Shown: positions 1 to 64,000 of the stretch, one piece after another | Layout: every line of letters starts with the position of its first letter | Position numbering within the stretch: the stretch's first letter is position 1 | Assembly: GCA_050736615.1 (NCBI GenBank) | Contig: JBOHWL010000192.1 | Coordinates: 1,865 to 65,864, forward strand | Reading direction: 5' to 3' | DNA from: Candidatus Binataceae bacterium | GTDB lineage: Bacteria > Desulfobacterota > Binatia > Binatales > Binataceae | Length of the DNA: 64,000 nt | The notes under the pieces: generated by a model | Told to the model about the DNA's origin: nothing | Database searches by the model: none | The model's input: only the letters and a program-made list of their open reading frames with translations | Position numbers and translations under genes: made by a program

Positions 1-9922: not shown

Positions 9923-10759
9923 ATGAAATTCGGCCTGTTCGGCATCAACATGCGGCCGTGCGTCACGCCCGAAGCGATCGCCTCGGTGGCGCACGCGGCC
10001 GAGGCGGCGGGATATGACAGCGTGTGGGGTGGTGAACATATTCTGCTGCCCGATCCGCAAAGTCCCTCGTGGCCAATGCCACCGCTCACGGACTTCATCG
10101 ATCTGACCGTCACGATCGCTTTCGCCGCCGCCAACACGCGCACGATCCAGTTCGGCACTGGTATTGTGATTGTGCCGTTGCGGAACCCGGTGATTTTGGC
10201 CAAGCAGATTGCGTCGCTCGGGGTGATAACCAACGAACGGCTGATCTTCGGAATCGGAATTGGCAACATCGAGCCTGAATTCAACGCCGCCGGAATGCCG
10301 TTCGATCACAAGGGGCGGCGCGCGGAGGAGTCACTGGCGCTGATGAAAGCGCTGTGGACGATGGAACAGCCGCGGTTTGACGGACGCTTCTTCAGCTTAA
10401 GCGGCGTCCGCGCGGAACCGCGTCCACACAAGCCGCCACCAATTATCTTCGGCGGTAAATCCAATTACGCTTTCAGCCGCACCGCGCGGCTTGGTGACGG
10501 ATGGTTTGGCTACGCGCTCGAGCTGGACGCGGCGGCGAAATGTATCGAAGAAATTCAACGGGCTTGCGTACAACACGGACGCCGCTTCGAGGAGCTTGAA
10601 ATCAGCGTCACTCCAAAAGCTCCACTCAACTTGGACCTCGCGCGTCGCTACGAGGATTTGGGTGTGCAAAGGCTCATCGTGTCACCGCGTGTGCGCACAG
10701 CCGAGGAAATGATCCGTTTCGCTCAAGAGACGGCACACGGCATCATCAGCGTCTTCTGA
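9923..10759 (+). CDS. LLM-class (luciferase-like) F420-dependent oxidoreductase
   Basis: TIM-barrel LLM signatures (GGEHILLP, FGIGIGN) at the ~280 aa length typical of the F420-dependent LLM subclass. Confidence 0.75.
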   Translation: MKFGLFGINMRPCVTPEAIASVAHAAEAAGYDSVWGGEHILLPDPQSPSWPMPPLTDFIDLTVTIAFAAANTRTIQFGTGIVIVPLRNPVILAKQIASLGVITNERLIFGIGIGNIEPEFNAAGMPFDHKGRRAEESLALMKALWTMEQPRFDGRFFSLSGVRAEPRPHKPPPIIFGGKSNYAFSRTARLGDGWFGYALELDAAAKCIEEIQRACVQHGRRFEELEISVTPKAPLNLDLARRYEDLGVQRLIVSPRVRTAEEMIRFAQETAHGIISVF

Positions 10760-10832
10760 CGCAATCCGGCCGTTTGGCTTTGGCGATCGCATTGAGCACG
10801 CCCTCGCCATCCACGCATTGACTTGTTACAAG

Positions 10833-11696
10833 CTAAAGCTTCTGCGCGCGTTCAATCACCGTCGCCGCTTCCTTCATCGCCTCAGCCGCATCGCCGTGCG
10901 CCGTCCGTGCGGCACCCACCACGATACGGGTTACTCCGGCCTCCTCATAGCGCTTCATGAGATCGAGCGCGGGCGTGGTTGGCAGCAGAACGGAAAACTC
11001 AAGCGCGGCCGGGTCTCGCCCGTACGCTTGCGCCATTTGCCGTATTTGCGGAATACAGGTGCGCGCCTGTTCCGCGCTGAGTCCGCCGGGGCACCAGCCG
11101 TCGGCATAGCGCGCCACACGCTTGAGCGCGTATTTCGGGTCATGTGCGCCGAGAATAATTTTCGGTCCTGGCTTCTGCAGCGGCTTGGGAAAAAGCCTGA
11201 CCGGCGGAAATTTGATGATTTCGCCGTGGTAGCTGGCTTCGTCCTCGCGCCAAAGCATGCGCAAAGCTTCGATCGATTCGCGCATCCGCTTCCATCGCCG
11301 GACGAAGTCGAGACCCATGATTTGCGCCTCTTCAGGGAACCATCCCGCGCCCGCACCCATTATGAAACGTCCATTCGAATACAAATCGAGCGAGGCGGTG
11401 GCTTTGGCCGTTTCAATCACGTTACGCTCAGTAAGCAGGCAGATGCCGGTGGCGAGCTTGATGCGCGAGGTGGCGTGGGCGGCAATTGACAGCGCGACGA
11501 ACGGATCAATCAGATGCGCGTAGAAGTCCGGCACCTTGCCGTCGGCGGAGCGTGGATAATAGGTGGTGTAGGCAGCCGGCATCACCAGATGCTCTGCCAC
11601 CCAGAATGATTCGAACCCCATCCGTTCCGCGGCACTGGCGATATCTCCGGGGTTGCCGGATTTTTCCGTCAAAAAAGCGAGCACGCCGGTCTTCAT
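10833..11696 (-). CDS. LLM-class (luciferase-like) F420-dependent oxidoreductase
   Basis: Motifs FWVAEHLVMP and MGAGAGW at ~287 aa. Convergent with the LLM gene at 9923..10759. Confidence 0.75.
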   Translation of the reverse strand: MKTGVLAFLTEKSGNPGDIASAAERMGFESFWVAEHLVMPAAYTTYYPRSADGKVPDFYAHLIDPFVALSIAAHATSRIKLATGICLLTERNVIETAKATASLDLYSNGRFIMGAGAGWFPEEAQIMGLDFVRRWKRMRESIEALRMLWREDEASYHGEIIKFPPVRLFPKPLQKPGPKIILGAHDPKYALKRVARYADGWCPGGLSAEQARTCIPQIRQMAQAYGRDPAALEFSVLLPTTPALDLMKRYEEAGVTRIVVGAARTAHGDAAEAMKEAATVIERAQKL

Positions 11697-11760
11697 CGAA
11701 ATGTCACCTCATCTGGTGTTGCTGTCCTAATCTTCAGAGCAATAGCGCGGCAATGTTCCT

Positions 11761-11928
11761 AGCAGGCTGTTGAAAAAATCACAGCCTGCTCCCCCGCTCT
11801 TTCTCTCCCGCAAAAGAGCGGGAGAGCAGCTTGAGGAAAGCAGCCATCTTTGCGCAGGGTGTTGCGGGCACTGGGATGCGGCTTGCGATAAGAACGTCTT
11901 TTTCAACACCCTGCTAGAGGAAATCTCC
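11761..11928 (+). repeat. ~165-bp palindromic MITE/REP-like element, copy A
   Basis: Nested hairpins agcaggctgt..acagcctgct, ctctcccgc-aaaaga-gcgggagag and gcagggtgttg..caacaccctgc. About 80% identical over the full length to 62006..62172. Confidence 0.8.
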
Positions 11929-12200
11929 GCACAAGCCCCAGTTGTCATTCTGAACGAAGTCCGCTTCCAGCGCAGCCCGCAGGAAGCAAGCACGCCAGTG
12001 TAGCGAAGCGAAACGAGCAGGCGAGTCCGCAGCGAGCTGCGTTTTGAGTCAGAGTCTGCGAGGTGTGCTCGAAATAGCGAGGAATGTCGGAAAAGTCGCT
12101 GAAAAGACCGAAAAAACCGGGATACCTCGCTTTCATACGCGCCTCGCGGACTCGTTATTCTAACGCTACTCGCGGACTCGTTCGCTCGGCTTCGCTTGAC
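11929..12200. repeat. composite palindromic repeat segment
   Basis: Contains gtcattctgaacg, the aggaatgtcggaaaag..ccgggatacctcgct unit and direct repeats of ctcgcggactcgtt. It is homologous to the elements at 61863..62003 and 62936..63008. Confidence 0.7.
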
Positions 12201-12228
12201 GTGCTCGCCCCGTCTCAGGCTCCGTTAG

Positions 12229-12753
12229 CTAATGAAAGCGCGCGATCGCATCCTCGATCATGCGCGCCGCCTCTTCCGGTCCAGCCCATTCGATGATTTT
12301 CACCCATTTCCCCGGTTCAAGTTCCTTGTAGTGACGAAAGAAGTGCGAAATCTGACTGCGCAAAATTTCCGGCAAGTCGGTATACGTGTGAACGCCGGAA
12401 TAATAGGGATTCAGCTGATCGAGCGGCACCGTAATTATCTTCTCATCCGGCCCGGCTTCGTCTTCCATCATCAGCACGCCCACCGGACGGCATCGCACCA
12501 CCGCGCCCGGAATTACCGGAATTTGCACCACCACCAGCGCATCGCACGGGTCGCCATCACGCGCCAGCGTATTGGGAATGAAGCCGTAGTTGGCTGGATA
12601 GAACATCGCGGTGTGCAGGAAACGATTGACAAACAAAGCGCCGGTTGGTTTGTCGAGTTCATATTTAACCGGTACGCCTCCTTGCGGAATCTCAATCAAC
12701 ACATTGACGTCCCAGGGCGGCGCTTTGCCTGCCGGAATTTTGCTAACATCCAT
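12229..12753 (-). CDS. ppa: inorganic pyrophosphatase
   Basis: Family I soluble PPase signatures (DGDPCDALV, EIPQGG..KYE) at 174 aa. Confidence 0.95.
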   Translation of the reverse strand: MDVSKIPAGKAPPWDVNVLIEIPQGGVPVKYELDKPTGALFVNRFLHTAMFYPANYGFIPNTLARDGDPCDALVVVQIPVIPGAVVRCRPVGVLMMEDEAGPDEKIITVPLDQLNPYYSGVHTYTDLPEILRSQISHFFRHYKELEPGKWVKIIEWAGPEEAARMIEDAIARFH

Positions 12754-12974
12754 GGAAGAACCTCTAGTTTGAATTTAGGCTTCCGCTCCGTCGGGCGCCA
12801 TGCCGTTGATGACGCACCGCTAACTAACGTCCCGGCAAACTTAACGCCGCAGTATCTTGCCCGCCACCGTGATGATTAAATCAGTAGCCGCACACGCCTC
12901 CGGGCGTGTGGCCAACATAGCGCCAGCCTGGCTCCGCCGCTGCGACTTGCCGACCCTGATCATCTGATACGCAA

Positions 12975-13973
12975 ATGCGCAAAACCATTCTGCAAAGCCT
13001 ACTGGTTTACGGAATAGCCGCGGTGATCGTCTGGTACGTCGCGCGTGACGTTTCGTGGGTGCAGATCTTGCGCACGATGAGTCATGCCACCTTGTGGTTG
13101 TTACTGGTGGCGAGTCTCGGCGGCTTTCTGTGCTGGTTTATCGGCGAGACATTTCTATTCTCGCGATTGTTCAGTTATTTCCACGGACGCACCGGCGCGA
13201 TGGAACTGCTGCCGACAGTCGCCATGGTTTACTTCCTGCAAATCATCAATTCACTGGTAGCCGGCGGCGCTTTTGTCCTGTTTCTGCATACGCGCAAGCG
13301 CGTGCCCTGGATCGCAGGTGGCTGCACCATGATGTTTCAATCCTACGTTGACATCATGCTGCTCGCGATCTTGTCGTTAATTGCGATGGATCTCGTGCCG
13401 AGCTCACCGATCCGGCCGGGACTCGGGTATGCGGCGGGCGTCCTGGGCGCAATCGTGCTGATTACCGGCTTCTGGCTGTTCTGGGAACCGCGCCCAGGCT
13501 TCGGCAAATGGCTGCGATGGCTGTACGAACGGCCCTCGATGGTCAGTTTCAGAATGGCGCGGCCGTCACATTACCTGAGGCTGATGGCCATCAGAGTGTT
13601 GATTTTCATTGGCGCGGGGTTCGCTCTCTATGGACAATTTGTCAGCTTTCATATCAAGGTGCCGCTGATTCAGGTGCTCGCGCTGACACCTTTCGTACTG
13701 GCGATTGGCAATGCACCGATTTCACCAGCCGGCATTGGGACCACGCAACTGGTCTTTACGGTCGGCTTCGCTCATTTCGCCAGCAAAGATGCGCTGATGG
13801 CGGTATCGCTGGCCGCGACCGCCTTCAATTTCCTCTTTCGCATCCCGATGGGCTTTGTCTCCGGTCCCTCGCTCGTAGACGAAATTGCCGAGGCGAAACG
13901 GGAACTCACCACCGGCCACCACGACCAAGTTGGCGCCGATCAGCACCGCGTGAGCGCCGATGCCGAACCCTGA
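12975..13973 (+). CDS. UPF0104 / flippase-like membrane protein
   Basis: Polytopic membrane protein with the APISPAGIGTTQ motif, equivalent to that of the ORF at 2595..3593. Confidence 0.5.
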   Translation: MRKTILQSLLVYGIAAVIVWYVARDVSWVQILRTMSHATLWLLLVASLGGFLCWFIGETFLFSRLFSYFHGRTGAMELLPTVAMVYFLQIINSLVAGGAFVLFLHTRKRVPWIAGGCTMMFQSYVDIMLLAILSLIAMDLVPSSPIRPGLGYAAGVLGAIVLITGFWLFWEPRPGFGKWLRWLYERPSMVSFRMARPSHYLRLMAIRVLIFIGAGFALYGQFVSFHIKVPLIQVLALTPFVLAIGNAPISPAGIGTTQLVFTVGFAHFASKDALMAVSLAATAFNFLFRIPMGFVSGPSLVDEIAEAKRELTTGHHDQVGADQHRVSADAEP

Positions 13974-14012
13974 GTGGATCGCGACGGGGAATCCGCAGTG
14001 AAGCCACCCGAT

Positions 14013-15470
14013 TTACCGTGAACTGGCAACTCCCGGCGGCGGGGGCAGATAATTGCCGAGTGTGGCTCCCAACGACGCTTTGCGCGACAACAGGAAGGCC
14101 ATCAGATCATTCAGGTCCGACGAGGTCAGGGTGCCCGCGAAAGCCGGCATATTACCGCCTCCCGCCAGGATCCTGATCCTGATGTCGTTGGGCGTGAGCG
14201 TGTCACCGATAAGGCTCAGGTTGGGACCGCGCAAACCGCCATAACCGCCGATCGTGTGACAAAACTCGCAGGCGTGGTCGTGAAACAGTTGTGCGCCGCG
14301 AATCACCGCGGGACCATTTTGTTTCCCCACCACCGCGATAGGCAATGGCTTCGCGTCAAAGCGCGGCGACCAGGGCGACACCGCGCCCTCAATCCAGAAC
14401 GAACCCATGGTAATCACGACCAGGATTACGAGCGCGACCGCCCATGGACGCCTGGCCGGATGCCGTTCGCCTTTGTTCCATATCACTGGCATCAGCAACA
14501 GAAAGACGAACGTGCATAACGGAGCCAAAATCATGAAGGTCGATTCGGCGCCGCGCGGCAGCAGTGCGAGCACCGCGAAATACCAGACAAAATACCAATC
14601 GGGCCGCGGTTCATTGGCGAGTAAGCTCGGATTAGGCGGCTTGCCCAGATGAGGCGGTCCAACCGTCGCGGCCAATATCACGACAATCGCCACCACCAGC
14701 GCGCCGAAGACCACGTCGCGCCATGCACCATCGGGCCAGAACGGCACCCCCTTTTCTCTCAGCAGCTTGTCGTATTCCCGGTGGTAGGTTTTCGGGTCCA
14801 CCTTTTCGCCAGGCACGGGCGGAGCCGAGATGCCGTCATGGAAAACCAGGTAAAGGTGGATGAGCAGCAATCCGATGATCGCCGCCGGCAAATAGAATAC
14901 GTGATAGGCAAAAAAGCGGCTGAGACTCGCACCGCTGAGCGTCTTTCCGCCCAGCAGAAACCGCGCCAGGTATCGGCCTATCACCGGCATGCGGCCGATC
15001 ATTTCGGCGGCCAAAATCGTGGCCCAGACCGCTGTTTGGTCCCAGCGCAGAAGCTGACCGGTAAAGCCCATCGCCAACGTCAGGAACAGCAGGCAGACGC
15101 CGGTAATCCAGTTGAGCTCGCGCGGATATTTGTAACAGCCCATCAGAAACACCTGAATCATGTGAATCCCGATGAGCAGAATCATCGCGGAAGCGCCAAA
15201 AAAATGCATTCCGCGCAGCAGATTACCCAGAACCGCCTTGGTGGATATAAACTGGAGGACGTGGTATGCGCTGCCGGTGGACGAAATGTAGCGAGTGGCT
15301 AACGCCGTGCCCGTCGCAATCTGCATAATGAAGCAGATGAGCACGGCGCTGCCAAATACGTAATACCAGTCCGCGCCGGGCGGTATCGGATGCTGCGCGA
15401 GATCGCGGGAAAAGGTGACCAGCCCGGTCCGCTCCTCAAAAGCGTCAATCGCGCTCTTGACCAGATTCAT
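14013..15470 (-). CDS. cytochrome b of a bc complex with fused C-terminal mono-haem cytochrome c domain
   Basis: Cytochrome b haem-ligand helices and a CEFCH haem-c motif near the C-terminus. The likely start is the internal Met (MNLVKS...) at 15470, not the ORF maximum at 15719. Confidence 0.85.
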   Translation of the reverse strand: MNLVKSAIDAFEERTGLVTFSRDLAQHPIPPGADWYYVFGSAVLICFIMQIATGTALATRYISSTGSAYHVLQFISTKAVLGNLLRGMHFFGASAMILLIGIHMIQVFLMGCYKYPRELNWITGVCLLFLTLAMGFTGQLLRWDQTAVWATILAAEMIGRMPVIGRYLARFLLGGKTLSGASLSRFFAYHVFYLPAAIIGLLLIHLYLVFHDGISAPPVPGEKVDPKTYHREYDKLLREKGVPFWPDGAWRDVVFGALVVAIVVILAATVGPPHLGKPPNPSLLANEPRPDWYFVWYFAVLALLPRGAESTFMILAPLCTFVFLLLMPVIWNKGERHPARRPWAVALVILVVITMGSFWIEGAVSPWSPRFDAKPLPIAVVGKQNGPAVIRGAQLFHDHACEFCHTIGGYGGLRGPNLSLIGDTLTPNDIRIRILAGGGNMPAFAGTLTSSDLNDLMAFLLSRKASLGATLGNYLPPPPGVASSR

Positions 15471-15498
15471 CCGCGAAATCTTCCTCCAAACTCCGGCA

Positions 15499-16047
15499 TC
15501 ATTCGATCGGAACCGCGCTGGCCAGGATTTCCACTTGGCCCTTGCGCACACGCACTGGGTATTTGAACAACCCACGCGGCGGCGGTCCCGCCGCGACCGA
15601 TCCGTCCGCGTAATAGACTCCGCCATGACATGGGCACATGAACAGTTTGGCCTTCGGCAGCCATCGAACCGGACAGCCCAGGTGCGAGCAGTTGACCGAA
15701 AACGCGATGAATTCCACACCGGCCACGCGCCGCAACCACGCGGCCGTGAGCGAAGTGACTCCGGCCCACACCATCGGCGAAGGATCCAGGAAGCTTACTT
15801 TCACCGTATCTCCGATCTTAAAGTCATCAATTTTGCCGACCGGCCGCCACACGGTCGGCGTTTTCGCCACCAGCGGGCCGATGATAAATCCGATCACGGG
15901 AACGCCAATCAAGCCTGCGATAACGGCTGACAGAGCCATGCTTAGAATAACGAAGAACTTCCGCCGCTCGATCCCATAGCCGTGATTCAGGCACTCGAGC
16001 TTTTCATCTTCCGTCAGCATGCACCAACTCTCCAATCCATTTGGCAA
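15499..16047 (-). CDS. Rieske [2Fe-2S] iron-sulfur subunit
   Basis: CSHLGC...CPCHGG Rieske boxes and an RRKFF Tat-like N-terminus. An alternative start is at 16020. Confidence 0.9.
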   Translation of the reverse strand: MPNGLESWCMLTEDEKLECLNHGYGIERRKFFVILSMALSAVIAGLIGVPVIGFIIGPLVAKTPTVWRPVGKIDDFKIGDTVKVSFLDPSPMVWAGVTSLTAAWLRRVAGVEFIAFSVNCSHLGCPVRWLPKAKLFMCPCHGGVYYADGSVAAGPPPRGLFKYPVRVRKGQVEILASAVPIE

Positions 16048-16240
16048 GCGAGAAAATCATCAGCAACGCGCCCACGATCGAAAAAAGGTACGATGTGACT
16101 ACGCCTATCAACAGAAAGGTGACGCCCATGGCGAGGATAAAGGGCCAGTAGGTCGGCTCCGGGATATGTTCCGGCGCCGGCGTATTCCATCCCTCGCGGC
16201 GCGCGAGCGCCTCAAGATCGTTACCCTCTTCGTCAGGCAT
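16004..16240 (-). CDS. small two-TM membrane protein, possibly oxidase subunit IV-like
   Basis: 78 aa with two hydrophobic helices. Sits between coxC and the Rieske gene in the same operon. Confidence 0.35.
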   Translation of the reverse strand: MPDEEGNDLEALARREGWNTPAPEHIPEPTYWPFILAMGVTFLLIGVVTSYLFSIVGALLMIFSLAKWIGELVHADGR

Positions 16241-16309
16241 TGGTGCGCTCCAAAACGGATGTCATGCTTCCTTTCGTCGCCGTGACGCCTGGAACTGATG
16301 CGGTGATCC

Positions 16310-16897
16310 TCAAAAAAACGGCCATAGATAGACCAGGCCAAAAATGAAAACCCAGACGGCATCGACAAAATGCCAGTACATCGCGACCGATTCAAAACCC
16401 GCCTGCAGGCCTTCTCCTTCAATCATCGCCGGTGTTTGCGGCAGCGCCATGCGGCCGCTGCCAGCCACCCCAAGCATGATCGCCAGCATGCACAATCCGA
16501 TAAAAACATGGAGGCCGTGAAAGCCGGTCAAAGTGAAAAACGTGCTGCCGAAAAGGTTGGTCGCCACCGTGATGTTGCGGCTAAACAGCCCAGCCCATTC
16601 AAAACTCTCCCCGATCAGGAAGATCGCACCCAGCACAATCGTCAGCGCCAGCCATATCACCAGCCCGCGCCGCCTGCCGTGGCGGAAAGCGTGATGGGCC
16701 AGCGCCATGGTCGCACTGCTGGCGAACAGCGCGACACTGAACAGGCCAGTGCGCAGCGGATTCAGGCTATTCCCCGCACTGGGACCACCCGCCGACACCA
16801 CGTGGAAATAAATGTAGGATACGATCAGGATCAAAAAGAAGTTGGCCTCTGAAAAAATAAAGAGACCGACCGCGAGCTTGCTTTTCGACACCGGCAT
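16310..16897 (-). CDS. coxC: cytochrome c oxidase subunit III
   Basis: Typical COX3 helices with conserved His/Glu pattern. Follows coxA. Confidence 0.9.
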   Translation of the reverse strand: MPVSKSKLAVGLFIFSEANFFLILIVSYIYFHVVSAGGPSAGNSLNPLRTGLFSVALFASSATMALAHHAFRHGRRRGLVIWLALTIVLGAIFLIGESFEWAGLFSRNITVATNLFGSTFFTLTGFHGLHVFIGLCMLAIMLGVAGSGRMALPQTPAMIEGEGLQAGFESVAMYWHFVDAVWVFIFGLVYLWPFF

Positions 16898-16903
16898 TGA
16901 TTC

Positions 16904-18577
16904 TCACCCCGCTTCGGCTTCGACTTTTTCGTCCTCGCGGTCGGGATGAGCGAGGTCCCACAACGGACGGCGTCCCTTCACCGGCGGAACCCGGTCGAAA
17001 TTCTTTTCCGGCGGTGGTGAGGTGGTCGCCCATTCCAAAGTCCATGCGCCCCAGGGATTATCGCCCGCGGCTTCGCCGTACCTCATGCTGATATACAGGT
17101 TCCACATGAAGATCATCACCGAAATGCCTAGCAGATAAGCTCCGGCGGTTGAGATCATGTTCATCGCGCCCCATCCGGGTAAAGCTGGATAGGTGAATAC
17201 CCGCCGCGGCATCCCCTCCAGCCCAAGAATGTGCTGCACCATAAAGGTAAGATTGAAGCCGACCAGCGTGACCCAGAAGTGCAGTTTCCCCCATTTTTCA
17301 TTTAACATTCGTCCGTTAATTTTGGGAAACCAATAGTAAATGCCGGCGAAAAGGGCGAAGACGGTGCCTCCGAATAGTACATAATGAATATGCGCCACCA
17401 CGTAATAGGTATCCGTCATTTGCCAGTCGATCGGCACCACGGCGAAGCTCACGCCCGACAGGCCGCCGATGGTGAACATGATAAGGAAGCCGAGCGCGAA
17501 CAGCATCGATGTGGTGAAGCGAATCCTGCCGCCCCACATGGTCGCGATCCAGTTGAATATCTTGACTCCGGTGGGCAGCGCGATCGCCATGCTGGCGGCG
17601 CCGAAGAAGAGCACGGCGGTATGGCCCAGGCCCACCGCGAACATGTGATGCGCCCACACCGTCATGCTGAGAAACGCAATCGCCACCGTCGAGGCGGCCA
17701 CGAATTCGTAGCCGTAGATCGGCTTGCCTGAAAACACCGGAATGACTTCCGAGATGATGCCGAACGCGGGCAGAATCATGATGTACACTTCGGGGTGACC
17801 GAACGCCCAAAACACATGTTGCCACAGCAGCGCCGAGCCGCCCGAAGAGGGCGTGAAGAAATGCGCGCTTAGCTGCCGGTCGATTAGCAGCATCACCAGC
17901 GCCGCGTTCAAATAAGGCATCACCGTCACGATCAAAAGTGAATTGATCAGCGTCATCCAGACGAACAGCGGCAGCCGCCGAATGCTCATGCCGGGCGCGC
18001 GCAAGCATATAGTGGTCGTCACCAGATTTATCGCGGCGGTCAGGGTGCCTATGCCAATTCCCAGCAACCCAAGAATCCAGTAGTCAACTCCAGGCCCGTA
18101 GGAAAACGCTCTTTCACTCAACGGCGCGTACGCAAACCATCCCATCGCCGGCGCCCCGCCCAGATTGAGGCCGCCGGTGACGAAGCTGAAATAGAGCATC
18201 ACGCCGCCGAAAATCTGCGCCCAGAAACTCAGCGCGTTAAGCCGCGGGAAGGCCATATCGCGCGCGCCGATCATCAGCGGCACCATGTAGGTGCCGAACC
18301 CGATCAGCATCGGCACCAGCACCAGGAAAACCATGGTGGTGCCATGCATCGTGAAGACCGAGTTGTACCATTCCGGGCTGACCATGCGATTGTTGGGCGC
18401 AATCAACTGCGTGCGCATCACCAGCGCTTCAATCCCGCCGCACAGAAAGAAAATGAAGGCGCCGAACAGGTACATGATGCCGATCTGCTTGTGATCGACC
18501 GACGCAATCCAGCTCAGCCAGCCCTCGTGTTCGGTAATTACCGCGCCGGAGGCCTCTTCGAACGTGACCTGTCTCAT
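16904..18577 (-). CDS. coxA: cytochrome c oxidase subunit I
   Basis: WFFGHPEVYI and HHMF motifs with 12+ TM helices. Confidence 0.95.
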   Translation of the reverse strand: MRQVTFEEASGAVITEHEGWLSWIASVDHKQIGIMYLFGAFIFFLCGGIEALVMRTQLIAPNNRMVSPEWYNSVFTMHGTTMVFLVLVPMLIGFGTYMVPLMIGARDMAFPRLNALSFWAQIFGGVMLYFSFVTGGLNLGGAPAMGWFAYAPLSERAFSYGPGVDYWILGLLGIGIGTLTAAINLVTTTICLRAPGMSIRRLPLFVWMTLINSLLIVTVMPYLNAALVMLLIDRQLSAHFFTPSSGGSALLWQHVFWAFGHPEVYIMILPAFGIISEVIPVFSGKPIYGYEFVAASTVAIAFLSMTVWAHHMFAVGLGHTAVLFFGAASMAIALPTGVKIFNWIATMWGGRIRFTTSMLFALGFLIMFTIGGLSGVSFAVVPIDWQMTDTYYVVAHIHYVLFGGTVFALFAGIYYWFPKINGRMLNEKWGKLHFWVTLVGFNLTFMVQHILGLEGMPRRVFTYPALPGWGAMNMISTAGAYLLGISVMIFMWNLYISMRYGEAAGDNPWGAWTLEWATTSPPPEKNFDRVPPVKGRRPLWDLAHPDREDEKVEAEAG

Positions 18578-19527
18578 TTGAGGGTCTCCAGATAAGCCGT
18601 CAGCGCCTTCACATCGTTATGGCTGAGCCTCAAGTCGGGCATATGACTGCCCGGCTTGAACTGATTGGGGTTGTGCAGCCACGCGGCCAGATTCAATGGA
18701 CTGTTTTCCACCGCGCCGGCCGCGAGGATCGAACGGCTGGCGACGTGCGTGAGGTCTGGCCCGATCATCTGGTTCGCCGCCGTTCCTTCAATCGTGTGAC
18801 AGTTGGCGCAGGTGCGTTGCTGAAACAGCTTGGCGCCTTCGATGGCGAGACGCGTGGCGGGCGCCGGCGGAATCGCCAGATTAGCTTTGACCCAGGCGTC
18901 GAATTCCGCCTGCGGTTGCGCCACCACGATAAACCGCATCCACGCGTGCTCGGTGCCGCAGAACTCCGCGCACGCACCCAAATATCGCCCCGGCTTGCTC
19001 GCCTCGAGCCAGATATGATTCGGATGGCCGGGCACTACATCAGACTTGCGCGCCAGTTCCGGAACCCAGAAGTCGTGGATCACATCGGCCGATTTCAACT
19101 CAACCAACCACGGCTTACCCACGGGTATGTGAATTTCATTGGCGGTGACCACGCCCGACTTGAGATAATCCGCCTCCCACCACCACTGATGGCCGACTAC
19201 GAGAAGGTTGGGTTTTCGGCCGGCCGGCACATAAGGATCGGAGTGATGAATCGTAATGACCATCAGGATGAAGAGTACGACCAGGCACGCCGCCGGAATC
19301 AATGTCCAGGCGATTTCCAGCGCGTTCCAGCCGAAAATCTGTTTAGCTTCCGGCGCACCTGGACGGTCGCGGAAGCGGATGATCATGTAAAAGACCAGAA
19401 ACGTGACCAGGGCCAGGATCACCAGCAGGAAAATCGAGGTGCCCAAAAAAAGCTGGCTGATAGCTTTGGCTTGAGGTGAGACCGGACTGAAAACGGCCGA
19501 TGTATTCGAGGTATACAGTCCTGGCAT
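18574..19527 (-). CDS. coxB: cytochrome c oxidase subunit II with fused C-terminal cytochrome c (caa3-type)
   Basis: CuA site (H...CAEFCGTEH...M) and a C-terminal CANCH haem-c motif. Confidence 0.9.
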   Translation of the reverse strand: MPGLYTSNTSAVFSPVSPQAKAISQLFLGTSIFLLVILALVTFLVFYMIIRFRDRPGAPEAKQIFGWNALEIAWTLIPAACLVVLFILMVITIHHSDPYVPAGRKPNLLVVGHQWWWEADYLKSGVVTANEIHIPVGKPWLVELKSADVIHDFWVPELARKSDVVPGHPNHIWLEASKPGRYLGACAEFCGTEHAWMRFIVVAQPQAEFDAWVKANLAIPPAPATRLAIEGAKLFQQRTCANCHTIEGTAANQMIGPDLTHVASRSILAAGAVENSPLNLAAWLHNPNQFKPGSHMPDLRLSHNDVKALTAYLETLK

Positions 19528-19815
19528 CTATCCTTGACCTGTTCCCGGAAGCAAACACCGCCGCGATCACTCTGATCCCGCCAGAATCGTCAACGGCCGC
19601 GAAAAAATCTATCGCCCGCACCATCGGCGCGCAAGTGACTATGCCGCCGGCGGACAAGCGCGCCACCCGCAGGAGGCGCTGATCGCCCGTGAATGCGCGT
19701 GGCGTGTGATAACGATTGATTCCAATCGCTGATTATGGAAAAGCACAGATGGGGTCGCAGTGTATACAATTTGTGTCAGCGATTCGGCCAGCCCGAGTGG
19801 CCGGGGAGACCGAAG

Positions 19816-20940
19816 ATGGCGGAGCATTCATCCAATCAGACCAAGCTCAATCCACCTTTTCGGGCGGAACACATCGGCAGCATGCTGCGCCCGCCGGAGT
19901 TGTTGGCGGCGTTCAAGGCGCATCGCCGTGCCGCGATGGATCACAACGCCTTGCGCGAAGTCCAGGACCGCTGCATCGTCGAAGTAATCCGGCTGCTGGA
20001 AGAGGCGGGGCTCGAATCGATTACCGACGGCGAGTTTCGCCGCGGCTCATGGGCTTATGGCTTCGTCGAAGCGCTCGACGGTTTCATCAACTGCCCCTCT
20101 CCATGGAAATTCCATGACGACGAGGGCACAGCGTACGATATCGAGACCTGTTACGCGACTGCGAAGCTCAGGCGCACGCGGGGAATCACCACCGATGATT
20201 TTGAATTCGTGCGCCGCCATACGGCGCGCACTCCGAAGATCACGATGCCGTCGCCAAGCTTTATGCATTTCTTTCCGGGCACGGCCTGCGCCGACCCGGC
20301 TGTTTATCGCGACGGCGATGAATTCTGGGAAGACTTGCTGCGCGTCTACCAGGAGGAAATCGCGGCGCTGGCAGCGCTCGACGCAACCTATCTGCAGCTC
20401 GACGAAGTCCCCCAGGCGATGCTGTGTGACGCCAGCATCCGCGCGCAGACGCGGACGCTCGGCTTTGACCCTGGGCGGCTCAGCATGAAGTATATCGACG
20501 GCGTTAACCGTATTTTGAAAGCGCGGTCGGCGACGATGACCGTCGGCATGCACCTGTGCCGCGGCAATTTCCGTTCGCGATGGCTGGCGCGTGGCGGTTA
20601 CGAAGCTGTGGCCGAGCGCCTGTTCAACGAAACGGAAGTCGACGGATTCTTCCTCGAATATGACAGCGAGCGCGCCGGCGATTTCACTCCGCTGCGCTTC
20701 ATGCCTCGGCACAAATTCGCGGTCCTCGGGCTGGTCAGTTCCAAAACTCCGAAGCTCGAGGACAAGCGCGCGCTGCGCGGACGCATCGACGAGGCCAGCC
20801 GTTATCTGCCGCTCGAGCGCCTCGCCTTGAGTCCACAATGCGGTTTCGCGAGCACGGTTGGTGGCAATACGCTCTCAATCGAGGACGAGCGGGCGAAGCT
20901 GCGCCTGATTAGTGAAGTCGCGGCCGAAGTTTGGCGATGA
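19816..20940 (+). CDS. cobalamin-independent methionine synthase (MetE)-like single-domain protein
   Basis: PFRAEHIGSMLRP N-terminus typical of MetE-like UROD-fold proteins. Start chosen at the internal Met at 19816; the ORF maximum is 19735. Confidence 0.65.
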   Translation: MAEHSSNQTKLNPPFRAEHIGSMLRPPELLAAFKAHRRAAMDHNALREVQDRCIVEVIRLLEEAGLESITDGEFRRGSWAYGFVEALDGFINCPSPWKFHDDEGTAYDIETCYATAKLRRTRGITTDDFEFVRRHTARTPKITMPSPSFMHFFPGTACADPAVYRDGDEFWEDLLRVYQEEIAALAALDATYLQLDEVPQAMLCDASIRAQTRTLGFDPGRLSMKYIDGVNRILKARSATMTVGMHLCRGNFRSRWLARGGYEAVAERLFNETEVDGFFLEYDSERAGDFTPLRFMPRHKFAVLGLVSSKTPKLEDKRALRGRIDEASRYLPLERLALSPQCGFASTVGGNTLSIEDERAKLRLISEVAAEVWR

Positions 20941-21241
20941 ACCAGCATTCCATGCCGGCGGCCGGAACAGCGCGCTCGCGCTGCTCGAATGTTTTGCACA
21001 AACGAAATGAATTAGGCGGACGCTGTGCCAAAAAAGACGGCGGGCGATTGCGAAGCCATCCGCCGCTTGATTCAATTTTGTCTGTCCGAATCAGGAAACG
21101 ATGCTCGAATCGGCAATTTGACTTTTAGGATGACAAAGAACTTCGTCTTCCCCTTTGTGCGAACGATTGCAACTAACGCGAGCGCTCTTCCGAACCGCCG
21201 GCATGGAATGCCCCAGCGGCCAGACAAACGGAGATCCCCTC

Positions 21242-21529
21242 ATGTCCCGATCCGCTACTTCCATACCGCACCTAATCTTGATCGGAGGAAGCCTCGCTCT
21301 GCTGGTGTCGCTTGGCGGTTGCGCCGCACGGTTCAAAGATACCGCCCGGAATAATCCGGAATGCGCCACCGCAGCGCAAATCCGGCCGTCCAAAGTCAAC
21401 GACTGCCTGTCCGGCACGCGCCATCGAGACGAATTTAACACCTGTCTGGCTAGCCGCGGCGTACCGCCATGGCAACTCAAGCGCTTCAACGGTTGTATCG
21501 ACGCCCGTCGTCATAGCGGCATCTTTTAG
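21242..21529 (+). CDS. small hypothetical lipoprotein
   Basis: Signal peptide with an LGGC lipobox and 4 further Cys residues. No family recognised. Confidence 0.4.
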   Translation: MSRSATSIPHLILIGGSLALLVSLGGCAARFKDTARNNPECATAAQIRPSKVNDCLSGTRHRDEFNTCLASRGVPPWQLKRFNGCIDARRHSGIF

Positions 21530-21561
21530 TTAGCCAGGTCCGCGCGACAGCCGCATGATTC

Positions 21562-23994
21562 TCAGCCGGCCGCCGCCGTGCGCTCGCGCGCCGTGGCGCC
21601 TTCATATTTCGCCACAAACCGCGGCCGCCACCAGGATACGAACGAAGGTAGAATCAAAACGCCCGCGATCATGTTGGTGAACATCAGGAAAATCAACAGC
21701 AGGCTCATCTCGTTGTGAAACATGATGGGTGAAAACGCCCACGGCAGCACACCGCCGACCATTACCGCAAAGGTGCTGAACACGGCGCTGCCGGTGGTCT
21801 TGAAGGCTGTCAAAATCGCGCCATCAACACTCATGCCGTTGATAACTTCGTCGCGTACGCGGGCGATGGTATAGATGCCGTAGTCCACGCCCAGGCCTAT
21901 GCCTAGCGAGATCACCGGTATCGTATCGATGGTGATACCGATATTGCGGCCGTTCATGTAAACGAAGGCGCCGAAATTGGCCATAATACATGAGACGATA
22001 AACAGACCGGCCGCGACCAGCGACTGAAACGTCACCGCGCAAAACAGAAAGATGATCGCCAGAACTACGGTGATATTGAGAAAATCGAGCTGGTAGAGCA
22101 CATCATTCGCCGCCAGATATAAGCCCGCCTCACCGCCGAGATAATGCACCTGGATATGGCTCAGTGCTGGATCGCTCGCCACGCGCGAGGCGATGAAACT
22201 ACGGATATCGGCGCGTACCCGATTCAAACGATCGTAGGTGTGGTCGGGCAACAGCACGCGAATACATGAGTTGGTCATATGGGGCGAATAAGCGAAGAAT
22301 CGTTGAATCTCGCCCGGCGCGGTGCCCGCGAAGAACATATACCACAAGTTCCCGCCCAGCTCGGTGCCGCTGGGAATCATGCGGTATTTCGGAAAACCAT
22401 AATGGAAAATCGAATTTAGTGGCTTGATCGCTATGCTGGCGAAGGAAACCACCGCGGACGCATCGCCGCGCTTGACCAGATACGCCCCCATATCGTCGGT
22501 CATCCGCAGCACGTCGGGTCCGATAGCTGACTGCGGGTTGGGGTAATCATAGGGCGTGGTCAGCACCACCCAGCCTTCGTCGGTCGGAAAAAACTTGGCG
22601 ATTTCGGCGATATCTTGATTGACCTTGGCGCCGGGACGATAAAGCGGCGTGCCGATGGTGTTGTAGCCGATATGCGCGCGCTTACCCGAAAAGATGCCGA
22701 AGATGATAAAAGCCGCGCCGCCCGCCAGCAACACCGTGCGGATGATTCCAGGCGTGATGGGCACATGCTCGAGCCATTCGATCGCGCCGTTGAACGGTTT
22801 CCAGAACGCCTCGTTGACGGAACGTGGCCATAGACGCCGTTCCTTGATGCTCGGGCGCGGCAGGTAGCTCATGAAGATCGGCTGGAAAATGAACACCATG
22901 GTAAGACTGGCCGCCAGCCACACCGCGCCGCCCAGGCCAATCTCCTTGAGCGCCGGAATTCCGCCGAAGGAAATGAAAATGATTCCGGAGATATCGGCCG
23001 CGATCGCAAGCGCCCCCGGCGGCAGCATCAGGTCAGTGGTGACGGCGCAGGCGGCTTGCTTGTCGTTAAGCCGATCCAGTTCATCGTAATAGCGGCCCTG
23101 CCATTGAATCCCATGGCTCAAGTCGCGCGCGCTCAAGATGAACGGGATAACCATCATCACGGGGTCGAAGTTGTAGCCCATCAAGCTGACAAACCCGAGG
23201 CCCCACAAAGCCGAAAAGGAACCGGTCAGCGCGGGCGCCCACCAACTGCTGCGCTCGCCCAGGCACATATATAAGAGGATCAGCATCACCGCGATCGAGA
23301 CGAAGAAAATGATCGAGATGCGCGGCAGATAGTAATAGCTCCAGCCGGCGATGACCGGTTCGCCGGCAACATAAATCGAGGTATTGGCGTTCTGGTATTT
23401 GTGAATTATCGCCTGGATGTCCTTGAACAACAGGGCGTAATTGAGCGTATTCTCGCTGAACGCGGCGGTTATCAAGGCGCCCTTCAAATCGCCCGTCACC
23501 AGCCCCGCGACTGGCTCGCGATGGGCCATCACCTTGTGCCGCAATTCTTCGATACCGGCGGCCGTGGTTGGCACGTTGGGATACATGAACGTGCGCGAGA
23601 TTATCGCGCCCGGCACCGCCTCGGCGTAGGCCACGCGATACGAGGCCAGCGAGAAAATTTCGTTGTGGTCGACACCGGGCAGGATGTTGACCTCGCGGGT
23701 GATGTCCTGGATGTCCTTGAGGGTCTTGTAATTAAAGATGTCGCCCTGTTTGACCCGCAGCATCAACGCAAGCTTTTGCGCGCCGCCATACTGATACGAG
23801 TACTTGCGGTAAAGCTTAACGTCTTCATGTTGAGCCGGGAAAAAATTCTCGAATTTGGTCGCAATTCGAACATGCGCGGCCCAGTACCCCATGAAGGCGG
23901 TAATGCCGAGCAAGACAATCCCTATGATCGCCCGATGCCGCAGAACAAACTCGCCGACGTGCAGCGTCTTGCCGCTCGTGCTTGATGCCATCAA
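21562..23994 (-). CDS. RND-superfamily / MMPL-type exporter, HpnN-like
   Basis: ~810 aa with 12 TM and two large periplasmic loops (MMPL/SSD architecture). It is the same family as the hopanoid transporter HpnN. Confidence 0.65.
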   Translation of the reverse strand: MMASSTSGKTLHVGEFVLRHRAIIGIVLLGITAFMGYWAAHVRIATKFENFFPAQHEDVKLYRKYSYQYGGAQKLALMLRVKQGDIFNYKTLKDIQDITREVNILPGVDHNEIFSLASYRVAYAEAVPGAIISRTFMYPNVPTTAAGIEELRHKVMAHREPVAGLVTGDLKGALITAAFSENTLNYALLFKDIQAIIHKYQNANTSIYVAGEPVIAGWSYYYLPRISIIFFVSIAVMLILLYMCLGERSSWWAPALTGSFSALWGLGFVSLMGYNFDPVMMVIPFILSARDLSHGIQWQGRYYDELDRLNDKQAACAVTTDLMLPPGALAIAADISGIIFISFGGIPALKEIGLGGAVWLAASLTMVFIFQPIFMSYLPRPSIKERRLWPRSVNEAFWKPFNGAIEWLEHVPITPGIIRTVLLAGGAAFIIFGIFSGKRAHIGYNTIGTPLYRPGAKVNQDIAEIAKFFPTDEGWVVLTTPYDYPNPQSAIGPDVLRMTDDMGAYLVKRGDASAVVSFASIAIKPLNSIFHYGFPKYRMIPSGTELGGNLWYMFFAGTAPGEIQRFFAYSPHMTNSCIRVLLPDHTYDRLNRVRADIRSFIASRVASDPALSHIQVHYLGGEAGLYLAANDVLYQLDFLNITVVLAIIFLFCAVTFQSLVAAGLFIVSCIMANFGAFVYMNGRNIGITIDTIPVISLGIGLGVDYGIYTIARVRDEVINGMSVDGAILTAFKTTGSAVFSTFAVMVGGVLPWAFSPIMFHNEMSLLLIFLMFTNMIAGVLILPSFVSWWRPRFVAKYEGATARERTAAAG

Positions 23995-24189
23995 CTAGTT
24001 CTCCCGTTGTCCCACTCGGTGCGCAGGGATTTTTCGCCACGCATCCGCCGCGACCCCCCGATCTCCGACGCACCGCAAACATTCTGACGTATCATCCCAT
24101 AACGGGCATCGCAAGGCGGCTAAATTTATGCTTCACTTGTCCACCACGAGCATCTGAGGCAGGGTCCTAGTTATGCCGGCGCAGACGCG

Positions 24190-24672
24190 GTGCGGCTCAG
24201 AATACCTTCACAATGCGTCCACAAAGCGCATATGGGAAGCTCCCTCGACGCAAAACCGCCGTGTAAGTTCACAGCGCGCGAACTCATCAGGCGCAGCCAA
24301 GCGCCATATCAGGTTCCACAATATACAAATCCGGGCGGAGACTGGCAGTATTCGCATACGAATTTCGTGATGCTGGGCTCAATCCCGCAGAAAGTCACCG
24401 GCCGGAAATACGGCACGCTGGTCTCAGATCTGATCACGAAACCGCGAGGGCTACAGAATACCATCTTTCCCTCCACGCCCAAGGTTCAAAAACCGGTGCT
24501 ACACGCCTTTACCTCCGAGCGCGGAGTATACGACGTAAATCGATCCGTTTGTCCCTCTCGTTCACCTGAAAATGGCAAGATCTTTGCTCTAGTTGGCGGA
24601 ACCTTCTTGAGAAACAAGGATTCCGTCATTCAGATAGCGCTGACCTACTGTCAAAGCTCCGTGACTTTTTAG
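24190..24672 (+). pseudogene. fragment of a beta-lactamase-family serine hydrolase
   Basis: YSHTNFVMLG....G(R)KY...L....I..P.G...T.F matches the central YSNTNY region of class C/PBP-like hydrolases. No N-terminal SxxK region is present. Local GC is lower than the surroundings. Confidence 0.4.
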
Positions 24673-24722
24673 AAATTTCCGTCGATTGACGTTGGCGTGC
24701 GCCGACGCATCGTGGTTTAGGA

Positions 24723-25856
24723 TTGGAGATGAGTAATACGCGCCAACGTGACTTTCGACTCGATTTTTGCCGCGGACTGGCCTTGATTATTATTTTTATC
24801 GATCACGTTCCCAACAATCCGCTGTCGAATTTCACTCTGCGAAATTTCTCGTTCTGCGATGCGGCCGAAATTTTCGTTCTAATTTCCGGCATGGCTTCAT
24901 ATCTGGCTTATGGCTCGCGTTTCGACCAGCATGGATTTCTCCACTGCGCCAAAGCGATTGGAAAACGCTGGATTAGAGTCTACTTCGCGCATCTGATTCT
25001 GTTTGCCACCGTTGCGGGTTTCGTGCTACTCGCGTCGCACTATTTTTATGGCGCCGATTATGTTGGGTCGCTCAAGCTGGATTGGCTGGTGCGAGAGCCG
25101 CAAAAGGCGGCAGCCTCGGCACTGACCCTCACGTACTTGCCGCGCTTGTTGGATATTCTGCCGCTCTATTTGGTGCTGCTGGGAGTGGCTCCGCTCTTCA
25201 TACTGATGGTTAAACGAGACTATCGCGTCGCTCTGACTGTATCGGGCGCGCTTTATCTCGCGACCTGGATGAGCGGCTGGAATCTCCACGCGGGGGAAGG
25301 CCGCGACTGGTACTTCGATCCGTTCGCATGGCAATTTTTGTACGTGCTTGGCATGGCCGTGTGCCATCTGAGCCGCAACGCCGCTGGCAGACCGCGATGG
25401 GACAAACTGTGGCTGTCGGCCGCGGTCGGATTTTTAGCTTTCGCGCTTTTCATCGGATGGTTGGCCAACGGCGTCGGTATCACGCACGCGGCTCCGGTGT
25501 CTTACGTTTGGCCGGCCGACAAAACCTTCTTATCGCCATTGCGGGTGATCAACGTAATCGCATTATTGTATGTCTTCGGCTATTTCGTCTCGCCTCAAGC
25601 TCCTTGGCTGAAAACCTGGCTCGCCGGCCTGTTCCGCGCGTGCGGGCGCCATTCATTATCCGTCTATGGCTTCGGCGTAGTGCTGAGCTGCGCCGGTTAC
25701 GTGGTGATGAGCGAGAGCCAAGCGAATCCGCTGGCGAGCGTCATAGTAAATTCGTCTGGTATCGCCGTCACAATTCTGCTGGCGCTGGCACTCGACTGGC
25801 GAAAAGGAAAGGTGGTGACGGCCGCAAGCGCGGCGCCAATAAAGGCCGCCGTCTGA
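24723..25856 (+). CDS. OpgC-like (DUF1624) membrane acyltransferase-family protein
   Basis: RDFRLDFCRGLALIIIFIDH N-terminus and ~10 TM helices at 377 aa. Confidence 0.5.
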   Translation: MEMSNTRQRDFRLDFCRGLALIIIFIDHVPNNPLSNFTLRNFSFCDAAEIFVLISGMASYLAYGSRFDQHGFLHCAKAIGKRWIRVYFAHLILFATVAGFVLLASHYFYGADYVGSLKLDWLVREPQKAAASALTLTYLPRLLDILPLYLVLLGVAPLFILMVKRDYRVALTVSGALYLATWMSGWNLHAGEGRDWYFDPFAWQFLYVLGMAVCHLSRNAAGRPRWDKLWLSAAVGFLAFALFIGWLANGVGITHAAPVSYVWPADKTFLSPLRVINVIALLYVFGYFVSPQAPWLKTWLAGLFRACGRHSLSVYGFGVVLSCAGYVVMSESQANPLASVIVNSSGIAVTILLALALDWRKGKVVTAASAAPIKAAV

Positions 25857-25920
25857 TGGCTCCGGCCGAATGCCTTATTTGCGCAACGCGCGGTACCGAA
25901 TCGGTTGAGCTTGCTCGCGA

Positions 25921-27012
25921 TCAAGCATGCCAGGGTTCGACCAGAATCTTCGCGTGAGTCTCGGGCGAAGCCAATTCGTCGAACGCCCGCGCCACTCCTT
26001 CAACTCCGATTTTTCCAGTAATCAGCGGGTCGGCGTTGACCTTGCCCTCGGCGAGGTCACGCAGCGTTTGGGCAAACTCCTGCGCCGAATAGCCCAGCAC
26101 GAATTGGATATTCAATTCCTTGTTGATTCCGAACAGCGGCTGGATCTGATCAGTTTCCATGCAAACCCCAACAACCACGAGCCGCGCGTTGGCGGGCGCC
26201 GACAACATGATTGAATCGATCACGCCCGGCACACCGACGCATTCGAATATCACCGCGGGCCGCAGCGCCGGTCCCTGGAACCACGGGGGCAACGGCGGCG
26301 CTTTGGCCGGATCCTGATAGGCGGCCATCTCGCGCCAACTCGCAAATGGCGATTTCTCTTTCGGATCGATCACCGCGTCGGCGCCCATTTGCCGCGCCAG
26401 TTCCCGGCGCCGCGGCGAAAAGTCCGCCGCCACGATCGGTTGCGCCTGCGCGGATTTCAGCGCCGCAATAACCGCCAGTCCGACCGGACCGCACCCAATT
26501 ACCAATGGCGCATCATCCGTTTCCAGGCGGGCTTTGCGCACGGCGTGATAACCGACCGACATCGGCTCGGTCAGGGCGGCGCGTTCGGTCGAGAGGCCGT
26601 TGGGAACCTCGAGGAGCAAGCCTTCGGTCAGCCGCATAAACTCACCATAGCCGCCCGGATTCTCATTCGAATACCCGACGGTCTCGACGCCGGTTTGCCT
26701 GATCAGCACCGGCATCGAGCAAACCCGCTGTCGCACTTTCAGGCGGCGTTGAGCGCCAGTGCCGAAATCGACCAGTTCGGCGCAGAACTCGTGACCCATC
26801 ACAACATCACGCTGCAAGTCTAAACCCATCACGAAGCCTCCGCCGGCGCGCCGCGACAAATCGACCAGCTTTTCCGCGTGCTTGAGCGTATGCAGGTCCG
26901 AGCCGCAGATACCGCAAGCGAGGGTCTTCACCAGCACCTCTCCGGGACCGGGCTGTGGCACGGGAATGTCATCAACGACGAGCTTTTGATTGCGCATTAT
27001 GGTCGCGCGCAT
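25921..27012 (-). CDS. zinc-dependent medium-chain dehydrogenase/reductase (alcohol/threonine dehydrogenase family)
   Basis: CGICGSDLH catalytic Zn motif, GHEF, and a GxGxxG Rossmann motif. The ORF maximum extends to 27120. Confidence 0.85.
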   Translation of the reverse strand: MRATIMRNQKLVVDDIPVPQPGPGEVLVKTLACGICGSDLHTLKHAEKLVDLSRRAGGGFVMGLDLQRDVVMGHEFCAELVDFGTGAQRRLKVRQRVCSMPVLIRQTGVETVGYSNENPGGYGEFMRLTEGLLLEVPNGLSTERAALTEPMSVGYHAVRKARLETDDAPLVIGCGPVGLAVIAALKSAQAQPIVAADFSPRRRELARQMGADAVIDPKEKSPFASWREMAAYQDPAKAPPLPPWFQGPALRPAVIFECVGVPGVIDSIMLSAPANARLVVVGVCMETDQIQPLFGINKELNIQFVLGYSAQEFAQTLRDLAEGKVNADPLITGKIGVEGVARAFDELASPETHAKILVEPWHA

Positions 27013-27151
27013 ATCGGACCATCCTTTTCCCTGGCCGGCGATTCGTTCTGGGCCACGGCTGCGAACAGGCTTAATCGAAAACGGTTTTTTTGCAACAGCC
27101 GCTTCGCGGGATTCACTCAACGCGGATTTCTCAGGATCGCAAGGTGCGCGC

Positions 27152-30100
27152 TTATTGATGGATCAAGACCCGACTCTGCTCGCTTGCGGAGATTGCCGGA
27201 GCCGGTGCCGGAAGCGGCCAGCATAGCGCGGCGTGTGCCGGGACCTCGCCCGCGAAATCTGGAGTGGAATCGAGGTCGTCGATTTTAGTTTGCAGACCCT
27301 GTTGCGCGGCTTGGCTTTGCCGGGCGCGCAGCTGGCTCTGTTCAAGTTTAATCTCGCCGAGTTCTTTTTTGAGCGCGATTAGCTTGCGCAGATGCTGCAA
27401 GGGATCGCGCAAATCCGTGAAGCGGTAACCGAGATCGATCCACTTGATCCCGAGATTTAACAGGGCGCCCTGGTATTGGGGGAAATCCGCGGGTAAGAAG
27501 CGGTGCGAGCCGTCGGCGAAATCGCTCAAAAAATGAATAAAGCCGTCGGGACCGCCGTAGTGCACCAGCAGTTTCATGTTCTGCAGATGGATTTCCAATT
27601 TAGTATCGCCGCAAACCGAGGGTGAATAGCTAAATGTAAGTTGTCCGGGAAAATTGTAGTTCTTGAGCACCTGATTGCCCGACGCGCATTTCAAATTGAG
27701 CACCGTTTCATAAGGAAACGCGCGCGCGTCGCGATTGACGTTCGAAGGCAACCCGGTGAGCGTCACCTGATAGCGCGCCGCGGCCAAGGTCGCGATCTCG
27801 GGTTCGAAATTGGCAATTTGATTTGCGGCCTGATCGAGTTGGTTTTTCAACTGCGTCCGCGATTGCTGACGCTCGAGATCCCCCCGCTGCTGGGAGACGT
27901 TGAGCAAACGGCGGTGGTACAATGAGTTATCGAGAAAGGTGATGAAGTCCGGATCGAAGCTCACTCCGGCGCCGTTCACCCGCACTGCTGCATAGGCGCG
28001 CGCGTCGCGCCGTAGAAAGGGCGCCGCCGGACCGTTAGTGAAATTCCAGACCAGCCCCTTGGGTCCGAACAACAGATCGCTCAACTGGTTGCGCGACGCT
28101 GGGCTTTGCGTCTGCCATAATACGCTCGACTGCCACGCCGCCTGCAGACTGCATGCGGCTTGCTGATCCGCGTAATAACGAACCGAACGCAAAGGGCCGC
28201 CAACCACGGACCAGATGATCGGATCTTCGGCGGCCGTGCCGCTCACGACGGCTTTTTTCAAAGCCTCCAGTTTGCCATAACCGTCGTTCAGGCTCGACGG
28301 CGGAGCCGCGGGGTTGATCGCGAACGCATAGTAGTCGGCCGCGATTTTTTCCGCCTTGGCCTGATTGATCAACGTGTCGTGCGACAAGCCGCGAACCGCG
28401 TCCTGATAGGCGGCGAATGCCTTGGCGGCGTCAAGCGTCTGCCCCACCTGGCTTATTCCGCGCGCCGGATTTCCAGTCAGCGTATCCGCGACCACTGCGG
28501 GGCCGTTCACACTCAACGCGCCAGCGATCCGCGTGCCTCCTTTGAGCATACCCGCGGCTTGGCCAAGCTTCTGTGCGGCGGCGATTGCATGGAGCTGGGC
28601 AACCCAGGGTAGCGAATTCTGGTTGCCGAGTTCCTCATTCATGTGGCGCAGCAACTGGAAATAGGGGTCCGATCGCGTACCCACGATCGAGAGCAAGCTC
28701 TTCCACTGATTTTTACCACGCAATCGATTACGGCCCAGATCGAAGCTCGCGGCGAACGAGTACCAGGCTCCGTCACGTTTCTGCGCGTACCATTGCTCAA
28801 AGAGATCACGCCGCCGCTGCAATAGATTCTTGGACAACAACGCCTTGTGCAACTCTTGGATAAACGCGCCAATCGCCGCTTGACCCGAATTCGTATAGGC
28901 TGGCGGCACCGCGAGCGCTTCCGGTGGCAACCCCTCGCCGGGCCAGAAATCGGCCACTGTGACCGGTTTCAGGCCGGGTTGCAGGTTGGCCCAATCGATC
29001 AGCCAGCTCATATTCTCATTGCTCACCGCGAACAGGTTTCCCAACCTTTTTCTGAGCTGATCGACATAAAGCTCCTCGCTCAGATGATCGCGATTGAAGG
29101 CAAAATGCGCGGCGACGAACGTGCCGAACATCGGGCTCGCCGCGGCCATATCAATTTTAGGATCCAAATAGCCGAGCTCGGCGAGCGTCGGCAGCGGCAT
29201 GGCGATTAACTGATTGTAATCCGCACCCGCAAGACGCGCCTGGCCAAGGTTGGCGCGACGGGTCAGGTACTCGATAATGTCCGCATATTCCTTTTGCGGG
29301 GGCGCCTGCGAACGCAGCAGTTCATTTTCGCGATGGCGAATCATGCCGTCGGTTTCCGGCACGATATAGCCGTCGAAGGTCTTCAGAAATGATTGTTCGA
29401 ACGCCTGCTCGACGCGATACACCTTGCCGCTAAAGGGCAGCCAGGCGGCCGCTCCGTTTTCATTACGGCCGTTCATCCACAGAAGAAAGTCCTCGTAGCC
29501 TTTGAGCCGGTGCAAATCCTGATCAAGCACCCCCGTCATTACCGGCGTTTTCGGAAAGAGGCTTCGGGCAACCTCCAGATTGTTGAGCGCACGAATGAAC
29601 GCGGCGGAAAGCAGCGCGATCAATACCCCGGCGAACACCAGCCAAGACATCAAGCCGATGCTTTTGGTCACCTCGTCCCAGCGCCAGGTAGTATTGAGCG
29701 GCCGCGCCAGCGTACGTTCCGACGGCAGGATTAGGGCAAAGAGATCATGCAGGAAAAAGCTTCTGCTCGTGCCGGGCAGCTCACTGGTGCGGTCCTCGGG
29801 CGCAAGACTGCCCAGCAGGTGTGAGTCCGCCTTGCCCTGTTGCTCGCCACTGCCGAAGAACAGGCCGCGCAGATAAGCCGTTTCCAGATATGGATTGGCC
29901 CCGAAGACACCCCCAAGCAGAACCCGCAGACCCAGGTTAAGCTGTTCGAATTCATCGGGAAAGGCCAGCAACGACGGCTCGGCGGGATCGCCCCGGCTCA
30001 GGATTTCGAAACGCAAATCGCGCAGCCGTCCACCCACCTGCTCCATCGCGTGATCAACGAACTCATCGATGGTCCGTCGCCGATTCTCGCTGGAATCGTC

Positions 30101-30904
30101 ATTGGGCGCGATGAATCCCATCGGCTGCCGCAGGGCCTGCTCGGACAAGATGCCGCTTAAGGCTTGGATTCCGAACAAATGGTCCAGGTGGGTCACCAGC
30201 ACATAGACGGGGAAGCGCACGTCCGAGATCGACATCAACTGCGCCAGCCTCGTATGGAAAAACGCCGCCTTGCCGCCGAGCCGGTCGGTATCGGGATTGA
30301 GCAATTCGTCAGCGCTGACCGTCAACACCACGCCGTTCAAGGGTTCGCGGCGGCGCTCACTCGCGATCAGATCGACTAACGTTTCCCATTCCCGGTCGGT
30401 ATCCGCTGAATGATCAGGCGCGGCGTAGCGACCGGCGGTATCAAAGACAATCGCGCGATCGAAGTAAAACCATTCGATATTGCCGGTCGGAACCATCGGC
30501 ACCGCCGGATTCACCCCGGTCATGGGTGAAACCGCGCGCGAACGCGCCAGTGCGGCGGTTTTTCCCGCACCCGCTTCACCCAGCATCAGGAACCACGGCA
30601 GGCTGTGGATCGGATTACCCGTCTTGCGCAACCCGGAGGTTTTGAGGCGCTTAACCTCTTGCCGCCATTTCGCGCGTAATGCGGCCACGCGGTCCTTGCC
30701 AATCGCCCCCGCCTGTTCCTCGCTCATGCGGAGGACCAGAAGCTTCGCATGGCGCCGATTGAGCAGCCGCCGGATAAAGATCAGGCCGCCCAGCAGGGCC
30801 AAGGCGCCGAGGAAAATCACGATCGCGAGCGGCAGCGGCGCGCGCGCGTACAGCGTAATCGCAAGCGACACGATCGCCAACGCGACGAGCGCGATGAAAA
30901 TCAA
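27152..30904 (-). CDS. tssM: type VI secretion system membrane subunit TssM (IcmF)
   Basis: 1250 aa with N-terminal TMs, Walker A GEAGAGKT and an IcmF-like C-terminal domain. Confidence 0.92.
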   Translation of the reverse strand: MIFIALVALAIVSLAITLYARAPLPLAIVIFLGALALLGGLIFIRRLLNRRHAKLLVLRMSEEQAGAIGKDRVAALRAKWRQEVKRLKTSGLRKTGNPIHSLPWFLMLGEAGAGKTAALARSRAVSPMTGVNPAVPMVPTGNIEWFYFDRAIVFDTAGRYAAPDHSADTDREWETLVDLIASERRREPLNGVVLTVSADELLNPDTDRLGGKAAFFHTRLAQLMSISDVRFPVYVLVTHLDHLFGIQALSGILSEQALRQPMGFIAPNDDSSENRRRTIDEFVDHAMEQVGGRLRDLRFEILSRGDPAEPSLLAFPDEFEQLNLGLRVLLGGVFGANPYLETAYLRGLFFGSGEQQGKADSHLLGSLAPEDRTSELPGTSRSFFLHDLFALILPSERTLARPLNTTWRWDEVTKSIGLMSWLVFAGVLIALLSAAFIRALNNLEVARSLFPKTPVMTGVLDQDLHRLKGYEDFLLWMNGRNENGAAAWLPFSGKVYRVEQAFEQSFLKTFDGYIVPETDGMIRHRENELLRSQAPPQKEYADIIEYLTRRANLGQARLAGADYNQLIAMPLPTLAELGYLDPKIDMAAASPMFGTFVAAHFAFNRDHLSEELYVDQLRKRLGNLFAVSNENMSWLIDWANLQPGLKPVTVADFWPGEGLPPEALAVPPAYTNSGQAAIGAFIQELHKALLSKNLLQRRRDLFEQWYAQKRDGAWYSFAASFDLGRNRLRGKNQWKSLLSIVGTRSDPYFQLLRHMNEELGNQNSLPWVAQLHAIAAAQKLGQAAGMLKGGTRIAGALSVNGPAVVADTLTGNPARGISQVGQTLDAAKAFAAYQDAVRGLSHDTLINQAKAEKIAADYYAFAINPAAPPSSLNDGYGKLEALKKAVVSGTAAEDPIIWSVVGGPLRSVRYYADQQAACSLQAAWQSSVLWQTQSPASRNQLSDLLFGPKGLVWNFTNGPAAPFLRRDARAYAAVRVNGAGVSFDPDFITFLDNSLYHRRLLNVSQQRGDLERQQSRTQLKNQLDQAANQIANFEPEIATLAAARYQVTLTGLPSNVNRDARAFPYETVLNLKCASGNQVLKNYNFPGQLTFSYSPSVCGDTKLEIHLQNMKLLVHYGGPDGFIHFLSDFADGSHRFLPADFPQYQGALLNLGIKWIDLGYRFTDLRDPLQHLRKLIALKKELGEIKLEQSQLRARQSQAAQQGLQTKIDDLDSTPDFAGEVPAHAALCWPLPAPAPAISASEQSRVLIHQ

Positions 30905-30951
30905 AAGGCCTTTCAGTAACTTGTTAATCGCCTGCCCCCCAGCGTGGTTGA

Positions 30952-31617
30952 TTAACCCGATATACTTAAAATGTGGCGGACCATGCCTTCGAGGATCAGT
31001 TGATAAGTGAGATAGAGACCCAACACCACGACGGCGGGGCCGATCAGCAGGCCCGCAAGCGCCTGGAAGCGCCGCGCGTCTTGCGGCGGCGCGGACGTGA
31101 CCGGTGCTTCGGGTGGATAGGCCATGCTGAAAATCGGCCGGTTCTGACTAAGCGCGCCGCCGCGCCCGCCTTCGAGCATTTCCAGTTGCCCGCGCTTAAG
31201 CCGCTCCAGCATCGCGTGGTCGGCCGGATGGTTGTATTTGCCGCGAAAGCCCAGCGCCAGCGCCATGTAATAGACACCGCGAATCTCGCGCTGACGCGGC
31301 TCCAGGGCTTCCAACCGGTCGTAAAATTCGGCGCCGGCGCGAATCGTTTTAAACAGGCTTTTTTGCAGCGGCGCTTTTCTCCATTGATTCGCTTCGGGCC
31401 AGTCCGAGCACAGCACGCTTTCGTCCACCCATGCGATCAGCGGAAACAGCGCTAGTTGAAAATCCTCGTCGCCAATGAGCGTCTTGCGGCTTTCCGCCCG
31501 AGCCGCGTCGACCAGCGTGGTCACCCGTGCGCGCAGTTGTTCACAATCGCCGCTGGGATGCCGCAAGAACGCCAGCACGTAGGCGAACGTCTCGATGAAA
31601 AGCTCCTCGAGCTTCAT
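30952..31617 (-). CDS. tssL: type VI secretion system protein TssL (DotU family)
   Basis: DotU-like cytoplasmic domain plus a single C-terminal TM helix. Confidence 0.85.
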   Translation of the reverse strand: MKLEELFIETFAYVLAFLRHPSGDCEQLRARVTTLVDAARAESRKTLIGDEDFQLALFPLIAWVDESVLCSDWPEANQWRKAPLQKSLFKTIRAGAEFYDRLEALEPRQREIRGVYYMALALGFRGKYNHPADHAMLERLKRGQLEMLEGGRGGALSQNRPIFSMAYPPEAPVTSAPPQDARRFQALAGLLIGPAVVVLGLYLTYQLILEGMVRHILSISG

Positions 31618-31620
31618 TGG

Positions 31621-33009
31621 CTATCCCCGCAACACCACGATTTCGGCTTGCAAATCCTCGGGTGCGTCGGCCCAGAACAGCGCCACGGCGCCTTCCTTTT
31701 CGACGTCGGACCACGGTTGGCAAAGCGATTCAATCCGGAAATAAAGTGAATAGCTGGCGCGCGGCAGGCCCTGCGGAGCAACCGGCATGTTGATCAGTTC
31801 GATCCCCGGCAGTGCGCGGCTGGTCAACAGCCCGATCTGGCTGGGCGCCGCCATGATCGCGCCCACCTGAAAGGCTTCGAGCACGTCCGGCGCGGGCACC
31901 TCCGTGCGCATCACCAGGTAATAGCGGCTGCGCGGCGCGAAAAAGCCCTTGGGCAGATTTGCCTTGAAAATATCGCCATCGCGCTCGAGCCGGGCCAGAA
32001 ACTCCGGACCGACGGTGAGGTCATTGAGCAGATTGGTGACCAATGATTTCGCGGCGACGATGCATTGCGCGAGATTTTCATGATTATACGGGGGCAACGC
32101 GGGTCCGCCGTCGCTGGATTCGCCCAGCAGGTTGTAGCGTTCGGAAAATGAACTCAACTCGCCCACCAACTGCCGCATCACGCCGTACACCAGCCAAGGA
32201 TGAACCCGCGAGGTCTCGGTCAAATGGAACAGGACCGGCGCGTATCGGTTGAGCGAGCGCAACGCCAGCAGATACACCATGTAACTGGCGTCGAACTCCG
32301 ACTTGCGCATCTCACGCGGCGATTTATATTGCTCCAGTTGACGGCTGCGCCCGGCGATTTCGTCGCGCAAATCCTTCAACAGCCGCGTCAACACCTCCGA
32401 CCCGGATAGGGCAAAGCAGGGCGGGATGAAGTTGCCCGCCAGCACCACGCGATCGCCGTCACGCACCAGCCGCGCGACCTGAATCGTGTCGTAGTCTTCC
32501 ATATGCTCGAGTTCGGCCGCCCAAAAAATTCGCAGCAACAGAGTCAAGCGCCGCACCTTGGCCGCCGGACCGTCGGCATACAGATCGCCCATCTCCTCGG
32601 GTTCGGCCGGCGTGATAAAGCGCCGGTTTAGCGCCGCCGTGTTGGTGTCGACGCCGATGACCGCGACATTGCGCTCGCGCTCGCTCAGCCGCTTGAGCCC
32701 GATATGAACGTCAAACGGCTGCGCACTATCAGTCCAATCCTTGTCGAATGAGCGCGAGCTGACGGTGGCGTTGCCCGGATATTCGGCGTATGAACCGTCA
32801 CGGAACAGCAGACTCGCCTGACGCAACTCGAAGACCCGATTGGCTAGCGCCGCCTCGGCAATTTCCACCGCGCCCACGCCCCAGTTATGCGGAACACTGC
32901 AATCAAGCAGCGGCTTGACCAGGTAATTCGCATACAAGTCGGAAAGCTGCAGATGCTGCGGCTGCAGGTACAGTCCCTGATGCCAAAATACCGGCTGCTT
33001 TATCTCCAT
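31621..33009 (-). CDS. tssK: type VI secretion system baseplate protein TssK
   Basis: N-terminal VFWHQGLYLQPQHLQ motif at 462 aa. Confidence 0.9.
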   Translation of the reverse strand: MEIKQPVFWHQGLYLQPQHLQLSDLYANYLVKPLLDCSVPHNWGVGAVEIAEAALANRVFELRQASLLFRDGSYAEYPGNATVSSRSFDKDWTDSAQPFDVHIGLKRLSERERNVAVIGVDTNTAALNRRFITPAEPEEMGDLYADGPAAKVRRLTLLLRIFWAAELEHMEDYDTIQVARLVRDGDRVVLAGNFIPPCFALSGSEVLTRLLKDLRDEIAGRSRQLEQYKSPREMRKSEFDASYMVYLLALRSLNRYAPVLFHLTETSRVHPWLVYGVMRQLVGELSSFSERYNLLGESSDGGPALPPYNHENLAQCIVAAKSLVTNLLNDLTVGPEFLARLERDGDIFKANLPKGFFAPRSRYYLVMRTEVPAPDVLEAFQVGAIMAAPSQIGLLTSRALPGIELINMPVAPQGLPRASYSLYFRIESLCQPWSDVEKEGAVALFWADAPEDLQAEIVVLRG

Positions 33010-33027
33010 CGCGCGCCTCTCATTTGA

Positions 33028-33801
33028 TCACTTGGCCGGCGGATTGACGCTCTGAGTGGCGATCAAAGCCCGCCGAATACGCGCGTCGCTAATCGCCACC
33101 TGGCCCATCGGGGCGCTCACGAGCGGCTGAATCTTACCGTCCAGCTTCGAGTCATCGCGCGCGGCCGTGCTGATACCCTCGGGCCCGAGATGGAGCGCGA
33201 CTTTTAATTGACCGGGCGCCGCGGTCGCGGATTTGAAGATGATGCCGCTGGTCTTCACCACCAGCGGCACCGCGAACAGCCGCGCCGTGCGCACTGGATC
33301 GAGCGAATAATAACCCACCAACAGACCGACGAAGCGCGCGTTGGCGACGCGGTCGAGAGTCAGCGTGGCCTCGCGTCCGGGTGTGACGATAAAGCTCTTG
33401 CTATCAAGCAGGATGCCTTGGCCAGGCCCGGGTTTGAGTATTGCCGCGCCGCCATGTCCCGCCTCGAGCATCGACGCGATCGAAGATTGGGTGGCGAGCT
33501 GAGTCAGAAACACGTTGGTTCCCTGGCTTTGGTAAACGCCCAGCACCACCGTATGCGGCCGGCTGTCATATGAATTCAGATTGGCGTCCGCGGTGACATT
33601 CAGCTCAATTCCATTGGCTTGCGCGCCCCACGTGACCTGTTTGAGCGCGGCGCGCTCGGCCCGCGCGGAACTCATGAAGCAGCCGCTCAGGCAAAGGGCC
33701 GCCGCCGCGAGCAGAACCTGAAGTGCCCGGCTTGGCGCATCCGCGCTCAATCCGCCGCGTACGCTCCCCGCTTGGTGGCTATTCCAGTTGCACGCTTTCA
33801 T
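33028..33801 (-). CDS. tssJ: T6SS outer-membrane lipoprotein, TssJ-like (extended)
   Basis: Lipobox LSGC. The LNSYDSRPHTVVLGVYQ segment resembles the TssJ/SciN core. At 257 aa it is longer than the canonical ~160 aa. Confidence 0.6.
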   Translation of the reverse strand: MKACNWNSHQAGSVRGGLSADAPSRALQVLLAAAALCLSGCFMSSARAERAALKQVTWGAQANGIELNVTADANLNSYDSRPHTVVLGVYQSQGTNVFLTQLATQSSIASMLEAGHGGAAILKPGPGQGILLDSKSFIVTPGREATLTLDRVANARFVGLLVGYYSLDPVRTARLFAVPLVVKTSGIIFKSATAAPGQLKVALHLGPEGISTAARDDSKLDGKIQPLVSAPMGQVAISDARIRRALIATQSVNPPAK

Positions 33802-34601
33802 TTGAGACGATGGACGAACAGTTCGGCCGCATCTGCTTCGGCATAGGGACCGAAGAGAATCGCGTCGGGTGAGCCTTCCACACGCACGAAATAGGAGTCA
33901 TTCGGGCCAAGTTGATTGCGCACCGCCCAGGCGCAAAATTCTTTGGCGCCCATCGTCAGCCTCAACCCCATTTGCGGGAAATTCAGCACCGTGCGATCGG
34001 GAATTTTGCCGCGCCCGCCGGCCGCATGCAGGTTGATTGCGCCGCCCGCCACCCCGAACAGCGCCCCATTCCAGCTTTCGTCCCGAGGACCCAACTCAAA
34101 CCATTGGCCGATCCGCTGATCGCCGTAAGCGTCGAGTCGATACTCGGCAACCGCCGCGGCCGGCCTGAGATTCGCCAAGGCGACCAACTTCGCCTCCCAC
34201 GAGGGCGTATCCGTGGTGATAATGGCCGCCCCGGCCAGCGGGGTCGGAAGCTCCACGGCACTGATCGTTCGCGCGCCACTGGAGATCAGGACAGTCGCCG
34301 GCGATATCTCAGCCTGCGCGCGTAGCGCAAGCGCGAACAGCGACAGACCATAACGGACACTGTCGCTTTGCAAACCACCCTCGCCCGTCAAGATCAACCA
34401 TATCGCCGCTCGGGCGCGGACAACTTCATCGCGCGCGGCGATCCATGCAAAGTTGGCCAAATCGTCGGTCCACAAATGGCCGTCAACTTTCAAGCCGTAG
34501 CGCGCCAGCCTGGCAGCCACCATTTGCACCGGCTGCTCGGTTTTCTCCAGCGCAGTGAGCCAAACGGTCTTCATCATTCGTCCGGCCAAACGCCTTCCCA
34601 C
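33798..34601 (-). CDS. hypothetical protein embedded in the T6SS operon
   Basis: 267 aa. The 4-bp overlap with the tssJ start suggests translational coupling. No signal peptide and no recognisable motif. Confidence 0.55.
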   Translation of the reverse strand: MGRRLAGRMMKTVWLTALEKTEQPVQMVAARLARYGLKVDGHLWTDDLANFAWIAARDEVVRARAAIWLILTGEGGLQSDSVRYGLSLFALALRAQAEISPATVLISSGARTISAVELPTPLAGAAIITTDTPSWEAKLVALANLRPAAAVAEYRLDAYGDQRIGQWFELGPRDESWNGALFGVAGGAINLHAAGGRGKIPDRTVLNFPQMGLRLTMGAKEFCAWAVRNQLGPNDSYFVRVEGSPDAILFGPYAEADAAELFVHRLK

Positions 34602-34619
34602 CTTCGCATCACAAATCGG

Positions 34620-35027
34620 TTAAGGAGCCAGCAAAAGAACGGTGAACTGGCTCGGCACCAGTGTCACACCCGGGCAATTGGTCAGATTCTGCAATGTTAC
34701 TGAGGTCAGGCGCGTGGCCGGAGCGCCGTCCACGATGACGGTAAAGGCGCCGGTTATTTGCCGCGTCGGGCCCATCACCACGCCCGAGGCCACGCCCAAC
34801 TCGACGCCGGGGTCATCGCCCTGACTCAGCGGGACCTCCGTCATCAGATTGTGCGCCGGCGTGCCGCCAAACAGGATATTGTAGGCGGCGGGCACGCCCA
34901 TCGCTTCGGTCGATAGGTTTGGATAGGGCGTGGGCACGGGCACACCCGCAATCGGGGTATTGCACACATCAGGAAAGCCCATATTCATTCCGCCCATCTG
35001 AGTATTCGCGAACATGTTCTCCTCCAC
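34620..35027 (-). CDS. PAAR-like protein (DUF4150)
   Basis: MFANTQMGGMNMGFPDVCNTP N-terminus is typical of the DUF4150 PAAR-like spike-tip family. Confidence 0.8.
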   Translation of the reverse strand: MEENMFANTQMGGMNMGFPDVCNTPIAGVPVPTPYPNLSTEAMGVPAAYNILFGGTPAHNLMTEVPLSQGDDPGVELGVASGVVMGPTRQITGAFTVIVDGAPATRLTSVTLQNLTNCPGVTLVPSQFTVLLLAP

Positions 35028-35684
35028 TCACCCCAGATGAATCTGGCCGGCATCAATCTTGGCCAGCTCTTCCGACATCACAATCGTGTTACGCGAATCC
35101 AGCGCGAACAGCTCATCGCAATGATACTGAGTATTGCGGGTGGTAATGTGCTCATGCTGATCGACGCGCCTGAAGCTTCGCGCGATCCATTGGGTCAAGG
35201 TCTCGACCACCGACTCGAACCGCGTCGCCACCAGTTTCACCCGGCCCACCACCGCGTTGAGGGATGCGCCGCTGTGGTTCAGTTCCCCAACGGTCACGTC
35301 GCCGCGCCCGGCGGCGACATTGATCGCGGAGGAAAGAAGGGAAATATCGGCCGGACTTGCCAGGTCGATGCCGTTTTCGGCGTTCAATAAAAGCCGCCCG
35401 CGTGCGATTTTGAGATGGACATCGCCCTCGAATGCGAGGCCCAGCCGCGCGCCGCTGCCGCGTTCGAGAATCGCCAGGACATACGAGGTACGGTCATCGC
35501 AGGTAACGTACAAAACCTTATCGCCCAAGGCTGGAATAAGTATGCAACTGAAAGCGCGCTCGCATCTCAGCAGGCCCCGCTCGCCGCGCACCGTGAGTGG
35601 TTCGCACAGATGCACCACACCGGTCATGATGCCAGTGGGGGCCGGATGCGGCGGGCGCTCAAGTTTATAAATTGAACTAGCCAT
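35028..35684 (-). CDS. DUF3540-domain protein
   Basis: ~218 aa, placed between the pentapeptide-repeat and PAAR-like genes, which is the conserved neighbourhood of DUF3540. Confidence 0.55.
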   Translation of the reverse strand: MASSIYKLERPPHPAPTGIMTGVVHLCEPLTVRGERGLLRCERAFSCILIPALGDKVLYVTCDDRTSYVLAILERGSGARLGLAFEGDVHLKIARGRLLLNAENGIDLASPADISLLSSAINVAAGRGDVTVGELNHSGASLNAVVGRVKLVATRFESVVETLTQWIARSFRRVDQHEHITTRNTQYHCDELFALDSRNTIVMSEELAKIDAGQIHLG

Positions 35685-35693
35685 TGGAATCCT

Positions 35694-36761
35694 CTATCGG
35701 CGCGCGCCCCAATCCTCCGCCTCGGCCAGTTCGGGATCGGTGCCCGACGCGCTCGCACGGTTCGCGCTTCCCCACAACACCTGCGAAAGGTCGGCGCGAT
35801 GGAATTTGGCGCGGGCCAGCATGGCGCCATTGAAATCGGCACCCTCGAGCTTGGCATGGAAGAAGTCGCAGAACGAAAGATTCGCGCGCGCAAAGCCGGT
35901 GCGCTGACACAACGCGCGGCTGAACTGCGCCTGTCCCAGCTCGGCGCCATCCAGCCGCGCGGCTGTGAGATCCGCCTCGATAAACAGCGCCTGCGTCAGC
36001 GAAGTACGCTTGAGGCTCGCGCCCTCCATTTTCGCCTGCACGAAGATCGCATTGTCCGCGCGCGCCCCATCGAGTATCGCACCGGTCAGATTGGCGCCTT
36101 TGAAATTGCATTGCGACAGATTGGCGCCGCTCAGATCGCATCCCGACAAATCGGCCTCCATAAACTGGCAGAGCTCGAGATTCGCGCCGGACAATTTCTG
36201 TCCAGCCAGTGTGGAATTCATAAAAAACGAAAGCTCGCAAGCCATGCCAGCCATCACCGCGCTGGATAAGTTGGTTTTGATGAGCGTCGTCCGGTGCAGC
36301 CTCGCGTTCGCAAAATTGACACCAGTCAACACGCTGTTAAGAATCGAAGTTCGCTCAAGATGCGCACCGGTGAGATCCGCCGAACTCATATCGGTGTTGA
36401 TAAAGGCCGTCAGCTTGAGATCAGCTTCTCCGAGTTCCACCCCCTTGAGTCCGCAATCAAGGATTTTGGCATTCAGCAGCTTGCTCCGTTCCAAATTGGT
36501 CCGTTCCAGCTTGGAGCGCTCGATCACGGTACGGCTCAGCAGCGCGTCGCCCAGGTCGGCTTCGGAAAAATCCGCTTCGCTCAGAATCGATTCCTCGAAC
36601 GAAACGCGTTGTAGCTTGGCTCCGCGAAAATTCACCTTATTGAACACGCCGCCGGATAAGTCAGCGTCCGCCAGGTCGAGGCTGGAAAAATCCATATTGG
36701 TTATAAGCTCGCCGTTGCGCACGCCCGCAATCAGTTCCTCCCGTGTCATCGCGGCTTCCAA
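35694..36761 (-). CDS. pentapeptide-repeat protein
   Basis: Tandem A(D/N)LxG/A(N/D)F pentapeptide repeats run through the whole protein. Confidence 0.9.
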   Translation of the reverse strand: MEAAMTREELIAGVRNGELITNMDFSSLDLADADLSGGVFNKVNFRGAKLQRVSFEESILSEADFSEADLGDALLSRTVIERSKLERTNLERSKLLNAKILDCGLKGVELGEADLKLTAFINTDMSSADLTGAHLERTSILNSVLTGVNFANARLHRTTLIKTNLSSAVMAGMACELSFFMNSTLAGQKLSGANLELCQFMEADLSGCDLSGANLSQCNFKGANLTGAILDGARADNAIFVQAKMEGASLKRTSLTQALFIEADLTAARLDGAELGQAQFSRALCQRTGFARANLSFCDFFHAKLEGADFNGAMLARAKFHRADLSQVLWGSANRASASGTDPELAEAEDWGARR

Positions 36762-39484
36762 TCTTTAAGCAGGGTGCGCTTGAGATTGGAGCCGGCCAAA
36801 TCGGTGTGCTGGTCGAGTGTCGCGTGCAAAACGTCAGCCCGATACATATTTGCCGCGCGTATCGAGGCGCCGCTCAGAATCGCCTTGTGCATCACCGCCT
36901 CGAACAGATTGGCGCCGTCTAAATTGCTTCCGCTGAGATCGCTGCGCGTCGTCCGCAGCCGCGACAAGTCAGCGCGCTGAAAATCAGCGCGCTTGAGATT
37001 CGCGCCGGAAAAATCCGCGTTCGCGGCTTTCGCTTCGACGAGCTTCGCTTCCTCCAAATTGGCATCGCGAAGACTCGCGCCTTCGATCCCGGCACGCGAG
37101 AAGTCCGCGCCGGGCAACGTGCTATTGATGGTGAAGACCAACTTTTCAGTTCGCACATCGGCAAAGCTCGCATGCGCAAGCTTTGAGTCGAGAAAACTGA
37201 CGCGGCGCATCTTAGCCCCTTCGAAGCCGACCGCGTTGAGCTGGTCGCGCAGAAACAACACCCGTTCCATTTCCGCGCGTGCGAATTTGGCGCCGCTGAA
37301 ATCGCTGTCGATGAAATTAATGTGTTCGAGGTGAGCGGCGGAGAAGTCCGCGTTCGACGGCTTGGCGCCGAGAAAATCGACCTTGTCCATCCGGGCGCCG
37401 GTAAAATCGGCGGCCGCCAGCACCGCGCCGGCCAGCGTCGCCCCGGTGAAATCCGCATCGTTAACCGTGGCGCCGGTAAAATCCGCTCCTCCCGCACAAC
37501 TGTTGTTCAACTTCGCATTCCCGAGTTTCGCTTTCACTAACCGCGCGCGGGCCAGCACCGCGCCGCTGAAATCCGCTCCGCCCAAATCGCTGTTGCTGAG
37601 GTTGGCCGCCTCCATCAGAGCCTCGCGGAAATCCGCGCCGCGCAGGTCCATCCCCGACAAGTCGGCGCCAGTCAGATCAACGCCGGCAAAACTCTTCCCC
37701 TGCTTACGATCCTCCGCGACGCGGGCTTTGACCGCCGCGGCGCGCTCGGCCGGCAACGGCATCACAGGTGGAAAATGATGGGCGAATTTCCGATACGTTT
37801 CGCGTAATCGTTGTTCCGCCTGCGTCAGCTTCTCCCGCAAATCCGGCTCGGCGAGCTGGCTGTCGATCTTTTCACTGGAAAGGCCGCGCGCCTTCAAACT
37901 TTGGCTGAGGGCCGCGAGTTGTTCGAGTTGCCGCGCGGCGCTGAATTTCGGCGGACCTCCCGCTTGAACTTTCGCCTGGGCGGCTAGCTGATCGTAGTCA
38001 ACGCCCAACTGCGTGCAGCGCGCCCGCGCTGCCTCCTCCGCCTGACGGAAGCGCGCCAGCGCGTCAGCTTTCGTGGCTTCGGCATCCGCGCGGATTTTGT
38101 CCAGGTCGAGATTCTCAAGGCTCACCGGTTCGGATTCCGGTGGCAGCGTCTGCGCCAGCGCCTCATCGATCTTGGATGTGTCGGGAGGCGGCAGATTGAG
38201 TTGCTGTGCCTGCTTCAGCATCGCCTCACGCCGTTCAAGGAGTTGGGCCTTCGCGCTCTCCAACCGCTTCTCGGCTCCCGCCCGCTGATGCTTGCGCAGC
38301 AGGCCTTTGGAAGCGATCAGGGCTTGGAGTTCATTCTCGTCCTCGGGAATCACGCCTGGTGGCACCCCTTGCTCCGGCGGCATCAGGTCGCTTTCACGCA
38401 TAACCGCGCGCATCGCGCGCACTCGATTCGCCCGGTCGAGACGCGCCGACAAAACCTCCTGATAGTGGGACGCGGGTTTGGGTTGTCCGGCGGCTTCGGC
38501 GCCCGCGATGATTTGCAGGACATCCGCCGCGTCGTCGGTATTGATCGCCGCAATCCCGCGAAACAGTACGACCGCTCGTTCAAGGTGCGGAAACAGCCAC
38601 AGCGTCTCCGGCACGGTGCGAATCTCCTCGAACGATTCGCCACCATCGACCTTGCGATTGATGAAACAGCGCATGGCTATATCCGTCACACGCGAACTGA
38701 CTAATGGCTTGGAGGGATGCATTCCAGAAATTTCAAAGCTTTCACCGCCCTGAAAAAACCTCTGGAGTTGCTGATCGGCCGGCGCCGCATTGAAAATCGC
38801 CCAGTCCATATCGGCGGCAAAACCGGGAAACCGCTCCGCGAACCACCGCGCGTCATATGTGCCGGTCTTGGAAAACCGCTGCGGCCAGATGAAATCGTAC
38901 GGCTCGAAACTGGCCGCCGCCGCCGGACGGTCGCCAGGCGATCCGATCAGATGCGCCGGATCCTCGATGTTGGGCAGCGGATGTGCCGTTAGGCCGTTTT
39001 TATCGGTCACCGGCGCGACGCCTTTGCCAATCGGATTTTGCGCATATGCGGCGCCGCCGAACGCGTTGCGCCAAGATATGTCCATCCGGGTGAAAGGCGC
39101 CGGCTCTGAAGGCGCGCCGCGCCGCCAAAAGCGATCGCCGAAGACGTAGAGCCGCTTATCAATTGAGCCAAGTTGAAAACGCACCTGCAAGGCCGGCGTC
39201 GGCCGGCCGGCCGGGGAAAAACATGCGCCCTTGATCAAAACCTCGCCGCGCGTTTTCGGCATACCCAGATCGAGTACGCCGTCTTTACCCAGTTCCGCCG
39301 CGATCGTTTTCCACATCGCGGCTTCGGGCAGCAGCCACTGGGGGTTTTCGAAGGGCAAGAACGCCGCGACAGTGGCCGCCAGATAACAGCGCTCGCCGTC
39401 CTGGTAGCTCCTGTACAGCAGCCCAAGCCGTTGTGGCTTTACGATCTTCATCAAGTCTTGTCCGGTGCGACCGATGCGCTTCAA
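36746..39484 (-). CDS. DUF2169-domain protein with C-terminal pentapeptide-repeat region
   Basis: N-terminal ~330 aa resemble DUF2169 (vgrG-linked adaptor family). The middle is a coiled-coil/charged region and the C-terminal ~300 aa are pentapeptide repeats. Confidence 0.7.
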   Translation of the reverse strand: MKRIGRTGQDLMKIVKPQRLGLLYRSYQDGERCYLAATVAAFLPFENPQWLLPEAAMWKTIAAELGKDGVLDLGMPKTRGEVLIKGACFSPAGRPTPALQVRFQLGSIDKRLYVFGDRFWRRGAPSEPAPFTRMDISWRNAFGGAAYAQNPIGKGVAPVTDKNGLTAHPLPNIEDPAHLIGSPGDRPAAAASFEPYDFIWPQRFSKTGTYDARWFAERFPGFAADMDWAIFNAAPADQQLQRFFQGGESFEISGMHPSKPLVSSRVTDIAMRCFINRKVDGGESFEEIRTVPETLWLFPHLERAVVLFRGIAAINTDDAADVLQIIAGAEAAGQPKPASHYQEVLSARLDRANRVRAMRAVMRESDLMPPEQGVPPGVIPEDENELQALIASKGLLRKHQRAGAEKRLESAKAQLLERREAMLKQAQQLNLPPPDTSKIDEALAQTLPPESEPVSLENLDLDKIRADAEATKADALARFRQAEEAARARCTQLGVDYDQLAAQAKVQAGGPPKFSAARQLEQLAALSQSLKARGLSSEKIDSQLAEPDLREKLTQAEQRLRETYRKFAHHFPPVMPLPAERAAAVKARVAEDRKQGKSFAGVDLTGADLSGMDLRGADFREALMEAANLSNSDLGGADFSGAVLARARLVKAKLGNAKLNNSCAGGADFTGATVNDADFTGATLAGAVLAAADFTGARMDKVDFLGAKPSNADFSAAHLEHINFIDSDFSGAKFARAEMERVLFLRDQLNAVGFEGAKMRRVSFLDSKLAHASFADVRTEKLVFTINSTLPGADFSRAGIEGASLRDANLEEAKLVEAKAANADFSGANLKRADFQRADLSRLRTTRSDLSGSNLDGANLFEAVMHKAILSGASIRAANMYRADVLHATLDQHTDLAGSNLKRTLLKDWKPR

Positions 39485-41865
39485 GCCATGATGTGTATGA
39501 CCGCGTCCTCAATCATGTTAATGCGACTCTCGATCCTCACAGCGCCGTCTTCAATATCATTGATGGAACTGCGGATATTCGTCACTTGAGTGCTAAGTCT
39601 GCTTATCGCGTTTTCGACCCTAATGCCGTTGGTGTAAATCTCGGGCCCGCCCTTTAGCGTAATCGTGGCGGCCAGCGCCGCTTCGAGACAGATCGCGAGT
39701 TTGAGATTCTCGTAGCCGCCAATAAACATATCCTGGTAGTTGCCTACGAAATTCAGCGATGTCAGACCGATATGGTTTTCGTTATGCGCTGCAATATACG
39801 TTTCGGTGGTGGCACCGTAATAGACATAATAATCGATATCCTTGACGATATGCTCGACCGGGCCCTCGAATACAACATTGCATTTGCCTGAGACCGTAAG
39901 TTCATAATCGCCGCCGACCGTGATGTTGTAATCTCCGCTGGTATTGGTCTTCAGATCGTTTCCAACGGTGAGCGCGATATCTTTCTGGGTGTTGAACTGG
40001 ACGTCGCCGGCTTCGGGCGCGCCGTAGGCGCTTTGCCGCGGATGTGGTCCGACGTTGGTGACCGCATAGCCGGTTATGTTCGATTGCTGGTTGCCCCCGA
40101 CGATTTGGGTTGAGTCATTGGAATTGGACTGGAAATAGTCGCCATTCTTCAGCGCCGAGGGCGGCTGCGAGTTCGGCCCGACCAGCGTCTGCAGGTATTC
40201 GCCGATCCGGATACGCCCGTTGCCGTTGGTGTTGATGACGATGTGATTGCCGGTAAGCGTGCCATCATCGCCTCGCGCTCCCCATGGCGGACCGCCTTGC
40301 GTCGCACTCGTCACCGCGCCCAACGCGATATAGGTATCCTGCGTGGGAGTCCGCAGGGTGATATTTTGCGCGCCCTCCTGGTCTTCCATCCACAGCAAAT
40401 TGCCGCCGCCGGTATAAAGTACGTTCTGGGTCGAGTTGCCACTGGTGACCATGTTGGGATTGTCGGAATTCGGCACGGTGTTCACGATCACCGGACGGTC
40501 GGGGTCGCCGTCGATAAACGCAAGCAACACCTCCGCGCCTTTGCGCAATGGGAAATGCATGCCTGAGCGTGGGTCCGAATAGGGTGTCGCCAGCCTGATC
40601 CAGGCCGACGCCTTCTGCGCCGGCTTGTCGGTCTTGTCGAACGGCAACTGCACTTTGTAACGTCCGTATTGGTCAACTTCGGCGTATTGGCCGCTGCCTT
40701 CCGCGTCGATAAACCCGTTCATCACGCCATCCATGCGCGGCCACGGCGTCGTTCGCGCCGGCCGGAACTGGACGTCCGCGGCGATCGCGCTGAACTCGTT
40801 GCGATAAAACGGCTCGTCCTGCTCGCCGGACAATCCGCTGATACCCAAACCCGCCAACAGCACGGCGGTTTGCGAGCCCTTGTGACTAATCTCCAACGGC
40901 AGATAGTGCGTGTTGAAGGCCGAGCGGAAATGCCGCGCCAAAGAGAAGAAAACTCCGCTGCGCATTCCAATCGCGGTGCTCTCGCCATGGAACACCCGCC
41001 CGTGCCATGCGATTTCCTGCGCGCGCAGCTTCGCCACCCGTTCCGCTTCCGCTTGCGTATCGACATTTTCGCCGTAGAGAATGACTTCACCCACGCCGCC
41101 CGGCGAGACCGGCGCGCTTTGCGAAATGTTGAGCGCGGCCTTTTGATAATTGTAATCCTTGACCATCACGGTCGCCGGTAACGGTTGCTGCTGGCACACG
41201 AGCGCCTGCACCGCATCATCGGTCACGTGGGTATCCAAATCCGCGGCCGGCCGATAATTGAGTTTCAACTCCGGCGCGGTCTGAAAGCTCAGAGCGTCGG
41301 TGATAATCAGCTTCTCCCGTTCCGCGCCGGATTCGAAGTAGTAATAGACGCCGTCGCGCTCCATCAGCCGGCTGATAAAAGCCAGATAGGTTTCCTGGTA
41401 TTGGCACACGTAGGGCCATACGCGATATGAGCTTGACAGCCGTATTTCGTAGTCCAGACTGGTCAGTCCGCCCGCCCGCAGAATCTCCTCGATTAACTGC
41501 GGAATGGTCCGTTCCAGGTACACTTCCGACAGGTAAGTCTGCGACAACAGCCACAGCTTCGGTTCAAGCCGCGCTTCGTAAAAGACATACTGATCGACTT
41601 TGCGCGATTGTTCGAAACGAGTGACGATGCCGCGATATTCGCCACTCGCGCCGGACCCCTCGCCTCCACGGATCTTCAGAGTGGCGTCTTTATACAGCAC
41701 CGCCTCAAGATCGATATCAGCGCTGGCGGCGACCAGCGTCACGGCGAATTCGTACGGACGCGACAGGCCCTCTTTGCCGCTGATACTGACTACCGTGAAG
41801 GTGTCGGACGCGAGCGCCGAGGAATGAAATTCATAATGCCGCTCCGCGATTTGATTATCCGCCAT
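39481..41865 (-). CDS. vgrG: type VI secretion system spike protein VgrG (TssI)
   Basis: gp27/gp5-like domains at 794 aa. No extended C-terminal effector domain is present. Confidence 0.9.
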   Translation of the reverse strand: MADNQIAERHYEFHSSALASDTFTVVSISGKEGLSRPYEFAVTLVAASADIDLEAVLYKDATLKIRGGEGSGASGEYRGIVTRFEQSRKVDQYVFYEARLEPKLWLLSQTYLSEVYLERTIPQLIEEILRAGGLTSLDYEIRLSSSYRVWPYVCQYQETYLAFISRLMERDGVYYYFESGAEREKLIITDALSFQTAPELKLNYRPAADLDTHVTDDAVQALVCQQQPLPATVMVKDYNYQKAALNISQSAPVSPGGVGEVILYGENVDTQAEAERVAKLRAQEIAWHGRVFHGESTAIGMRSGVFFSLARHFRSAFNTHYLPLEISHKGSQTAVLLAGLGISGLSGEQDEPFYRNEFSAIAADVQFRPARTTPWPRMDGVMNGFIDAEGSGQYAEVDQYGRYKVQLPFDKTDKPAQKASAWIRLATPYSDPRSGMHFPLRKGAEVLLAFIDGDPDRPVIVNTVPNSDNPNMVTSGNSTQNVLYTGGGNLLWMEDQEGAQNITLRTPTQDTYIALGAVTSATQGGPPWGARGDDGTLTGNHIVINTNGNGRIRIGEYLQTLVGPNSQPPSALKNGDYFQSNSNDSTQIVGGNQQSNITGYAVTNVGPHPRQSAYGAPEAGDVQFNTQKDIALTVGNDLKTNTSGDYNITVGGDYELTVSGKCNVVFEGPVEHIVKDIDYYVYYGATTETYIAAHNENHIGLTSLNFVGNYQDMFIGGYENLKLAICLEAALAATITLKGGPEIYTNGIRVENAISRLSTQVTNIRSSINDIEDGAVRIESRINMIEDAVIHIMA

Positions 41866-41894
41866 TGGTCAATCCCACCGTGCCTTGAAACTTT

Positions 41895-44513
41895 CTACTG
41901 TGTGAATGCGACCTTGAAATCCCCGTCCGGCGCCATCTCGAGCGATACGGCGGCGGGCGCTTGCCCTTCGCCGATCCGCGCCAGAATCTCCTGCGACATC
42001 TTGGGCATCACGCCGATGGTCAAAATAAAATCGATATTACGCGCGCCGGTCTCGACCTCGGTGCAGCGCGCCGCGATTTGCGCCACCACCTCGTCAGTGT
42101 AATTCAGCTTGATCCGCTGATTGGCGGCCAGTCGCTGCGCCAATTTATCCAGCTTTAATCTGACAATGCCCTGCATCGCACCGGCCGCCAGCAGGTAATA
42201 TGGCACAATAGTCATTCGCGCCAGCAGCGCCGGTTTAAAATGATTACTCAGTATTGGCCGGATCGCGTCCGTCACGGTCGTGCCGGCGGGAATCGGATCG
42301 GCGCGGCAAAGCTCGGTAATCACGTCGCTGGCGAGATTGCTGGTGAGAAACAACACCGTATTCTTAAAATCAACCGCGCGCCCCTCACCGTCGGACAGGA
42401 CGCCTTTGTCGAAAACCTCGTAGAACAGGTTGAGCACGTCGAGGTGCGCTTTTTCAGCTTCGTCGAGCAGCACCGTCGCATAAGGACGCTGACGCACCGC
42501 CTCGGTGAGCACCCCGCCCTCGCCGTAGCCAACGTAGCCGGGCGGTGAGCCGACCAAGCGGGAGACCGTATGCTTTTCCTGGAATTCGCTCATGTTGAGC
42601 GTGACCAGCGAATGCTCGCCGCCGAAAAGCAGGTCCGCGACCGCGAGCGCGGTTTCGGTCTTGCCCACTCCGCTCGGGCCCGCCAGCAGAAACACGCCCA
42701 ACGGTTGCGCCGGGTCCTTGAGGCCCGATTTGGCCGACTTGACCACCCGGGCGATCAAATCGAGCGCCTGATCTTGCCCCTTCACGCGCGTTTTGAGGTT
42801 GTCGGCGAGGTTCAGCACGCCACGAGCCTGATCGCGCATCACCTTGCCCAGCGGAATGCCGGTCCAATCCGAGACCACCTTGGCCACCACGTCCGGATCG
42901 ACCTCGAGCCGTAATAAAGGTGAGCCGCCGCCGGCGCGCGCGTAGCCTTCGGCAGCCGCCTTGAGTTCGCGCGCGGCCGCGTCGCGCTCTTTTCCAGCGC
43001 CATTGAGGGCCGCGACTCGCCCGCGCGCTTCAATCACTTTTTGCGCGGCGGTCTGTTCCGTTTGCCAGCGCTCACGTAGGCCGGCCGCCGCCTTACTCAG
43101 CTCCTCGGCTTTTTGCCCGATCTCTTCGAGGCGGCGGCCGTCGACTTCCTGGCCGTTGTCGCGATCGCGTTCGAGCGCATGCCGCTCACGCTCGAGCGAC
43201 TCGAGATGCCGTTCGCAATCGTCAAGCGCGTCGGGTTTGGCGGTCAGACTGACGCGGACTCGCGCGGCGCTGGTATCGAGCAGGTCCACCGCCTTGTCCG
43301 GAAGCTGGCGCCCGCTGATATAACGGTTGGCCAAATCGGCGGCGGCCACAATCGCGTCGTCGCGCACGATCACGCCATGGGCCTGTTCATATTTTTCTTT
43401 CAGGCCCCGCAGAATTTCCACCGACGTGTCAACCGAAGGCTCGTCGAGCTTGACCAACTGAAAGCGGCGCGCCAGCGCGGCGTCCTTTTCGAAATATTTT
43501 TTGTACTCCGACCAGGTGGTGGCCGCGATGGTGCGCAATTCACCGCGCGCCAGCGCGGGTTTGAGCAGATTGGCCGCATCACCTCCGCCCGCCTGCCCGC
43601 CCGCACCGATTAGCGTATGGGCCTCGTCAATAAAAAGAATAATTGGCTTGGCCGAGCCTTTGATTTCAGTGATGACCGATTTGAGCCGATTTTCGAATTC
43701 GCCGCGAACACCCGCGCCTGCTTGCAGCAGACCCATGTCCAGCCCGAGCACCGTCACGCCGCGCAGGAAATCGGGAATGTCGTCGCGCACCACGCGCAGG
43801 GCGAGTCCTTCGACCACCGCGGTCTTGCCCACGCCCGGGTCGCCGACGCAAATCGGGTTATTCTTGCGGCGGCGCGCAAGAATATCGATCATTTGGCGGA
43901 TTTCCTGGTCGCGTCCGAACACCGGATCGATCGCACCCTCGCGTGCGCGCGCCGTAAAATCCATACAGAAGCGCGCCAGCGCCGTGCCGCCGCCGTCAAC
44001 CGCCGTCGCGGCGCTGGCGGAGCCAGCCGCTTTGACCGCTTCGAGCGACTCTCTGGTGACCGCGAAAAACTCGGCCATGATCCGTTCGCGGTTAAGCCCT
44101 CGCAGCAAATCAACATACGCGCCCGAGGCAAAGAATGACGCGCGCGCCAGCAACGCCAACAGCATCGCGCCCGAGCGGATTCGATCGGCGCCGAGATCGA
44201 TCGAGCTCAGCACCCAGGCGTCCTGCACCCATTCCAGCAATAGCGGCGAAAATACCGGTTTGGCGCCATTGCCGGTGCGAAAATCCTCAATCGCGCGGTT
44301 CACCGCCGCTTGCATCCGCGCGCCCTCGATTCCTTGTTTGCCCAGAATCAGATTAAGGTCGCAACGCGCGTCGGCGAGCAAAGCGCTCAAAAAATGCTCG
44401 ACCGTGATCTCGTAATTGGTTCGCGAGAGGCACGCGCCGGCGGCATTTTCAAGCGCACGGGTGCTATACGGATTAAGCCGCGCCACCAGCCCCTTGAGGT
44501 CCGCAAGAATCAT
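41895..44513 (-). CDS. clpV: type VI secretion system ATPase TssH (ClpV)
   Basis: Two AAA+ modules (GDPGVGKT, GPSGVGKT) with a Clp N-domain. Confidence 0.95.
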   Translation of the reverse strand: MILADLKGLVARLNPYSTRALENAAGACLSRTNYEITVEHFLSALLADARCDLNLILGKQGIEGARMQAAVNRAIEDFRTGNGAKPVFSPLLLEWVQDAWVLSSIDLGADRIRSGAMLLALLARASFFASGAYVDLLRGLNRERIMAEFFAVTRESLEAVKAAGSASAATAVDGGGTALARFCMDFTARAREGAIDPVFGRDQEIRQMIDILARRRKNNPICVGDPGVGKTAVVEGLALRVVRDDIPDFLRGVTVLGLDMGLLQAGAGVRGEFENRLKSVITEIKGSAKPIILFIDEAHTLIGAGGQAGGGDAANLLKPALARGELRTIAATTWSEYKKYFEKDAALARRFQLVKLDEPSVDTSVEILRGLKEKYEQAHGVIVRDDAIVAAADLANRYISGRQLPDKAVDLLDTSAARVRVSLTAKPDALDDCERHLESLERERHALERDRDNGQEVDGRRLEEIGQKAEELSKAAAGLRERWQTEQTAAQKVIEARGRVAALNGAGKERDAAARELKAAAEGYARAGGGSPLLRLEVDPDVVAKVVSDWTGIPLGKVMRDQARGVLNLADNLKTRVKGQDQALDLIARVVKSAKSGLKDPAQPLGVFLLAGPSGVGKTETALAVADLLFGGEHSLVTLNMSEFQEKHTVSRLVGSPPGYVGYGEGGVLTEAVRQRPYATVLLDEAEKAHLDVLNLFYEVFDKGVLSDGEGRAVDFKNTVLFLTSNLASDVITELCRADPIPAGTTVTDAIRPILSNHFKPALLARMTIVPYYLLAAGAMQGIVRLKLDKLAQRLAANQRIKLNYTDEVVAQIAARCTEVETGARNIDFILTIGVMPKMSQEILARIGEGQAPAAVSLEMAPDGDFKVAFTQ

Positions 44514-44605
44514 CGGTTAGCCAAGCCGCTCCCAAACCGGATGGCGGCTTGGTTCCATTGCAGCCCGCCGTGCGCCTATCCACAATCCAGATGAAATTCC
44601 GCTTT

Positions 44606-45583
44606 TCATAATTCAAACCGCGCCGTAACGCCGTCATGGGGCTGTTCGGAGAGCAGCCACGTATCCAATCCCAGGCTCAACGGACGTTCTCCTCCCAGAC
44701 TCAGCGGCGGCGCCTCGCCGGCCGCGAGCAACAATTCCATTTCGCATCGCAGCGGGCTCACCAGATAAAACGTGATCATAAATTCAAGCGCCTTATGCAG
44801 CGCGCCACCCGGGCTGAGCCGGGCGAACAGTTCACGCCCAAGCGGACCGATGCGGATCAGCACCGTCGCCATACGATCATCGATCTCGGCGCCCAGATAT
44901 TGATCCTCGCCGAGCTTCATCCGCTGCTCGCCGATCACCATCCGTTGATCGGAGGGAATCGGGATGCGCCGCAATTCACACTGGCCAACCGCCACTGGCA
45001 CGCCAAGAAAATCCGCGAGCAAGGCTTTGAGTCCCAGAGCGCAACGTGGAAACTGGGAGAACAAGCCGAGATACCGCATCAGCGCCGCCGTGTATGGAAC
45101 ATCCTGGCGCAAAGAGCGCTCGCCCAGGCCGATCAGCAGTCCCAGTTCATTATCGAAGGTCTCGTCGCGTTCTTCGCGCACACGCACGACGGCGCGATAG
45201 CGGCACCAGGTCAGATAGAGCAAGGGATAGAGGACGTTATGAATGATGTCGAGGAAGTCACGGACGGCGCCGCGTTCCTCACGCGCCTCGTCGATGAGGT
45301 CTTCCGTGTAAAAGGTCGGTAGCGGCGAAGACGTTCCATAGAGCGCGAGAAAATTCGGCTCGAGCGTATAGCCATTCGTGCCGGTAATCGCGTTAAGGTC
45401 GGATTCGGGGAAGGCCAGACTCAAATTGGGGCGGAACCGCAGCGAAGCGCCATTGGCCGCGCCGCCGTCCATACGGCGGAGCAGCCGCAGCAGCCGCACG
45501 GCCTGAAAATAGTCATAGGACCGCCCTTGGCGCAGCAAGTCCTCGCTTAGAGCAGCGGCTGTTGTCCGATCCTCTCCGGCCAT
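44606..45583 (-). CDS. tssG: type VI secretion system baseplate protein TssG
   Basis: YDYFQAVRLL N-terminal motif. The ORF maximum extends to 45634 and would overlap tssF by 88 bp; the internal Met at 45583 is the likelier start. Confidence 0.8.
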   Translation of the reverse strand: MAGEDRTTAAALSEDLLRQGRSYDYFQAVRLLRLLRRMDGGAANGASLRFRPNLSLAFPESDLNAITGTNGYTLEPNFLALYGTSSPLPTFYTEDLIDEAREERGAVRDFLDIIHNVLYPLLYLTWCRYRAVVRVREERDETFDNELGLLIGLGERSLRQDVPYTAALMRYLGLFSQFPRCALGLKALLADFLGVPVAVGQCELRRIPIPSDQRMVIGEQRMKLGEDQYLGAEIDDRMATVLIRIGPLGRELFARLSPGGALHKALEFMITFYLVSPLRCEMELLLAAGEAPPLSLGGERPLSLGLDTWLLSEQPHDGVTARFEL

Positions 45584-47289
45584 TGGTACTTGTCCCCGCT
45601 CAACAGCTCTTCCAACCCAAAGCGCGTGTAGCAATTGATCGCGGCATAATCACTTAAAAACTCATTGAGTATACATCCGAACAAATAGAGATCCCCGCGA
45701 CAGGCAAAATAATCCTGACGGCATTTGAGAATTATATTCTGGCCGCGCATCAGCGCGCCGCTGACGATGCGGCTCCCCGCCCGCACTTCCATTTCCTGCA
45801 AGCCCTCGATCCGCCGGCGATTGGCGATTGCCGCGTCCTCCCCCTGCGCCTGCGCGAATATATAGAGATTGAGCAGCGATTTCAGATTGGGCGCGTTTGC
45901 GATACTGAGGTAATTGAGCGCCAGATGGGAAAGTATCCGCGTCAGCAACGCCTCTCCCATCGGCGGATTGAGCGGCGGCGTGGGCGGCATGATATTGGCA
46001 AATACCAGCCGCTCGGGAGAGGTGTCGGTCGGCCGTGAAATGTCGCCGATGCCGAGGCTGACCGGCAGCACGCCGTTGGTACAGGTCAAGCGTACCGACA
46101 GGATTTCCGGTTGGGGCACGCGTTGGGGCTGGTAGGCGATACTCAGATAGGATTCCAGGCCACGGCCTATATTCGCGAGCCGCGTCACCACCTGGTAAAC
46201 CGTCATCTCGTCATCTTCGGCCGCGGCGCCGTCGCCGCGGAACAATCCCAAAGGCGTATAAACCCGCGGCGCGCTCACCCCCGGTTGGCGGCCCGTTACC
46301 TCGTCGACCGAGAAGATCTGGTAGTGCGTCCGTTGACGGCCCGCCGGCAGCAGTCGATACTCACTTGCGCGATGATCGAGCGATACCGGCTCGGCCTCGG
46401 CATTGAACAAATTGATCGCGGGCGTGGCGTTGAGCACGAAGGCTTCGGGACGCACCGGACCCATCCAGCCCGGCAATTCCTTCAGCATGAAATCGAGCGT
46501 GAACTGAGTGCTTTTGCCCCGATTGCGCCAATGTTCGAGCCCGCCGATTTCAACGAATAGAAATTTTTGCGGCAGCACGAAATATTCTTCGAGCAGGCGG
46601 TACCCCGGGTACGCATGCGGCGGATAGGGAATCAGCGTGTCCTCGTCAGCGAAACCTACCGGACGCAGCGCCGCCGCCGGCAACAGCGCCGCTTCGCCGC
46701 CGGGCGCCGCCACCATGATTCCCGTGAGATATTGACGCAGCAGCAAGTAAAGATTCGTGGCTTCGGTAATTTCGCCGGCCAGATGGAGCCTCAGCGCCGT
46801 GGCCCTCAGCGTGCCGACATCGCCCACATCCAACGCGAAGGTGAGCCGAAGGCGCGGTTGAGTTCCCGCATCCGCGATTACGCGAGTATCGCGCAACGTG
46901 ATCGGTTGAACCTCGACCGGATAGCAGGTGCGAAAGACGCAGGCGGTACCATCAACCGGGTTTGACGCGAGTTCGACTCCGGCCGCCACTTTGGCCGGCT
47001 CGTTCAGCCTTCCCTTGGGATTGAAAGTGACAATCGTACAAGACGGTATCACGCGAATATAATGCGGAAAAATCATGTTTCCCAAACTCTGGATGAATTC
47101 GGGAAATTCACGATCAAGGCGCTGCCGGATGAGCCCCGCGAGAAACGCCACGCCTTCCAATACCCGTTCGACATCCGGGTCCGAGCTGGGGCCGGCCAGC
47201 ATCGGCGCCAGCGCGGGATGGGCATGGGAAAACTCCGCCGCGAGCTGGCGCAGATGGCCGAGTTCTTCTTCGTAATACCGATTCAGCAT
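45547..47289 (-). CDS. tssF: type VI secretion system baseplate protein TssF
   Basis: MLNRYYEEELGHLRQLAAEF N-terminus at 580 aa. Confidence 0.9.
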   Translation of the reverse strand: MLNRYYEEELGHLRQLAAEFSHAHPALAPMLAGPSSDPDVERVLEGVAFLAGLIRQRLDREFPEFIQSLGNMIFPHYIRVIPSCTIVTFNPKGRLNEPAKVAAGVELASNPVDGTACVFRTCYPVEVQPITLRDTRVIADAGTQPRLRLTFALDVGDVGTLRATALRLHLAGEITEATNLYLLLRQYLTGIMVAAPGGEAALLPAAALRPVGFADEDTLIPYPPHAYPGYRLLEEYFVLPQKFLFVEIGGLEHWRNRGKSTQFTLDFMLKELPGWMGPVRPEAFVLNATPAINLFNAEAEPVSLDHRASEYRLLPAGRQRTHYQIFSVDEVTGRQPGVSAPRVYTPLGLFRGDGAAAEDDEMTVYQVVTRLANIGRGLESYLSIAYQPQRVPQPEILSVRLTCTNGVLPVSLGIGDISRPTDTSPERLVFANIMPPTPPLNPPMGEALLTRILSHLALNYLSIANAPNLKSLLNLYIFAQAQGEDAAIANRRRIEGLQEMEVRAGSRIVSGALMRGQNIILKCRQDYFACRGDLYLFGCILNEFLSDYAAINCYTRFGLEELLSGDKYQWPERIGQQPLL

Positions 47290-47546
47290 CCCGCCCTTAA
47301 CCCACTCGTGACCACGTCGCGGAGTTAATCAGCACGCGGCTTGCGGACTCGCCCGCTTCCGCTGTCGCGCGGAGGCACTGGCGCGGTTTCATTTCGTTCC
47401 GCTGAGGACGTTCCACCGCGTGCTCGCCTTCCCGCGTACCGCCGCGGGAGCGCCCCCGAGGATTGATTTCGCATGCCCCCTCCGTTGCGTTCGCGCTTAA
47501 CCCGGCGGCGTCGAACGAGATGGCGCACACGCCCCCGCCTTCTCCC

Positions 47547-47963
47547 TTATCGATCGATTTCGACCCGCCCGTTCGGATTGACCACGGTCGCCAGATGCAC
47601 CGCGATCTTGCGGTCATCCACATTGATCGAACCCAATAATTCGAATCTCAATGCGAGCGGATCCTTTTCATCCGGCACCAGCTTGAGCGAGACCTCCGCC
47701 AGGCGCGGCTCGTAGTGCTCGATCACGCGCAGAATGTCGGCCTCGACCTCGCGGGTTGAGCTGGAAACGAAGGCCCCCGCGAGGTTGGTGAAATCCGGCA
47801 CGCCGTAGAGCGGGTCGATTGGCGCGCTGCCCTGGCGCGTGTTCAGCACGCGTTGCAGGTGATTTAGGATCGACTCGACTACCACTTCGGCGCGCGAGGC
47901 CGAAGTCAGCGCGCCGCCACGCTCACGGTCGGCCAGGCGCTCCAGCAGGCGCTGCTCCCGCAC
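47547..47963 (-). CDS. tssE: type VI secretion system baseplate protein TssE (gp25-like)
   Basis: GPW/gp25-like ~138 aa with the SILNHLQRVLNTRQGS motif. Confidence 0.9.
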   Translation of the reverse strand: MREQRLLERLADRERGGALTSASRAEVVVESILNHLQRVLNTRQGSAPIDPLYGVPDFTNLAGAFVSSSTREVEADILRVIEHYEPRLAEVSLKLVPDEKDPLALRFELLGSINVDDRKIAVHLATVVNPNGRVEIDR

Positions 47964-47965
47964 CG

Positions 47966-48448
47966 CTAATTACCGGTCCAGGAATCCTCCGTCTCGATCC
48001 CGTCCTTGACCCAGGTCCAGATGATCTTCTCATAGGTGAGGGAAACGTTTTCCATATGGCCGAGCTGCTGATCGTCGGGCTTGAGCGCATTCGGCATCCA
48101 GGTGCGCAGGTCAACGATGATCGCGTTCTGCAGTTTGGTCGTGAAATACTTCTCCTCGACACCCTCTTTCGAAATGCGGTACCAATCGATCTCGACATTG
48201 GTCATTTGCTCGCCGGTACATAGCGCCTGGAACAACTTGGGCGAGCTTTTATCGATTTCCTTAGTCAGCGTGAGCGGGCCGTGAACGCGCTTGCCGGTCG
48301 GCAAACCGGTCTGCGGGCTGCGCGGGATCTCGATATTGTGCTCGACGCCTTCCACCAAAATGGTGTTCTCGCGGCCTTTGATGGTACACGAGCCCTGGAT
48401 TTTGCCTTGTTTTGCGCCGGTCAAGGTTAAATTGATCGGAACTGGCAT
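47966..48448 (-). CDS. hcp: type VI secretion system tube protein Hcp
   Basis: Hcp1-family protein of 160 aa. Confidence 0.92.
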   Translation of the reverse strand: MPVPINLTLTGAKQGKIQGSCTIKGRENTILVEGVEHNIEIPRSPQTGLPTGKRVHGPLTLTKEIDKSSPKLFQALCTGEQMTNVEIDWYRISKEGVEEKYFTTKLQNAIIVDLRTWMPNALKPDDQQLGHMENVSLTYEKIIWTWVKDGIETEDSWTGN

Positions 48449-48529
48449 GGATGATTCCCTCCCTCTTTCCGTCTATTGCTAAATTCACGCCGCACGCCGG
48501 CGATAGCATAGCCACCTGATACCCAGTGG

Positions 48530-50041
48530 TTATTGAGCCTTGTCCAGCTTGCCCACCAACGAAAGCGTGAACGACGCTCCCATATACTTGAAATGGGGCC
48601 GCACCTTGAGCGACACCCGGTACCATCCCGGATCGCCTTCGACGTCCGACACCATGATCTCGGCTTGGCGCAATGGCCGGCGGCTACGCACTCCTGGCGC
48701 CGGATTGTCCATATCGGCGACGTATTGGCGAATCCAGGTGTTGAGCTCGCGCTCCAGGTCAGTGCGTTCCTTCCAGGTGCCGATATTCTCGCGTTGAATC
48801 ACTTTGATGTAATGCGCGAGCCGGCTCATCACGAACATGTACGGTAACTGGGTGCCAAGCTTGTAGTTGAGTTCGGCCTCCTTGCCTTCCTTGCTTTGGC
48901 CGAAGAACTTCGGCTTTTGCGCTGAGTTGGCGCTGAAGAAAGCCGCGTTATCGCTGTCCTTGCGCATGGTTAAGCCGATAAAGCCTTGCTCGGACAGTTC
49001 GAACTCGCGCCTTTCCGAGAGCAGCACTTCAGTCGGGATTTTGACCTGTGTCTCCCCCATCGCCTGATAGGTATAAAGCGGCAGGTCCTCAACCGCGCCG
49101 CCGCCTTGCGGACCAATGATATTGGCGCTCCAGCGGTACTTGGCGAAGCTGTCGGTCAGGCGCGTGGCAAAGGCAAAGGCCGCGTTGCCCCACAGGTACT
49201 GCGCGCCACTTTGGCTGACTTCTTCGCGGTAATCGAATTTTTTCGTCGGCACCGTGTCCGGACTGTAAGGCAGGCGCAACAGGAAATGCGGCAGCGTGAG
49301 TCCGACGTTGCGCGCGTCTTCGCTCTCGCGGAAGGCGTTCCACTTCTGATACTGCGGTCCTTCGAGAATCGAGCCGAGATCTTTCAGATTCGGCAGACCC
49401 GCGAAATTGTCCAACCCAAAGAATTGCGGACCGGCGGCGGCGATGAACGGCGCATGCGCCATCGCGGCGACGCTGGCCACGTTTTGCAGCAATTTAATAT
49501 CCTGCGGACCCGGCCCAAACTCGTAGTTGCCGATGATTGCGCCGTAGGGTTGCCCGCCAAATTGTCCGTATTCGGACGTATAAACCGTCCGGTAAAGACC
49601 TGATTTCGTGATTTCCGGCGCGTCTTCAAAGTCGTCGAGCAGCTCCTGCTTGCTGGCGCTAATCAGGCTGAGCTTGATGTTCTCGCGAAAATCAGTGCGA
49701 TCCACCAGGAATTTGAGCGAACGCCACGCTGACTCGAGTTTCTGAAAATCGGCGTTGTGCATGATTGCGTCGACCTGGCGGCAAAGCTTTTGATCCAGTT
49801 CCGCCACCATGCTGTCGACGATCGCCTGGCTGACTTTCTCCTGGGCGCGCTGCGGTTCCAGTAACTCGGACAGAAACGCCTGGATGCCCTGGCGAGTAAT
49901 CGCATACGCCTCATCATCGGGCTTGACCCTGGTGGCCTCGACCAATTCGTTCAGGAGCGAACCCGCGCCGTTTTCCTGACCGGCTTGAGGCGCCGGCGCT
50001 TCAGCGGCTGGACTTGCCACGTGATCTTTATCATCCGCCAT
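48530..50041 (-). CDS. tssC: type VI secretion system contractile sheath large subunit TssC
   Basis: VipB/TssC family at 503 aa. Confidence 0.95.
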   Translation of the reverse strand: MADDKDHVASPAAEAPAPQAGQENGAGSLLNELVEATRVKPDDEAYAITRQGIQAFLSELLEPQRAQEKVSQAIVDSMVAELDQKLCRQVDAIMHNADFQKLESAWRSLKFLVDRTDFRENIKLSLISASKQELLDDFEDAPEITKSGLYRTVYTSEYGQFGGQPYGAIIGNYEFGPGPQDIKLLQNVASVAAMAHAPFIAAAGPQFFGLDNFAGLPNLKDLGSILEGPQYQKWNAFRESEDARNVGLTLPHFLLRLPYSPDTVPTKKFDYREEVSQSGAQYLWGNAAFAFATRLTDSFAKYRWSANIIGPQGGGAVEDLPLYTYQAMGETQVKIPTEVLLSERREFELSEQGFIGLTMRKDSDNAAFFSANSAQKPKFFGQSKEGKEAELNYKLGTQLPYMFVMSRLAHYIKVIQRENIGTWKERTDLERELNTWIRQYVADMDNPAPGVRSRRPLRQAEIMVSDVEGDPGWYRVSLKVRPHFKYMGASFTLSLVGKLDKAQ

Positions 50042-50053
50042 ATCGGGCGCTCC

Positions 50054-50548
50054 TTACTTGTTCTGAATTCCGAGTTCCGCCAACAGCCGTTGACGCACAC
50101 CCTCATCTTTGACCAGGTCCTGAACTTTGCGGCGAAATTCCGGGATATTGCTGAGCGGCCCCTTAAGTGCCTTCAAGGCCTCGCGCAGATCGATGATCTT
50201 CTTCAGCTCCGGAACCTTGTCGACGATCGCGTCGGGTTCGAAATCCCTGATCGAATCGAAGCTCAGCTTGACCGCTATCGCGGCGTTTGCGTCGGCCTTT
50301 TTGTCGAGCTGATTAGGCACGGCCAGATCAAGTGTAAGCTTTTGTGCTTTAAGCACTTCGTTGAAATTGTCTTTGTCTATATTTACCGGCTTACGATCTT
50401 CAACTGCCGTCTGGTCCGGTTTCAAGTTAAAGTCACCAATGACTAACAGTTTCAGAGGAAGTTCAACTTCTTCTTTCGCGTCACCGGTGGCGGGACGATA
50501 AACAATGTTCACTCGTTCTTTAGGCGCGACCGAACCTTCCTTAGCCAT
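50054..50548 (-). CDS. tssB: type VI secretion system contractile sheath small subunit TssB
   Basis: VipA/TssB family at 164 aa. Confidence 0.95.
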   Translation of the reverse strand: MAKEGSVAPKERVNIVYRPATGDAKEEVELPLKLLVIGDFNLKPDQTAVEDRKPVNIDKDNFNEVLKAQKLTLDLAVPNQLDKKADANAAIAVKLSFDSIRDFEPDAIVDKVPELKKIIDLREALKALKGPLSNIPEFRRKVQDLVKDEGVRQRLLAELGIQNK

Positions 50549-50835
50549 GAGAAGCCCTCCTCAGCGAAAATTGTCCTATCGTAGTGACTCCGCGACTGGC
50601 ATTAGCGCCGTCATATAGCATGACGCGAATCAATCAAAATCACGTCGCAGCGGATTATTGTCAGCGTAACGATGTGATGAGATTGATCTAAATTGAATGA
50701 GGCTTGAAGCTAGCAGACCGCAATAGTCAATGTCAATTTATAATTCTAAATAATCGATGTCTGGCCGCTTCATCTTGTGACGATGATCGGCTGCAAATTT
50801 CAGCGATTTACGATTTTGACGATGGAGTATTTTCA
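50549..50835. promoter_or_regulatory. divergent tssBC / tssA intergenic promoter region
   Basis: 287-bp region with markedly lower GC than the flanks, between divergently oriented T6SS genes. No sigma-54 -24/-12 box was recognised. Confidence 0.4.
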
Positions 50836-52344
50836 GTGGAATTAGCCAAACTCGGCAAAGCGCCGATTACGCCCGGGTCGCCCGCCGGCCACGAAGTTCG
50901 CGCCGCCGCCGCATTCGAAGCTCTTCAGGCGGAAATCGATAAGCTGTCGAACCCAACCAATGCCGGCGCCACCGATTGGAGCCGAGTGGCTGATCTGTCC
51001 GCCAGTCTTCTCGAAAAGGAAGGCAAGGACCTTCTGGTCGCGAGCTATCTCGCGATCGCACTTACTTACACGCGAAAACTGGCAGGATTTAAACTCGGAA
51101 TGGGCGTGATGGCCGATATACTCGCGACTTATTGGGAAAACATGCAGCCGCCGCTGACACGCATCCGCGCCCGCCGCAACGCGATTACGTGGTGGAGTGA
51201 TCGCGCCGCCGCCGCGCTGCAAACGCTCGAATTTGAGCCCTCGAGCCCTGAGGAAATTGCCGATCTCACACGCGACGTTGAGGCTATCGACGGTACGTTA
51301 CAAAGTAGGGACCCGGAAGGGCCCACCATCTCCACGATCAAAGCCTTAATCAGGCACCTACCGGTAAAAGATCAAACCCCGGCGGTTAACGGCGGGCCGC
51401 CGTCCGCGACGAAGGCCACCTCGCCGACCGATATTTCCGCCATATCATCGCCACAAGACGCGCTTAAAATGATCGAAGCGCTGATGGACAATCTCGGGCA
51501 GGTCGCCGGATGGATGATCGAGCATGATAGCGCCAACTCGCTGGGCTACTGGCTCAATCGCATCGCGCAATGGTGGCGAATCCAGCAGCCGCCGCCCGCA
51601 ACCGAGGGAAAATCGCGCGTGCCGCCGCCGGCCGCGCAAGCCAAAGCGGAACTGGCCTCGCTCGCCAGTGCGGGAAATCCAGCCAACCTAATCAAATTCG
51701 CCGAAGCTCAATTAGGCGAACATCCATTGTGGCTCGATTTGAACCGTATTGTGGCTGAGAACCTCGCTATTCAGGGGGCGGATTTCGCGGCCGCAGGTCA
51801 GGTGATCGCGACGGCAACCGTCGCCTTTGCTCATCGTGCCGCTGGATTGGAAATGCTGAGCTTCGCCGATGGTAGTCCGTTCGCCGACAATGCCACGCGG
51901 AATTGGATGATGCCGCGCAAAAGCGAAGACAACGCCGGACCCGGTAAGAACGAGGATCTCTCGGAATATTCGAAAGCCGTGACGGAGACGGAAGATTTGG
52001 CCGCCAAAGGCGATCTTACGACGGCCGCCGCCCGGCTCCAGCAGGCGCTTCGCGCCACCACTTCGGGCCGCCAGCGACTGCTGGCGCGTACGCGTTTTTC
52101 GGAAATCTTGCTCAACCGCAATGCGCTTGAAGAGCCGTGGCCTTATCTGGCCGCGTTACTTCAGGCTGTGGACCGCCATCAGCTCGAGCAATTCGACCCT
52201 GAACTCGCGATCCGCGCGCTGAGCGTCGTCTATCGTGGTTTGAATGACATTGAGTCCAACGGAAAGCCGACACGCGCCACGATTCTCACGCGTATCGCCG
52301 CGCTGGATTATGGCGCGGCCCTGCGGCTTTCAAAATCCACCTGA
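50836..52344 (+). CDS. tssA: type VI secretion system protein TssA (ImpA N-terminal domain)
   Basis: ImpA_N signature (AFEALQAEIDKLS...DW..V..L...LL.KEGKDLLVASYLAIAL...YWENMQP). The ORF maximum starts at a TTG at 50704; the in-frame GTG at 50836 gives a canonical N-terminus. Confidence 0.8.
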   Translation: MELAKLGKAPITPGSPAGHEVRAAAAFEALQAEIDKLSNPTNAGATDWSRVADLSASLLEKEGKDLLVASYLAIALTYTRKLAGFKLGMGVMADILATYWENMQPPLTRIRARRNAITWWSDRAAAALQTLEFEPSSPEEIADLTRDVEAIDGTLQSRDPEGPTISTIKALIRHLPVKDQTPAVNGGPPSATKATSPTDISAISSPQDALKMIEALMDNLGQVAGWMIEHDSANSLGYWLNRIAQWWRIQQPPPATEGKSRVPPPAAQAKAELASLASAGNPANLIKFAEAQLGEHPLWLDLNRIVAENLAIQGADFAAAGQVIATATVAFAHRAAGLEMLSFADGSPFADNATRNWMMPRKSEDNAGPGKNEDLSEYSKAVTETEDLAAKGDLTTAAARLQQALRATTSGRQRLLARTRFSEILLNRNALEEPWPYLAALLQAVDRHQLEQFDPELAIRALSVVYRGLNDIESNGKPTRATILTRIAALDYGAALRLSKST

Positions 52345-52521
52345 ACGCGACAATCGAGGAACGCGGCTCCTCGCAGGCGCAATCGATTCGCACCGCCATG
52401 GCGACCCCCTATTCCAACGATGGTTGTCCCATGCTCCGTTCTGCGCTGTGATCAAACTGAGATCGCGAGTCATCGAAGTTTCAGCTTCGGCTTAAATGAC
52501 CAGACTCAGCAATAGCAATTC

Positions 52522-53037
52522 ATGGATTACTTCAGCCGCGCTCATCAGCGTCGGCGCATTGATTGCCGTCGCGCCAGCCGCAATGGCCAGTCTTCACTGA
52601 TGCTGGCGGTCGACGGCGAGATGGTCGGCCAATTGGTGTATGAAGATCAGATTCGTCCGGAGGGCGCACACGTCATCGAAGCGCTTAGGCGGCGCGCTAT
52701 CCCTGATGTCGTGATGCTTACCGGCATCAATGACGCCGCCGCGTTATCTTATGCCGATGTTGGTATCGCCATGAAAAACGGCACCGACCTGGCTCAGCAC
52801 AGTGCCCACGTGGTGCTGATGCGGGACGATCTCTCGCGCATCGTGGATGCGACCGACACCTCGCGTGGCGCGGTCAAACTGATTCATCAGAATTACTCGA
52901 TTGTGGTCGGTCTGAATCTGGTCGCGTTGGCGATGGCGCCGGCGGGAGGACTGGTGCGCCCGGAATTGACCGCGCTCATCAGCAATGGCTCCGCCGTACT
53001 GGCCAGCGTCAATCGCGTACGCCCGCTGGTTCAGTAG
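52522..53037 (+). pseudogene. C-terminal remnant of a P-type (heavy-metal type) ATPase
   Basis: Only the hinge region (VMLTGINDAAALSYADVGIAMKNGTDLA, matching the M(L)TGD(N)xxxA..A....GIAMG.GTD motif) plus the last two TM helices are present. An in-frame stop lies 9 nt upstream of the first Met. No A-, P- or N-domain is present. Confidence 0.7.
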
Positions 53038-53055
53038 CGCTGCCGAACATTCAAC

Positions 53056-54039
53056 ATGAGCGCGGCCGCATCCACCCTGGCACTCACCGGCGCGATCGTC
53101 GTGCTCGCCGGCGTGATGCTCGGACGAGCCGCCGATCTGATTGCGGAGCTGACGGGTGTGGGCGAAATGTGGACGGGCTGGCTTCTGCTGGCCGCTGCAA
53201 CCTCCCTGCCGGAGTTCGTCACTGATGTAGCGGCCGTGAGGCTTCATGCAGCCGATCTGGCCGGCGGCGATCTATTCGGTTCAAGCTTGACCAACATGGC
53301 GATTCTGGCGGTGATTGCCTTCGCCTGCTCCACGCGTGAGCTTAACAGCTCCGCCAGCCTGTTCAGCGCCTACCTGGCGATTGTGCTGAATCTGCTGGGG
53401 GCGCTCTTCACCCTGCTGCACAGCGGTCTAACGATTGCGCACGTATCAATCGAGCCGCTCCTAATCGTGCTGGTCTACCTGGTGGGAACGCGCGCTCTGT
53501 ATCAGCGCAGTGTACCGGCGGCGGCGACATCGAATGGTTCAATCGATGGGACGGTTGAGCGGCGATGGCGGCTGTTTCGCGCCTTTGTCGTTTTCGCGGT
53601 GGGCTCCGCGATGATCTTTTTGTCCGCACCGCGATTCGCCGCTGCCGCCAAGGACTTCGCCGCGCTGAGCGGACTGGGTCAGTCCTTAGTGGGCACCTGG
53701 CTCCTGGGATTCTCAACCGCATTGCCGGAATTGGTGACCTCATTGACGGTCGCGCGGCTGGGCGCCTTTGATCTCGCCGTCGCCAATCTGTACGGCTCGT
53801 GCGCCTTCAACATGGTGGTGTTTTTCGCGATGGATATGGCTTCGCCCACCCCGGTCTTCGCATCGCTCGACCCGGGGCTCGCGCTGGCGGGTTTTTTGGC
53901 GGTGCTTCTGATGATGCTGGGCGTTGTTGCGATCAGTTATCGGCGGCAGCATACGGCCGCCTTATATACTGGCAGCGGATTGTTGCTTGCGTTCTATGGA
54001 ACCGCCATCTGGCTGCTTTACTTCTGGCGCAATATCTAA
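53056..54039 (+). CDS. CaCA-family cation/Ca2+ antiporter (YrbG-like)
   Basis: Two alpha-repeats with ATSLPE and STALPE motifs at 327 aa and ~10 TM. Confidence 0.8.
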   Translation: MSAAASTLALTGAIVVLAGVMLGRAADLIAELTGVGEMWTGWLLLAAATSLPEFVTDVAAVRLHAADLAGGDLFGSSLTNMAILAVIAFACSTRELNSSASLFSAYLAIVLNLLGALFTLLHSGLTIAHVSIEPLLIVLVYLVGTRALYQRSVPAAATSNGSIDGTVERRWRLFRAFVVFAVGSAMIFLSAPRFAAAAKDFAALSGLGQSLVGTWLLGFSTALPELVTSLTVARLGAFDLAVANLYGSCAFNMVVFFAMDMASPTPVFASLDPGLALAGFLAVLLMMLGVVAISYRRQHTAALYTGSGLLLAFYGTAIWLLYFWRNI

Positions 54040-54196
54040 GCGGGCGGCGGTGTGGCATTTAGCAAGGTGATGGAGTGCGCGGTGTAGCTCCGACGGCATG
54101 TCGCTTGCCTACCTTCAGAGCGGTTGATCACTCTCAAGGAGGAGGATGCTCGGTGCGCGCTTGAGCGGATGCGCGTTGAAGCGATAGAGCGCCGCA

Positions 54197-55018
54197 TCAA
54201 GAAGATGCGGAACAGCCGCCACGGCGCGTGGTTTCGATTTTCGGGATTGCGTCAGGGCGCTGAAGCGGTGTGGCGTAGGCCTCGGCAGCGCGCGTACAAG
54301 GCATCGTACCACCGGCATCCTTGCACGTCTCCGATCGCGCTTCGAGTCCGGATCCGCGCGCAAGGATGAAGTGGCCGTCGTGCAGGCTCAAAAGTTTCGA
54401 CTGGGCCATCTCAGACAGAATCCTGCTGACCATTGGGCGCGAACTCCCAATCATCTCGGCAAAATCCGCATGGCTGAGCCGCGGCAACAATAACACGCCG
54501 CGGGAGTCTTCAAGGCCGAAGCGTACGGCCAGCTCGCTCAGCACCAACTCGAGCCGCTGCCTGTAATCGAGGCCGATGAAGCTCGCCCATCGGTTCAGCA
54601 CGCCCGACCACGCCGTATTGAGTTGCGCCATGACCCGCACCAGGCTCGGCGTGTCGAGTTTCTTCAAGATTCTTTCAAGATGCGCGCGCGTCACCAGCGC
54701 AAGTTGACAGGTGGTGCGCGCATGCGCGTCAAAGGCCTGGCAGCGGCGACCCTTCTCGTCGATGAAATCGGCATAGCCAACGAATTCACCGGCGCCAATC
54801 AGCCGCGCCAGCACCGTGTTGCCGTCGCCGTCGGGGCAAGACACACCGACGATACCGGCGCGAATCCAGTACACCACGTCCGCCGGCGCCCCGCGGCGGA
54901 AAATGTTGGAGCCTTTGGAAAAAGTTAACGCGGTATGATGTTCAACCAGCTCGTCCACGCTTGGTTCGGACAAATACCGTAGTAACAAGGCTTTGAAGCG
55001 CTCGGCCCCATTATTCAT
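54197..55018 (-). CDS. Crp/Fnr-family transcriptional regulator
   Basis: cNMP-binding beta-roll plus a C-terminal HTH (SHADFAEMIGSSRPMVSRILSEM). The ORF maximum extends to 55099. Confidence 0.8.
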   Translation of the reverse strand: MNNGAERFKALLLRYLSEPSVDELVEHHTALTFSKGSNIFRRGAPADVVYWIRAGIVGVSCPDGDGNTVLARLIGAGEFVGYADFIDEKGRRCQAFDAHARTTCQLALVTRAHLERILKKLDTPSLVRVMAQLNTAWSGVLNRWASFIGLDYRQRLELVLSELAVRFGLEDSRGVLLLPRLSHADFAEMIGSSRPMVSRILSEMAQSKLLSLHDGHFILARGSGLEARSETCKDAGGTMPCTRAAEAYATPLQRPDAIPKIETTRRGGCSASS

Positions 55019-55113
55019 GGGAGCTCTTGACGGGTGAGAATTCCGGCCAGCCATCTGATTCTTTTCGCGCGCGGTCGCGGCGATTTGCCTCGGCATCACG
55101 TTGACGGCCTTTC

Positions 55114-55371
55114 CTACAATGTTAGATTCCGCATGGTGCCATGCGCATTTGCCACTGCGCGATCATGTGCCACGGATTTGAGATCTTCGCGCAGCTTCAG
55201 GCGTCTCCCAATTGAGGCTCCGCGCCCGCTCGCCTCGGCTTTGATTCCCAGTTGCCGGGTCAAGGCCTGCTTCCTGATCTTCAGCGATACAATAAAGGCC
55301 TCCTGCCGCGTTATGATTTTGTCGAGCTCGGCCAGTTCTTCATGTAACAGGTTAGGTTCATCTACAATCAC
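55114..55371 (-). CDS. small hypothetical protein (85 aa)
   Basis: GTG start preceded by a strong SD (GGAGGGAGGA) 7 nt upstream. Helical/charged composition. Lies upstream of and co-directional with the Crp gene. Confidence 0.4.
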   Translation of the reverse strand: MIVDEPNLLHEELAELDKIITRQEAFIVSLKIRKQALTRQLGIKAEASGRGASIGRRLKLREDLKSVAHDRAVANAHGTMRNLTL

Positions 55372-56235
55372 GATTGATCCTCCCTCCTGATTCGCTGGCT
55401 AAGCAATTTAGCTGCATCGGATCGGACACGAGATGCCTCTTTTCAGCCTCATTGAGCATAAGCAGCGCGCATAGGTTACGGTTAACATCGCGACGATTCG
55501 CAGTCTTGATTCATAGGTCGTTGCGACGCACTCTGAACGCTCTTACTCTATGACACCCTTCAATCGTTTATTCTAGCCTATAGATAGTCATTCTTTCACA
55601 TATTCGGCACCGCTTTTTGCGCAAAACTAAACTTTCATCGCCCATAAACTGTGCGGGTTCGCGCAGAACCGCGTCTTGATCAAAACGAGTGAGAAAGAAT
55701 CATTAGCAAGCCTAAACGGTCGCCGACAATCGAGAGTGAGGCGGCGCAAAGAAGAATTGTTACGTTCCGCGATTCACGACGCGCCCGAGGACCCTCGTGC
55801 GGTAATTAGTTTTGTGAATCGAGTAATTCTTTCCCATTTTTGATCAGGGCGATTGCTCGCTAGCCATCGCGGCACTGGCAGTCGTCGCATTTGCTCACCC
55901 ACCAATCCGTCCTGGCCATTTGGCCGGAGTTGTCCACATCACGGGTGTCGATCGTGCTCCTCATCGAGCCGGGCGCGTGTGAAACCGAATTTGCTGTTGC
56001 ATCATCTATCTATTCCTATATTATCATTACAGATGCCTATAGCAGCAGACTCGCAATCTTGTAGCCGAACAAACGGCCGTCGTCAATATGCCTATAGTGT
56101 AAGCCCCGATGGGTCTCCGCCAATAATGGACAGGTTGAGAGCAGCAGTGCTGAAAAGAGCACATGTTTGCCGAAAGTCATCCGTTAGCTCTTGGTCCCTG
56201 TTTTGCTCGATGAACAAAGCCGATCCAGAACGCCG

Positions 56236-57054
56236 ATGTTTGAGGAGGCCCTCGTGAACTCGTTCAATTCCAGGCAGGCACGCTCGGGCTACTATCTATC
56301 CGACAGGCCAGTGGGGTCTGGCGTCTTTAGTAGCCAAGCCAAACGCACGCTAAATGTCGAACCCCCGGCGGCAATTGTAAAGACGCGCCGCAGCATGCTT
56401 GCGCTGGGCTTACCCGAGCGAGTTGCGGACGAACTGTTAGATCATCATTCGGAACTCACTTACGCTAAGGGGTCGATCGTCTTTCACCACGGGACGCCTG
56501 CGGAGTTGTTGTTTTGGGTCTATCGCGGCTTTGTCGATATCACTTTGCCCGCTGGCGGCGGCAATCAGGTAATCACGCGCCTGGTTGGTCCGGGCGAGAT
56601 CTTCGGTCACAACGATATTATCGACGATGAAGGCCGCCGCGTGCAGGTATTCGAAGCTCAGGCGCGCACCAATTGCCAGCTTGGGATGGTCACGCGCGAA
56701 CGCGTCATGCAGTTGCTGGCAACGTGTGACAAGCAGGATTTGTTGAACTTGCTGGCCAATCTCAACACTTTATCGAGCCAGTACATCCGGCAAGCTATCG
56801 AATTCGTCGGCATGAATTATCGCGAGCGGCTCGAAACCGTGCTGAAGGACCTTGCCGAGCGCTTCGGCATAGCGGATGCGGACGGGGTCACTCTTATACC
56901 CGAGTTTGCGCAAGAGGATTTCACCAAGCTTATCGGATGCTCGCGTCCGATGGTCAACCGCATGTTGGCGGAAATGAGTGTCGAAGGCTTGATCGCCCAT
57001 TCCGGCAAACGTTACACGCTGCTCAATTCCAAAAAGCAAAGCCAGGCAAGTTGA
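56236..57054 (+). CDS. Crp/Fnr-family transcriptional regulator (paralog of 54197..55018)
   Basis: Same domain order. Its HTH EDFTKLIGCSRPMVNRMLAEM is clearly similar to that of the other copy. Confidence 0.8.
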   Translation: MFEEALVNSFNSRQARSGYYLSDRPVGSGVFSSQAKRTLNVEPPAAIVKTRRSMLALGLPERVADELLDHHSELTYAKGSIVFHHGTPAELLFWVYRGFVDITLPAGGGNQVITRLVGPGEIFGHNDIIDDEGRRVQVFEAQARTNCQLGMVTRERVMQLLATCDKQDLLNLLANLNTLSSQYIRQAIEFVGMNYRERLETVLKDLAERFGIADADGVTLIPEFAQEDFTKLIGCSRPMVNRMLAEMSVEGLIAHSGKRYTLLNSKKQSQAS

Positions 57055-57121
57055 TATGCGGGCTGGCGGCTGACCACGACAATCTACGTGGGCGCGTCAC
57101 AGGGCGGGCCGATTGGCTCAG

Positions 57122-57739
57122 CTAGAGCCCGCCGATGTCGTCGAGTCCGGAGATATACGAGATTACGCCCGCGAATTGCTCAGGAATGGCCGGGTCTTCC
57201 TTGTTCGCGTACAAATCGTACTCGGGGGCCACGATTTGGATTTTGAAGGCCCGCTCCGCTTGAGCGATCGTACCTTTGAACCTGATGTAGTCCGAATTGC
57301 TGCCATAGGCGTGGTCGAGGATGGTGAAGCCTTGCCCTTGCAACCATTGCTCAACCGCTTCGAATTGGCCGTGTGTCTCGCCGAATTTCGCGTGCATCGC
57401 CGCCGGGGTTAACCAATGCTGATATTCCGGTGATTTCGGGTCTGAAATTTCGTTCATGAGCTGATCGAACTGCCGCTTATTGCGCATCGCGAAGTGAAGT
57501 TCCATCTGGATCACGCGATGCGACGGCGCGGCGTGATCGTAACTCAAGTCCGCATTGGTCGGATGTTGCCCGCTAAGACGTGCGACCGGTGGCTGATTGC
57601 CCGCGCCAGCACCGATTGTGCCGGCGCAGCCAAAAGCGCTCATGGTCATCCCGACTATGCATGCCGCCAGCAGCGCGGCTCGCCAACCGCGCCATCCATT
57701 AACCGCATCGTTTTTGATCAAGTGCGCAAGTCTGACCAT
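57122..57739 (-). pseudogene. sedolisin (peptidase S53) pro-domain-only ORF
   Basis: Signal peptide/lipobox (FGCAG) followed by a pro-kumamolisin activation-domain-like region. Translation ends where the catalytic domain should begin, and the downstream space is occupied by the Crp gene. Confidence 0.5.
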
Positions 57740-57944
57740 TTCAACCCAACTCGTAGGCTCGCCTGCTTGGCTCCGCTTCACTCCCGCTGCACTGAGTGAT
57801 GTTGAACTAGCCCCGCGGCGCCGCGCACGCAAGCCACTTTTCCGCAGGCCGTCGCTGGCCCCACGTTTTTGATTGCATGCGTTGCAGGCGCGGCCCTGCG
57901 ATATCAGAGTGGGAAGACACGGCTGCGGATGCGGTCAGCGTCAG

Positions 57945-58625
57945 CTATTTCTTCCCCGCGGCAACCAGTTGCGGAAGGTCATGCTGAAGCATCAGGCCAA
58001 TCCGGTCGATACAGAGATCGGCAGGCGGATACTTGGCGACCTCTTGAGCGTCGAGCGCGTAATGGCCCTGGCGGGGGAACACGGTGGTCACACGATTGGC
58101 CCACGCCCGCTTGAACGCGCTCAGAATGCGGACCTTATCGTCGACCAGCACGTAATGGTTCGCCGGGTAACGCGCGGCGATATCGTCGAGCTCGGTTTCC
58201 TTGTGGATATAAATGAGGACGTTCTGTTCGGCGGCCTCGCCCAAGCCCGAGCGTTCCACCTTGAGCGGCTGAAACACCACATCGCCGTCGCTTAGGATGA
58301 CCGGGCGGCCAAATTTGCGCGCGCGTTCCAGCACGTCGAGCGATTCCGGAAACAGCCGGTTGGCAAACGGGTAGCCGATCAGGAAATGAGAAACCGCAAG
58401 GATATGGAAATCGCGCGGATTCTCAACCCGATAACGTTGCAACGCGCCGAGGTAATCCGCATAGCCGAGTTCGCCACGCAAGCTCTCGAAAATTTCCCAG
58501 TAACGCCGCTGGCGCTGCTGCCCGATCGCGTCCTCGAGATGACGCATCAAGTCCGCGACCACGCGATCGTTATCGAGCAACGTGTTATCGACATCGAAAA
58601 AAAACACCACCTCGTCTTGACCCAT
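57945..58625 (-). CDS. HAD-superfamily hydrolase
   Basis: FFFDVDNTL motif I and the downstream SDGD/DD motifs. Confidence 0.75.
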   Translation of the reverse strand: MGQDEVVFFFDVDNTLLDNDRVVADLMRHLEDAIGQQRQRRYWEIFESLRGELGYADYLGALQRYRVENPRDFHILAVSHFLIGYPFANRLFPESLDVLERARKFGRPVILSDGDVVFQPLKVERSGLGEAAEQNVLIYIHKETELDDIAARYPANHYVLVDDKVRILSAFKRAWANRVTTVFPRQGHYALDAQEVAKYPPADLCIDRIGLMLQHDLPQLVAAGKK

Positions 58626-58754
58626 CCGCGCACCAACTTGCCTATTAAGATCGCAACGCTATTATCAATTGTGCGCGCGGAACACTCAAACCATTTCGAT
58701 CCGCTTGTCGTCGCAGTCCGCGCCTGAATCGGGAGCTGACGAGTCTCCGGAATG

Positions 58755-58798
58755 ACAAAAAGAAAGCAGGCTGCGGAGAATGTTCCTCCGCAGCCTGC
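58755..58798 (-). terminator. Rho-independent terminator downstream of 58871..60751
   Basis: 13-bp perfect stem gcaggctgcggag/ctccgcagcctgc with a 7-nt loop. On the minus strand it is followed by TTTCTTTTTGT. Confidence 0.6.
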
Positions 58799-58870
58799 GG
58801 CAATAGTCGACTCCTCAATCCGGCTTCTAGCCGCTCAAGTTTGCAACTTTCAGAGCGAATTCATGGCACA

Positions 58871-60751
58871 TCACAATAGCTCGAAATTGTACTGAAACTG
58901 AGCGGTCAGCAGGCTTTCTCCCTTAAATAGACCGGTATTCGCCTCACGATCCCCGCCGAGTACCTCGATCGCCTGCAGCTTCAGAAAGTATTTGGTGGTC
59001 CACGGCGGCGTCAGCAGAAGCGACGGAAACAATGCGAAGGTGGTTCCCTTTGGATTGTAAATCATGGTCCAGGTCGGCGCGACCACTTGCCACCACCACG
59101 AGGTCCCGACGTTAAACAGCACGTTTACATCATTTTTGAGTTGGTGCTCGTTTAAATCGTTGCCCGTATAGGACGTTTTCGAGTTGTCCAGGAGAGTCTC
59201 CGTGAACACCTCGACGTTCGCCGTTAAATTGCCGGTGGACGTGAGCCAGGGCGCGTAGGCCTGGTCAAGATCGATGGCGGCCATCCATTTGACCACGTCG
59301 GACCAGCGCTGCCCCGTCATACTTGCGAAGGCATTATCTTCAAAGGATTGGTGGTTGGTGTAAAGTGCTTCGCCCCGGAACACCGCGGGAAAATGCATGG
59401 CCACCGATTCCGGCAAAGGCAGTTGCCGGTCCATCGTAAAGCCCGCCTCCTGAAAATCATAGAATGAATAATTCCACAGGCTGGTGAAGGGCGTCCATTT
59501 CAAGCTCCACGGCGCGCCGCCGCTGACGTTGTCGTTGTAGTAGAGAAAAGTAAACTCGGTTGAACCATAGAGACTGTGGAAGCGAACGCCTTCGTTCCAG
59601 TTCTGCGGTTGCATCCCGGGCACATGCCAATATCCGGTATCGACGATTGAGGTGTCGCCGATCGGCGAGTTTGGATTGTTGAATTTACGCAACGCCAGGT
59701 TGCAATGCGGCCGAAAGCTTTTCGGATAGGGATTGAACCCACGCTGCACCGTGGCTGGCAAGCAGATAAAGATTTCCCGGGACGCGGGCGGCGCGGTGAG
59801 ACCGGCGCCCATGGGACCGTACGGTCCGGGCCCCGACGGCGCGTCGGCGCCAAAGACCGCGCGATTGTCATAGTGAACGTCGAATCGTGCGCTCGGACCA
59901 TGGCTGGCGGCTGGGAAACACGGATCCACGCGCCCCGCCGTAAGATTCGCGCGATATTTGCGGTATGGGTCGCCGGTCTGCTCCGGCCAATAGACCGGCG
60001 CGAAGCCCGGCTCCAAGACGAGCTCAATAAAATTCGCGCTGAAGTTGCCTACTTCGGGAAGGCTGAGGATGGGATGAATCATCCATTGTGGATCACGCGA
60101 CTGCTCGAGGTTCGCGAAGCCGAATGCCCAGCACGAGTCAGTCGGGTTGATCACATCGCCCACGCGAAACGCAATTGACTGACCCCATACCACGATCTGA
60201 TTGCCGATATACGTATTGAGCGGACCCCATTTGTTCTCCCACCAGGCGTCACGCACCTGGTAGTTGTTATAGTAGTCGTTCATGCGGGAGCCGAAACTGA
60301 AGCCCTTCGTGTAGGATTTGTTATTGGCGCTGTTGAATGAGTAGGGCGGTTCATAAACAAACCACTCGCGCATGAAAAAAGTATTGTTGTCGTTCAGCCG
60401 GTAATTCTCGTCAACTTGAAGCAGCGTGCGCGAGACCGCCAGATTGTTGCGGCTGGGCGTAAAATCTCTCAGGGCGGTCGGATTCTGCCACATCCCAAAG
60501 GTCTGACTCAAATAGCCCGACACATGCAGTCCGCTCAACCATCCGCCCTCCGATCCAGTTGGGCTCGAAGCGGTCGGAATCTGCGGTAGGAGCGAACTTG
60601 TCGCTCCGGTGACGTGAAGAGTATCGGCGGGTTGTGAAAGGCCTCCGGCGTAAACCGTTGTCAAACCCGCCATCAGCAAAGCGGTAGTGGCGACGAGCAG
60701 CCCGGCGCACGCGCACCGGTATCGATTCGTTGCGCAGATCTTGAACCCCAT
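58871..60751 (-). CDS. secreted outer-membrane beta-barrel-like protein (DUF1302-like)
   Basis: N-terminal signal peptide. The 626-aa protein is rich in W/Y/N/G and has the C-terminal aromatic residues typical of OM proteins. Family assignment is tentative. Confidence 0.4.
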   Translation of the reverse strand: MGFKICATNRYRCACAGLLVATTALLMAGLTTVYAGGLSQPADTLHVTGATSSLLPQIPTASSPTGSEGGWLSGLHVSGYLSQTFGMWQNPTALRDFTPSRNNLAVSRTLLQVDENYRLNDNNTFFMREWFVYEPPYSFNSANNKSYTKGFSFGSRMNDYYNNYQVRDAWWENKWGPLNTYIGNQIVVWGQSIAFRVGDVINPTDSCWAFGFANLEQSRDPQWMIHPILSLPEVGNFSANFIELVLEPGFAPVYWPEQTGDPYRKYRANLTAGRVDPCFPAASHGPSARFDVHYDNRAVFGADAPSGPGPYGPMGAGLTAPPASREIFICLPATVQRGFNPYPKSFRPHCNLALRKFNNPNSPIGDTSIVDTGYWHVPGMQPQNWNEGVRFHSLYGSTEFTFLYYNDNVSGGAPWSLKWTPFTSLWNYSFYDFQEAGFTMDRQLPLPESVAMHFPAVFRGEALYTNHQSFEDNAFASMTGQRWSDVVKWMAAIDLDQAYAPWLTSTGNLTANVEVFTETLLDNSKTSYTGNDLNEHQLKNDVNVLFNVGTSWWWQVVAPTWTMIYNPKGTTFALFPSLLLTPPWTTKYFLKLQAIEVLGGDREANTGLFKGESLLTAQFQYNFELL

Positions 60752-61034
60752 ACGTATTTCCCCCGAAAGCCTGGCCCTTCCCCGTGGGCTTGCCTTCTGC
60801 CTTTGCCGTCATTGCAACGGCGCGTAAACGGGTCCCTGATATTTCTGCTGCAATTCGAGGCGGATAACAGAGAGCTTGCGCACCTCCTTAGCGCACCTTC
60901 GGACTACGCGGTGTGACAGACTGTTTAATTTCCCTTATAGAACATGGAACGGAAAGCGCAAGAGAGACGGGCGCTGCATTTGTAATTTTTTGTCGCTGAC
61001 AGGCCTACCCGCTGGAAAGAAAGCACCTTTGATA

Positions 61035-61523
61035 TCAATCAATTTGCCATGATAAATTCTGGCGCGCACGTTCGCGGCTGGCCGGCGGCCAGACCTTGCC
61101 GATGTTATAGAAAGTTTCAAAAGCGGGCGTATCCTGTGGCAGTTCCAGCCATGGCAATTTGCTGCGCGTGAAAATATGCACGTCGGGCCGCACCACCGAC
61201 GGATCGTCGAGTGTTCCGGCGCGGACAAACAGCGCGTCGCCGGGAGCGCCGTGATAATGGCTCCAAAGATAGGTTCCGCATTCCCCGCAAAAGAACACGT
61301 CATGAGGCTTGCCGCCGCCTCCAGCCAGTCTGAACGATTTCGGCACGGCGCCTTTTGCCGCGACAAATTTCTTCTCAATCCAGAGATTAATTACGAAGGC
61401 GCCGCCGGTCATGCGCTGACAATCACGGCAGTGGCAGGCGTGGACAATCAACGGAGCGGCGTTCAATTTATAACGGATACGGCCGCATGCGCATCCGCCC
61501 TCGCGATCGTTCGAGTTACTCAT
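61035..61523 (-). CDS. GFA-family (glutathione-dependent formaldehyde-activating / CENP-V-like) protein
   Basis: CACGxIRY...C.C..C and FCGECGT zinc-binding cysteine pattern. The ORF maximum (to 61793) has an implausible Arg/Ser-rich leader, so the internal Met at 61523 was chosen. Confidence 0.7.
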   Translation of the reverse strand: MSNSNDREGGCACGRIRYKLNAAPLIVHACHCRDCQRMTGGAFVINLWIEKKFVAAKGAVPKSFRLAGGGGKPHDVFFCGECGTYLWSHYHGAPGDALFVRAGTLDDPSVVRPDVHIFTRSKLPWLELPQDTPAFETFYNIGKVWPPASRERARQNLSWQID

Positions 61524-61665
61524 CGTATCCCCCTGTGGAAAACTTTCAATCGGTCTCTTTTGGCGTCTGTCGGCGCGGGAAACTTGGGAAAAATTTGCTG
61601 TCGCCGCGGAAATTTGCTGACGATTCGCTGACGAGCGCACTCGCGCGCAAGGCGAATTACGGCGC

Positions 61666-61884
61666 GTGACGGGCGTGACGCCCCACCAATGGATTTTGCG
61701 AATGCGCCTGCGCGAGGCGGCGCGGAAACTCCGCTCGGGCCGCGAGCCGATCACTGAAATCGCTTTGGCTGTGGGCTTCGAGGATTTATCCAACTTCGTG
61801 CGCAGCTTTCATGAATTCGGGCTGGCGCCGAAACAATATCGCGCGACCGGTTCGTCCATTAGGGAACCTCTGCACAAGGAGTAA
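61666..61884 (+). pseudogene. C-terminal fragment of an AraC-family transcriptional regulator
   Basis: Only the second AraC HTH is present (ITEIALAVGFEDLSNFVRSFHEFGLAPKQYR), with no sensor domain or first helix. Its 3' end runs into the palindromic repeat. Confidence 0.6.
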
Positions 61885-62003
61885 GTCTGTCATTCTGAGC
61901 GCAGCGAAGAATCCCGGATCTCTTGATTTTGCCAGCGCTTTATCTGGATTCCTCACTTCGCAGACTCCGTTCAGAATGACAAGTGGGCTTGTGCAGAGGT
62001 TCC
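61863..62003. repeat. ~140-bp near-perfect palindromic element
   Basis: Left arm ggaacctctgcacaag..gtcattctgagcgcagcgaagaatcc and right arm ggattcctcacttcgcagactccgttcagaatgac..cttgtgcagaggttcc are reverse complements. Related units occur at ~11929..12200 and 62936..63008. Confidence 0.8.
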
Positions 62004-62005
62004 TT

Positions 62006-62172
62006 AGCAGGCCGTTGATAAATCACAGCCCGCACCCCCTCTCTTTCTCCCCCGCAAAAAGAGCGGGGGAGAAGCTTGAGGAAAAAAGCCGTTTTCACGC
62101 AGGGTGTTGAATACGCCCAGGCACCCAGTCGTAATGATCATGCCTTTTTCAACACCCTGTTAGATCATCCCT
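62006..62172 (+). repeat. ~165-bp palindromic MITE/REP-like element, copy B
   Basis: About 80% identical to 11761..11928. Carries the same nested hairpins ctctttctcccccgc-aaaaa-gagcggggga and gcagggtgttg..caacaccctg. Confidence 0.8.
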
Positions 62173-62244
62173 TTCGGCGCTTGTCGGCAAATCGGCCCCG
62201 CTAAGGCATTCTTGCCATAACCTTAACGTGTGAACGGTGGCATC

Positions 62245-62883
62245 ATGGCGGATGAAATCGGACTGTTAGAGGCGATTCATACGATGCGGGCGATGCGGCG
62301 GCTCAAGCCCGACCCTGTCCCCGATGAACTGATTCGCAAGATCATCGAAGCCGGGACCTGCGCACCCAGCGGCGACGTGCAGCACTGGCGCTTTATCGTC
62401 GTCAAGAATGCCGAGACCAAGCGGCAGATCCAGATGCGTTATCGGCGAGCGCTCGATCAATTGATGCCGCGATATAAAAAAGCCTCGCCGCCGCCCGGCA
62501 AGACCGTTGCGCAAAAGGAGCGGATGCTAGCGGCGGTCGAATACCTCACCAATCATCTGCACGAAGCCCCCGTGCTGATCGTAGGCTGCCTGGTGGGCGA
62601 TTTTTCGCGAACGGTCGGACTCGAAAAAATGTCCGGCGCGTCAATCTACCCGGCCGTGCAGAATATGCTCCTGGCGGCGCGTGCGCTGGGCCTGGGCGCC
62701 ACGCTCACCACCCGCCATCTGCTGTACGAAAAAGAAGTCAACGAAGTTTTGGGATTGCCGGCGAACGCCGAAAGCTTCGCGATTATTCCGATCGGTTATC
62801 CGATGGGCCGCTTTGGTCCGGTTTCACGCGAGCCGCTGGAGAAAGTGGCCTTCGCCGAACGTTGGGGACAACCTTGGCGCTAG
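62245..62883 (+). CDS. nitroreductase-family protein
   Basis: Nitroreductase fold motifs (RAMRRL, P..E....I.EAG..APSG...Q.W.F.VV) at ~212 aa from the internal Met. Confidence 0.8.
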   Translation: MADEIGLLEAIHTMRAMRRLKPDPVPDELIRKIIEAGTCAPSGDVQHWRFIVVKNAETKRQIQMRYRRALDQLMPRYKKASPPPGKTVAQKERMLAAVEYLTNHLHEAPVLIVGCLVGDFSRTVGLEKMSGASIYPAVQNMLLAARALGLGATLTTRHLLYEKEVNEVLGLPANAESFAIIPIGYPMGRFGPVSREPLEKVAFAERWGQPWR

Positions 62884-62935
62884 GCTAAGCACTGCATAGG
62901 CCCCTTTTTATCATTGCCGAACTGAGTGCGCCTAG

Positions 62936-63008
62936 AGGGAAAGGAATCCGGAAAAATCCTTGAAACGACGAAAAGATCCGGGATTCCTCGCTGCGCTCGG
63001 AATGACAG
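62936..63008. repeat. inverted partial copy of the palindromic element
   Basis: Its reverse complement (ctgtcattccgagcgcagcgaggaatcccggatc...) matches the left arm of 61863..62003 with 2 mismatches over ~38 bp. It is also homologous to 12085..12150. Confidence 0.75.
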
Positions 63009-63145
63009 CATCGATGTCTGTGCGGAAATTCCGCAGCTTTGTTTTTTCCGATTTTCATAAGCAAAAACGCCGGGCCGTCCGAGTTGCGGAGGCCCGGCGT
63101 TTGAAGCGCTGCGAAACGACAATTCGCAGCCGATCCGCTTGCCGA

Positions 63146-63946
63146 CTATTCGACGCAACCCGAGGGCGCCGCGCTGGTCGCGAAGTTGTTGCCATACCAT
63201 GCGTTCATTTGGCAATTGGCATCGGCTTTGTCTTTCACGCCATCGGAAGCCATCGCATTGTCCGCGATCCGATTATTGGTGCTGCCGCGACCAACCACAA
63301 TCCCGTACTTCTGCAGCGTGCGGCTCGAATTGAAGCCAAGATTGCCGCTCAGGAAGTTGTCATTACTGTGCGAGGCGCCGGCGCCGCAAGCACCGAAGGG
63401 CCGCTTCGCCGCACAGCCAAGATAAACTCCCGCCTCACTGTTCGCGCTCGCGTAGACTGACTGAATATCGTTCCCGGTGGTGCCGTCCAGCCATACGCCG
63501 TAGGTGCCATTATCAATCGCTTCGGAACTTGCCACCGTGTTGGCGCCGCCGCCCTCTATACGGAGACCGTCGCGCCCGTTGTTGTCGAAGGTACTTTGGC
63601 TGATTTCAACGCCACTGGCCCGGTCGAGCAATATCCCGCTTCGCCGGTTACCGCTCGCCTCGATCGAATCGATGGTGGTGTCGCGCGCGGCGGTCTTCAC
63701 GCCGACGGCGAAGCCGCTTACCGTGGCGTTACCGCTATTGCCATTGCCTTCGACGCCGACGTCGCTTGCGCCTCGAAATATGTTGACGCCGATTCCATTG
63801 CCGCCACCTTCGAGCGAATGGCCGTCGAGTTTCAACACGACATGGGCAGCACGGATATCGATACAATCGCCTGACCGCGTGGTCAGAGACTTTCCCACAG
63901 TATATTGGCCGGAGAATTCAATCGTCGCGCCGCACGCATCGATCAT
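63146..63946 (-). CDS. right-handed parallel beta-helix repeat protein (pectin-lyase-fold, NosD-like)
   Basis: Repeated GxxGxxxxN/D beta-helix rungs and a C-terminal Cys-rich tail. The N-terminus may extend beyond the chosen Met. Confidence 0.55.
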   Translation of the reverse strand: MIDACGATIEFSGQYTVGKSLTTRSGDCIDIRAAHVVLKLDGHSLEGGGNGIGVNIFRGASDVGVEGNGNSGNATVSGFAVGVKTAARDTTIDSIEASGNRRSGILLDRASGVEISQSTFDNNGRDGLRIEGGGANTVASSEAIDNGTYGVWLDGTTGNDIQSVYASANSEAGVYLGCAAKRPFGACGAGASHSNDNFLSGNLGFNSSRTLQKYGIVVGRGSTNNRIADNAMASDGVKDKADANCQMNAWYGNNFATSAAPSGCVE

Positions 63947-64000
63947 GTTTCTCGGAGCAGGGCCCGCGACGCTCTTCTTAGCTAAGAAGAATGATGCTAT

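What the first reader, a model, noticed from the sequence alone, without database searches (positions are those of the whole stretch)
11761..11928. Novel ~165-bp palindromic repeat present in at least two copies (also 62006..62172)
Two copies are ~80% identical over the full length. Both contain the same set of nested hairpins: agcaggctgt/acagcctgct, a ctctcccgc-loop-gcgggagag stem, and gcagggtgttg...caacaccctg flanking a ~45-nt spacer. The copies lie in unrelated intergenic regions 50 kb apart. The structure and length fit a MITE or REP/BIME-like element, or a structured ncRNA family.
Basis: seen in the sequence. Interest (0 to 1): 0.55.

Follow-up and report, generated by a model that had tools for sequence, protein, structure and literature searches.

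The report
Small IS5-type mobile element (MITE)
The two ~165-bp "palindromic repeats" are two copies of a 151-152-bp miniature transposable element (MITE) that carries the end sequences of an IS5-family insertion sequence and is flanked by the 4-bp duplications that IS5 transposases make; it is an ordinary kind of selfish DNA, here in an uncultured Binataceae bacterium.

Summary
The repeat is real, but its true limits are 11763-11913 and 62008-62159 (151/152 bp). The copies are 77% identical overall: 83% in the 5' 102 nt, 100% in the last 16 nt, and 45% (unalignable) in a ~35-nt loop. All three reported hairpins exist. There it bounds at least 8 distinct 1.26-1.41-kb elements that each encode an IS5-family DDE transposase (NCBIfam NF033581). 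It also bounds dozens of 33-220-bp non-coding elements. Of 32 elements with a non-palindromic left flank, 19 have the identical flank on the right and none has the reverse complement, so the duplication is a 4-bp YTAR target-site duplication, as for IS5. The closest named insertion sequence is ISAzs10 (TIR CAGGCCGCGGAAAAAGG, TSD TTAG). The host is Candidatus Binataceae. The orthologous intergenic region in a relative whose flanking protein is 93% identical lacks the element. Two diverged relatives exist (L257, L140). No Rfam family matches. Verdict: a new family of a known kind, an IS5-derived MITE. The one open oddity is a double-palindrome architecture with a hypervariable loop, shared with another MITE family that has only the same ends in common.

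The parts
11759..11762 (.). Left target-site duplication of copy A (CTAG)
   Evidence: Read directly in the sequence. It is identical to 11914-11917.
11763..11913 (+). MITE copy A, 151 bp
   Evidence: Limits are set by the terminal inverted repeats and the flanking CTAG/CTAG. It scores 158 bits with model R1.
11763..11778 (+). 5' terminal inverted repeat of copy A (CAGGCTGTTGAAAAAA). With the inverted copy of its first bases at 11781-11790 it forms the 5' palindrome (hairpin 1, 11761-11790).
   Evidence: 15 of 22 terminal bases match the reverse complement of the 3' end.
11786..11829 (.). Central hairpin region of copy A (includes ctctcccgc/gcgggagag at 11803-11826)
   Evidence: Folds. The consensus scan lists an 18-pair stem at 11786-11829.
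11854..11864 (+). Internal inverted copy of the 3' end of copy A (GCAGGGTGTTG), the left arm of the 3' palindrome
11865..11897 (.). Hypervariable loop of the 3' palindrome, copy A
   Evidence: 45% identity to copy B against 83-100% elsewhere. No similarity in either orientation. No match elsewhere in the held data.
11898..11913 (-). 3' terminal inverted repeat of copy A (CTTTTTCAACACCCTG, reverse complement CAGGGTGTTGAAAAAG)
   Evidence: The same 16-mer ends IS5-family elements in metagenomes.
11914..11917 (.). Right target-site duplication of copy A (CTAG). An end of the second MITE family follows directly (AGGAAATCTCCGCACAAG..., from 11918).
62004..62007 (.). Left target-site duplication of copy B (TTAG). 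It is at the same time the right duplication of the neighbouring 'element 2' (61863-62003).
   Evidence: The arrangement TTAG-[element 2]-TTAG-[copy B]-TTAG is read directly in the sequence.
62008..62159 (+). MITE copy B, 152 bp
   Evidence: It scores 161 bits with model R1.
62100..62109 (+). Internal inverted copy of the 3' end of copy B (CAGGGTGTTG)
62110..62143 (.). Hypervariable loop of the 3' palindrome, copy B
62144..62159 (-). 3' terminal inverted repeat of copy B (CTTTTTCAACACCCTG)
62160..62163 (.). Right target-site duplication of copy B (TTAG)
   Evidence: TTAG is not palindromic, so the identical flanks show a direct duplication rather than an extension of the inverted repeat.

Best explanation

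Proposed mechanism:
- A DDE transposase of the NF033581 type binds the 16-19-bp terminal inverted repeats, CAGG(G/C)TGTTGAAAAA(G) (inferred).
- It excises the 151-bp element and inserts it at a YTAR tetranucleotide, which is duplicated on both sides. The duplications are shown: CTAG/CTAG for copy A and TTAG/TTAG for copy B.
- Copy B landed in the TTAG duplication of a different MITE. Copy A landed next to an end of the same second family. This is as expected for an enzyme that prefers YTAR sites in intergenic DNA.

The hairpins are the element's own architecture. Each end is a palindrome made of a terminal repeat plus an internal inverted copy, and a central hairpin lies between them. The ~35-nt loop of the 3' palindrome is inferred to be the only part not needed for mobilisation, so it has drifted to saturation between sub-lineages. 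No transposase gene lies in the window, so a cognate transposase elsewhere in this genome, or formerly in this lineage, is inferred and not shown.
For: 1. Terminal inverted repeats and 4-bp direct flanks are present in both copies.

3. In 77 of 123 motif occurrences a second, inverted end lies within 3 kb, giving two size classes: 33-242 bp and 1258-1409 bp.

4. All 8 distinct long elements tested encode IS5-family transposases: NF033581 at 221-285 bits against a cut-off of 140, and Pfam DUF772 plus DDE_Tnp_1.

5. Target-site duplication statistics:
- 30 of 47 short elements and 6 of 10 long elements have identical 4-bp flanks.
- Of 32 elements with a non-palindromic left flank, 19 have the same flank on the right and 0 have its reverse complement.
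- The flanks are CTAA, TTAG, CTAG or TTAA, which is YTAR. This is the known IS5 target duplication (PMC5009759).

6. The nearest named insertion sequence is ISAzs10, at 63% transposase identity. Its ends are CAGGCCGCGGAAAAAGG and CAGGACGCGGAAAAAGG, flanked by TTAG/TTAG.

7. The orthologous pyrophosphatase-LLM oxidoreductase intergenic regions lack the element. This holds for Binataceae relative L254 (93% protein identity) and for L256 (78% protein identity, from an unnamed JGI metagenome contig): 180 bp and 154 bp against 532 bp in the window.

8. Diverged family members sit at other loci: L257 (Binataceae) and L140.

9. Size, inverted repeats, direct repeats, intergenic position and stable stem-loops all fit the published definition of prokaryotic MITEs (PMC10969869).
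Against: - No IS5-family transposase with these ends was found in the 64-kb window or in about 140 kb of related Binataceae/Binatia DNA. Trans-mobilisation in this host is therefore unproven.
- Only two copies are in the window and four family members in all, so copy number in the genome is unknown.
- A base-exact empty site could not be shown, because the orthologous intergenic regions are too diverged or rearranged.
- The L257 copy has no recognisable duplication (CAAA / CCAG). Its 3' stem carries compensatory changes (TT>CC with AA>GG) while its 5' end stays unchanged. This points to some constraint on the hairpin itself.
- The pattern of everything conserved except the loop is not what neutral decay of inserted copies alone would give.
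Confidence: 0.85

Rival explanations
1. The element is a structured RNA. It would be either an independent small RNA or a cis-acting leader, possibly a MITE co-opted by the host. In this reading the three hairpins are the functional fold and the variable loop is a recognition segment.
For: - The folds are far more stable than shuffled sequence on both strands.
- Among four relatives, 6 of 30 pairs change on both sides while keeping the pair. Only 4 of 500 shuffles reach this.
- L257 keeps the 3' stem through TT>CC / AA>GG.
- Both window copies lie 66-85 nt upstream of a gene start.
- Published MITEs can give rise to sRNAs (PMC10969869).
Against: - No Rfam family matches, even at E<=1. The only matches are generic hairpin hits far below threshold.
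- No promoter-like site is present, and there is no terminator with a T-run on the + strand.
- The two copies have opposite orientation relative to the adjacent gene. In copy A the gene is next to the 5' end and reads away from it. In copy B the gene is next to the 3' end.
- Stem conservation in inverted repeats is equally expected for DNA-level constraints: repeated transposase-binding sites, or correction of quasi-palindromes by template switching.
- Four sequences are too few for a covariation verdict, and the control used is known to be exceeded by related sequences that have no structure.
Confidence: 0.07
2. The element is a REP/BIME-type (REPIN-like) repeat, spread by a RAYT tyrosine transposase that acts on single-stranded hairpins.
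For: The element is built from palindromic units. It sits in intergenic DNA and clusters with another repeat family, as BIME mosaics do.
Against: - Direct 4-bp target-site duplications flank both copies and most relatives. REP/REPIN elements do not make such duplications (established knowledge of the family).
- The same ends bound DDE (IS5-family) transposase genes, not Y1/RAYT genes.
- Copy number in the window is low.
Confidence: 0.02
3. This is an origin variant, compatible with the main explanation. The 151-bp unit would be a composite: two minimal palindromic elements (end + loop + inverted end, such as the free-standing 33-67-bp elements L246 and L245) captured ~65 bp of intervening DNA and now move together from their outer ends. 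Different loops would reflect different minimal elements, or recombination at the shared ends.
For: - Free-standing minimal palindromes with the same ends exist. L245 is 67 bp with CTAG/CTAG flanks. L246 (33 bp) has the same ends, but its flanks differ (TTAG/CCAG). L137 and L230 are further short examples with one or two mismatches in the second end.
- Two other families with these ends have the same plan of end palindrome, central hairpin and end palindrome.
- In all four relatives, position 5 of the repeat is C in the 5' palindrome and G in the 3' palindrome. Each end therefore pairs best with its own internal partner.
Against: No YTAR remnants flank the inner ends of the two palindromes in any of the four relatives (CTCC/CACC/TTCC/CGCC after the first palindrome; TGCG/CACG/CACA/CACG before the second).
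Confidence: 0.3

Closest known systems
IS5-family insertion sequences of the IS5 group, nearest named element ISAzs10 (Azospirillum sp. B510)
   Same: - The terminal repeat has the same pattern, CAGGnnGnnGAAAAAG (ISAzs10: CAGGCCGCGGAAAAAGG).
- The 4-bp YTAR target duplication is the same (TTAG in ISAzs10; YTAR for IS5, PMC5009759).
- Elements with exactly the window's 16-nt end encode NF033581 IS5-family transposases.
   Different: The window element is 151 bp and has no transposase gene. Its interior is unrelated to any of the full-length elements recovered. Four bases in the middle of the terminal repeat differ from ISAzs10.
Prokaryotic MITEs (for example Correia elements, RUP, ERIC/IRU, QMITE2), as reviewed in PMC10969869
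   Same: Length under 500 bp, terminal inverted repeats, flanking direct repeats, intergenic location, strongly folding sequence, and an insertion-sequence parent that supplies the transposase in trans.
   Different: - This is a different sequence family in a different host phylum (Binatota).
- GC content is 54-56%, only slightly below the window's 59%, so it is not AT-rich.
- It has a double-palindrome architecture with a hypervariable loop.
Other MITE families with the same ends found in metagenomes here: group a (132 bp) and group b (130 bp)
   Same: - Identical 16-19-nt ends and YTAR duplications.
- The same plan of an end palindrome, a central hairpin and an end palindrome.
- Group a also has a ~35-40-nt loop that cannot be aligned between otherwise >85% similar copies, with co-varying stem arms.
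   Different: Interior sequences cannot be aligned with the window element. Model R1 scores them at 34 bits or less, against 128-161 bits for true family members.
REP/BIME/REPIN elements
   Same: Intergenic palindromic repeats that cluster in mosaics with other repeat types.
   Different: REP elements are moved by RAYT tyrosine transposases and have no target-site duplication. Here duplications are present and the ends belong to DDE transposase elements.

Membership tests
Prokaryotic MITE | Short length (typically <500 bp) and no transposase coding capacity | tested here: met
   The copies are 151 and 152 bp, which leaves no room for a transposase. Only mechanical ORFs cross the element.
Prokaryotic MITE | Terminal inverted repeats | tested here: met
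   CAGGCTGTTGAAAAAA pairs with the reverse complement CAGGGTGTTGAAAAAG. 15/22 (copy A) and 13/22 (copy B) terminal bases match.
Prokaryotic MITE | Flanking direct repeats (target-site duplication) | tested here: met
   CTAG/CTAG and TTAG/TTAG. In the wider set, 19 of 32 non-palindromic left flanks are duplicated directly and 0 are inverted.
Prokaryotic MITE | Ends shared with an autonomous IS that can supply the transposase | tested here: met
   Eight distinct 1.26-1.41-kb elements with the same 16-nt ends encode IS5-family transposases. All come from metagenomes of unknown hosts.
Prokaryotic MITE | Cognate transposase present in the same genome or lineage | tested here: inconclusive
   None is in the window or in the Binataceae/Binatia loci L254-L272. 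The whole genome could not be searched, and the taxon of the transposase homologues could not be obtained.
Prokaryotic MITE | Multiple dispersed copies and presence/absence polymorphism between relatives | tested here: inconclusive
   There are two copies in 64 kb, one diverged copy in a related MAG at another locus (L257), and one in a soil-type metagenome contig (L140). The element is absent from the orthologous intergenic regions of L254 and L256. Neither a base-exact empty site nor a genome-wide count could be obtained.
IS5 family (IS5 group) derivative | 4-bp duplication of a YTAR target | tested here: met
   CTAG and TTAG in the window. CTAA, TTAG, CTAG and TTAA dominate in relatives. 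IS5 makes YTAR duplications (PMC5009759).
IS5 family (IS5 group) derivative | Interior derived from the parent IS by internal deletion (shared subterminal sequence) | tested here: not met
   Beyond the 16-19-nt ends, no full-length element recovered shares sequence with the window element. The direct parent is therefore unidentified, and only the ends tie it to the family.
REP/BIME (RAYT-mobilised) | No target-site duplication; short palindromes associated with a RAYT gene | tested here: not met
   Duplications are present, and the ends are associated with DDE transposases. Window ORFs were not screened for a RAYT gene.
Any curated RNA family (Rfam 15) | Match to a covariance model at the gathering score | tested here: not met
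   There were 0 matches in the whole window at the gathering score. At E<=1, the only matches are generic hairpin hits at 18-29 bits against thresholds of 74-150.

The most novel reading that the evidence does not exclude
The architecture is shared by the window family and by a sequence-unrelated family that has only the same ends. It consists of two end palindromes and a long 3' stem, with co-varying arms, that encloses a ~35-nt loop differing completely between otherwise conserved copies. In the novel reading this architecture is functional rather than incidental. Either hairpin or cruciform ends are required for mobilisation by this IS5 lineage, or the loop is a variable recognition module exposed on a conserved scaffold, acting as an antisense-like or guide-like RNA or DNA.
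Probability: 0.08. Interest if true: 0.6.

Novelty: new member of a known kind. Interest (0 to 1): 0.27.

Why it matters
For annotation, this settles what the two repeats are: selfish DNA, not an RNA gene or regulatory site. It also explains the repeat-rich intergenic regions, and probably the contig breaks, in Binataceae MAGs.

More broadly, one 16-19-nt IS5-type end turns out to be shared by many unrelated MITE families and by a very abundant transposase lineage in soil, sediment and groundwater metagenomes. That lineage has more than 8000 homologues, mostly on 1.2-2-kb contigs. These ends could serve as a simple marker for finding and masking such elements.

The shared double-palindrome plan with a hypervariable loop is a small open question about what this transposase lineage needs in its substrates.

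Tried and rejected
- **Genome-collection scan.** An internal pattern, CTTGAGGAAAN{8,22}GCAGGGTGTTG, was scanned against 185,579 species genomes. All 13 hits were at chance level, except that L009 shares only the end motif. The window's genome is not in that collection, and this scan gave no family count.
- **Viral contigs.** A scan with the 15-nt end gave more than 120 hits with no extended similarity beyond the end motif.
- **Inverted loop.** I tested whether the loop of copy B is the inverted loop of copy A, which would indicate an invertible segment. It is not: alignment scores equal those of shuffled sequence in both orientations.
- **Captured loops.** I tested whether the loops are copied from elsewhere. 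No match beyond 13 nt was found in the window or in 1.9 Mb of fetched loci.
- **Nested insertion.** I considered a nested insertion of a mini-element inside a longer one. It is rejected in its simple form because no YTAR flanks the inner ends.
- **Integron attC site.** Rejected on reading the sequence. The arms read GTTG...CAAC, not the AAC...GTT order of attC R''/R', and each copy is a single unit with target duplications.
- **Intrinsic terminator or promoter.** No promoter-like site was found. The only terminator-like call is the central hairpin on the minus strand of copy A, with a weak T tail, and it is absent in copy B.
- **Base-exact empty sites.** The orthologous intergenic regions upstream of the nitroreductase gene and between the pyrophosphatase and LLM genes are too diverged or differently occupied.
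- **Host taxa of the transposase.** The sources give no organism names.
- **Exact look-up of window proteins.** The pyrophosphatase, the LLM oxidoreductase and the identical nitroreductase P0121 are not on record.
- **More Binataceae DNA.** About 80 kb of further Binataceae/Binatia DNA held no extra copies.

Full report
**Observation.** The two repeats are in the sequence as described. MAFFT aligns them at 81% mean column identity over 231 nt including flanks.

- 11761-11770 with 11781-11790
- 11803-11811 with 11818-11826
- 11854-11864 with 11904-11914

The equivalents exist in copy B. Both strands of both copies fold far better than dinucleotide shuffles (z = -4.0 to -5.7). A 19-nt internal block occurs exactly twice in the window against 0.05 expected. 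The repeat is therefore real and not chance. No further copy is in the window, and nothing in the window reaches an Rfam gathering score.

**Anatomy and true limits.** The outermost bases are terminal inverted repeats. The 5' end reads CAGGCTGTTGAAAAAA (A) or CAGGCCGTTGATAAAT (B). The reverse complement of the 3' end reads CAGGGTGTTGAAAAAG in both copies. Immediately outside lie 4-bp direct repeats:
- Copy A: CTAG|CAGG...CCTG|CTAG
- Copy B: TTAG|CAGG...CCTG|TTAG

TTAG is not palindromic, so copy B shows a direct duplication and not a longer inverted repeat. The element is therefore 11763-11913 (151 bp) and 62008-62159 (152 bp).

Within these limits identity is 77% overall: 83% in the first 102 nt, 100% in the last 16 nt, and 45% in the ~33-nt loop of the 3' hairpin. 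The two loops are unrelated in either orientation.

The terminal motif also occurs internally. An inverted copy of the first 8-10 bases closes hairpin 1. A direct copy, (G)CAGGGTGTTG, forms the left arm of the 3' hairpin. Each end of the element is thus a palindrome of a terminal repeat plus an inner inverted copy, with a central hairpin between them.

**What the ends belong to.** This anatomy predicts an IS5-type element, because IS5 duplicates YTAR (PMC5009759). I tested the prediction.

The sequence inside the motif is extremely diverse. For 77 of 123 occurrences a second, inverted end lies within 3 kb, giving two size classes: 33-242 bp and 1258-1409 bp.

The long class encodes transposases. 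The 360-aa ORF of L208 matches NCBIfam NF033581 (IS5 family transposase) at 284.7 bits against a cut-off of 140. It also has Pfam DUF772 and DDE_Tnp_1 domains. Seven further distinct long elements score 221-285 bits on the same model.

After removing duplicates, 30 of 47 short and 6 of 10 long elements have identical 4-bp flanks. Among 32 elements whose left flank is not palindromic, 19 have the same flank on the right and none has its reverse complement. The flanks are CTAA, TTAG, CTAG and TTAA. This is a 4-bp YTAR target-site duplication, not TA plus one more base of inverted repeat.

The nearest named element, found by tblastn against plasmids, is ISAzs10 of Azospirillum sp. B510, at 63% transposase identity. 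Its ends read CAGGCCGCGGAAAAAGG and CAGGACGCGGAAAAAGG, flanked by TTAG/TTAG. That is the same end pattern with four different bases.

**Host and comparative evidence.** The flanking proteins place the window in Candidatus Binataceae. Best hits are 93-100% identical proteins from Binataceae MAGs.

The window's pyrophosphatase-LLM intergenic region is 532 bp. The orthologous region is 180 bp in L254 (93% identical protein, a Binataceae MAG) and 154 bp in L256 (78% identical protein, from an unnamed JGI metagenome contig). Neither contains the element. L254 instead carries a copy of a second repeat family. A base-exact empty site could not be reconstructed at either locus, because the intergenic DNA is too diverged.

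Two diverged members of the same family were found:
- L257 6417-6570, in another Binataceae MAG, upstream of the pyrophosphatase gene.
- L140 3585-3734, on a metagenome contig, 68% identical over the full length.

A covariance model built from the four sequences scores them at 128-161 bits and everything else at 34 bits or less. A further ~80 kb of Binataceae/Binatia DNA has no copy. A pattern from the interior found no true match in 185,579 species genomes. The family therefore looks sparse and restricted to one lineage, while its ends are widespread.

**Insertion context.** Copy B sits in a precise tandem: TTAG (61859-61862), then 'element 2' (61863-62003), then TTAG (62004-62007), then copy B, then TTAG (62160-62163). 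Element 2 has a perfect 16-bp inverted repeat, GGAACCTCTGCACAAG. This is what results when a YTAR-duplicating element inserts into the duplication left by another. Copy A likewise abuts an end of the element-2 family (from 11918). In the two cases the MITE faces element 2 with opposite ends, which indicates independent insertions rather than one longer composite repeat.

**Mechanism.**
- Shown: terminal repeats, 4-bp YTAR duplications, identity of the ends with those of IS5-family transposase-encoding elements, absence from orthologous sites, and lack of coding capacity.
- Inferred: an IS5-family DDE transposase recognises the ends and moves the element in trans.
- Not shown: that such a transposase exists in this genome. 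None is in the window or in the related loci fetched, and the whole MAG could not be searched.

The element meets the published definition of prokaryotic MITEs (PMC10969869), except that it is not AT-rich: 54-56% GC against 59% for the window.

**Rivals.**

*Structured RNA.* There is no Rfam match, even at E<=1. The only matches are generic hairpin hits at 18-29 bits against thresholds of 74-150. There is no promoter-like site. The two copies have opposite polarity relative to the adjacent gene, which argues against a cis-acting leader. On the other side, among the four relatives 6 of 30 pairs change on both sides and stay paired, and only 4 of 500 shuffles reach this. L257 also keeps its 3' stem through TT>CC with AA>GG while its 5' end is unchanged. 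Four related sequences cannot separate an RNA constraint from a DNA-level constraint on inverted repeats. I put this rival at about 7%.

*REP/BIME.* This is contradicted by the target duplications and by the DDE-type parent elements.

*Composite origin from two minimal palindromic elements.* This is compatible with the main explanation and has some support. Free-standing short palindromes with the same ends exist: L245 (67 bp) has CTAG/CTAG flanks, while L246 (33 bp) has differing flanks. The same three-part plan is seen in other families. However, no YTAR remnants flank the inner ends.

**Unexplained.** Another family with the same ends, group a (132 bp, 8 copies from different metagenomes), shows the same peculiarity as the window copies. 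Everything is conserved above 85%, except a ~35-40-nt loop enclosed by a ~20-bp stem whose arms co-vary (AAATTCGC/GCGAATTT against AAAAACGC/GCGTTTTT).

The simplest reading is selection at the level of the element. Only lineages that keep the ends, the inner repeats and the central hairpin remain mobile, so the loop alone drifts to saturation between sub-lineages. That would imply the inner palindromes matter for mobilisation, which is not established for IS5-family elements. The loops match nothing else in the data held. A functional role for the variable loop cannot be excluded, but I rate it at about 8%.

**Verdict.** The MITE reading is right, and the REP/BIME and ncRNA readings are not supported. 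This is a new sequence family of a well-known kind of element: an IS5-derived MITE with a YTAR duplication, in an uncultured phylum. Interest is low to moderate. The wider points are that many unrelated MITE families and a very abundant transposase lineage share one conserved end, and that these families share a double-palindrome, variable-loop architecture that is not yet explained.

Noticed in passing
window 61859-62007; also 11918-~11965, ~62884-63032; L254 1166-1320: A second MITE-like family, 'element 2'. The copy at 61863-62003 is 141 bp, has a perfect 16-bp terminal inverted repeat GGAACCTCTGCACAAG and an inner motif TGTCATTCTGARCG, and is flanked by TTAG/TTAG. It has at least three copies or ends in the window and one in the orthologous intergenic region of a related MAG. 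Its left end supplies the last codons and the stop codon of the AraC-like ORF 61666-61884.
   Followed up: partly
window 58766-58798: A 33-bp palindrome with perfect 13-bp arms around a 7-nt loop, CAGGCTGCGGAGAATGTTCCTCCGCAGCCTG, lies between genes. It resembles the free-standing minimal palindromes of the same superfamily, and its arm is close to the ISAzs10 end CAGGCCGCGGAAAAAGG. It has no YTAR flanks. Model R1 gives a weak hit of 16 bits.
   Followed up: partly
window 35694-39484 (- strand): The many short direct-repeat families (D1-D6, D12) lie inside two adjacent genes for pentapeptide-repeat proteins, of 355 aa and 912 aa. They are coding repeats, not mobile DNA.
   Followed up: partly
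window 12100-12190: The rest of the copy-A intergenic region (11918-12228) is packed with short direct repeats, for example CTCGCGGACTCGTT twice at about 12143 and 12170. It has no counterpart in the 154-180-bp orthologous regions of relatives, so it is probably degraded mobile-element remains.
   Followed up: no
L258 (GCA_050736155.1, contig JBOHWN010000128.1) position 1: A MAG contig whose LLM oxidoreductase is 100% identical to the window's begins inside that gene, about 150 nt from MITE copy A. This looks like an assembly break next to the repeat cluster and hints that these repeats are multi-copy in the genome.
   Followed up: no
metagenome loci L134-L253; proteins P0241-P0360: The IS5-family transposase bounded by the CAGGGTGTTGAAAAAG ends has more than 8000 homologues at E<1e-30, mostly on 1.2-2-kb contigs. 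The ends bound many unrelated short elements in soil, sediment, groundwater and sludge metagenomes. Host taxa could not be retrieved.
   Followed up: partly
L263/L264/L265 6200-7094: A Binataceae relative carries an IS1595-type transposase split into two ORFs (Zn_ribbon_IS1595 and DDE_Tnp_IS1595). It is probably a frameshifted or degraded IS.
   Followed up: no

Follow-up and report, generated by a model that had tools for sequence, protein, structure and literature searches.

Background

T6SS accessory genes (TAGs) govern when, where and with which spike a T6SS fires, and many of them are still unexplained according to a 2026 review. TagF (DUF2094, PF09867; SciT/ImpM/PA0076) is a small cytoplasmic accessory protein encoded in T6SS clusters outside the 13 core components. 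Fha/TagH carries an FHA domain, itself a beta-sandwich; in P. aeruginosa H1 and V. cholerae, fha sits just upstream of tssJ-tssK-tssL. The Tvp proteins (TvpAB, TvpB, TvpC and TvpD; TagAB-5, TagB-5 and TagC-5) are cytoplasmic, non-enzymatic in appearance and variably present, and serve VgrG-DUF4150 spikes (PMC13373197, PMC11883445). TssA has partners of its own, TagA/TsmA, TagB/TsmB and TagJ (PMC13584744), which, like the short TssA-like ImpA_N proteins, coordinate assembly or firing in the cytoplasm.

Within the window (the whole stretch of 64,000 nt analysed here, 59 % GC) lies a complete T6SS cluster with the gene order tssBC-hcp-tssFG-clpV-vgrG-tvpAB-tvpB-tvpC-PAAR-X-tssJKLM, where X stands for the unnamed gene under study and its product (Table 1). 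The spike cassette is of Tvp class III, or DUF2169 synteny type C, following the published classifications (PMC13373197, PMC11883445). X shares an operon with this class III Tvp-PAAR-like block and comes directly after it. In Burkholderia T6SS-5, likewise Tvp class III, tssJ-5 directly follows tagD-5, with no X between them. The slot of X is the one that fha takes in the two systems named above. In its small size, its predicted cytoplasmic location and its encoding outside the core set X resembles TagF, and in its apparent lack of enzymatic features and its variable presence it resembles the Tvp proteins.

Table 1. Features of X and of the T6SS cluster around it, in window coordinates
Feature	Position	Strand	Basis
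X CDS, unnamed T6SS-associated protein	33798..34577	minus	259 aa (ATG 34577) or 258 aa (ATG 34574)
X stop TGA	33798-33800	minus	ORF sequence
Upstream GTG extension (MGRRLAGR), probably untranslated	34578..34601	minus	Homologue alignment
N-terminal flavodoxin-like domain (predicted), receiver/TIR-like, residues 1-135	34170..34574	minus	AF2, Foldseek, sub-threshold TIR_2
C-terminal beta-sandwich domain (predicted), residues 145-258	33801..34142	minus	AF2 models
ATGA start/stop overlap X/tssJ (translational coupling)	33798..33801	minus	Sequence
tssJ, outer-membrane lipoprotein, 257 aa, lipobox LSGC, immediately downstream of X	33028..33801	minus	Pfam T6SS-SciN 1.1e-9
PAAR-like (DUF4150/PIPY/Paar1/TagD) spike-tip gene, 135 aa, immediately upstream of X	34620..35027	minus	Pfam Tox-PAAR-like 4.4e-37
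Spike cassette	35028..41865	minus	Pfam
vgrG	39481-41865	minus	Pfam
tvpAB (DUF2169 + pentapeptide repeats)	36746-39484	minus	Pfam
tvpB (pentapeptide repeats)	35694-36761	minus	Pfam
tvpC (DUF3540)	35028-35684	minus	Pfam
tssK-tssL-tssM block, downstream of X, same operon	27152..33009	minus	Pfam
tssK	31621-33009	minus	Pfam
tssL	30952-31617	minus	Pfam
tssM	27152-30904	minus	Pfam
Rest of T6SS cluster (clpV, tssG, tssF, hcp, tssC, tssB on minus)	41895..52344		Pfam
Probable tssE	47547-47963	minus	ORF position
Long tssA, divergent	50704-52344	plus	Pfam/ORF

Gene model and operon

X was first called as an ORF of 267 aa with a GTG start at 33798..34601, for which the first-pass annotation gave no strand; it lies on the minus strand. 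The N-terminus quoted there (MKTVWL...) begins at the ATG at 34574. All 114 homologues compared start M(K/x)xVW and are about 258 aa long, and a database protein identical to X (P0001) has 259 aa and starts MMKTVW, corresponding to the ATG at 34577. Because of these starts, the CDS is taken to run from 33798 to 34574 or 34577, which shortens the protein from 267 to 258-259 aa and leaves the GTG extension as probably untranslated intergenic sequence. Nearly no homologue extends 5′ of the MKxVW start; the two exceptions have unrelated N-terminal extensions. Strong homologues are found down to E = 1e-78, placing the ORF far beyond chance.

X ends ...CTC AAA TGA and tssJ starts ATG AAA GCG, the two genes sharing an ATGA, which bears out the 4 bp overlap reported earlier. 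The tssJ match to T6SS-SciN/TssJ passes the Pfam cut-off. On the other side, the gene preceding X is PAAR-like, as had been stated, with the Tox-PAAR-like/DUF4150 domain covering residues 13-120 of its 135 aa and no toxin extension; 42-45 nt separate its end from the X ATG. A scan of 33000-35800 gave no promoter-like or terminator-like site. Since its stop overlaps the tssJ start, no terminator was found and T6SS synteny is kept in every locus with enough flank, X is part of the T6SS operon and almost certainly co-expressed with it, in agreement with the original proposal.

Neither a transmembrane helix (maximum Kyte-Doolittle 19-residue mean 1.35) nor a signal peptide is apparent in X, the latter because the N-terminus forms the first strand of a predicted alpha/beta domain; the same had been read from the sequence before, and X is predicted to be cytoplasmic. 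The ‘Gly/Ala-rich stretches’ described earlier hold as composition (Ala 16 %, Gly 9 %) but not as low complexity, since the entire chain is predicted to be folded (pLDDT 94).

Distribution and conservation

The family is compact: clustering at 50 % leaves 286 representatives among 1.84 billion proteins, and relatives occur in 162 species genomes. Nearly all members are about 258 aa long and all are annotated ‘hypothetical’. Carriers belong to the Desulfobacterota/Thermodesulfobacteriota, Nitrospirota, Nitrospinota, Acidobacteriota, Betaproteobacteria and Binataceae, at least six phyla in total, and most of these phyla are environmental lineages with unstudied T6SS biology.

Measured against the window copy, X reaches 0.76-0.93 bits per residue, close to the values for ClpV, TssF and PAAR and above those for TssJ, TssL, TssM, TvpB and TvpC. 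In pairwise comparisons, identity in X correlates with identity in the sheath-family protein (r 0.85), in an FHA protein (0.88) and in F3 (0.89), a helical protein equal in size to X that is encoded after it on the same strand in 40 of 83 loci; the correlation with PAAR is only r 0.42. In its evolution X behaves like a core-cluster gene and unlike the exchangeable spike/effector cassette. It is a real, conserved and well-folded protein. Despite conservation at the level of ClpV and TssF and a spread over at least six phyla, the family is missing from Pfam, NCBIfam and the TAGs tabulated in the 2026 review, and searches of the literature on TIR with T6SS accessory proteins and on Desulfobacterota T6SS returned no account of the X gene. 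Naming the family would better annotate hundreds of ‘hypothetical proteins’.

The only domain fusion found is a single FHA-TM-SLT::X protein (P0117). It was judged a probable artefact, a gene-call or frameshift joining of two tightly adjacent genes, because its topology would put X in the periplasm.

Position across loci

Every locus with sufficient flanking sequence has recognisable T6SS genes near X, and within these loci the family occurs only in T6SS clusters. X is a non-core gene conserved within T6SS clusters, which is the operational definition of a TAG. It marks the junction of the variable spike cassette with the core genes and has tssJ/tssK or clpV as a neighbour: tssJ follows X in Binataceae, Nitrospira, Betaproteobacteria and Nitrospinaceae, and tssK follows it in one locus (L055). 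A spike cassette lies upstream in most loci with enough flank, and most copies come directly after PAAR-like or TvpC genes. In three loci (L002, L005 and L080) extra vgrG genes separate X from PAAR, and X still precedes tssJ. In two others (L079 and L081) there is no spike cassette within 10 kb and X directly follows clpV in the core cluster.

Cassettes also occur without X. These include the Tvp class III cassette of B. cepacia (L086) and the two closest sampled sister loci (L087 and L088; TssK 59 % identical); in L087 the tvp-PAAR operon stops at PAAR. Absence from these three loci, from Burkholderia T6SS-5 and from Serratia means that X is not generally required, and in some close sister systems it is dispensable.

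The usual position after PAAR-like or TvpC genes fits equally well a role as an extra spike-loading chaperone of the Tvp type. Bound to the PAAR-like (PIPY) tip, to TvpC or to VgrG, such a chaperone would assist in forming or handing over a secretion-competent spike, as proposed for TvpD in class II. The short distance to PAAR in the window is consistent with such a role, as are the variable number of Tvp components between classes (PMC13373197) and the loci of some Desulfobacterota in which X follows modules of a DUF2169-only and a PAAR-like protein (families F16/F45). However, X stays in the core cluster when no Tvp/PAAR cassette is nearby and remains beside tssJ even where vgrG genes come between, PAAR co-diverges with it only weakly compared with the values of 0.85-0.89 for core genes, the class III systems of Serratia and Burkholderia function without it, and the L087 operon ends without it. 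Neither does X have homology to the Tvp proteins: no match to DUF2169, pentapeptide-repeat, DUF3540/DUF6484 or thiolase-like TvpD profiles was found in it, and the Tvp-family profiles that miss X match its upstream neighbours. A chaperone function is considered rather unlikely.

The first-pass annotation also listed an immunity protein among its candidates, which here would protect against a toxin carried on VgrG or the PAAR-like protein. X does lie downstream of both, and Serratia VgrG1, of the same Tvp class, has an unexplained toxicity and a nearby immunity gene, Vai1. Yet Vai1, the product of the gene right behind vgrG1, is a periplasmic DUF3192 protein anchored in the membrane, whereas X is predicted to be cytoplasmic and has no transmembrane helix. 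The PAAR-like neighbour is filled by its domain and has no toxin domain, X persists in the two loci lacking a nearby spike cassette, and its conservation is far above what is usual for immunity proteins, so that this reading is extremely improbable.

In the closest sister clusters that lack X, from Chitinibacter and a Moraxellaceae MAG, a 359-aa ImpA_N/TssA-like protein is encoded immediately upstream of tssJ, in the slot of X. The X-bearing clusters retain their own long TssA elsewhere. A relationship between X and ImpA_N/TssA was considered and rejected, as X has no ImpA_N match and hhalign gives a probability of 0.1-0.3 % against the slot-sharing protein.

F3 is confined to part of the family's range. 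It is found nowhere in the 64 kb window and in none of the Nitrospira, betaproteobacterial and Nitrospinaceae loci, and it is also missing from four Desulfobacterota loci (L004, L008, L030 and L037) in which X is the last gene. The possibility that F3 is a paralogue of X was rejected (hhalign probability 0.35 %).

Searches against known families

Single-sequence and per-member profile scans of Pfam, NCBIfam and PADLOC gave nothing above threshold for X, in keeping with the earlier statement that no motif could be assigned, and searches of PDB sequences with the protein, the full profile and the N- and C-domain profiles gave no match at E ≤ 10. Weak LcrR matches (seven or eight related members, E ~0.01) were taken as noise because the matching sequences are not independent. 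A profile match to a known T6SS accessory family was looked for and no confident one was obtained. In particular, TagF/DUF2094 (PF09867) was not matched at E ≤ 1 in Pfam or NCBIfam by X or by any of 50 family members, which speaks against the TagF-like regulator suggested at first. X thus differs from TagF in having no sequence relationship to it; Fha, which TagF would sequester, is lacking from the window cluster, and no TagF structure is among the Foldseek matches listed for X.

No toxin domain or effector marker was found in X in Pfam or PADLOC, and the window protein has no match to TIR_2 (PF13676). Sub-threshold TIR_2 similarity appears in 5 of 50 full-length members (best E 4e-4) and in 3 of 28 N-domains (best 6.8e-5); the member P0068 scores 12.7 bits against a cut-off of 28, with residues 4-99 aligned to profile positions 1-92 of 122. 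The catalytic Glu of NADase TIR domains has no counterpart, as no Glu is invariant or ≥90 % conserved in residues 1-140, and the region expected to hold it reads S-V-R-Y-G-L-S. Likewise, the acidic pocket, phospho-acceptor Asp, Thr/Ser and Lys of receiver domains are not conserved in the family: the sole conserved acidic residue of the N-domain is D37, after beta2, and the residues at the end of beta3 vary, with T-G in the window protein. X is without the conserved catalytic residues of either domain type, as judged from the alignment.

The TIR_2 similarity bears on a further early candidate, an effector. X would then be secreted cargo, for example TIR-like, on the VgrG/PAAR-like spike, with F3 as its immunity protein where present. 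Its place directly 3′ of the vgrG/PAAR module is the usual one for cargo effectors, and F3 follows in nearly half of the loci. However, F3 is missing from the window, which holds no other partner gene, and from the further loci given above, no Glu is conserved in the TIR-like domain, and the family of X is single and compact, unlike a polymorphic toxin. Its length and architecture are constant across phyla, its conservation and co-divergence are core-like, which counts against the immunity reading as well, and it is translationally coupled to tssJ. An effector is very unlikely.

Predicted structure

The AlphaFold (AF2) model of X (pLDDT 93.9, pTM 0.91) comprises two domains. The N-domain is modelled as a five-stranded parallel flavodoxin-like fold of beta-alpha repeats, a fold shared with TIR_2 and receiver domains, which differ in their conserved Glu or phospho-acceptor set. 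Its conserved positions in the alignment are W5, Y26-G27, G32-H33-x-W35-x-D37, W44, W59 and R74-x-G76-L77-S78. Foldseek matches for this domain include the KdpE receiver (TM 0.65-0.70), PurE, LarB and TIR-APAZ/SPARTA, with receiver, PurE and LarB scoring at least as high as TIR-APAZ/SPARTA.

The C-domain carries an invariant or near-invariant G-Q-W-F-E motif and further conserved residues (W168, G170, P192, W216-A-V-x-N220 and S227-Y228). No fold match in the PDB was found for it at E ≤ 0.001, and on the model it is without a close structural relative; a C-terminal beta-sandwich is also unlike known TIR or receiver architectures. X shares this type of fold with Fha/TagH and differs in having no FHA Pfam match and no FHA structure among the C-domain fold matches. 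A PilZ-like or FHA-like C-domain was rejected, the motifs being absent by eye and no such structures being among the fold matches. Because the fold matches are generic, the structure points to no particular partner or step.

The receiver-like N-domain would suit a post-translational regulator of T6SS assembly, a functional counterpart of TagF or Fha without homology to either, whose pseudo-receiver/TIR-like signalling domain would gate assembly in response to a partner or a small ligand. H33, W35, D37, W44 and R74 may lie at the C-terminal edge of the sheet, the ligand site of such folds, and the slot of X is that of fha. In many Desulfobacterota loci X adjoins, besides F3, genes for FHA proteins, a PpkA-like kinase, a PP2C phosphatase and an FHA-GAF-histidine-kinase, company that fits a regulatory role. 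Nevertheless, kinase, phosphatase and FHA genes are absent near X from the window cluster and from betaproteobacterial and Nitrospira loci, X has no homology to TagF, Fha or PpkA, and the phospho-acceptor residues are not conserved. Regulation of this kind is possible and on the whole doubtful.

Proposed role

The preferred reading, held tentatively and with somewhat less than even confidence, is that X is a non-enzymatic cytoplasmic accessory adaptor in T6SS assembly that acts by protein-protein binding. As such, X would be a soluble two-domain protein made together with TssJ, TssK, TssL and TssM, working without catalysis, probably at the step that brings the baseplate, loaded with its spike of VgrG, PAAR-like and Tvp proteins, to the TssJLM/TssK complex on its cytoplasmic side; we infer both the role and the step. 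The adaptor reading is supported by the sister clusters, which place another assembly gene in the slot of X, and the role would be of the kind held by the short TssA-like ImpA_N proteins and the TssA partners, the former having no homology to X. The family appears to be a new and patchily distributed T6SS-associated (Tag) family for which effector, immunity and TagF readings are disfavoured. X may show how class III Tvp spikes join the membrane complex in systems unlike those of Serratia and Burkholderia.

A more far-reaching variant, distinctly unlikely and speculative, is that X and the helical F3 of Desulfobacterota form an unrecognised cytoplasmic T6SS sub-module whose range lies mostly beyond the classical model Pseudomonadota. 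As a switch derived from a TIR or receiver domain, it would either link spike loading to docking at the membrane complex or license firing on sensing a small ligand of nucleotide type. If so, the X/F3 switch would be a new control point of T6SS assembly and not a passive accessory.

Cultivable carriers of X exist in Herbaspirillum, Paraburkholderia caballeronis, Janthinobacterium, Polaromonas, Caballeronia and Desulfopila, and its role is therefore open to direct testing.

Gene extent and coupling to tssJ

The gene for X, the unnamed protein encoded between the PAAR-like gene and tssJ, was first annotated as a 267-aa ORF. Such an ORF is present, with a GTG start; a product of that length is improbable. 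All 114 of the 114 database homologues compared are about 258 aa long and start with M-K/x-x-V/I-W, and P0001, which is 100 % identical to X and labelled 'hypothetical protein' in a Candidatus Binataceae MAG, has 259 aa and begins MMKTVW. Because of these starts and lengths, the shorter CDS listed in the table is predicted to be the true one, and the eight or nine additional N-terminal codons of the GTG ORF are probably untranslated. The N terminus quoted in the first-pass annotation, MKTVWL, itself starts at the internal ATG (34574).

The 4-bp overlap reported for X and tssJ is real; the stop codon of the former and the start codon of the latter share an ATGA. The PAAR-like gene ends 42–45 nt before the ATG of X, and no promoter-like or terminator-like sites were found within 33000–35800. 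The highest 19-residue hydropathy of X is 1.35, thus the protein lacks a TM helix, and sequence and structure model alike indicate no signal peptide, both as first described. The Gly/Ala-rich stretches hold as composition (Ala 16 %, Gly 9 %) but not as low complexity, mirroring the 59 % GC genome.

TssJ is unusually long, with approximately 40 residues ahead of the lipobox Cys and approximately 75 more C-terminal to the SciN domain. It scores above the Pfam cut-off and under the NCBIfam TssJ cut-off (29.6 vs 31.6 bits), and starts other than the annotated ATG may be used.

Coordinates of features in the window and in related loci
Feature	Locus	Position	Strand	Length
Complete T6SS cluster (tssA on the plus strand)	window	27152–52344	−	
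GTG-start ORF of X	window	33798–34601	−	267 aa
Predicted CDS of X	window	33798–34574/34577	−	
X/tssJ overlap	window	33798–33801	−	4 bp
tssJ	window	33028–33801	−	257 aa
ORF without Pfam family	window	52522–53037	+	171 aa
Crp/Fnr-type regulator	window	54197–55099	−	
Crp/Fnr-type regulator	window	56191–57054	+	
ORF without Pfam family	window	58871–60751	−	626 aa
ImpA_N-only gene	L084 (Moraxellaceae MAG)	5077–6156		359 aa
ImpA_N-only gene	L085 (Chitinibacter)	5183–6262		359 aa
Protein before tssJ	L088	4257–5960	+	567 aa
F3 protein	L012	10883–11653	+	256 aa
VipA/VipB protein	L037	10779–12350	−	523 aa
VipA/VipB protein	L012	12836–14407	−	523 aa
F13 protein	L021	8542–9996	+	~485 aa

Organization of the T6SS cluster

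The minus-strand order of the cluster is tssB, tssC, hcp, probable tssE, tssF, tssG, clpV, vgrG, DUF2169 plus pentapeptide repeats, pentapeptide repeats, DUF3540, DUF4150 PAAR-like, X, tssJ, tssK, tssL and tssM, with a long tssA (ImpA_N plus VasJ) divergent to it. The vgrG-to-PAAR block corresponds to DUF2169 'synteny type C' (PMC11883445) and to the 'class III Tvp' system, TvpAB-TvpB-TvpC-Paar1 (PMC13373197); its Burkholderia T6SS-5 counterpart is tagAB-5/tagB-5/tagC-5/tagD-5 (PMC6335564). In T6SS-5, however, tssJ-5 follows tagD-5 directly (PMC6335564), whereas X lies in between in the window; compared with the characterised systems, the window thus has X as an additional gene.

The cluster is a complete T6SS-i-type cluster in a Binataceae MAG and has homologous counterparts in Nitrospirota, Nitrospinaceae, Acidobacteriota and Desulfobacterota; a 2026 review of T6SS accessory factors describes T6SS-i as confined to Pseudomonadota. 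Two Crp/Fnr-type cNMP-binding transcription regulators, possibly regulators of the cluster, lie a few kb past tssA. Two further ORFs of the window matched no Pfam family at E ≤ 0.001.

Distribution and synteny of X

A genome scan placed relatives of X in 162 species genomes. The best 80 are mostly from Desulfobacterota/Thermodesulfobacteriota, with others from Nitrospirota, Nitrospinaceae, Acidobacteriota and Betaproteobacteria (Herbaspirillum, Burkholderiaceae); protein searches added Paraburkholderia, Polaromonas, Caballeronia and Solimicrobium. For the synteny comparison suggested in the first-pass annotation, the T6SS proteins of the window were mapped onto 83 loci of at most 20 kb each and all neighbouring ORFs were clustered, with ORF calling that is crude in high-GC DNA. 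Wherever the flanks sufficed for a judgement, X stood in a T6SS context, at the 3′ end of the variable spike/effector region. The upstream gene is usually PAAR-like or TvpC, and otherwise an FHA-TM-SLT protein (family F13, represented 12 times in the locus set), a DUF2169-only protein, clpV or vgrG. Downstream lies tssJ in Binataceae, Nitrospira, Betaproteobacteria and Nitrospinaceae, tssK in locus L055, and a protein of family F3 in 40 of the 83 loci, all of them Desulfobacterota-like.

Three arrangements are diagnostic. Where added vgrG genes part PAAR from X (L002, L005, L080), X still directly precedes tssJ; where a spike cassette is wholly lacking, X lies between clpV and tssJ (L079) or directly 3′ of clpV (L081); and where inserted genes part X from tssJ (L073, L076, L077, L083), X keeps the end of the spike operon. 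X is thus a boundary marker of the core cluster, beside the insertion site of spike cassettes.

Sister loci were collected by searching with the window TssK, followed by context look-ups and an HMM check for X. The PAAR-X-tssJ order recurs in Janthinobacterium (L089), and in B. cepacia (L086) tssJ directly follows PAAR. In L087 and L088, with TssK 59 % identical to that of the window, the tssJKLM operon begins at tssJ and the tvp operon is convergent, ending in L087 at the PAAR-like gene and in L088 at DUF3540/TvpC, the final gene that was called there; the HMM check found no X within 15 kb. Given this patchiness within one T6SS lineage, X is an accessory and not a universal component. In the closest X-less sister clusters (L084, L085) the slot directly upstream of tssJ holds an ImpA_N-only gene; in other systems, then, assembly coordinators of a known class use this slot. 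Kinship of X with this short TssA-like protein was rejected on comparison. In L088 a protein without a Pfam match stands just before tssJ on the same strand, and may be another slot-specific accessory gene.

Fold and family assignment

The statement that X carries no assignable motif was upheld; single-sequence, profile and domain-by-domain searches of Pfam, NCBIfam, PADLOC and PDB sequences gave no match. When 1.84 billion representative proteins were searched exhaustively with the profile, only 286 relatives emerged at E ≤ 0.001; of the best 150, nearly all stand alone at about 258 aa or are partial and shorter. In the sole clear fusion, P0117, X is joined to an FHA-TM-SLT protein, probably because gene calling merged two closely spaced neighbours.

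The AlphaFold2 model (50-sequence alignment; pLDDT 93.9, pTM 0.91) has two domains, for which the structural comparison proposed earlier was run with Foldseek. The N-domain (residues 1–135) is beta-alpha and flavodoxin-like, and its matches are generic: the KdpE receiver (TM 0.65–0.70), PurE, LarB and a cobalamin-binding domain, with a weaker match to TIR-APAZ; a viral structure library gave the same picture. TIR_2 is the sole Pfam family recurring across members, and all of its matches are sub-threshold: they come from 5 of 50 full-length members (lowest E 4e-4) and from 3 of 28 N-domains (lowest E 6.8e-5). In the homologue P0068, residues 4–99 align to profile positions 1–92 of 122 and score 12.7 bits, where the cut-off is 28. 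Conserved in the homologue alignment are W5, Y26-G27, G32-H33-x-W35-x-D37, W44, W59 and R74-x-G76-L-S78, with neither a conserved Glu nor the receiver phospho-acceptor set. We take the N-domain to be a TIR/receiver-like module that is degenerate and non-catalytic. The C-domain (residues 145–258) is a beta-sandwich (pLDDT 92.8 when modelled alone) with an invariant or near-invariant G-Q-W-F-E motif and no match to PDB folds at E ≤ 0.001.

The receiver-like fold, together with kinase, phosphatase and FHA neighbours in Desulfobacterota, would suit a post-translational regulator resembling TagF or Fha in function, not by homology, but those genes are missing from window-type clusters; such a role is a serious though less likely alternative. 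The earlier proposal of a TagF-like protein (DUF2094) fails in that X does not qualify as a TagF member; nor does it qualify for the TIR, receiver, Tvp, TssA or effector/immunity groups. X is absent from the T6SS-associated genes (TAGs) tabulated in the 2026 review, and the papers defining the upstream Tvp/DUF2169 module (PMC13373197, PMC11883445) do not mention it. Since only the operational definition of a TAG applies, X is filed as a new TAG family outside every named family.

Co-divergence and possible function

Compared with the window copy, X scores 0.76–0.93 bits per residue, near ClpV (0.9), TssF (0.85) and PAAR (0.5–1.2), below TssB, TssC, Hcp and TssK, and above TssJ (0.34–0.51), TssL, TssM, TvpB and TvpC. 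Pairwise identities of X across loci correlate strongly with those of F3 (r 0.89), the FHA protein (0.88) and the sheath-family protein (0.85), and only at 0.42 with PAAR, correlations that contain shared phylogeny and do not prove interaction. Such behaviour is typical of a machine component that is co-inherited vertically; exchangeable genes for effectors, immunity proteins or spike cassettes would not show it.

The two remaining first-pass candidates are disfavoured by core-like conservation, translational coupling to tssJ, and the lack of a toxin signature or obligatory partner gene. A small effector is very improbable; an immunity protein is more improbable still, X also being unlike Vai1, a membrane-anchored DUF3192 protein and the sole immunity protein on record for spikes of this class. 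Adjacency to PAAR/TvpC might instead indicate a further spike chaperone of the Tvp type, a serious alternative about as likely as the regulator, although the cassette-free loci, weak co-divergence with PAAR and class III systems lacking X speak against it. Our tentative preference is for X as a Tag protein that would be co-produced with TssJ/K/L/M, remain soluble in the cytoplasm and act during assembly by binding and not catalysis, most plausibly where the spike-loaded baseplate meets the membrane complex.

Neighbouring families in Desulfobacterota

F3 is a conserved helical protein encoded on the same strand 3′ of X, without a Pfam match and absent from the window. It was rejected as a paralogue of X on comparison, and forms a second T6SS-associated family that has no name. 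In L037, L012 and approximately 30 other Desulfobacterota loci, a gene convergent with X, with an FHA protein encoded next to it downstream, encodes a single protein matching both VipA/TssB (N-terminal) and VipB/TssC. This looks like a sheath-like gene formed by fusion; as some of these loci hold other tss genes too, its product may be an extra sheath component or an atypical one. F13, directly upstream of X in L021 and 11 other loci, combines an FHA domain, a TM helix and an SLT lytic transglycosylase, and is called with X as a single 758-aa protein in P0117. F13 may remodel peptidoglycan specifically for the T6SS, its FHA domain lying in the cytoplasm.

Follow-up and report, generated by a model that had tools for sequence, protein, structure and literature searches.

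The window analysed here, a stretch of 64,000 nucleotides, comes from Candidatus Binataceae, an uncultured host represented by a metagenome-assembled genome only, which we take to belong to the phylum Binatota. Behind a vgrG gene on the minus strand lie genes for a fusion of DUF2169 with pentapeptide repeats, an all-repeat protein, a DUF3540 protein and a stand-alone PAAR-like DUF4150 protein. Following their homologues we call the first three tvpAB, tvpB and tvpC (Table 1); PF13665 (Tox-PAAR-like), the family of the fourth, is presumably the former DUF4150. The four co-directional open reading frames of the initial annotation and their domain assignments were all recovered at the same coordinates, with every score far above the Pfam cut-off. 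The module indeed follows directly on vgrG (VgrG ends at 39481 and tvpAB starts at 39451–39484). The earlier coordinates, which are given in Table 1, were longest-ORF calls. When start codons and ribosome-binding sites are considered, more likely starts are ATG 39451 for tvpAB (giving 901 aa), ATG 36749 for tvpB (351 aa) and ATG 35015 for the PAAR-like gene (131 aa). With these starts the genes are still tightly packed and co-directional, but the overlap described before is confined to tvpAB and tvpB, where the start codon of the second lies on the stop codon of the first (ATGA). The remaining junctions are gaps of 9–30 nt.

Table 1. Features of the locus; positions are counted from the first letter of the window.
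Feature	Length	Position	Strand	Assignment
T6SS cluster	complete, 13 genes	27152..52344		Pfam and NCBIfam matches for every core gene
vgrG	794 aa	39481..41865	-	Phage_GPD (E 1.9e-69) and Phage_base_V (Pfam); TIGR03361 (E 6e-97)
tvpAB (tagAB homologue)	912 aa	36746..39484	-	DUF2169 and Pentapeptide (Pfam)
tvpB (tagB homologue)	355 aa	35694..36761	-	Pentapeptide PF00805 (Pfam), E 2.6e-58
tvpC (tagC homologue)	218 aa	35028..35684	-	DUF3540 PF12059 (Pfam), E 4.1e-54
PAAR-like DUF4150, PIPY-type (Paar1/TagD homologue)	135 aa	34620..35027	-	Tox-PAAR-like PF13665, E 4.4e-37
X259	~259 aa (annotated start ATG 34577)	33798..34601	-	Unannotated small family

The module is embedded in a type VI secretion system (T6SS) cluster. 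The cluster opens with tssA on the plus strand, continues on the minus strand with tssB, tssC, hcp, tssE, tssF, tssG, clpV and vgrG, and then runs through the four tvp/paar genes and X259 to tssJ, tssK, tssL and tssM. Within the window the cluster has one vgrG. Pfam and further domain searches of the cluster and its flanks returned no recognisable toxin family, and to that extent the earlier remark that no effector is visible holds.

The DUF2169 domain of TvpAB (PF09937) covers residues 34–309 (E 1.1e-80; 271.6 bits against a cut-off of 25) and matches a solved DUF2169 chaperone structure, 8VTH (E 1.7e-18). Pentapeptide repeats (PF00805, E 1.2e-48) fill roughly residues 596–905. We counted 58 in-register pentads, in agreement with the previous estimate of about 60, and the repeat β-helix extends over residues ~604–890. 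The region between the two domains (~331–595) had been called a charged coiled-coil linker. It is charged and probably helical, but it is itself conserved in most related loci (tblastn, E down to 8e-42) and must therefore be regarded as a domain and not a spacer. TvpB, described before as consisting entirely of pentapeptide repeats, does so over its whole length, with 61 in-register pentads.

The repeat proteins share their fold class, the right-handed quadrilateral β-helix, with Qnr and MfpA, and the initial annotation had suggested that they are delivered payloads that act as DNA mimics on gyrase in the prey. Both proteins match the Qnr and MfpA models weakly and below threshold, and the structures of QnrB1 and MfpA are matched with E-values of 2.6e-11 and 5.3e-8. 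TvpB is also mildly acidic (net charge -10, pI 5.1, as bulk charge only). However, the same bulk measure puts the repeat domain of TvpAB near neutral (net charge -2, pI 6.35), and the best matches among solved structures are the designed 'beta1' and cyanobacterial repeat proteins, which are not gyrase binders. The family scores fall far short of the NCBIfam cut-offs: 92 bits (TvpB) and 66.7 bits (TvpAB) for Qnr, where 240 is required, and 70.6 and 57.1 bits for MfpA, where 360 is required. The module proteins are much longer than Qnr and MfpA (~60 pentads), belong to a T6SS context and have relatives with a documented chaperone role. An immunity gene is absent. Loss of tagAB or tvpAB in the characterized systems stops Hcp secretion, which is a defect of the apparatus and not an effector phenotype (PMC6335564, PMC13373197), and in Serratia neither TvpAB nor TvpB was ever detected as secreted (PMC13373197). 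We consider a DNA-mimic payload highly improbable.

The DUF3540 match of TvpC spans profile positions 11–199 of 199 (184 bits against a cut-off of 27.9). An AF2 model of the monomer (pLDDT 86.6) contains a confident OB-fold at residues 17–74, followed by an extended chain. In a Foldseek search the matches over its full length were spikes of contractile systems (Afp8, R2 pyocin spike, Mu spike, VgrG), all of them weak (E 0.008–0.4) and interleaved with proteins that match in the OB-fold only. When the TvpC profile was compared with PDB sequences the best match was a VgrG (E 0.006); hhalign gave no match between the profile and the VgrG of this locus as a single sequence. The C-terminus of TvpC, KIDAGQIHLG, is the most conserved motif of the family, and its last residues (DAGQIHLG) resemble the end of VgrG (DAVIHIMA). 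A similar terminal motif occurs at 11 of 40 unique Tvp-linked VgrG C-termini and at 7 of 1875 control ORF ends, an enrichment that is inflated by related Sorangium paralogues and measured against a crude control set. The motif common to TvpC and VgrG is an indirect hint that VgrG may take the place of TvpC in a complex. By analogy with the Serratia protein discussed below, we propose that TvpC may be a mimic of the VgrG tip, in which the OB-fold is followed by a segment that forms a β-prism. TvpC shares no more than about 40% identity with any of 1248 cluster representatives. Judged by sequence, the module is divergent and distant from any relative, and in this respect is modestly new.

The PAAR-like protein (131–135 aa, depending on the start) is stand-alone and has neither a toxin nor any other extra domain. 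It matches 8QJC, a T6SS Rhs protein, in the PAAR-like domain at the N-terminus of the latter (E 2.8e-7). The motif of our protein reads PTPY in place of P(I/V)PY; this variant occurs in 1 of 78 related loci.

We surveyed 80 loci that were retrieved through DUF3540 similarity alone, and limited each count to loci with enough flanking sequence. The order vgrG-tvpAB-tvpB-tvpC-paar is almost invariant among them. A PAAR-like gene follows DUF3540 directly in 75 of 79 loci, a repeat protein precedes it in 76 of 78, and DUF2169 is found 2.5–5.5 kb upstream of it in 72 of 73. All 71 loci that could be evaluated encode TvpB in an ORF of its own, and in 70 of these 71 TvpAB contains repeats. Given the domain E-values and this conserved synteny, a chance origin of the module is excluded. 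A vgrG gene lies upstream of the module in 60 of 66 loci; profiled in this way across related loci, the T6SS link is not refuted by the test that the initial annotation had set, namely whether the module is equally common outside T6SS loci. Most of the related modules are located in vgrG islands, not in core T6SS clusters.

Modules of this kind have been named and characterized, and the earlier statement that the function is unknown and no role established is out of date. The initial classification as a VgrG-linked adaptor-type module is right, as are its gene calls and domain assignments. According to a review, the set was named tagAB/tagB/tagC/tagD by Shalom et al. (2007) in Burkholderia T6SS-5 (PMC6335564). 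Secretion of Hcp-5 depends on TagA/B-5, and the review takes this to mean a part in T6SS activity and not an effector function (PMC6335564). Leaving X259 aside, the gene order of Burkholderia T6SS-5 is identical to that found here, from tssB, tssC, hcp, tssE, tssF, tssG, clpV and vgrG through tagAB-tagB-tagC-tagD to tssJ-tssK-tssL-tssM (table in PMC6335564). In both systems, moreover, the cluster encodes one VgrG, which has a C-terminal extension, and a PAAR-like protein of ~130 aa that lacks a toxin domain. They differ in the insertion of X259 between tagD and tssJ in our locus and in the absence of the virAG regulators from its cluster. The same gene set is the DUF2169 'synteny type C' of Sachar et al. 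(JBC 2025), a definition that the Binataceae locus fits (PMC11883445). These authors limited their experiments to types A and B and studied neither type C nor DUF3540; for B. glumae they cite work in which both the DUF2169 and the repeat domains were needed (cited in PMC11883445).

[quoted passage not shown] There, a TvpC-TvpAB-TvpB-Paar1 pre-complex passes the PAAR-like tip to VgrG, with TvpC acting as a VgrG mimic. Deletion of tvpAB, tvpB, tvpC or paar1 abolishes VgrG1-dependent killing and Hcp secretion. Pull-downs define two mutually exclusive complexes, and mutants in the TvpC interfaces lose function (PMC13373197). The Serratia and Binataceae modules consist of the same four families, in the same order after a long VgrG. 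In Serratia, however, the immunity gene vai1 and another gene separate vgrG1 from tvpAB, whereas here tvpAB comes directly after vgrG; Serratia also has a second VgrG pathway, whereas our window has one vgrG, and the X259 gene after paar is an addition of the Binataceae locus. Class I and II Tvp systems (Agrobacterium Tap2/Tde2; Pseudomonas aeruginosa PA0096-PA0098/Tse7) share with our module a DUF2169 chaperone of a DUF4150 tip, encoded after a dedicated vgrG, but they lack repeat domains and DUF3540, and their PAAR-like domain is fused to a toxin (PMC13373197). In Class II a short TvpC of DUF6484 stands in place of the long DUF3540 TvpC of Class III, and TvpD is PRK06147 (PMC13373197). Binatota is outside the phyla named in that paper (PMC13373197), which makes the host modestly new.

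We suggest, with a probability of roughly 0.8, that the module is a Class III Tvp system (TagAB/TagB/TagC/TagD), whose cytoplasmic chaperones assemble the VgrG-PAAR tip of the surrounding T6SS. The data show domain membership, gene order and its conservation, the OB-fold of TvpC and its weak likeness to spikes. Complex formation, transfer of the tip from TvpC to VgrG and the retention of the chaperones would follow by homology. If the Serratia mechanism applies, TvpC would form a trimer whose OB-fold and short β-prism imitate the end of VgrG. The PAAR-like cone would sit on the tip of TvpC, with its hydrophobic surface covered by the DUF2169 domain of TvpAB, while the helical middle of TvpAB would grip the TvpC prism. 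The pentapeptide-repeat β-helices of TvpAB and TvpB would then close around the tip like a belt. The long VgrG would subsequently replace TvpC, and the resulting VgrG-Paar-TvpAB-TvpB complex would be required for assembly of baseplate and sheath and for firing. TvpAB and TvpB would finally be released and remain in the cell. Since the cluster has one vgrG, the module is probably needed for all firing, as in Burkholderia T6SS-5. What we describe is therefore a divergent copy of a known Tvp/Tag module, a finding that is real but largely explained; it is modestly new in its Binataceae host, in the divergence of the module and in the adjoining X259 family.

It had also been proposed that the repeat proteins form a scaffold that extends the spike, so that they would travel with it, structurally extending or sheathing its tip, and be fired out of the cell. 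Part of this idea agrees with the Serratia data. TvpAB and TvpB co-purify with VgrG1 and Paar1, and models show the tip enclosed (PMC13373197); a wrapper of repeat proteins therefore exists on the loaded spike before firing. Because TvpAB and TvpB wrap the VgrG-PAAR tip at this stage, the proposal is closer to the published picture than a DNA-mimic payload. In the published model, however, the chaperones are released before export, and a wrapper of ~1250 residues would presumably have to pass through the baseplate and the membrane complex. We regard export with the spike as unlikely.

In the chaperone reading, VgrG would be the spike protein that receives the PAAR-like tip from the module. Its length is inside the 700–800 aa that are usual for Tvp-linked VgrGs (PMC13373197), and it extends ~285 aa past the core. 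Any toxic activity that is delivered most likely resides in this C-terminal extension or in effectors encoded elsewhere, rather than in the repeat proteins.

X259, which has no match in Pfam or NCBIfam, is outside the published Tvp module. Here, as in several other loci, it is the next gene after the PAAR-like one, and in appearance it is co-transcribed with the module. We found 23 homologues, and the family has so far been found in T6SS/vgrG loci only. The AF2 model (pLDDT 90.8) has an N-terminal domain that is Flavodoxin/CheY/TIR-like. The position of X259 raises the possibility that the module does more than assemble the spike and acts as an adaptor that loads a separate toxin, for example X259 or one encoded elsewhere, onto the VgrG-PAAR tip, an idea that overlaps with the chaperone reading and is compatible with it. 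DUF2169 proteins are required to deliver DUF4150-bearing effectors in Agrobacterium and Vibrio (PMC13373197, PMC11883445), and about 9 PAAR-like ORFs among the related loci exceed 250 aa and could hold toxin domains. Yet X259 is rare in our survey (6 of 80 Tvp loci), and no immunity-like partner adjoins it within the window. It also occurs in a T6SS that has a canonical PAAR and no Tvp genes, and is therefore not tied to the module. Pull-downs of Serratia VgrG1 contained no separate effector, and VgrG1 itself is the suspected toxin (PMC13373197). An adaptor function beyond spike assembly is conceivable, if doubtful. Tentatively, X259 may be an undescribed spike-associated component, either a cargo effector borne on the tip or another accessory protein of this T6SS lineage. 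Were it cargo, the module in this lineage would not only be a spike chaperone but also load toxins of a new family that has a TIR/flavodoxin-like domain.

All four genes downstream of vgrG gave unambiguous Pfam assignments. The initial annotation of the stretch as a DUF2169–pentapeptide-repeat fusion (TvpAB), an all-repeat protein (TvpB), a DUF3540 protein (TvpC) and a PAAR-like protein was correct in gene positions and in families, and its reading as an adaptor-type module was right. The PAAR-like family PF13665 (Tox-PAAR-like) is the former DUF4150. The module coordinates are those of the longest open reading frames, and we re-judged the starts by start codon and ribosome-binding site. This inspection favoured ATG 39451 for tvpAB (901 aa), ATG 36749 for tvpB, which overlaps the upstream stop as ATGA, and ATG 35015 for the PAAR-like gene (131 aa), which is preceded by GGAGGA. 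With the revised starts the genes are tightly packed and, as first described, co-directional, but they do not all overlap. Counting in-register pentads gave 58 in TvpAB and 61 in TvpB, which bears out the earlier figure of about 60 repeats.

Features of the type VI secretion (T6SS) cluster and its four-gene module
Feature	Position	Strand	Details
T6SS cluster	27152-52344		Complete, 13-gene, Burkholderia T6SS-5 order (Pfam/NCBIfam)
TssA	50704-52344	+	
TssB, TssC, Hcp, TssE, TssF, TssG, ClpV, VgrG, four module genes, 259-aa protein (X259), TssJ, TssK, TssL, TssM		-	
108-aa ORF	47297-47623	-	Between tssE and tssF
vgrG	39481-41865	-	794 aa; directly upstream of the four-gene module (34620-39484)
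tvpAB	36746-39484	-	912 aa as longest ORF; DUF2169, residues 34-309, E 1.1e-80; pentapeptide repeats, ~residues 596-905, E 1.2e-48
tvpB	35694-36761	-	355 aa; pentapeptide repeats along full length, E 2.6e-58
tvpC	35028-35684	-	218 aa; DUF3540, E 4.1e-54
PAAR-like gene	34620-35027	-	135 aa; Tox-PAAR-like PF13665, E 4.4e-37
X259 gene	33798-34577	-	Annotated 259 aa; between PAAR-like gene and tssJ; ORF up to 34601, likely start 34577
TssM	27152-30904	-	

The same four-gene set has been characterised in Serratia marcescens, where the products were renamed TvpAB, TvpB, TvpC and Paar1 (Monlezun, Earl and Coulthurst, EMBO J 2026, PMC13373197). There, VgrG1-dependent killing and Hcp secretion need every one of the four genes, and pull-downs yielded a TvpC–TvpAB–TvpB–Paar1 pre-complex and, mutually exclusive with it, a VgrG1–TvpAB–TvpB–Paar1 complex. 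TvpC was modelled as an OB-fold and β-prism trimer that mimics VgrG, and mutants of its interfaces lost function. The tip is wrapped by TvpAB and closed by TvpB in the fashion of a seat belt; secretion of TvpAB or TvpB was never detected (PMC13373197). In Vibrio, DUF2169 was shown to chaperone the DUF4150 ‘PIPY’ tip domain, and the gene set corresponds to DUF2169 ‘synteny type C’, which comprises ∼37% of DUF2169 genes (Sachar et al., JBC 2025, PMC11883445). In Burkholderia, TagA/B-5 is needed for virulence and for the formation of multinucleated giant cells as well as for Hcp-5 secretion, and a review takes these phenotypes to mean that it acts in T6SS activity and is not an effector (PMC6335564). 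A 2026 review again gives the chaperone reading for TagAB (PMC13584744). The function originally listed as unknown has been overtaken by this literature (PMC6335564; PMC11883445; PMC13373197).

[quoted passage not shown] By this analogy, the module is most likely a set of cytoplasmic chaperones. TvpC trimers would present a surrogate spike tip on which the PAAR-like cone would dock, while the DUF2169 domain of TvpAB would cover the cone and the two repeat β-helices would belt it. VgrG would then displace TvpC to give the secretion-competent spike, and TvpAB and TvpB would remain in the cell. Our data show domain membership, synteny and the OB-fold of TvpC; we infer the complexes, the hand-over and the non-secretion from the Serratia and Burkholderia work. 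Only one vgrG is visible in the cluster, so all firing probably depends on the module, as in Burkholderia T6SS-5.

The DUF2169 domain matched the solved DUF2169 chaperone 8VTH (E 1.7e-18), and the PAAR-like protein aligned to the N-terminal PAAR-like domain of the T6SS Rhs protein 8QJC (E 2.8e-7). At the position of the PIPY motif it reads PTPY (34950-34990), a rare variant: across 78 related loci this position is PVPY in 36, PIPY in 33, PLPY in 2 and PTPY in 1, with no match in 6. TvpC was modelled as a monomer with AF2, using 80 homologues as input. The model (mean pLDDT 86.6) has a confident OB-fold at residues 17–74, after which the chain is still confidently placed but extended, which is what a strand-swapped trimeric prism would give when modelled as a monomer. 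Full-length Foldseek matches were to Afp8, the R2 pyocin spike, the Mu spike and T6SS VgrG at weak E-values (0.008–0.4), and OB-fold-only matches, such as the GTPases YloQ and RsgA, were interleaved among these contractile-system spikes. The best match of the TvpC profile to PDB sequences was a VgrG (E 0.006); hhalign of the 80-sequence profile against the VgrG of the window, entered as a single sequence and not as a profile, gave no meaningful match (probability 0.2). These tests fit the VgrG mimicry proposed in the literature but are not independent proof of it.

The repeat proteins had initially been proposed to be delivered as DNA-mimic toxins or to form a spike-extension scaffold, hypotheses now overtaken by the published chaperone work. 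Against the Qnr model TvpB and TvpAB scored 92 and 67 bits (curated cut-off 240), and against the MfpA model 71 and 57 bits (curated cut-off 360), far under the cut-offs in each case. Among solved structures, TvpB is closest to designed and cyanobacterial repeat proteins, with QnrB1 and MfpA much lower in the list. Net charge is −10 for TvpB, which is mildly acidic, and −2 for the nearly neutral repeat domain of TvpAB; no immunity gene is present. Given also that published mutants show defects of the apparatus and that secretion of the repeat proteins was not detected, a DNA-mimic payload is highly improbable and we rejected it. The same published phenotypes and lack of secretion make it unlikely that the repeat proteins are a scaffold fired with the spike.

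Toxic function probably lies in the ∼285-aa C-terminal extension of VgrG or in effectors encoded elsewhere. The earlier remark that no effector is visible holds: the cluster and its flanks contain no recognisable toxin family, and only housekeeping genes were found in the flanks within the window. The cluster also has no regulator, no Fha/PpkA-type gene and no recognisable effector–immunity pair. The 108-aa ORF has no Pfam match, shares ∼77 nt with the 3′ end of tssE and is probably not a real gene. The host is a metagenome-assembled genome of Candidatus Binataceae, a family of the phylum Binatota. The list of phyla in the Tvp survey lacks Binatota (PMC13373197), and our literature search found no paper pairing ‘Binatota’ with ‘type VI secretion’. 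Because the mechanism of the module was published in 2025–2026, the present case adds little to the understanding of T6SS. Its value lies in annotation and taxonomy: it places a Class III Tvp module, within a complete T6SS cluster resembling Burkholderia T6SS-5, in an uncultured member of the Binataceae. Besides the host, the additions to the literature are small: a terminal motif shared by TvpC and VgrG and the X259 family, both minor leads.

Among 1.84 billion cluster representatives, 1248 are related to TvpC, and none shares more than ∼40% identity with it. In a word-indexed protein search, TvpC alone retrieved only itself and one relative, and the TvpC profile retrieved 107 DUF3540 proteins, among them none with a Serratia or Burkholderia label. 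The module is a divergent copy of an already characterised system, and published work largely explains it. Scanning one genome per species with a 12-sequence TvpC alignment gave 249 DUF3540 loci. The best 80 of these (mostly Sorangium and other Myxococcota, plus Desulfobacterota and a few Burkholderiales) were probed by tblastn with the window proteins, counts being restricted to loci with sufficient flank. Among these best 80 of 249, the PAAR-like gene directly follows TvpC in 75/79 loci and is directly upstream in 2 more, a repeat protein stands ahead of TvpC in 76/78, DUF2169 lies 2.5–5.5 kb upstream in 72/73 and vgrG is found upstream in 60/66; core T6SS genes occur within 10 kb in only 4/55. 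All 71 evaluable loci have a separate TvpB ORF, and in all but one of them (70/71) TvpAB carries repeats. The module is thus a fixed unit tied to vgrG. Its gene order, vgrG-tvpAB-tvpB-tvpC-paar, hardly varies, with independent support mainly from Myxococcota and Desulfobacterota. Most surveyed copies are found in orphan vgrG islands, which are the usual setting of the module; here it is embedded in the main T6SS cluster. ‘Linker’ proved too modest a term for the TvpAB mid-region, which is conserved across most loci (tblastn E down to 8e-42); this fits the published picture of its helices gripping the prism.

The C-terminus of TvpC, KIDAGQIHLG (35028-35060), is better conserved than any other part of the family, and the VgrG of the window ends in EDAVIHIMA (39481-39510). 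A terminal [ILVFM]-H-[ILVFMT]-x(1-3) was present in 11/40 unique Tvp-linked VgrG C-termini compared with 7/1875 control ORF ends, an enrichment inflated by related paralogues. These sequences hint that TvpC and VgrG may present Paar with a common docking strand.

X259 has 23 homologues and no Pfam or NCBIfam match. Its confident AF2 model (pLDDT 90.8) combines a flavodoxin/CheY/TIR-like N-terminal domain with a β-rich C-terminal domain. In every context examined the gene is placed within a T6SS or vgrG locus, usually right after the PAAR-like gene, upstream of vgrG in two loci, and once in a T6SS that has a canonical PAAR but lacks Tvp genes. Most of the loci with X259 come from MAGs labelled Polaromonas, Burkholderiales or Smithella. 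X259 is therefore T6SS-associated and not Tvp-specific.

More than one Class III module is present in some genomes. A Burkholderiales MAG (locus L072) has two in tandem beside core T6SS genes, and single Sorangium chromosomes have up to three (e.g. loci L032/L035/L080 and L016/L036/L046), most of them in vgrG islands that have no core T6SS gene within 10 kb. At locus L086 (5134-8748) an 856-aa DUF2169–repeat fusion is followed directly by DUF3540 without a separate TvpB gene, which may represent a reduced Class III variant; X259 is upstream of vgrG there. Loci L003/L004 (1342-4033) have a variant module: the gene between TvpAB and TvpC encodes 592 aa, with repeats by tblastn and no precomputed Pfam match, and the DUF3540 protein has 296 aa; FHA-domain and SLT-domain genes follow, ahead of X259.

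Follow-up and report, generated by a model that had tools for sequence, protein, structure and literature searches.

Composite units in which a pair of MITEs mobilises a gene or an integron have been reported in Acinetobacter and Enterobacter, in different contexts and with a single duplication bounding each whole unit. In the insertion sequence IS5, the target duplication is 5'-YTAR-3' (PMC5009759). On a much smaller scale, the GCGNAGC motif has been described as an unusually stable DNA mini-hairpin, with a Tm of 70-76 °C (review PMC13037366).

In the window, i.e., the whole 64-kb stretch of DNA analysed here, a nitroreductase gene lies between inverted copies of a palindromic element. An earlier note had seen in this arrangement a ~1.1-kb mobilised or delivered single-gene cassette, a view contradicted by the separate duplications of elements A1 and B1, by the unequal decay of the copies and by the conserved synteny. 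The reading preferred here, with a probability of about 0.85, is that this Binataceae bacterium has the nitroreductase gene as a resident of its chromosome, and that three non-autonomous DNA transposons were inserted separately beside it, in non-coding gaps. The gene is not a mobile cassette and keeps its usual chromosomal neighbourhood; the MITEs around it are ordinary genome clutter, lodged in gaps of a rearrangement-prone region. The features of the locus, together with the additional copies found elsewhere in the window, are collected in Table 1.

Table 1. Positions of the repeats, duplications and genes in the 64-kb window.
Feature	Position	Strand	Evidence
AraC-family regulator remnant	61666..61884	+	Pfam HTH_18 E = 6e-17, residues 2-60
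TTAG, A1 left target duplication	61859..61862	.	sequence; fits family A YTAR rule
MITE A1, 141 bp	61863..62003	+	perfect 16-bp TIRs GGAACCTCTGCACAAG; profile E = 1.5e-25, full length
TTAG, A1 right and B1 left duplication, common to both	62004..62007	.	sequence
MITE B1, 152 bp	62008..62159	+	TIRs CAGGCCGTTGATAAA / TTTTTCAACACCCTG; three internal hairpins
TTAG, B1 right duplication	62160..62163	.	sequence
Nitroreductase-family gene, 212 aa, ATG at 62245, intact	62245..62883	+	Pfam PF00881 E = 2.8e-24
CTAA, presumed left duplication of A'	62885..62888	.	starts 2 nt after nitroreductase stop codon
MITE A', full-length decayed, opposite orientation to A1	62889..63032	-	profile E = 1.2e-9, model positions 4-109
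GCAG, right flank of A', no match to CTAA	63033-63036	.	sequence
G+C-rich hairpin between convergent nitroreductase and β-helix genes, outside MITE	63065..63102	.	sequence
NosD/right-handed β-helix gene, convergent with nitroreductase	63146..63946	-	Pfam NosD E = 1.1e-14
Second B copy, CTAG [B2 11763-11913] CTAG	11759..11917	+	repeat comparison
A2, decayed A relative, about 320 nt, abuts B2	11918..12235	-	one recognisable TIR (AGGAAATCTCCGCACAAG)

The 140-bp palindrome reported upstream of the nitroreductase gene is real and, like the other two repeats, far beyond chance. This element, A1, starts with GGAACCTCTGCACAAG at 61863-61878 and ends with the exact reverse complement at 61988-62003. 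Its RNA fold reaches -68.7 kcal/mol (z = -6.0), and none of 200 shuffles was as good. The interior of A1 is made of two inverted REP-like hairpin units, a canonical 25-mer at 61889-61913 (+) and a larger-loop variant at 61947-61980 (-). A 27-mer, TGTCATTCTGAGCGCAGCGAAGAATCC, is matched at two places in the window and no more, 61888-61914 (+) and 62981-63007 (-, 2 mismatches), where none is expected by chance. The inverted copy announced downstream of the gene is indeed present and is not partial: an nhmmer profile for A, built only from metagenome copies, matches this A' element at 62887-63033 (-) with E = 1.2e-9, covering positions 4-109 of a model about 115 positions long. The similarity between the two arms had been given as 2 mismatches in 38 bp; the count obtained here is 2 mismatches over 35 nt and 3 over 38. 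A' is a complete but older copy; one of its terminal repeats has lost 4 nt, and the other reads GGAATTTCCGCACAG. With the same profile, A' scores 33 bits vs 84 bits for A1, and its folding is no better than that of shuffled sequence (z = -0.15). Its canonical 25-mer at 62982-63006 (-) has a compensated stem, ATTCC/GGAAT. A1, A' and A2 (profile match at 11918-11960, nhmmer E = 9e-7; DNA fold z = -4.9) are the copies detected by the profile in the window, and nothing was detected in 300 kb of 26 Binatia loci.

Outside the window, at least 120 metagenome stretches, on soil and peat contigs, match an A-specific pattern, and at least 86 TIR-bounded copies, 109-210 bp in length and devoid of coding capacity, were collected from such contigs. 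A1 and its family are short, non-coding, multicopy and dispersed, as MITEs are. The MITE-type nature previously assigned to the repeats, with terminal inverted repeats, is confirmed by the 16-bp TIRs conserved in 86 copies among the matches listed; these are of IS5-group type, with the end pair GGAACCTCTGCACAAG ... CTTGTGCAGAGGTTCC. Among the same listed matches, identical 4-bp flanks are found in 48 of the 86 copies, and all of these except one fit YTAR (47/48: CTAG 27, CTAA 15, TTAG 5). The 20 non-palindromic flank cases among the matches listed are all direct repeats, never inverted ones, so that the 4 bp represent a duplication rather than a piece of the family A terminal repeat. The 16-bp TIR is identical at 11 of 16 positions to the IS5-like end of an E. 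coli record (L332), in which the two ends read GGAAGGTGCGAATAAG / CTTGTTCGCACCTTCC. The cognate transposase that the earlier note had proposed to find was searched for in the window, in the Binatia loci and in metagenome loci totalling 918 kb: no IS5-like transposase was detected there by tblastx with the E. coli IS5-like element, nor any TIR pairs 400-4000 bp apart that would delimit an autonomous A element. Since no parent element or transposase is found in the DNA searched, the IS5-group link is drawn only from the duplication and from the 11/16 TIR identity. An IS5-group DDE transposase, encoded elsewhere, would bind the terminal repeats, excise the element and paste it into a YTAR site, where repair of a 4-nt staggered cut would generate the target duplication. 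Decayed A copies are present at other positions in two relatives (L337 and L338), and family A has therefore been active in this lineage. No Rfam family was found at gathering thresholds over the whole window, and only noise at E ≤ 10 over 61500-63200.

The second upstream element, initially described as 165 bp long, is also real, with limits now refined to those of B1 and a second copy, B2 (Table 1). The B1 fold gives z = -6.8. Six members of family B have been seen in all, about 150 bp long, with TIRs CAGGSTGTTGAAAAA and YTAR duplications. The B1 flanks are TTAG/TTAG and those of B2 CTAG/CTAG, as are also those of B copies in unrelated contigs (L335). The idea that B always abuts A was true for 4/4 copies and was overturned by a lone B in two viral contigs (L335, L336). 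Families A and B are both MITEs with 4-bp target duplications, the ends of A being of IS5 type. In viral contigs, the terminal-repeat 16-mers of A and B give 8 and 63 matches, respectively, nearly all in coding sequence and without a surrounding element; they are chance matches, and the two sets serve only as a control for the result with the 25-mer.

This 25-nt REP-like hairpin is found in each arm of A, and A1 and A' are doublets of it. Its structure is GTC + ATTCT / GA GCGNAGC GA / AGAAT, the full form being GTC-ATTCT-GA-GCGNAGC-GA-AGAAT-C. Stem positions covary (107 T-A, 20 C-G, 0 mixed), other paired stems are also seen, and all bases occur at the N of the central GCGNAGC (A 50, C 43, T 17, G 17). 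The nearest-neighbour fold of the 25-mer, at -1.9 kcal/mol with z about 0, reveals no special stability. The sequence of the 25-mer is conserved across distant lineages, namely Binataceae, bacteria of soil and peat, plasmids of Calothrix and IMG/VR contigs; more than 100 of the IMG/VR contigs, as well as cyanobacterial plasmids, have it in exactly conserved form. The plasmid collection yields only two core matches, of 26-28 nt, both in Calothrix. Viral contigs contain 122 instances without outer repeats and away from contig ends, as 47 doublets and 75 singlets. Conservation of the A interior thus extends far outside family A, and a plain IS5-derived MITE offers no explanation for this. Searching the literature with core 13-mers returned only unrelated primer matches. 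A possible GIY-YIG association was also considered and set aside as anecdotal, with one ORF 63 nt from a core (L126), the only one in 1.04 Mb, and none in the window. The 25-nt hairpin might be a mobile or selected module in its own right, a REP-like unit or "small dispersed repeat" of a kind not yet described, built on the ultra-stable GCGNAGC mini-hairpin. Element A could then be a chimera able to use two unrelated systems, with DDE transposition for the outer ends and HUH/RAYT-like transposition for the inner hairpins. We regard this proposal as a whole as doubtful.

The palindromes could otherwise be REP doublets moved by a REP-associated tyrosine transposase (RAYT) instead of a DDE enzyme, in which case the outer repeats would be incidental. 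The 25-nt unit does have the REP architecture, with a short 5' head, a stem and a loop AGCGNAGCG as in enterobacterial REPs (PMC2817692), its inverted doublets can adopt either a hairpin or a "clover" fold, like those of REPINs (PMC3116915), and the viral-contig instances do without the outer repeats. However, 47 of the 86 copies (among the matches listed) have YTAR duplications outside the 16-bp repeats, a DDE-type signature which is not described for REPINs in PMC2817692 and PMC3116915, and the head reads GTC instead of GTAG. The window contains no RAYT-like ORF, and about 1 Mb of core-bearing contigs contains only two decayed RAYT-like fragments (L057, L048), 1-4 kb from any core and with a Pfam Y1_Tnp score below cut-off. 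A REPIN-type origin of the palindromes is unlikely.

Returning to the separate insertion of MITEs beside a resident gene, A1 entered a TTAG site eight codons before the end of the AraC pseudogene remnant, and B1 one of the two TTAG copies made by A1, or the reverse, the product of both events being TTAG[A1]TTAG[B1]TTAG. A' was inserted earlier, into a presumed CTAA target 2 nt past the nitroreductase stop codon, and has decayed since. The arrangement TTAG[A1]TTAG[B1]TTAG indicates that A1 and B1 were inserted independently, and their intact duplications mean that these two elements were not the mediators of local rearrangements. The reconstructed pre-insertion sequence, with A1 and B1 removed, reads GGTTCGTCCATTAGATCATCCCTTTCGG.

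The palindrome had also been thought to abut and truncate an AraC-type regulator gene. It does abut the AraC ORF, the last 8 codons and the stop codon of which are read from A1, but the loss of HTH_18 sequence is at the opposite end. The HTH_18 match spans profile positions 20-79 of 80 and is complete at its C-terminal end; the first 18-19 positions, and all that is N-terminal to them, are missing from the end opposite A1. All that remains of the regulator is its C-terminal helix-turn-helix. The AraC loss at the 5' end is unrelated to the A1 palindrome. A GFA gene, on the other strand, has its start codon only about 140 bp upstream of the remnant. A frameshift was considered as well, and joining the upstream reading frame to the ORF did not extend the Pfam match.

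The nitroreductase is 72-86% identical, over its full length, to Binatia orthologs. The GFA and nitroreductase proteins of the window are both 100% identical to NCBI proteins encoded on a single 70,306-bp contig of a Candidatus Binataceae MAG. Seven Binatia genomes display the order pro-kumamolisin, HAD, VOC, NTR, ..., amidohydrolase, β-helix gene. Gene order is also conserved in L337 and in L338/L339, the latter being two contigs from closer relatives that represent one sequence assembled twice. The earlier note had named, as an observation that would speak against its cassette, relatives with the nitroreductase at this position, no flanking repeats and an intact AraC gene in a different place. 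This is largely what is seen in nine related Binatia contigs, L338 and L339 included, where the gene has the same surroundings (pro-kumamolisin, HAD ... β-helix) without such repeats; no intact AraC gene turned up elsewhere. Neither A nor B lies beside the gene in any of 28 ortholog loci (the nine neighbourhood contigs and 19 other NTR loci), and the nearest A remnant in L338 is about 750 bp upstream of the gene, beyond another gene. The immediate neighbours vary, with a VOC gene or ADH and F420H2-reductase genes upstream of the nitroreductase, and an amidohydrolase with or without FAD oxidoreductase downstream; these differences in gene content between relatives reflect separate rearrangements in a variable region.

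In L338/L339, the nitroreductase lies directly beside the β-helix gene, the ortholog of which is 62% identical. As regards the empty sites to which the earlier note pointed, a block of ~165 nt coinciding with A' is absent from L338/L339, where the adjacent hairpin is conserved; its edges are fuzzy (±15 nt), this "empty site" being blurred by the 19% divergence. No exact empty site could be obtained for A1/B1, because the AraC remnant that flanks them is absent from every relative examined. The conserved hairpin next to A' is probably the terminator of the convergent nitroreductase and β-helix genes, its stem being kept in L338/L339 with changes on both sides (GCCGGGCC/GGCCCGGC vs GCCGGACG/CGTCCGGC). 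A promoter/terminator scan gave nothing above shuffle expectation; the nitroreductase promoter may be located within B1 or in the 81 bp that separate the B1 duplication from the ATG.

The same comparison bears on the possibility that A' is a recombination scar, namely a hybrid of two A copies left by an event that deleted the genes between the nitroreductase and the β-helix gene. A' is located exactly where 1.2-2.6 kb of conserved genes (FAD oxidoreductase, amidohydrolase) are missing with respect to the seven genomes, and its flanks hold no matching duplication (CTAA vs GCAG), as expected for a hybrid copy. However, decay alone accounts for the unmatched flank, and in L338/L339 the two genes are already adjacent with no A copy between them, so that the loss, or never-gain, of the intervening genes either predates A' or is independent of it. 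Such a scar is quite unlikely.

A composite MITE-bracketed transposon, with A1 and A' as the ends of a ~1.2-kb unit having delivered the nitroreductase gene, comes closest to the cassette proposed at first and is highly improbable. It is true that a single gene is framed by two members of the same family, inverted relative to each other and separated by 885 bp, and that the flanking genes on both sides differ from those of relatives. But A1 has its own TTAG/TTAG duplication, inner and outer, and the target-site duplications that would be expected around the unit are lacking, with TTAG vs GCAG as outer flanks. Since A1 and B1 each have their own duplication and these outer flanks differ, the copies were inserted one by one. 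A' is also far more decayed than A1, so that the two copies did not arrive together. The composite unit is further opposed by the neighbourhood kept in the nine relatives' contigs, by the 28 ortholog loci devoid of an adjacent A or B, and by L338/L339, which have the same nitroreductase-β-helix junction without A'. Finally, an integron gene cassette with the palindromes as attC sites has practically no chance of being correct: a single promoter-less-looking gene does lie beside imperfect palindromes of attC-like length, but the A1 ends GGAACCTC... and ...GAGGTTCC then TTAG (GGAACC.../...GGTTCC) contain no RYYYAAC / GTTRRRY core sites, the gene has a palindrome on either side, other members of this family occur as dispersed single copies with YTAR duplications, and relatives show the gene in synteny.

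Recognising the nitroreductase as a resident gene removes the false lead of a "MITE-delivered resistance-type cassette", and has otherwise very little consequence for the cassette question. The practical implications are mainly for annotation and assembly: the MITEs create spurious ORFs, rewrite the 3' end of a pseudogene ORF (the AraC remnant) and break assemblies, contig L339 beginning within an A copy. Family A (TIR GGAACCTCTGCACAAG + YTAR duplication) and family B (TIR CAGGSTGTTGAAAAA + YTAR duplication) can now be masked in Binatia and in soil metagenomes. Of all these features, only the 25-nt hairpin shared across phyla may be of interest to specialists of mobile DNA or nucleic-acid structure.

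Compared with known systems, family A is like the IS5 group (E. coli IS5 / ISKpn26) and its derived MITEs in its 4-bp YTAR duplication and its preference for non-coding DNA, like the IS5 group itself in its 16-bp TIRs starting with GGAA and ending with AAG, and like MITEs in general in being small and without ORF. It differs from IS5-derived MITEs in its interior, which is a doublet of a hairpin also found free-standing in other phyla and is not obviously made of fused IS ends; between the subterminal IS5 sequence and the reverse-complemented A core there is only a faint resemblance (ATTCTTC...CTCAG), which is not counted as evidence. The composite units of Acinetobacter and Enterobacter have the same opposite MITE pair around a gene, whereas here each copy is bordered by flanks of its own and the gene has kept its synteny. 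At its centre, the 25-mer has the exact GCGNAGC motif of the mini-hairpin (PMC13037366), here lengthened by tandem G·A/A·G plus a stem of 5 bp and present as a dispersed repeat. Like REPs and REPINs, the 25-mer is an imperfect palindrome in the 20-40-nt range with a conserved 5' head; it shares the loop AGCGNAGCG with REPs of Enterobacter, Klebsiella and Citrobacter (PMC2817692, Table 1) and, as in REPINs, occurs as singlets as well as in inverted doublets forming a long hairpin. In contrast, its head is (T)GTC vs GTAG in REPs, and the same 25 nt are found across phyla, whereas each REP type pairs with its own RAYT (PMC2817692, PMC3116915). Unlike a REPIN, the family A doublet is boxed in by DDE-type TIRs and duplications.

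The nitroreductase gene of the window is a resident gene around which miniature elements (MITEs) of two families, A and B, have inserted independently, an ordinary arrangement. The repeats around it (A1, B1 and A') are real, as judged from terminal repeats, folds and a core match. For A1 and B1 alike, the fold is much more stable than that of shuffled sequences (z = -6.0 and -6.8, respectively), and the 27-nt arm core of A1 has a single further match in the window (62981-63007, minus strand, 2 mismatches), where none is expected by chance. The positions of all these features are collected in the table.

Features of the nitroreductase locus and related elements in the window
Feature	Position	Strand	Remarks
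Second B copy, B2	11763-11913		CTAG on either side; long decayed A relative directly after
Pro-kumamolisin and HAD genes	57122-58625		
GFA-family gene	61035-61523	-	
C-terminal helix-turn-helix of AraC-type regulator	61666-61884	+	72-codon ORF; Pfam HTH_18
TTAG, left of A1	61859-61862		
Palindrome A1	61863-62003		Perfect 16-bp terminal inverted repeats
TTAG, between A1 and B1	62004-62007		
Element B1	62008-62159		
TTAG, right of B1	62160-62163		Then 81 bp spacer up to nitroreductase gene
Nitroreductase gene	62245-62883	+	
CTAA	62885-62888		One base beyond nitroreductase gene
Element A'	62889-63032		Minus-strand arm core
G+C-rich hairpin	63065-63102		
NosD/β-helix gene	63146-63946	-	

The earlier note had read the nitroreductase gene and its flanking repeats as a mobile cassette. 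This interpretation is not supported, since the separate duplications of A1 and B1, unequal decay and synteny in relatives all speak against it. A unit moved as a whole would be expected to show one outer duplication, whereas the outer flanks of the supposed A1-to-A' unit read TTAG and GCAG, so that no target-site duplication surrounds it. The order TTAG[A1]TTAG[B1]TTAG is instead what arises when two elements insert singly, one after the other, at the same TTAG. The unequal age of A1 and A' (84 versus 33 bits against the family-A profile, with a deletion in a terminal repeat of A') also counts against joint arrival. A' had been taken for a partial arm; hand and profile alignments give it two arms and two terminal repeats, one of them with a deletion of 4 nt. 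Its decayed terminal repeat TGCGGAAATTCCGCA, followed by GCTTTGTTTT (63017-63046), fits a simple pattern for intrinsic terminators on the strand of the nitroreductase gene; taken as a whole, the scan (3 found versus 2.4 expected from shuffles) did not rise above chance.

Family A was characterized in metagenomes with a pattern made of the outer repeat and arm core (GGAAYYTCYGCACAR, 3-14 nt, TGTCATTCYGA), which matched at least 120 stretches, 48 of the 80 matches listed coming from assembly JADEYI01. The A-bearing contigs are not close kin of the window (shared proteins 33-50% identical, GC 64% versus 59%). The contigs so recovered hold 86 copies with the 16-bp repeats at both ends; most measure 109 bp, the longest 210 bp, and 48 of the 86 have identical 4-bp outer flanks (CTAG 27, CTAA 15, TTAG 5). 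As CTAG is its own reverse complement, only the CTAA and TTAG cases can decide the repeat direction; all 20 are direct and none inverted, which identifies these 4 bp as a target-site duplication of consensus YTAR. The same duplication has been reported for IS5 (PMC5009759). The IS5 end reads GGAAGGTGCGAATAAG / CTTGTTCGCACCTTCC (from an E. coli record annotated as IS5-like ISKpn26-family transposase, 100% identical in E. coli genomes); it agrees with the A terminal repeat GGAACCTCTGCACAAG at 11 of 16 positions. With its YTAR duplication and IS5-like ends, A is thus a MITE with IS5-group hallmarks. A profile built from the metagenome copies only, without those of the window, recovers three elements there, with E-values of 1.5e-25 for A1, 1.2e-9 for A' and 9e-7 for the end of A2. 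A2 (11918-12235) is an imperfect palindrome of about 320 nt (DNA fold z = -4.9) that has in common with family A only a single terminal repeat and the first of its arms; the ATG of the ORF that follows (12232-12879, without a Pfam match) falls inside its last arm.

Six B copies were seen in total. Their terminal repeats are CAGGSTGTTGAAAAA, with flanks TTAG/TTAG for B1 and CTAG/CTAG for both B2 and the copy on L335, a viral-collection contig; B thus behaves like A, as a MITE with YTAR-type flanks. Both families appear to be undescribed but of a well-known kind. Four of the six B copies adjoin an A terminal repeat, with only the 4-bp YTAR in between (window 62004-62007 and 11914-11917; loci L287 ~995-1002 and L324 ~919-925), and B stands alone, without A, on L335 and L336, another viral-collection contig. 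Such abutment suggests that one MITE went into the duplication created by the other, or that MITE ends are favoured as targets.

A nitroreductase ortholog was located in 26 Binatia genomes (72-86% identical). Seven of them have a common order: pro-kumamolisin(-), HAD(-), VOC(+), nitroreductase(+), [FAD oxidoreductase(+)], amidohydrolase(-), β-helix(-), L002 being without VOC and the L001 contig stopping short of the β-helix gene. All seven are free of A and B copies within 6 kb, and the A profile has no match in 300 kb of the 26 loci. The window keeps the same pro-kumamolisin and HAD genes, plus a β-helix gene. For both its GFA and its nitroreductase protein, NCBI holds a 100% identical entry, the two being encoded on a single contig of 70,306 bp from a Candidatus Binataceae MAG, which places the nitroreductase gene in an ordinary chromosome context of its organism.

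Two closer relatives were found through a protein collection. In L337, HAD is 92% identical to that of the window and adjoins GFA, the same pairing as in the window but for an extra 626-aa ORF there; immediately upstream of GFA, L337 has a decayed A copy. L338 and L339 seem to be duplicate assemblies of a single sequence (identity to the window 85% for HAD, 86% for nitroreductase, 62% for the β-helix protein), with the order CRP(+), pro-kumamolisin(-), HAD(-), GFA(-), ADH(-), F420H2-quinone reductase(-), nitroreductase(+), β-helix(-), the last two directly adjacent. At this junction a window block of ~165 nt (~62870-63033) is missing, which matches A' with edges defined only within ~15 nt; the hairpin at 63065-63102 is kept, with changes on both stem sides. 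This junction comes as near to an empty site for A' as the divergence permits. It also makes unnecessary the conceivable alternative that A' is a recombination scar, for which the mismatch between its two flanks would speak.

The nitroreductase ortholog of L338/L339 is called 251 aa (L338 7481-8236), its frame reading through the terminator hairpin and into the 3' end of the β-helix gene, which converges on it; the window gene and other orthologs stop ~40 codons earlier. L339, a Logan contig, starts inside an A-family copy (1-53), the repeat being the probable cause of the assembly break; L338 has the left half only of the same copy (6651-6732; CTAG + GGAATCACTGCACAGG + core), between the ADH and F420H2-reductase genes. 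The 626-aa ORF of the window (58871-60751, minus strand) lies between HAD and GFA; it has a signal-peptide-like N-terminus and no Pfam match, and is missing at this place in the closest relatives, L337 and L338, where HAD adjoins GFA. Elsewhere in the window (35800-37600, minus strand), several families of 30-50-nt direct repeats with a common GGCGCC...GAAATC periodicity lie in long minus-strand ORFs (35694-36761, 36746-39484), resembling a repeat-protein gene, possibly of pentapeptide type.

The interval between HAD and nitroreductase is variable: VOC in the seven genomes; GFA, ADH and F420H2 reductase in L338; GFA and DUF1329 in L337; the 626-aa ORF, GFA and an AraC remnant in the window. 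Homology to the relatives upstream of nitroreductase begins only at about the ATG. A1 and B1 are not the breakpoints of these rearrangements, since both keep perfect duplications; they settled in the spacer. The palindrome had also been said to abut and truncate the AraC gene. A1 does abut the remnant and rewrites its tail, inserted at a TTAG that lies eight codons short of the current stop; its removal in silico together with B1 (...TCCA TTAG ATCATCC...) lengthens the ORF by 25 codons. The truncation is not its doing: the remnant matches positions 20-79 of 80 of HTH_18 only, splicing the upstream frame onto it does not extend this match, and ~140 bp separate it from the start codon of GFA, upstream on the opposite strand, which indicates that the N-terminal two-thirds were lost in some earlier event.

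The arm core also occurs outside family A. Its 25-mer GTCATTCYGAGCGNAGCGARGAATC, at 61889-61913 (+) and 62982-63006 (-) in the window, occurs exactly in 113 IMG/VR stretches (L027-L139) with entirely unrelated flanks, and two plasmids of Calothrix sp. PCC 7716 match the core over 26-28 nt at 100% (L140 1501-1528, 1623-1648); as a control, 16-mers taken from the terminal repeats of A and B had chance matches only, in coding sequence. No description of the 25-mer turned up in the literature consulted. It folds as GTC, a 5-bp stem ATTCT/AGAAT, tandem G·A/A·G and a GC/GC pair closing a GNA triloop. The two stem positions that the search pattern allowed to vary covary fully in 127 non-redundant matches (T-A 107, C-G 20, mixed 0), which alone is no proof of selection, as the two forms (T-A in A1, C-G in A') could be two lineages. 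Secondary copies carry other paired stems (ATCCT/AGGAT, ACCCT/AGGGT, ATCCC/GGGAT, ATTTT/AAAAT), and these observations together are evidence that the stem is selected. Judged by a rough ORF-based measure, 50 cores follow the coding strand that dominates locally, 20 run against it and 57 are ambiguous. In L126, one of the IMG/VR stretches, a core is followed 63 nt downstream, on the minus strand (~11140-11203), by the start of a small ORF for a GIY-YIG nuclease (YHVYMMASASRVLYIGVT...), the only GIY-YIG motif in 1.04 Mb of core-bearing contigs.

The loop centre reads GCGNAGC, N being any of the four bases, a DNA 'mini-hairpin' reported to be extraordinarily stable (PMC13037366); the nearest-neighbour model gives the 25-mer hairpin no special energy. 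The unit is not filed as a REP, because the RAYT association looked for was not demonstrated and its head is GTC instead of GTAG. In architecture it nevertheless looks REP-like: viral contigs carry it as 75 singlets and 47 inverted doublets (none of the 47 with complementary outer flanks), which resemble REPINs (PMC3116915), and the loop AGCGNAGCG is shared with the enterobacterial REP sequences listed with RAYT transposases (PMC2817692).
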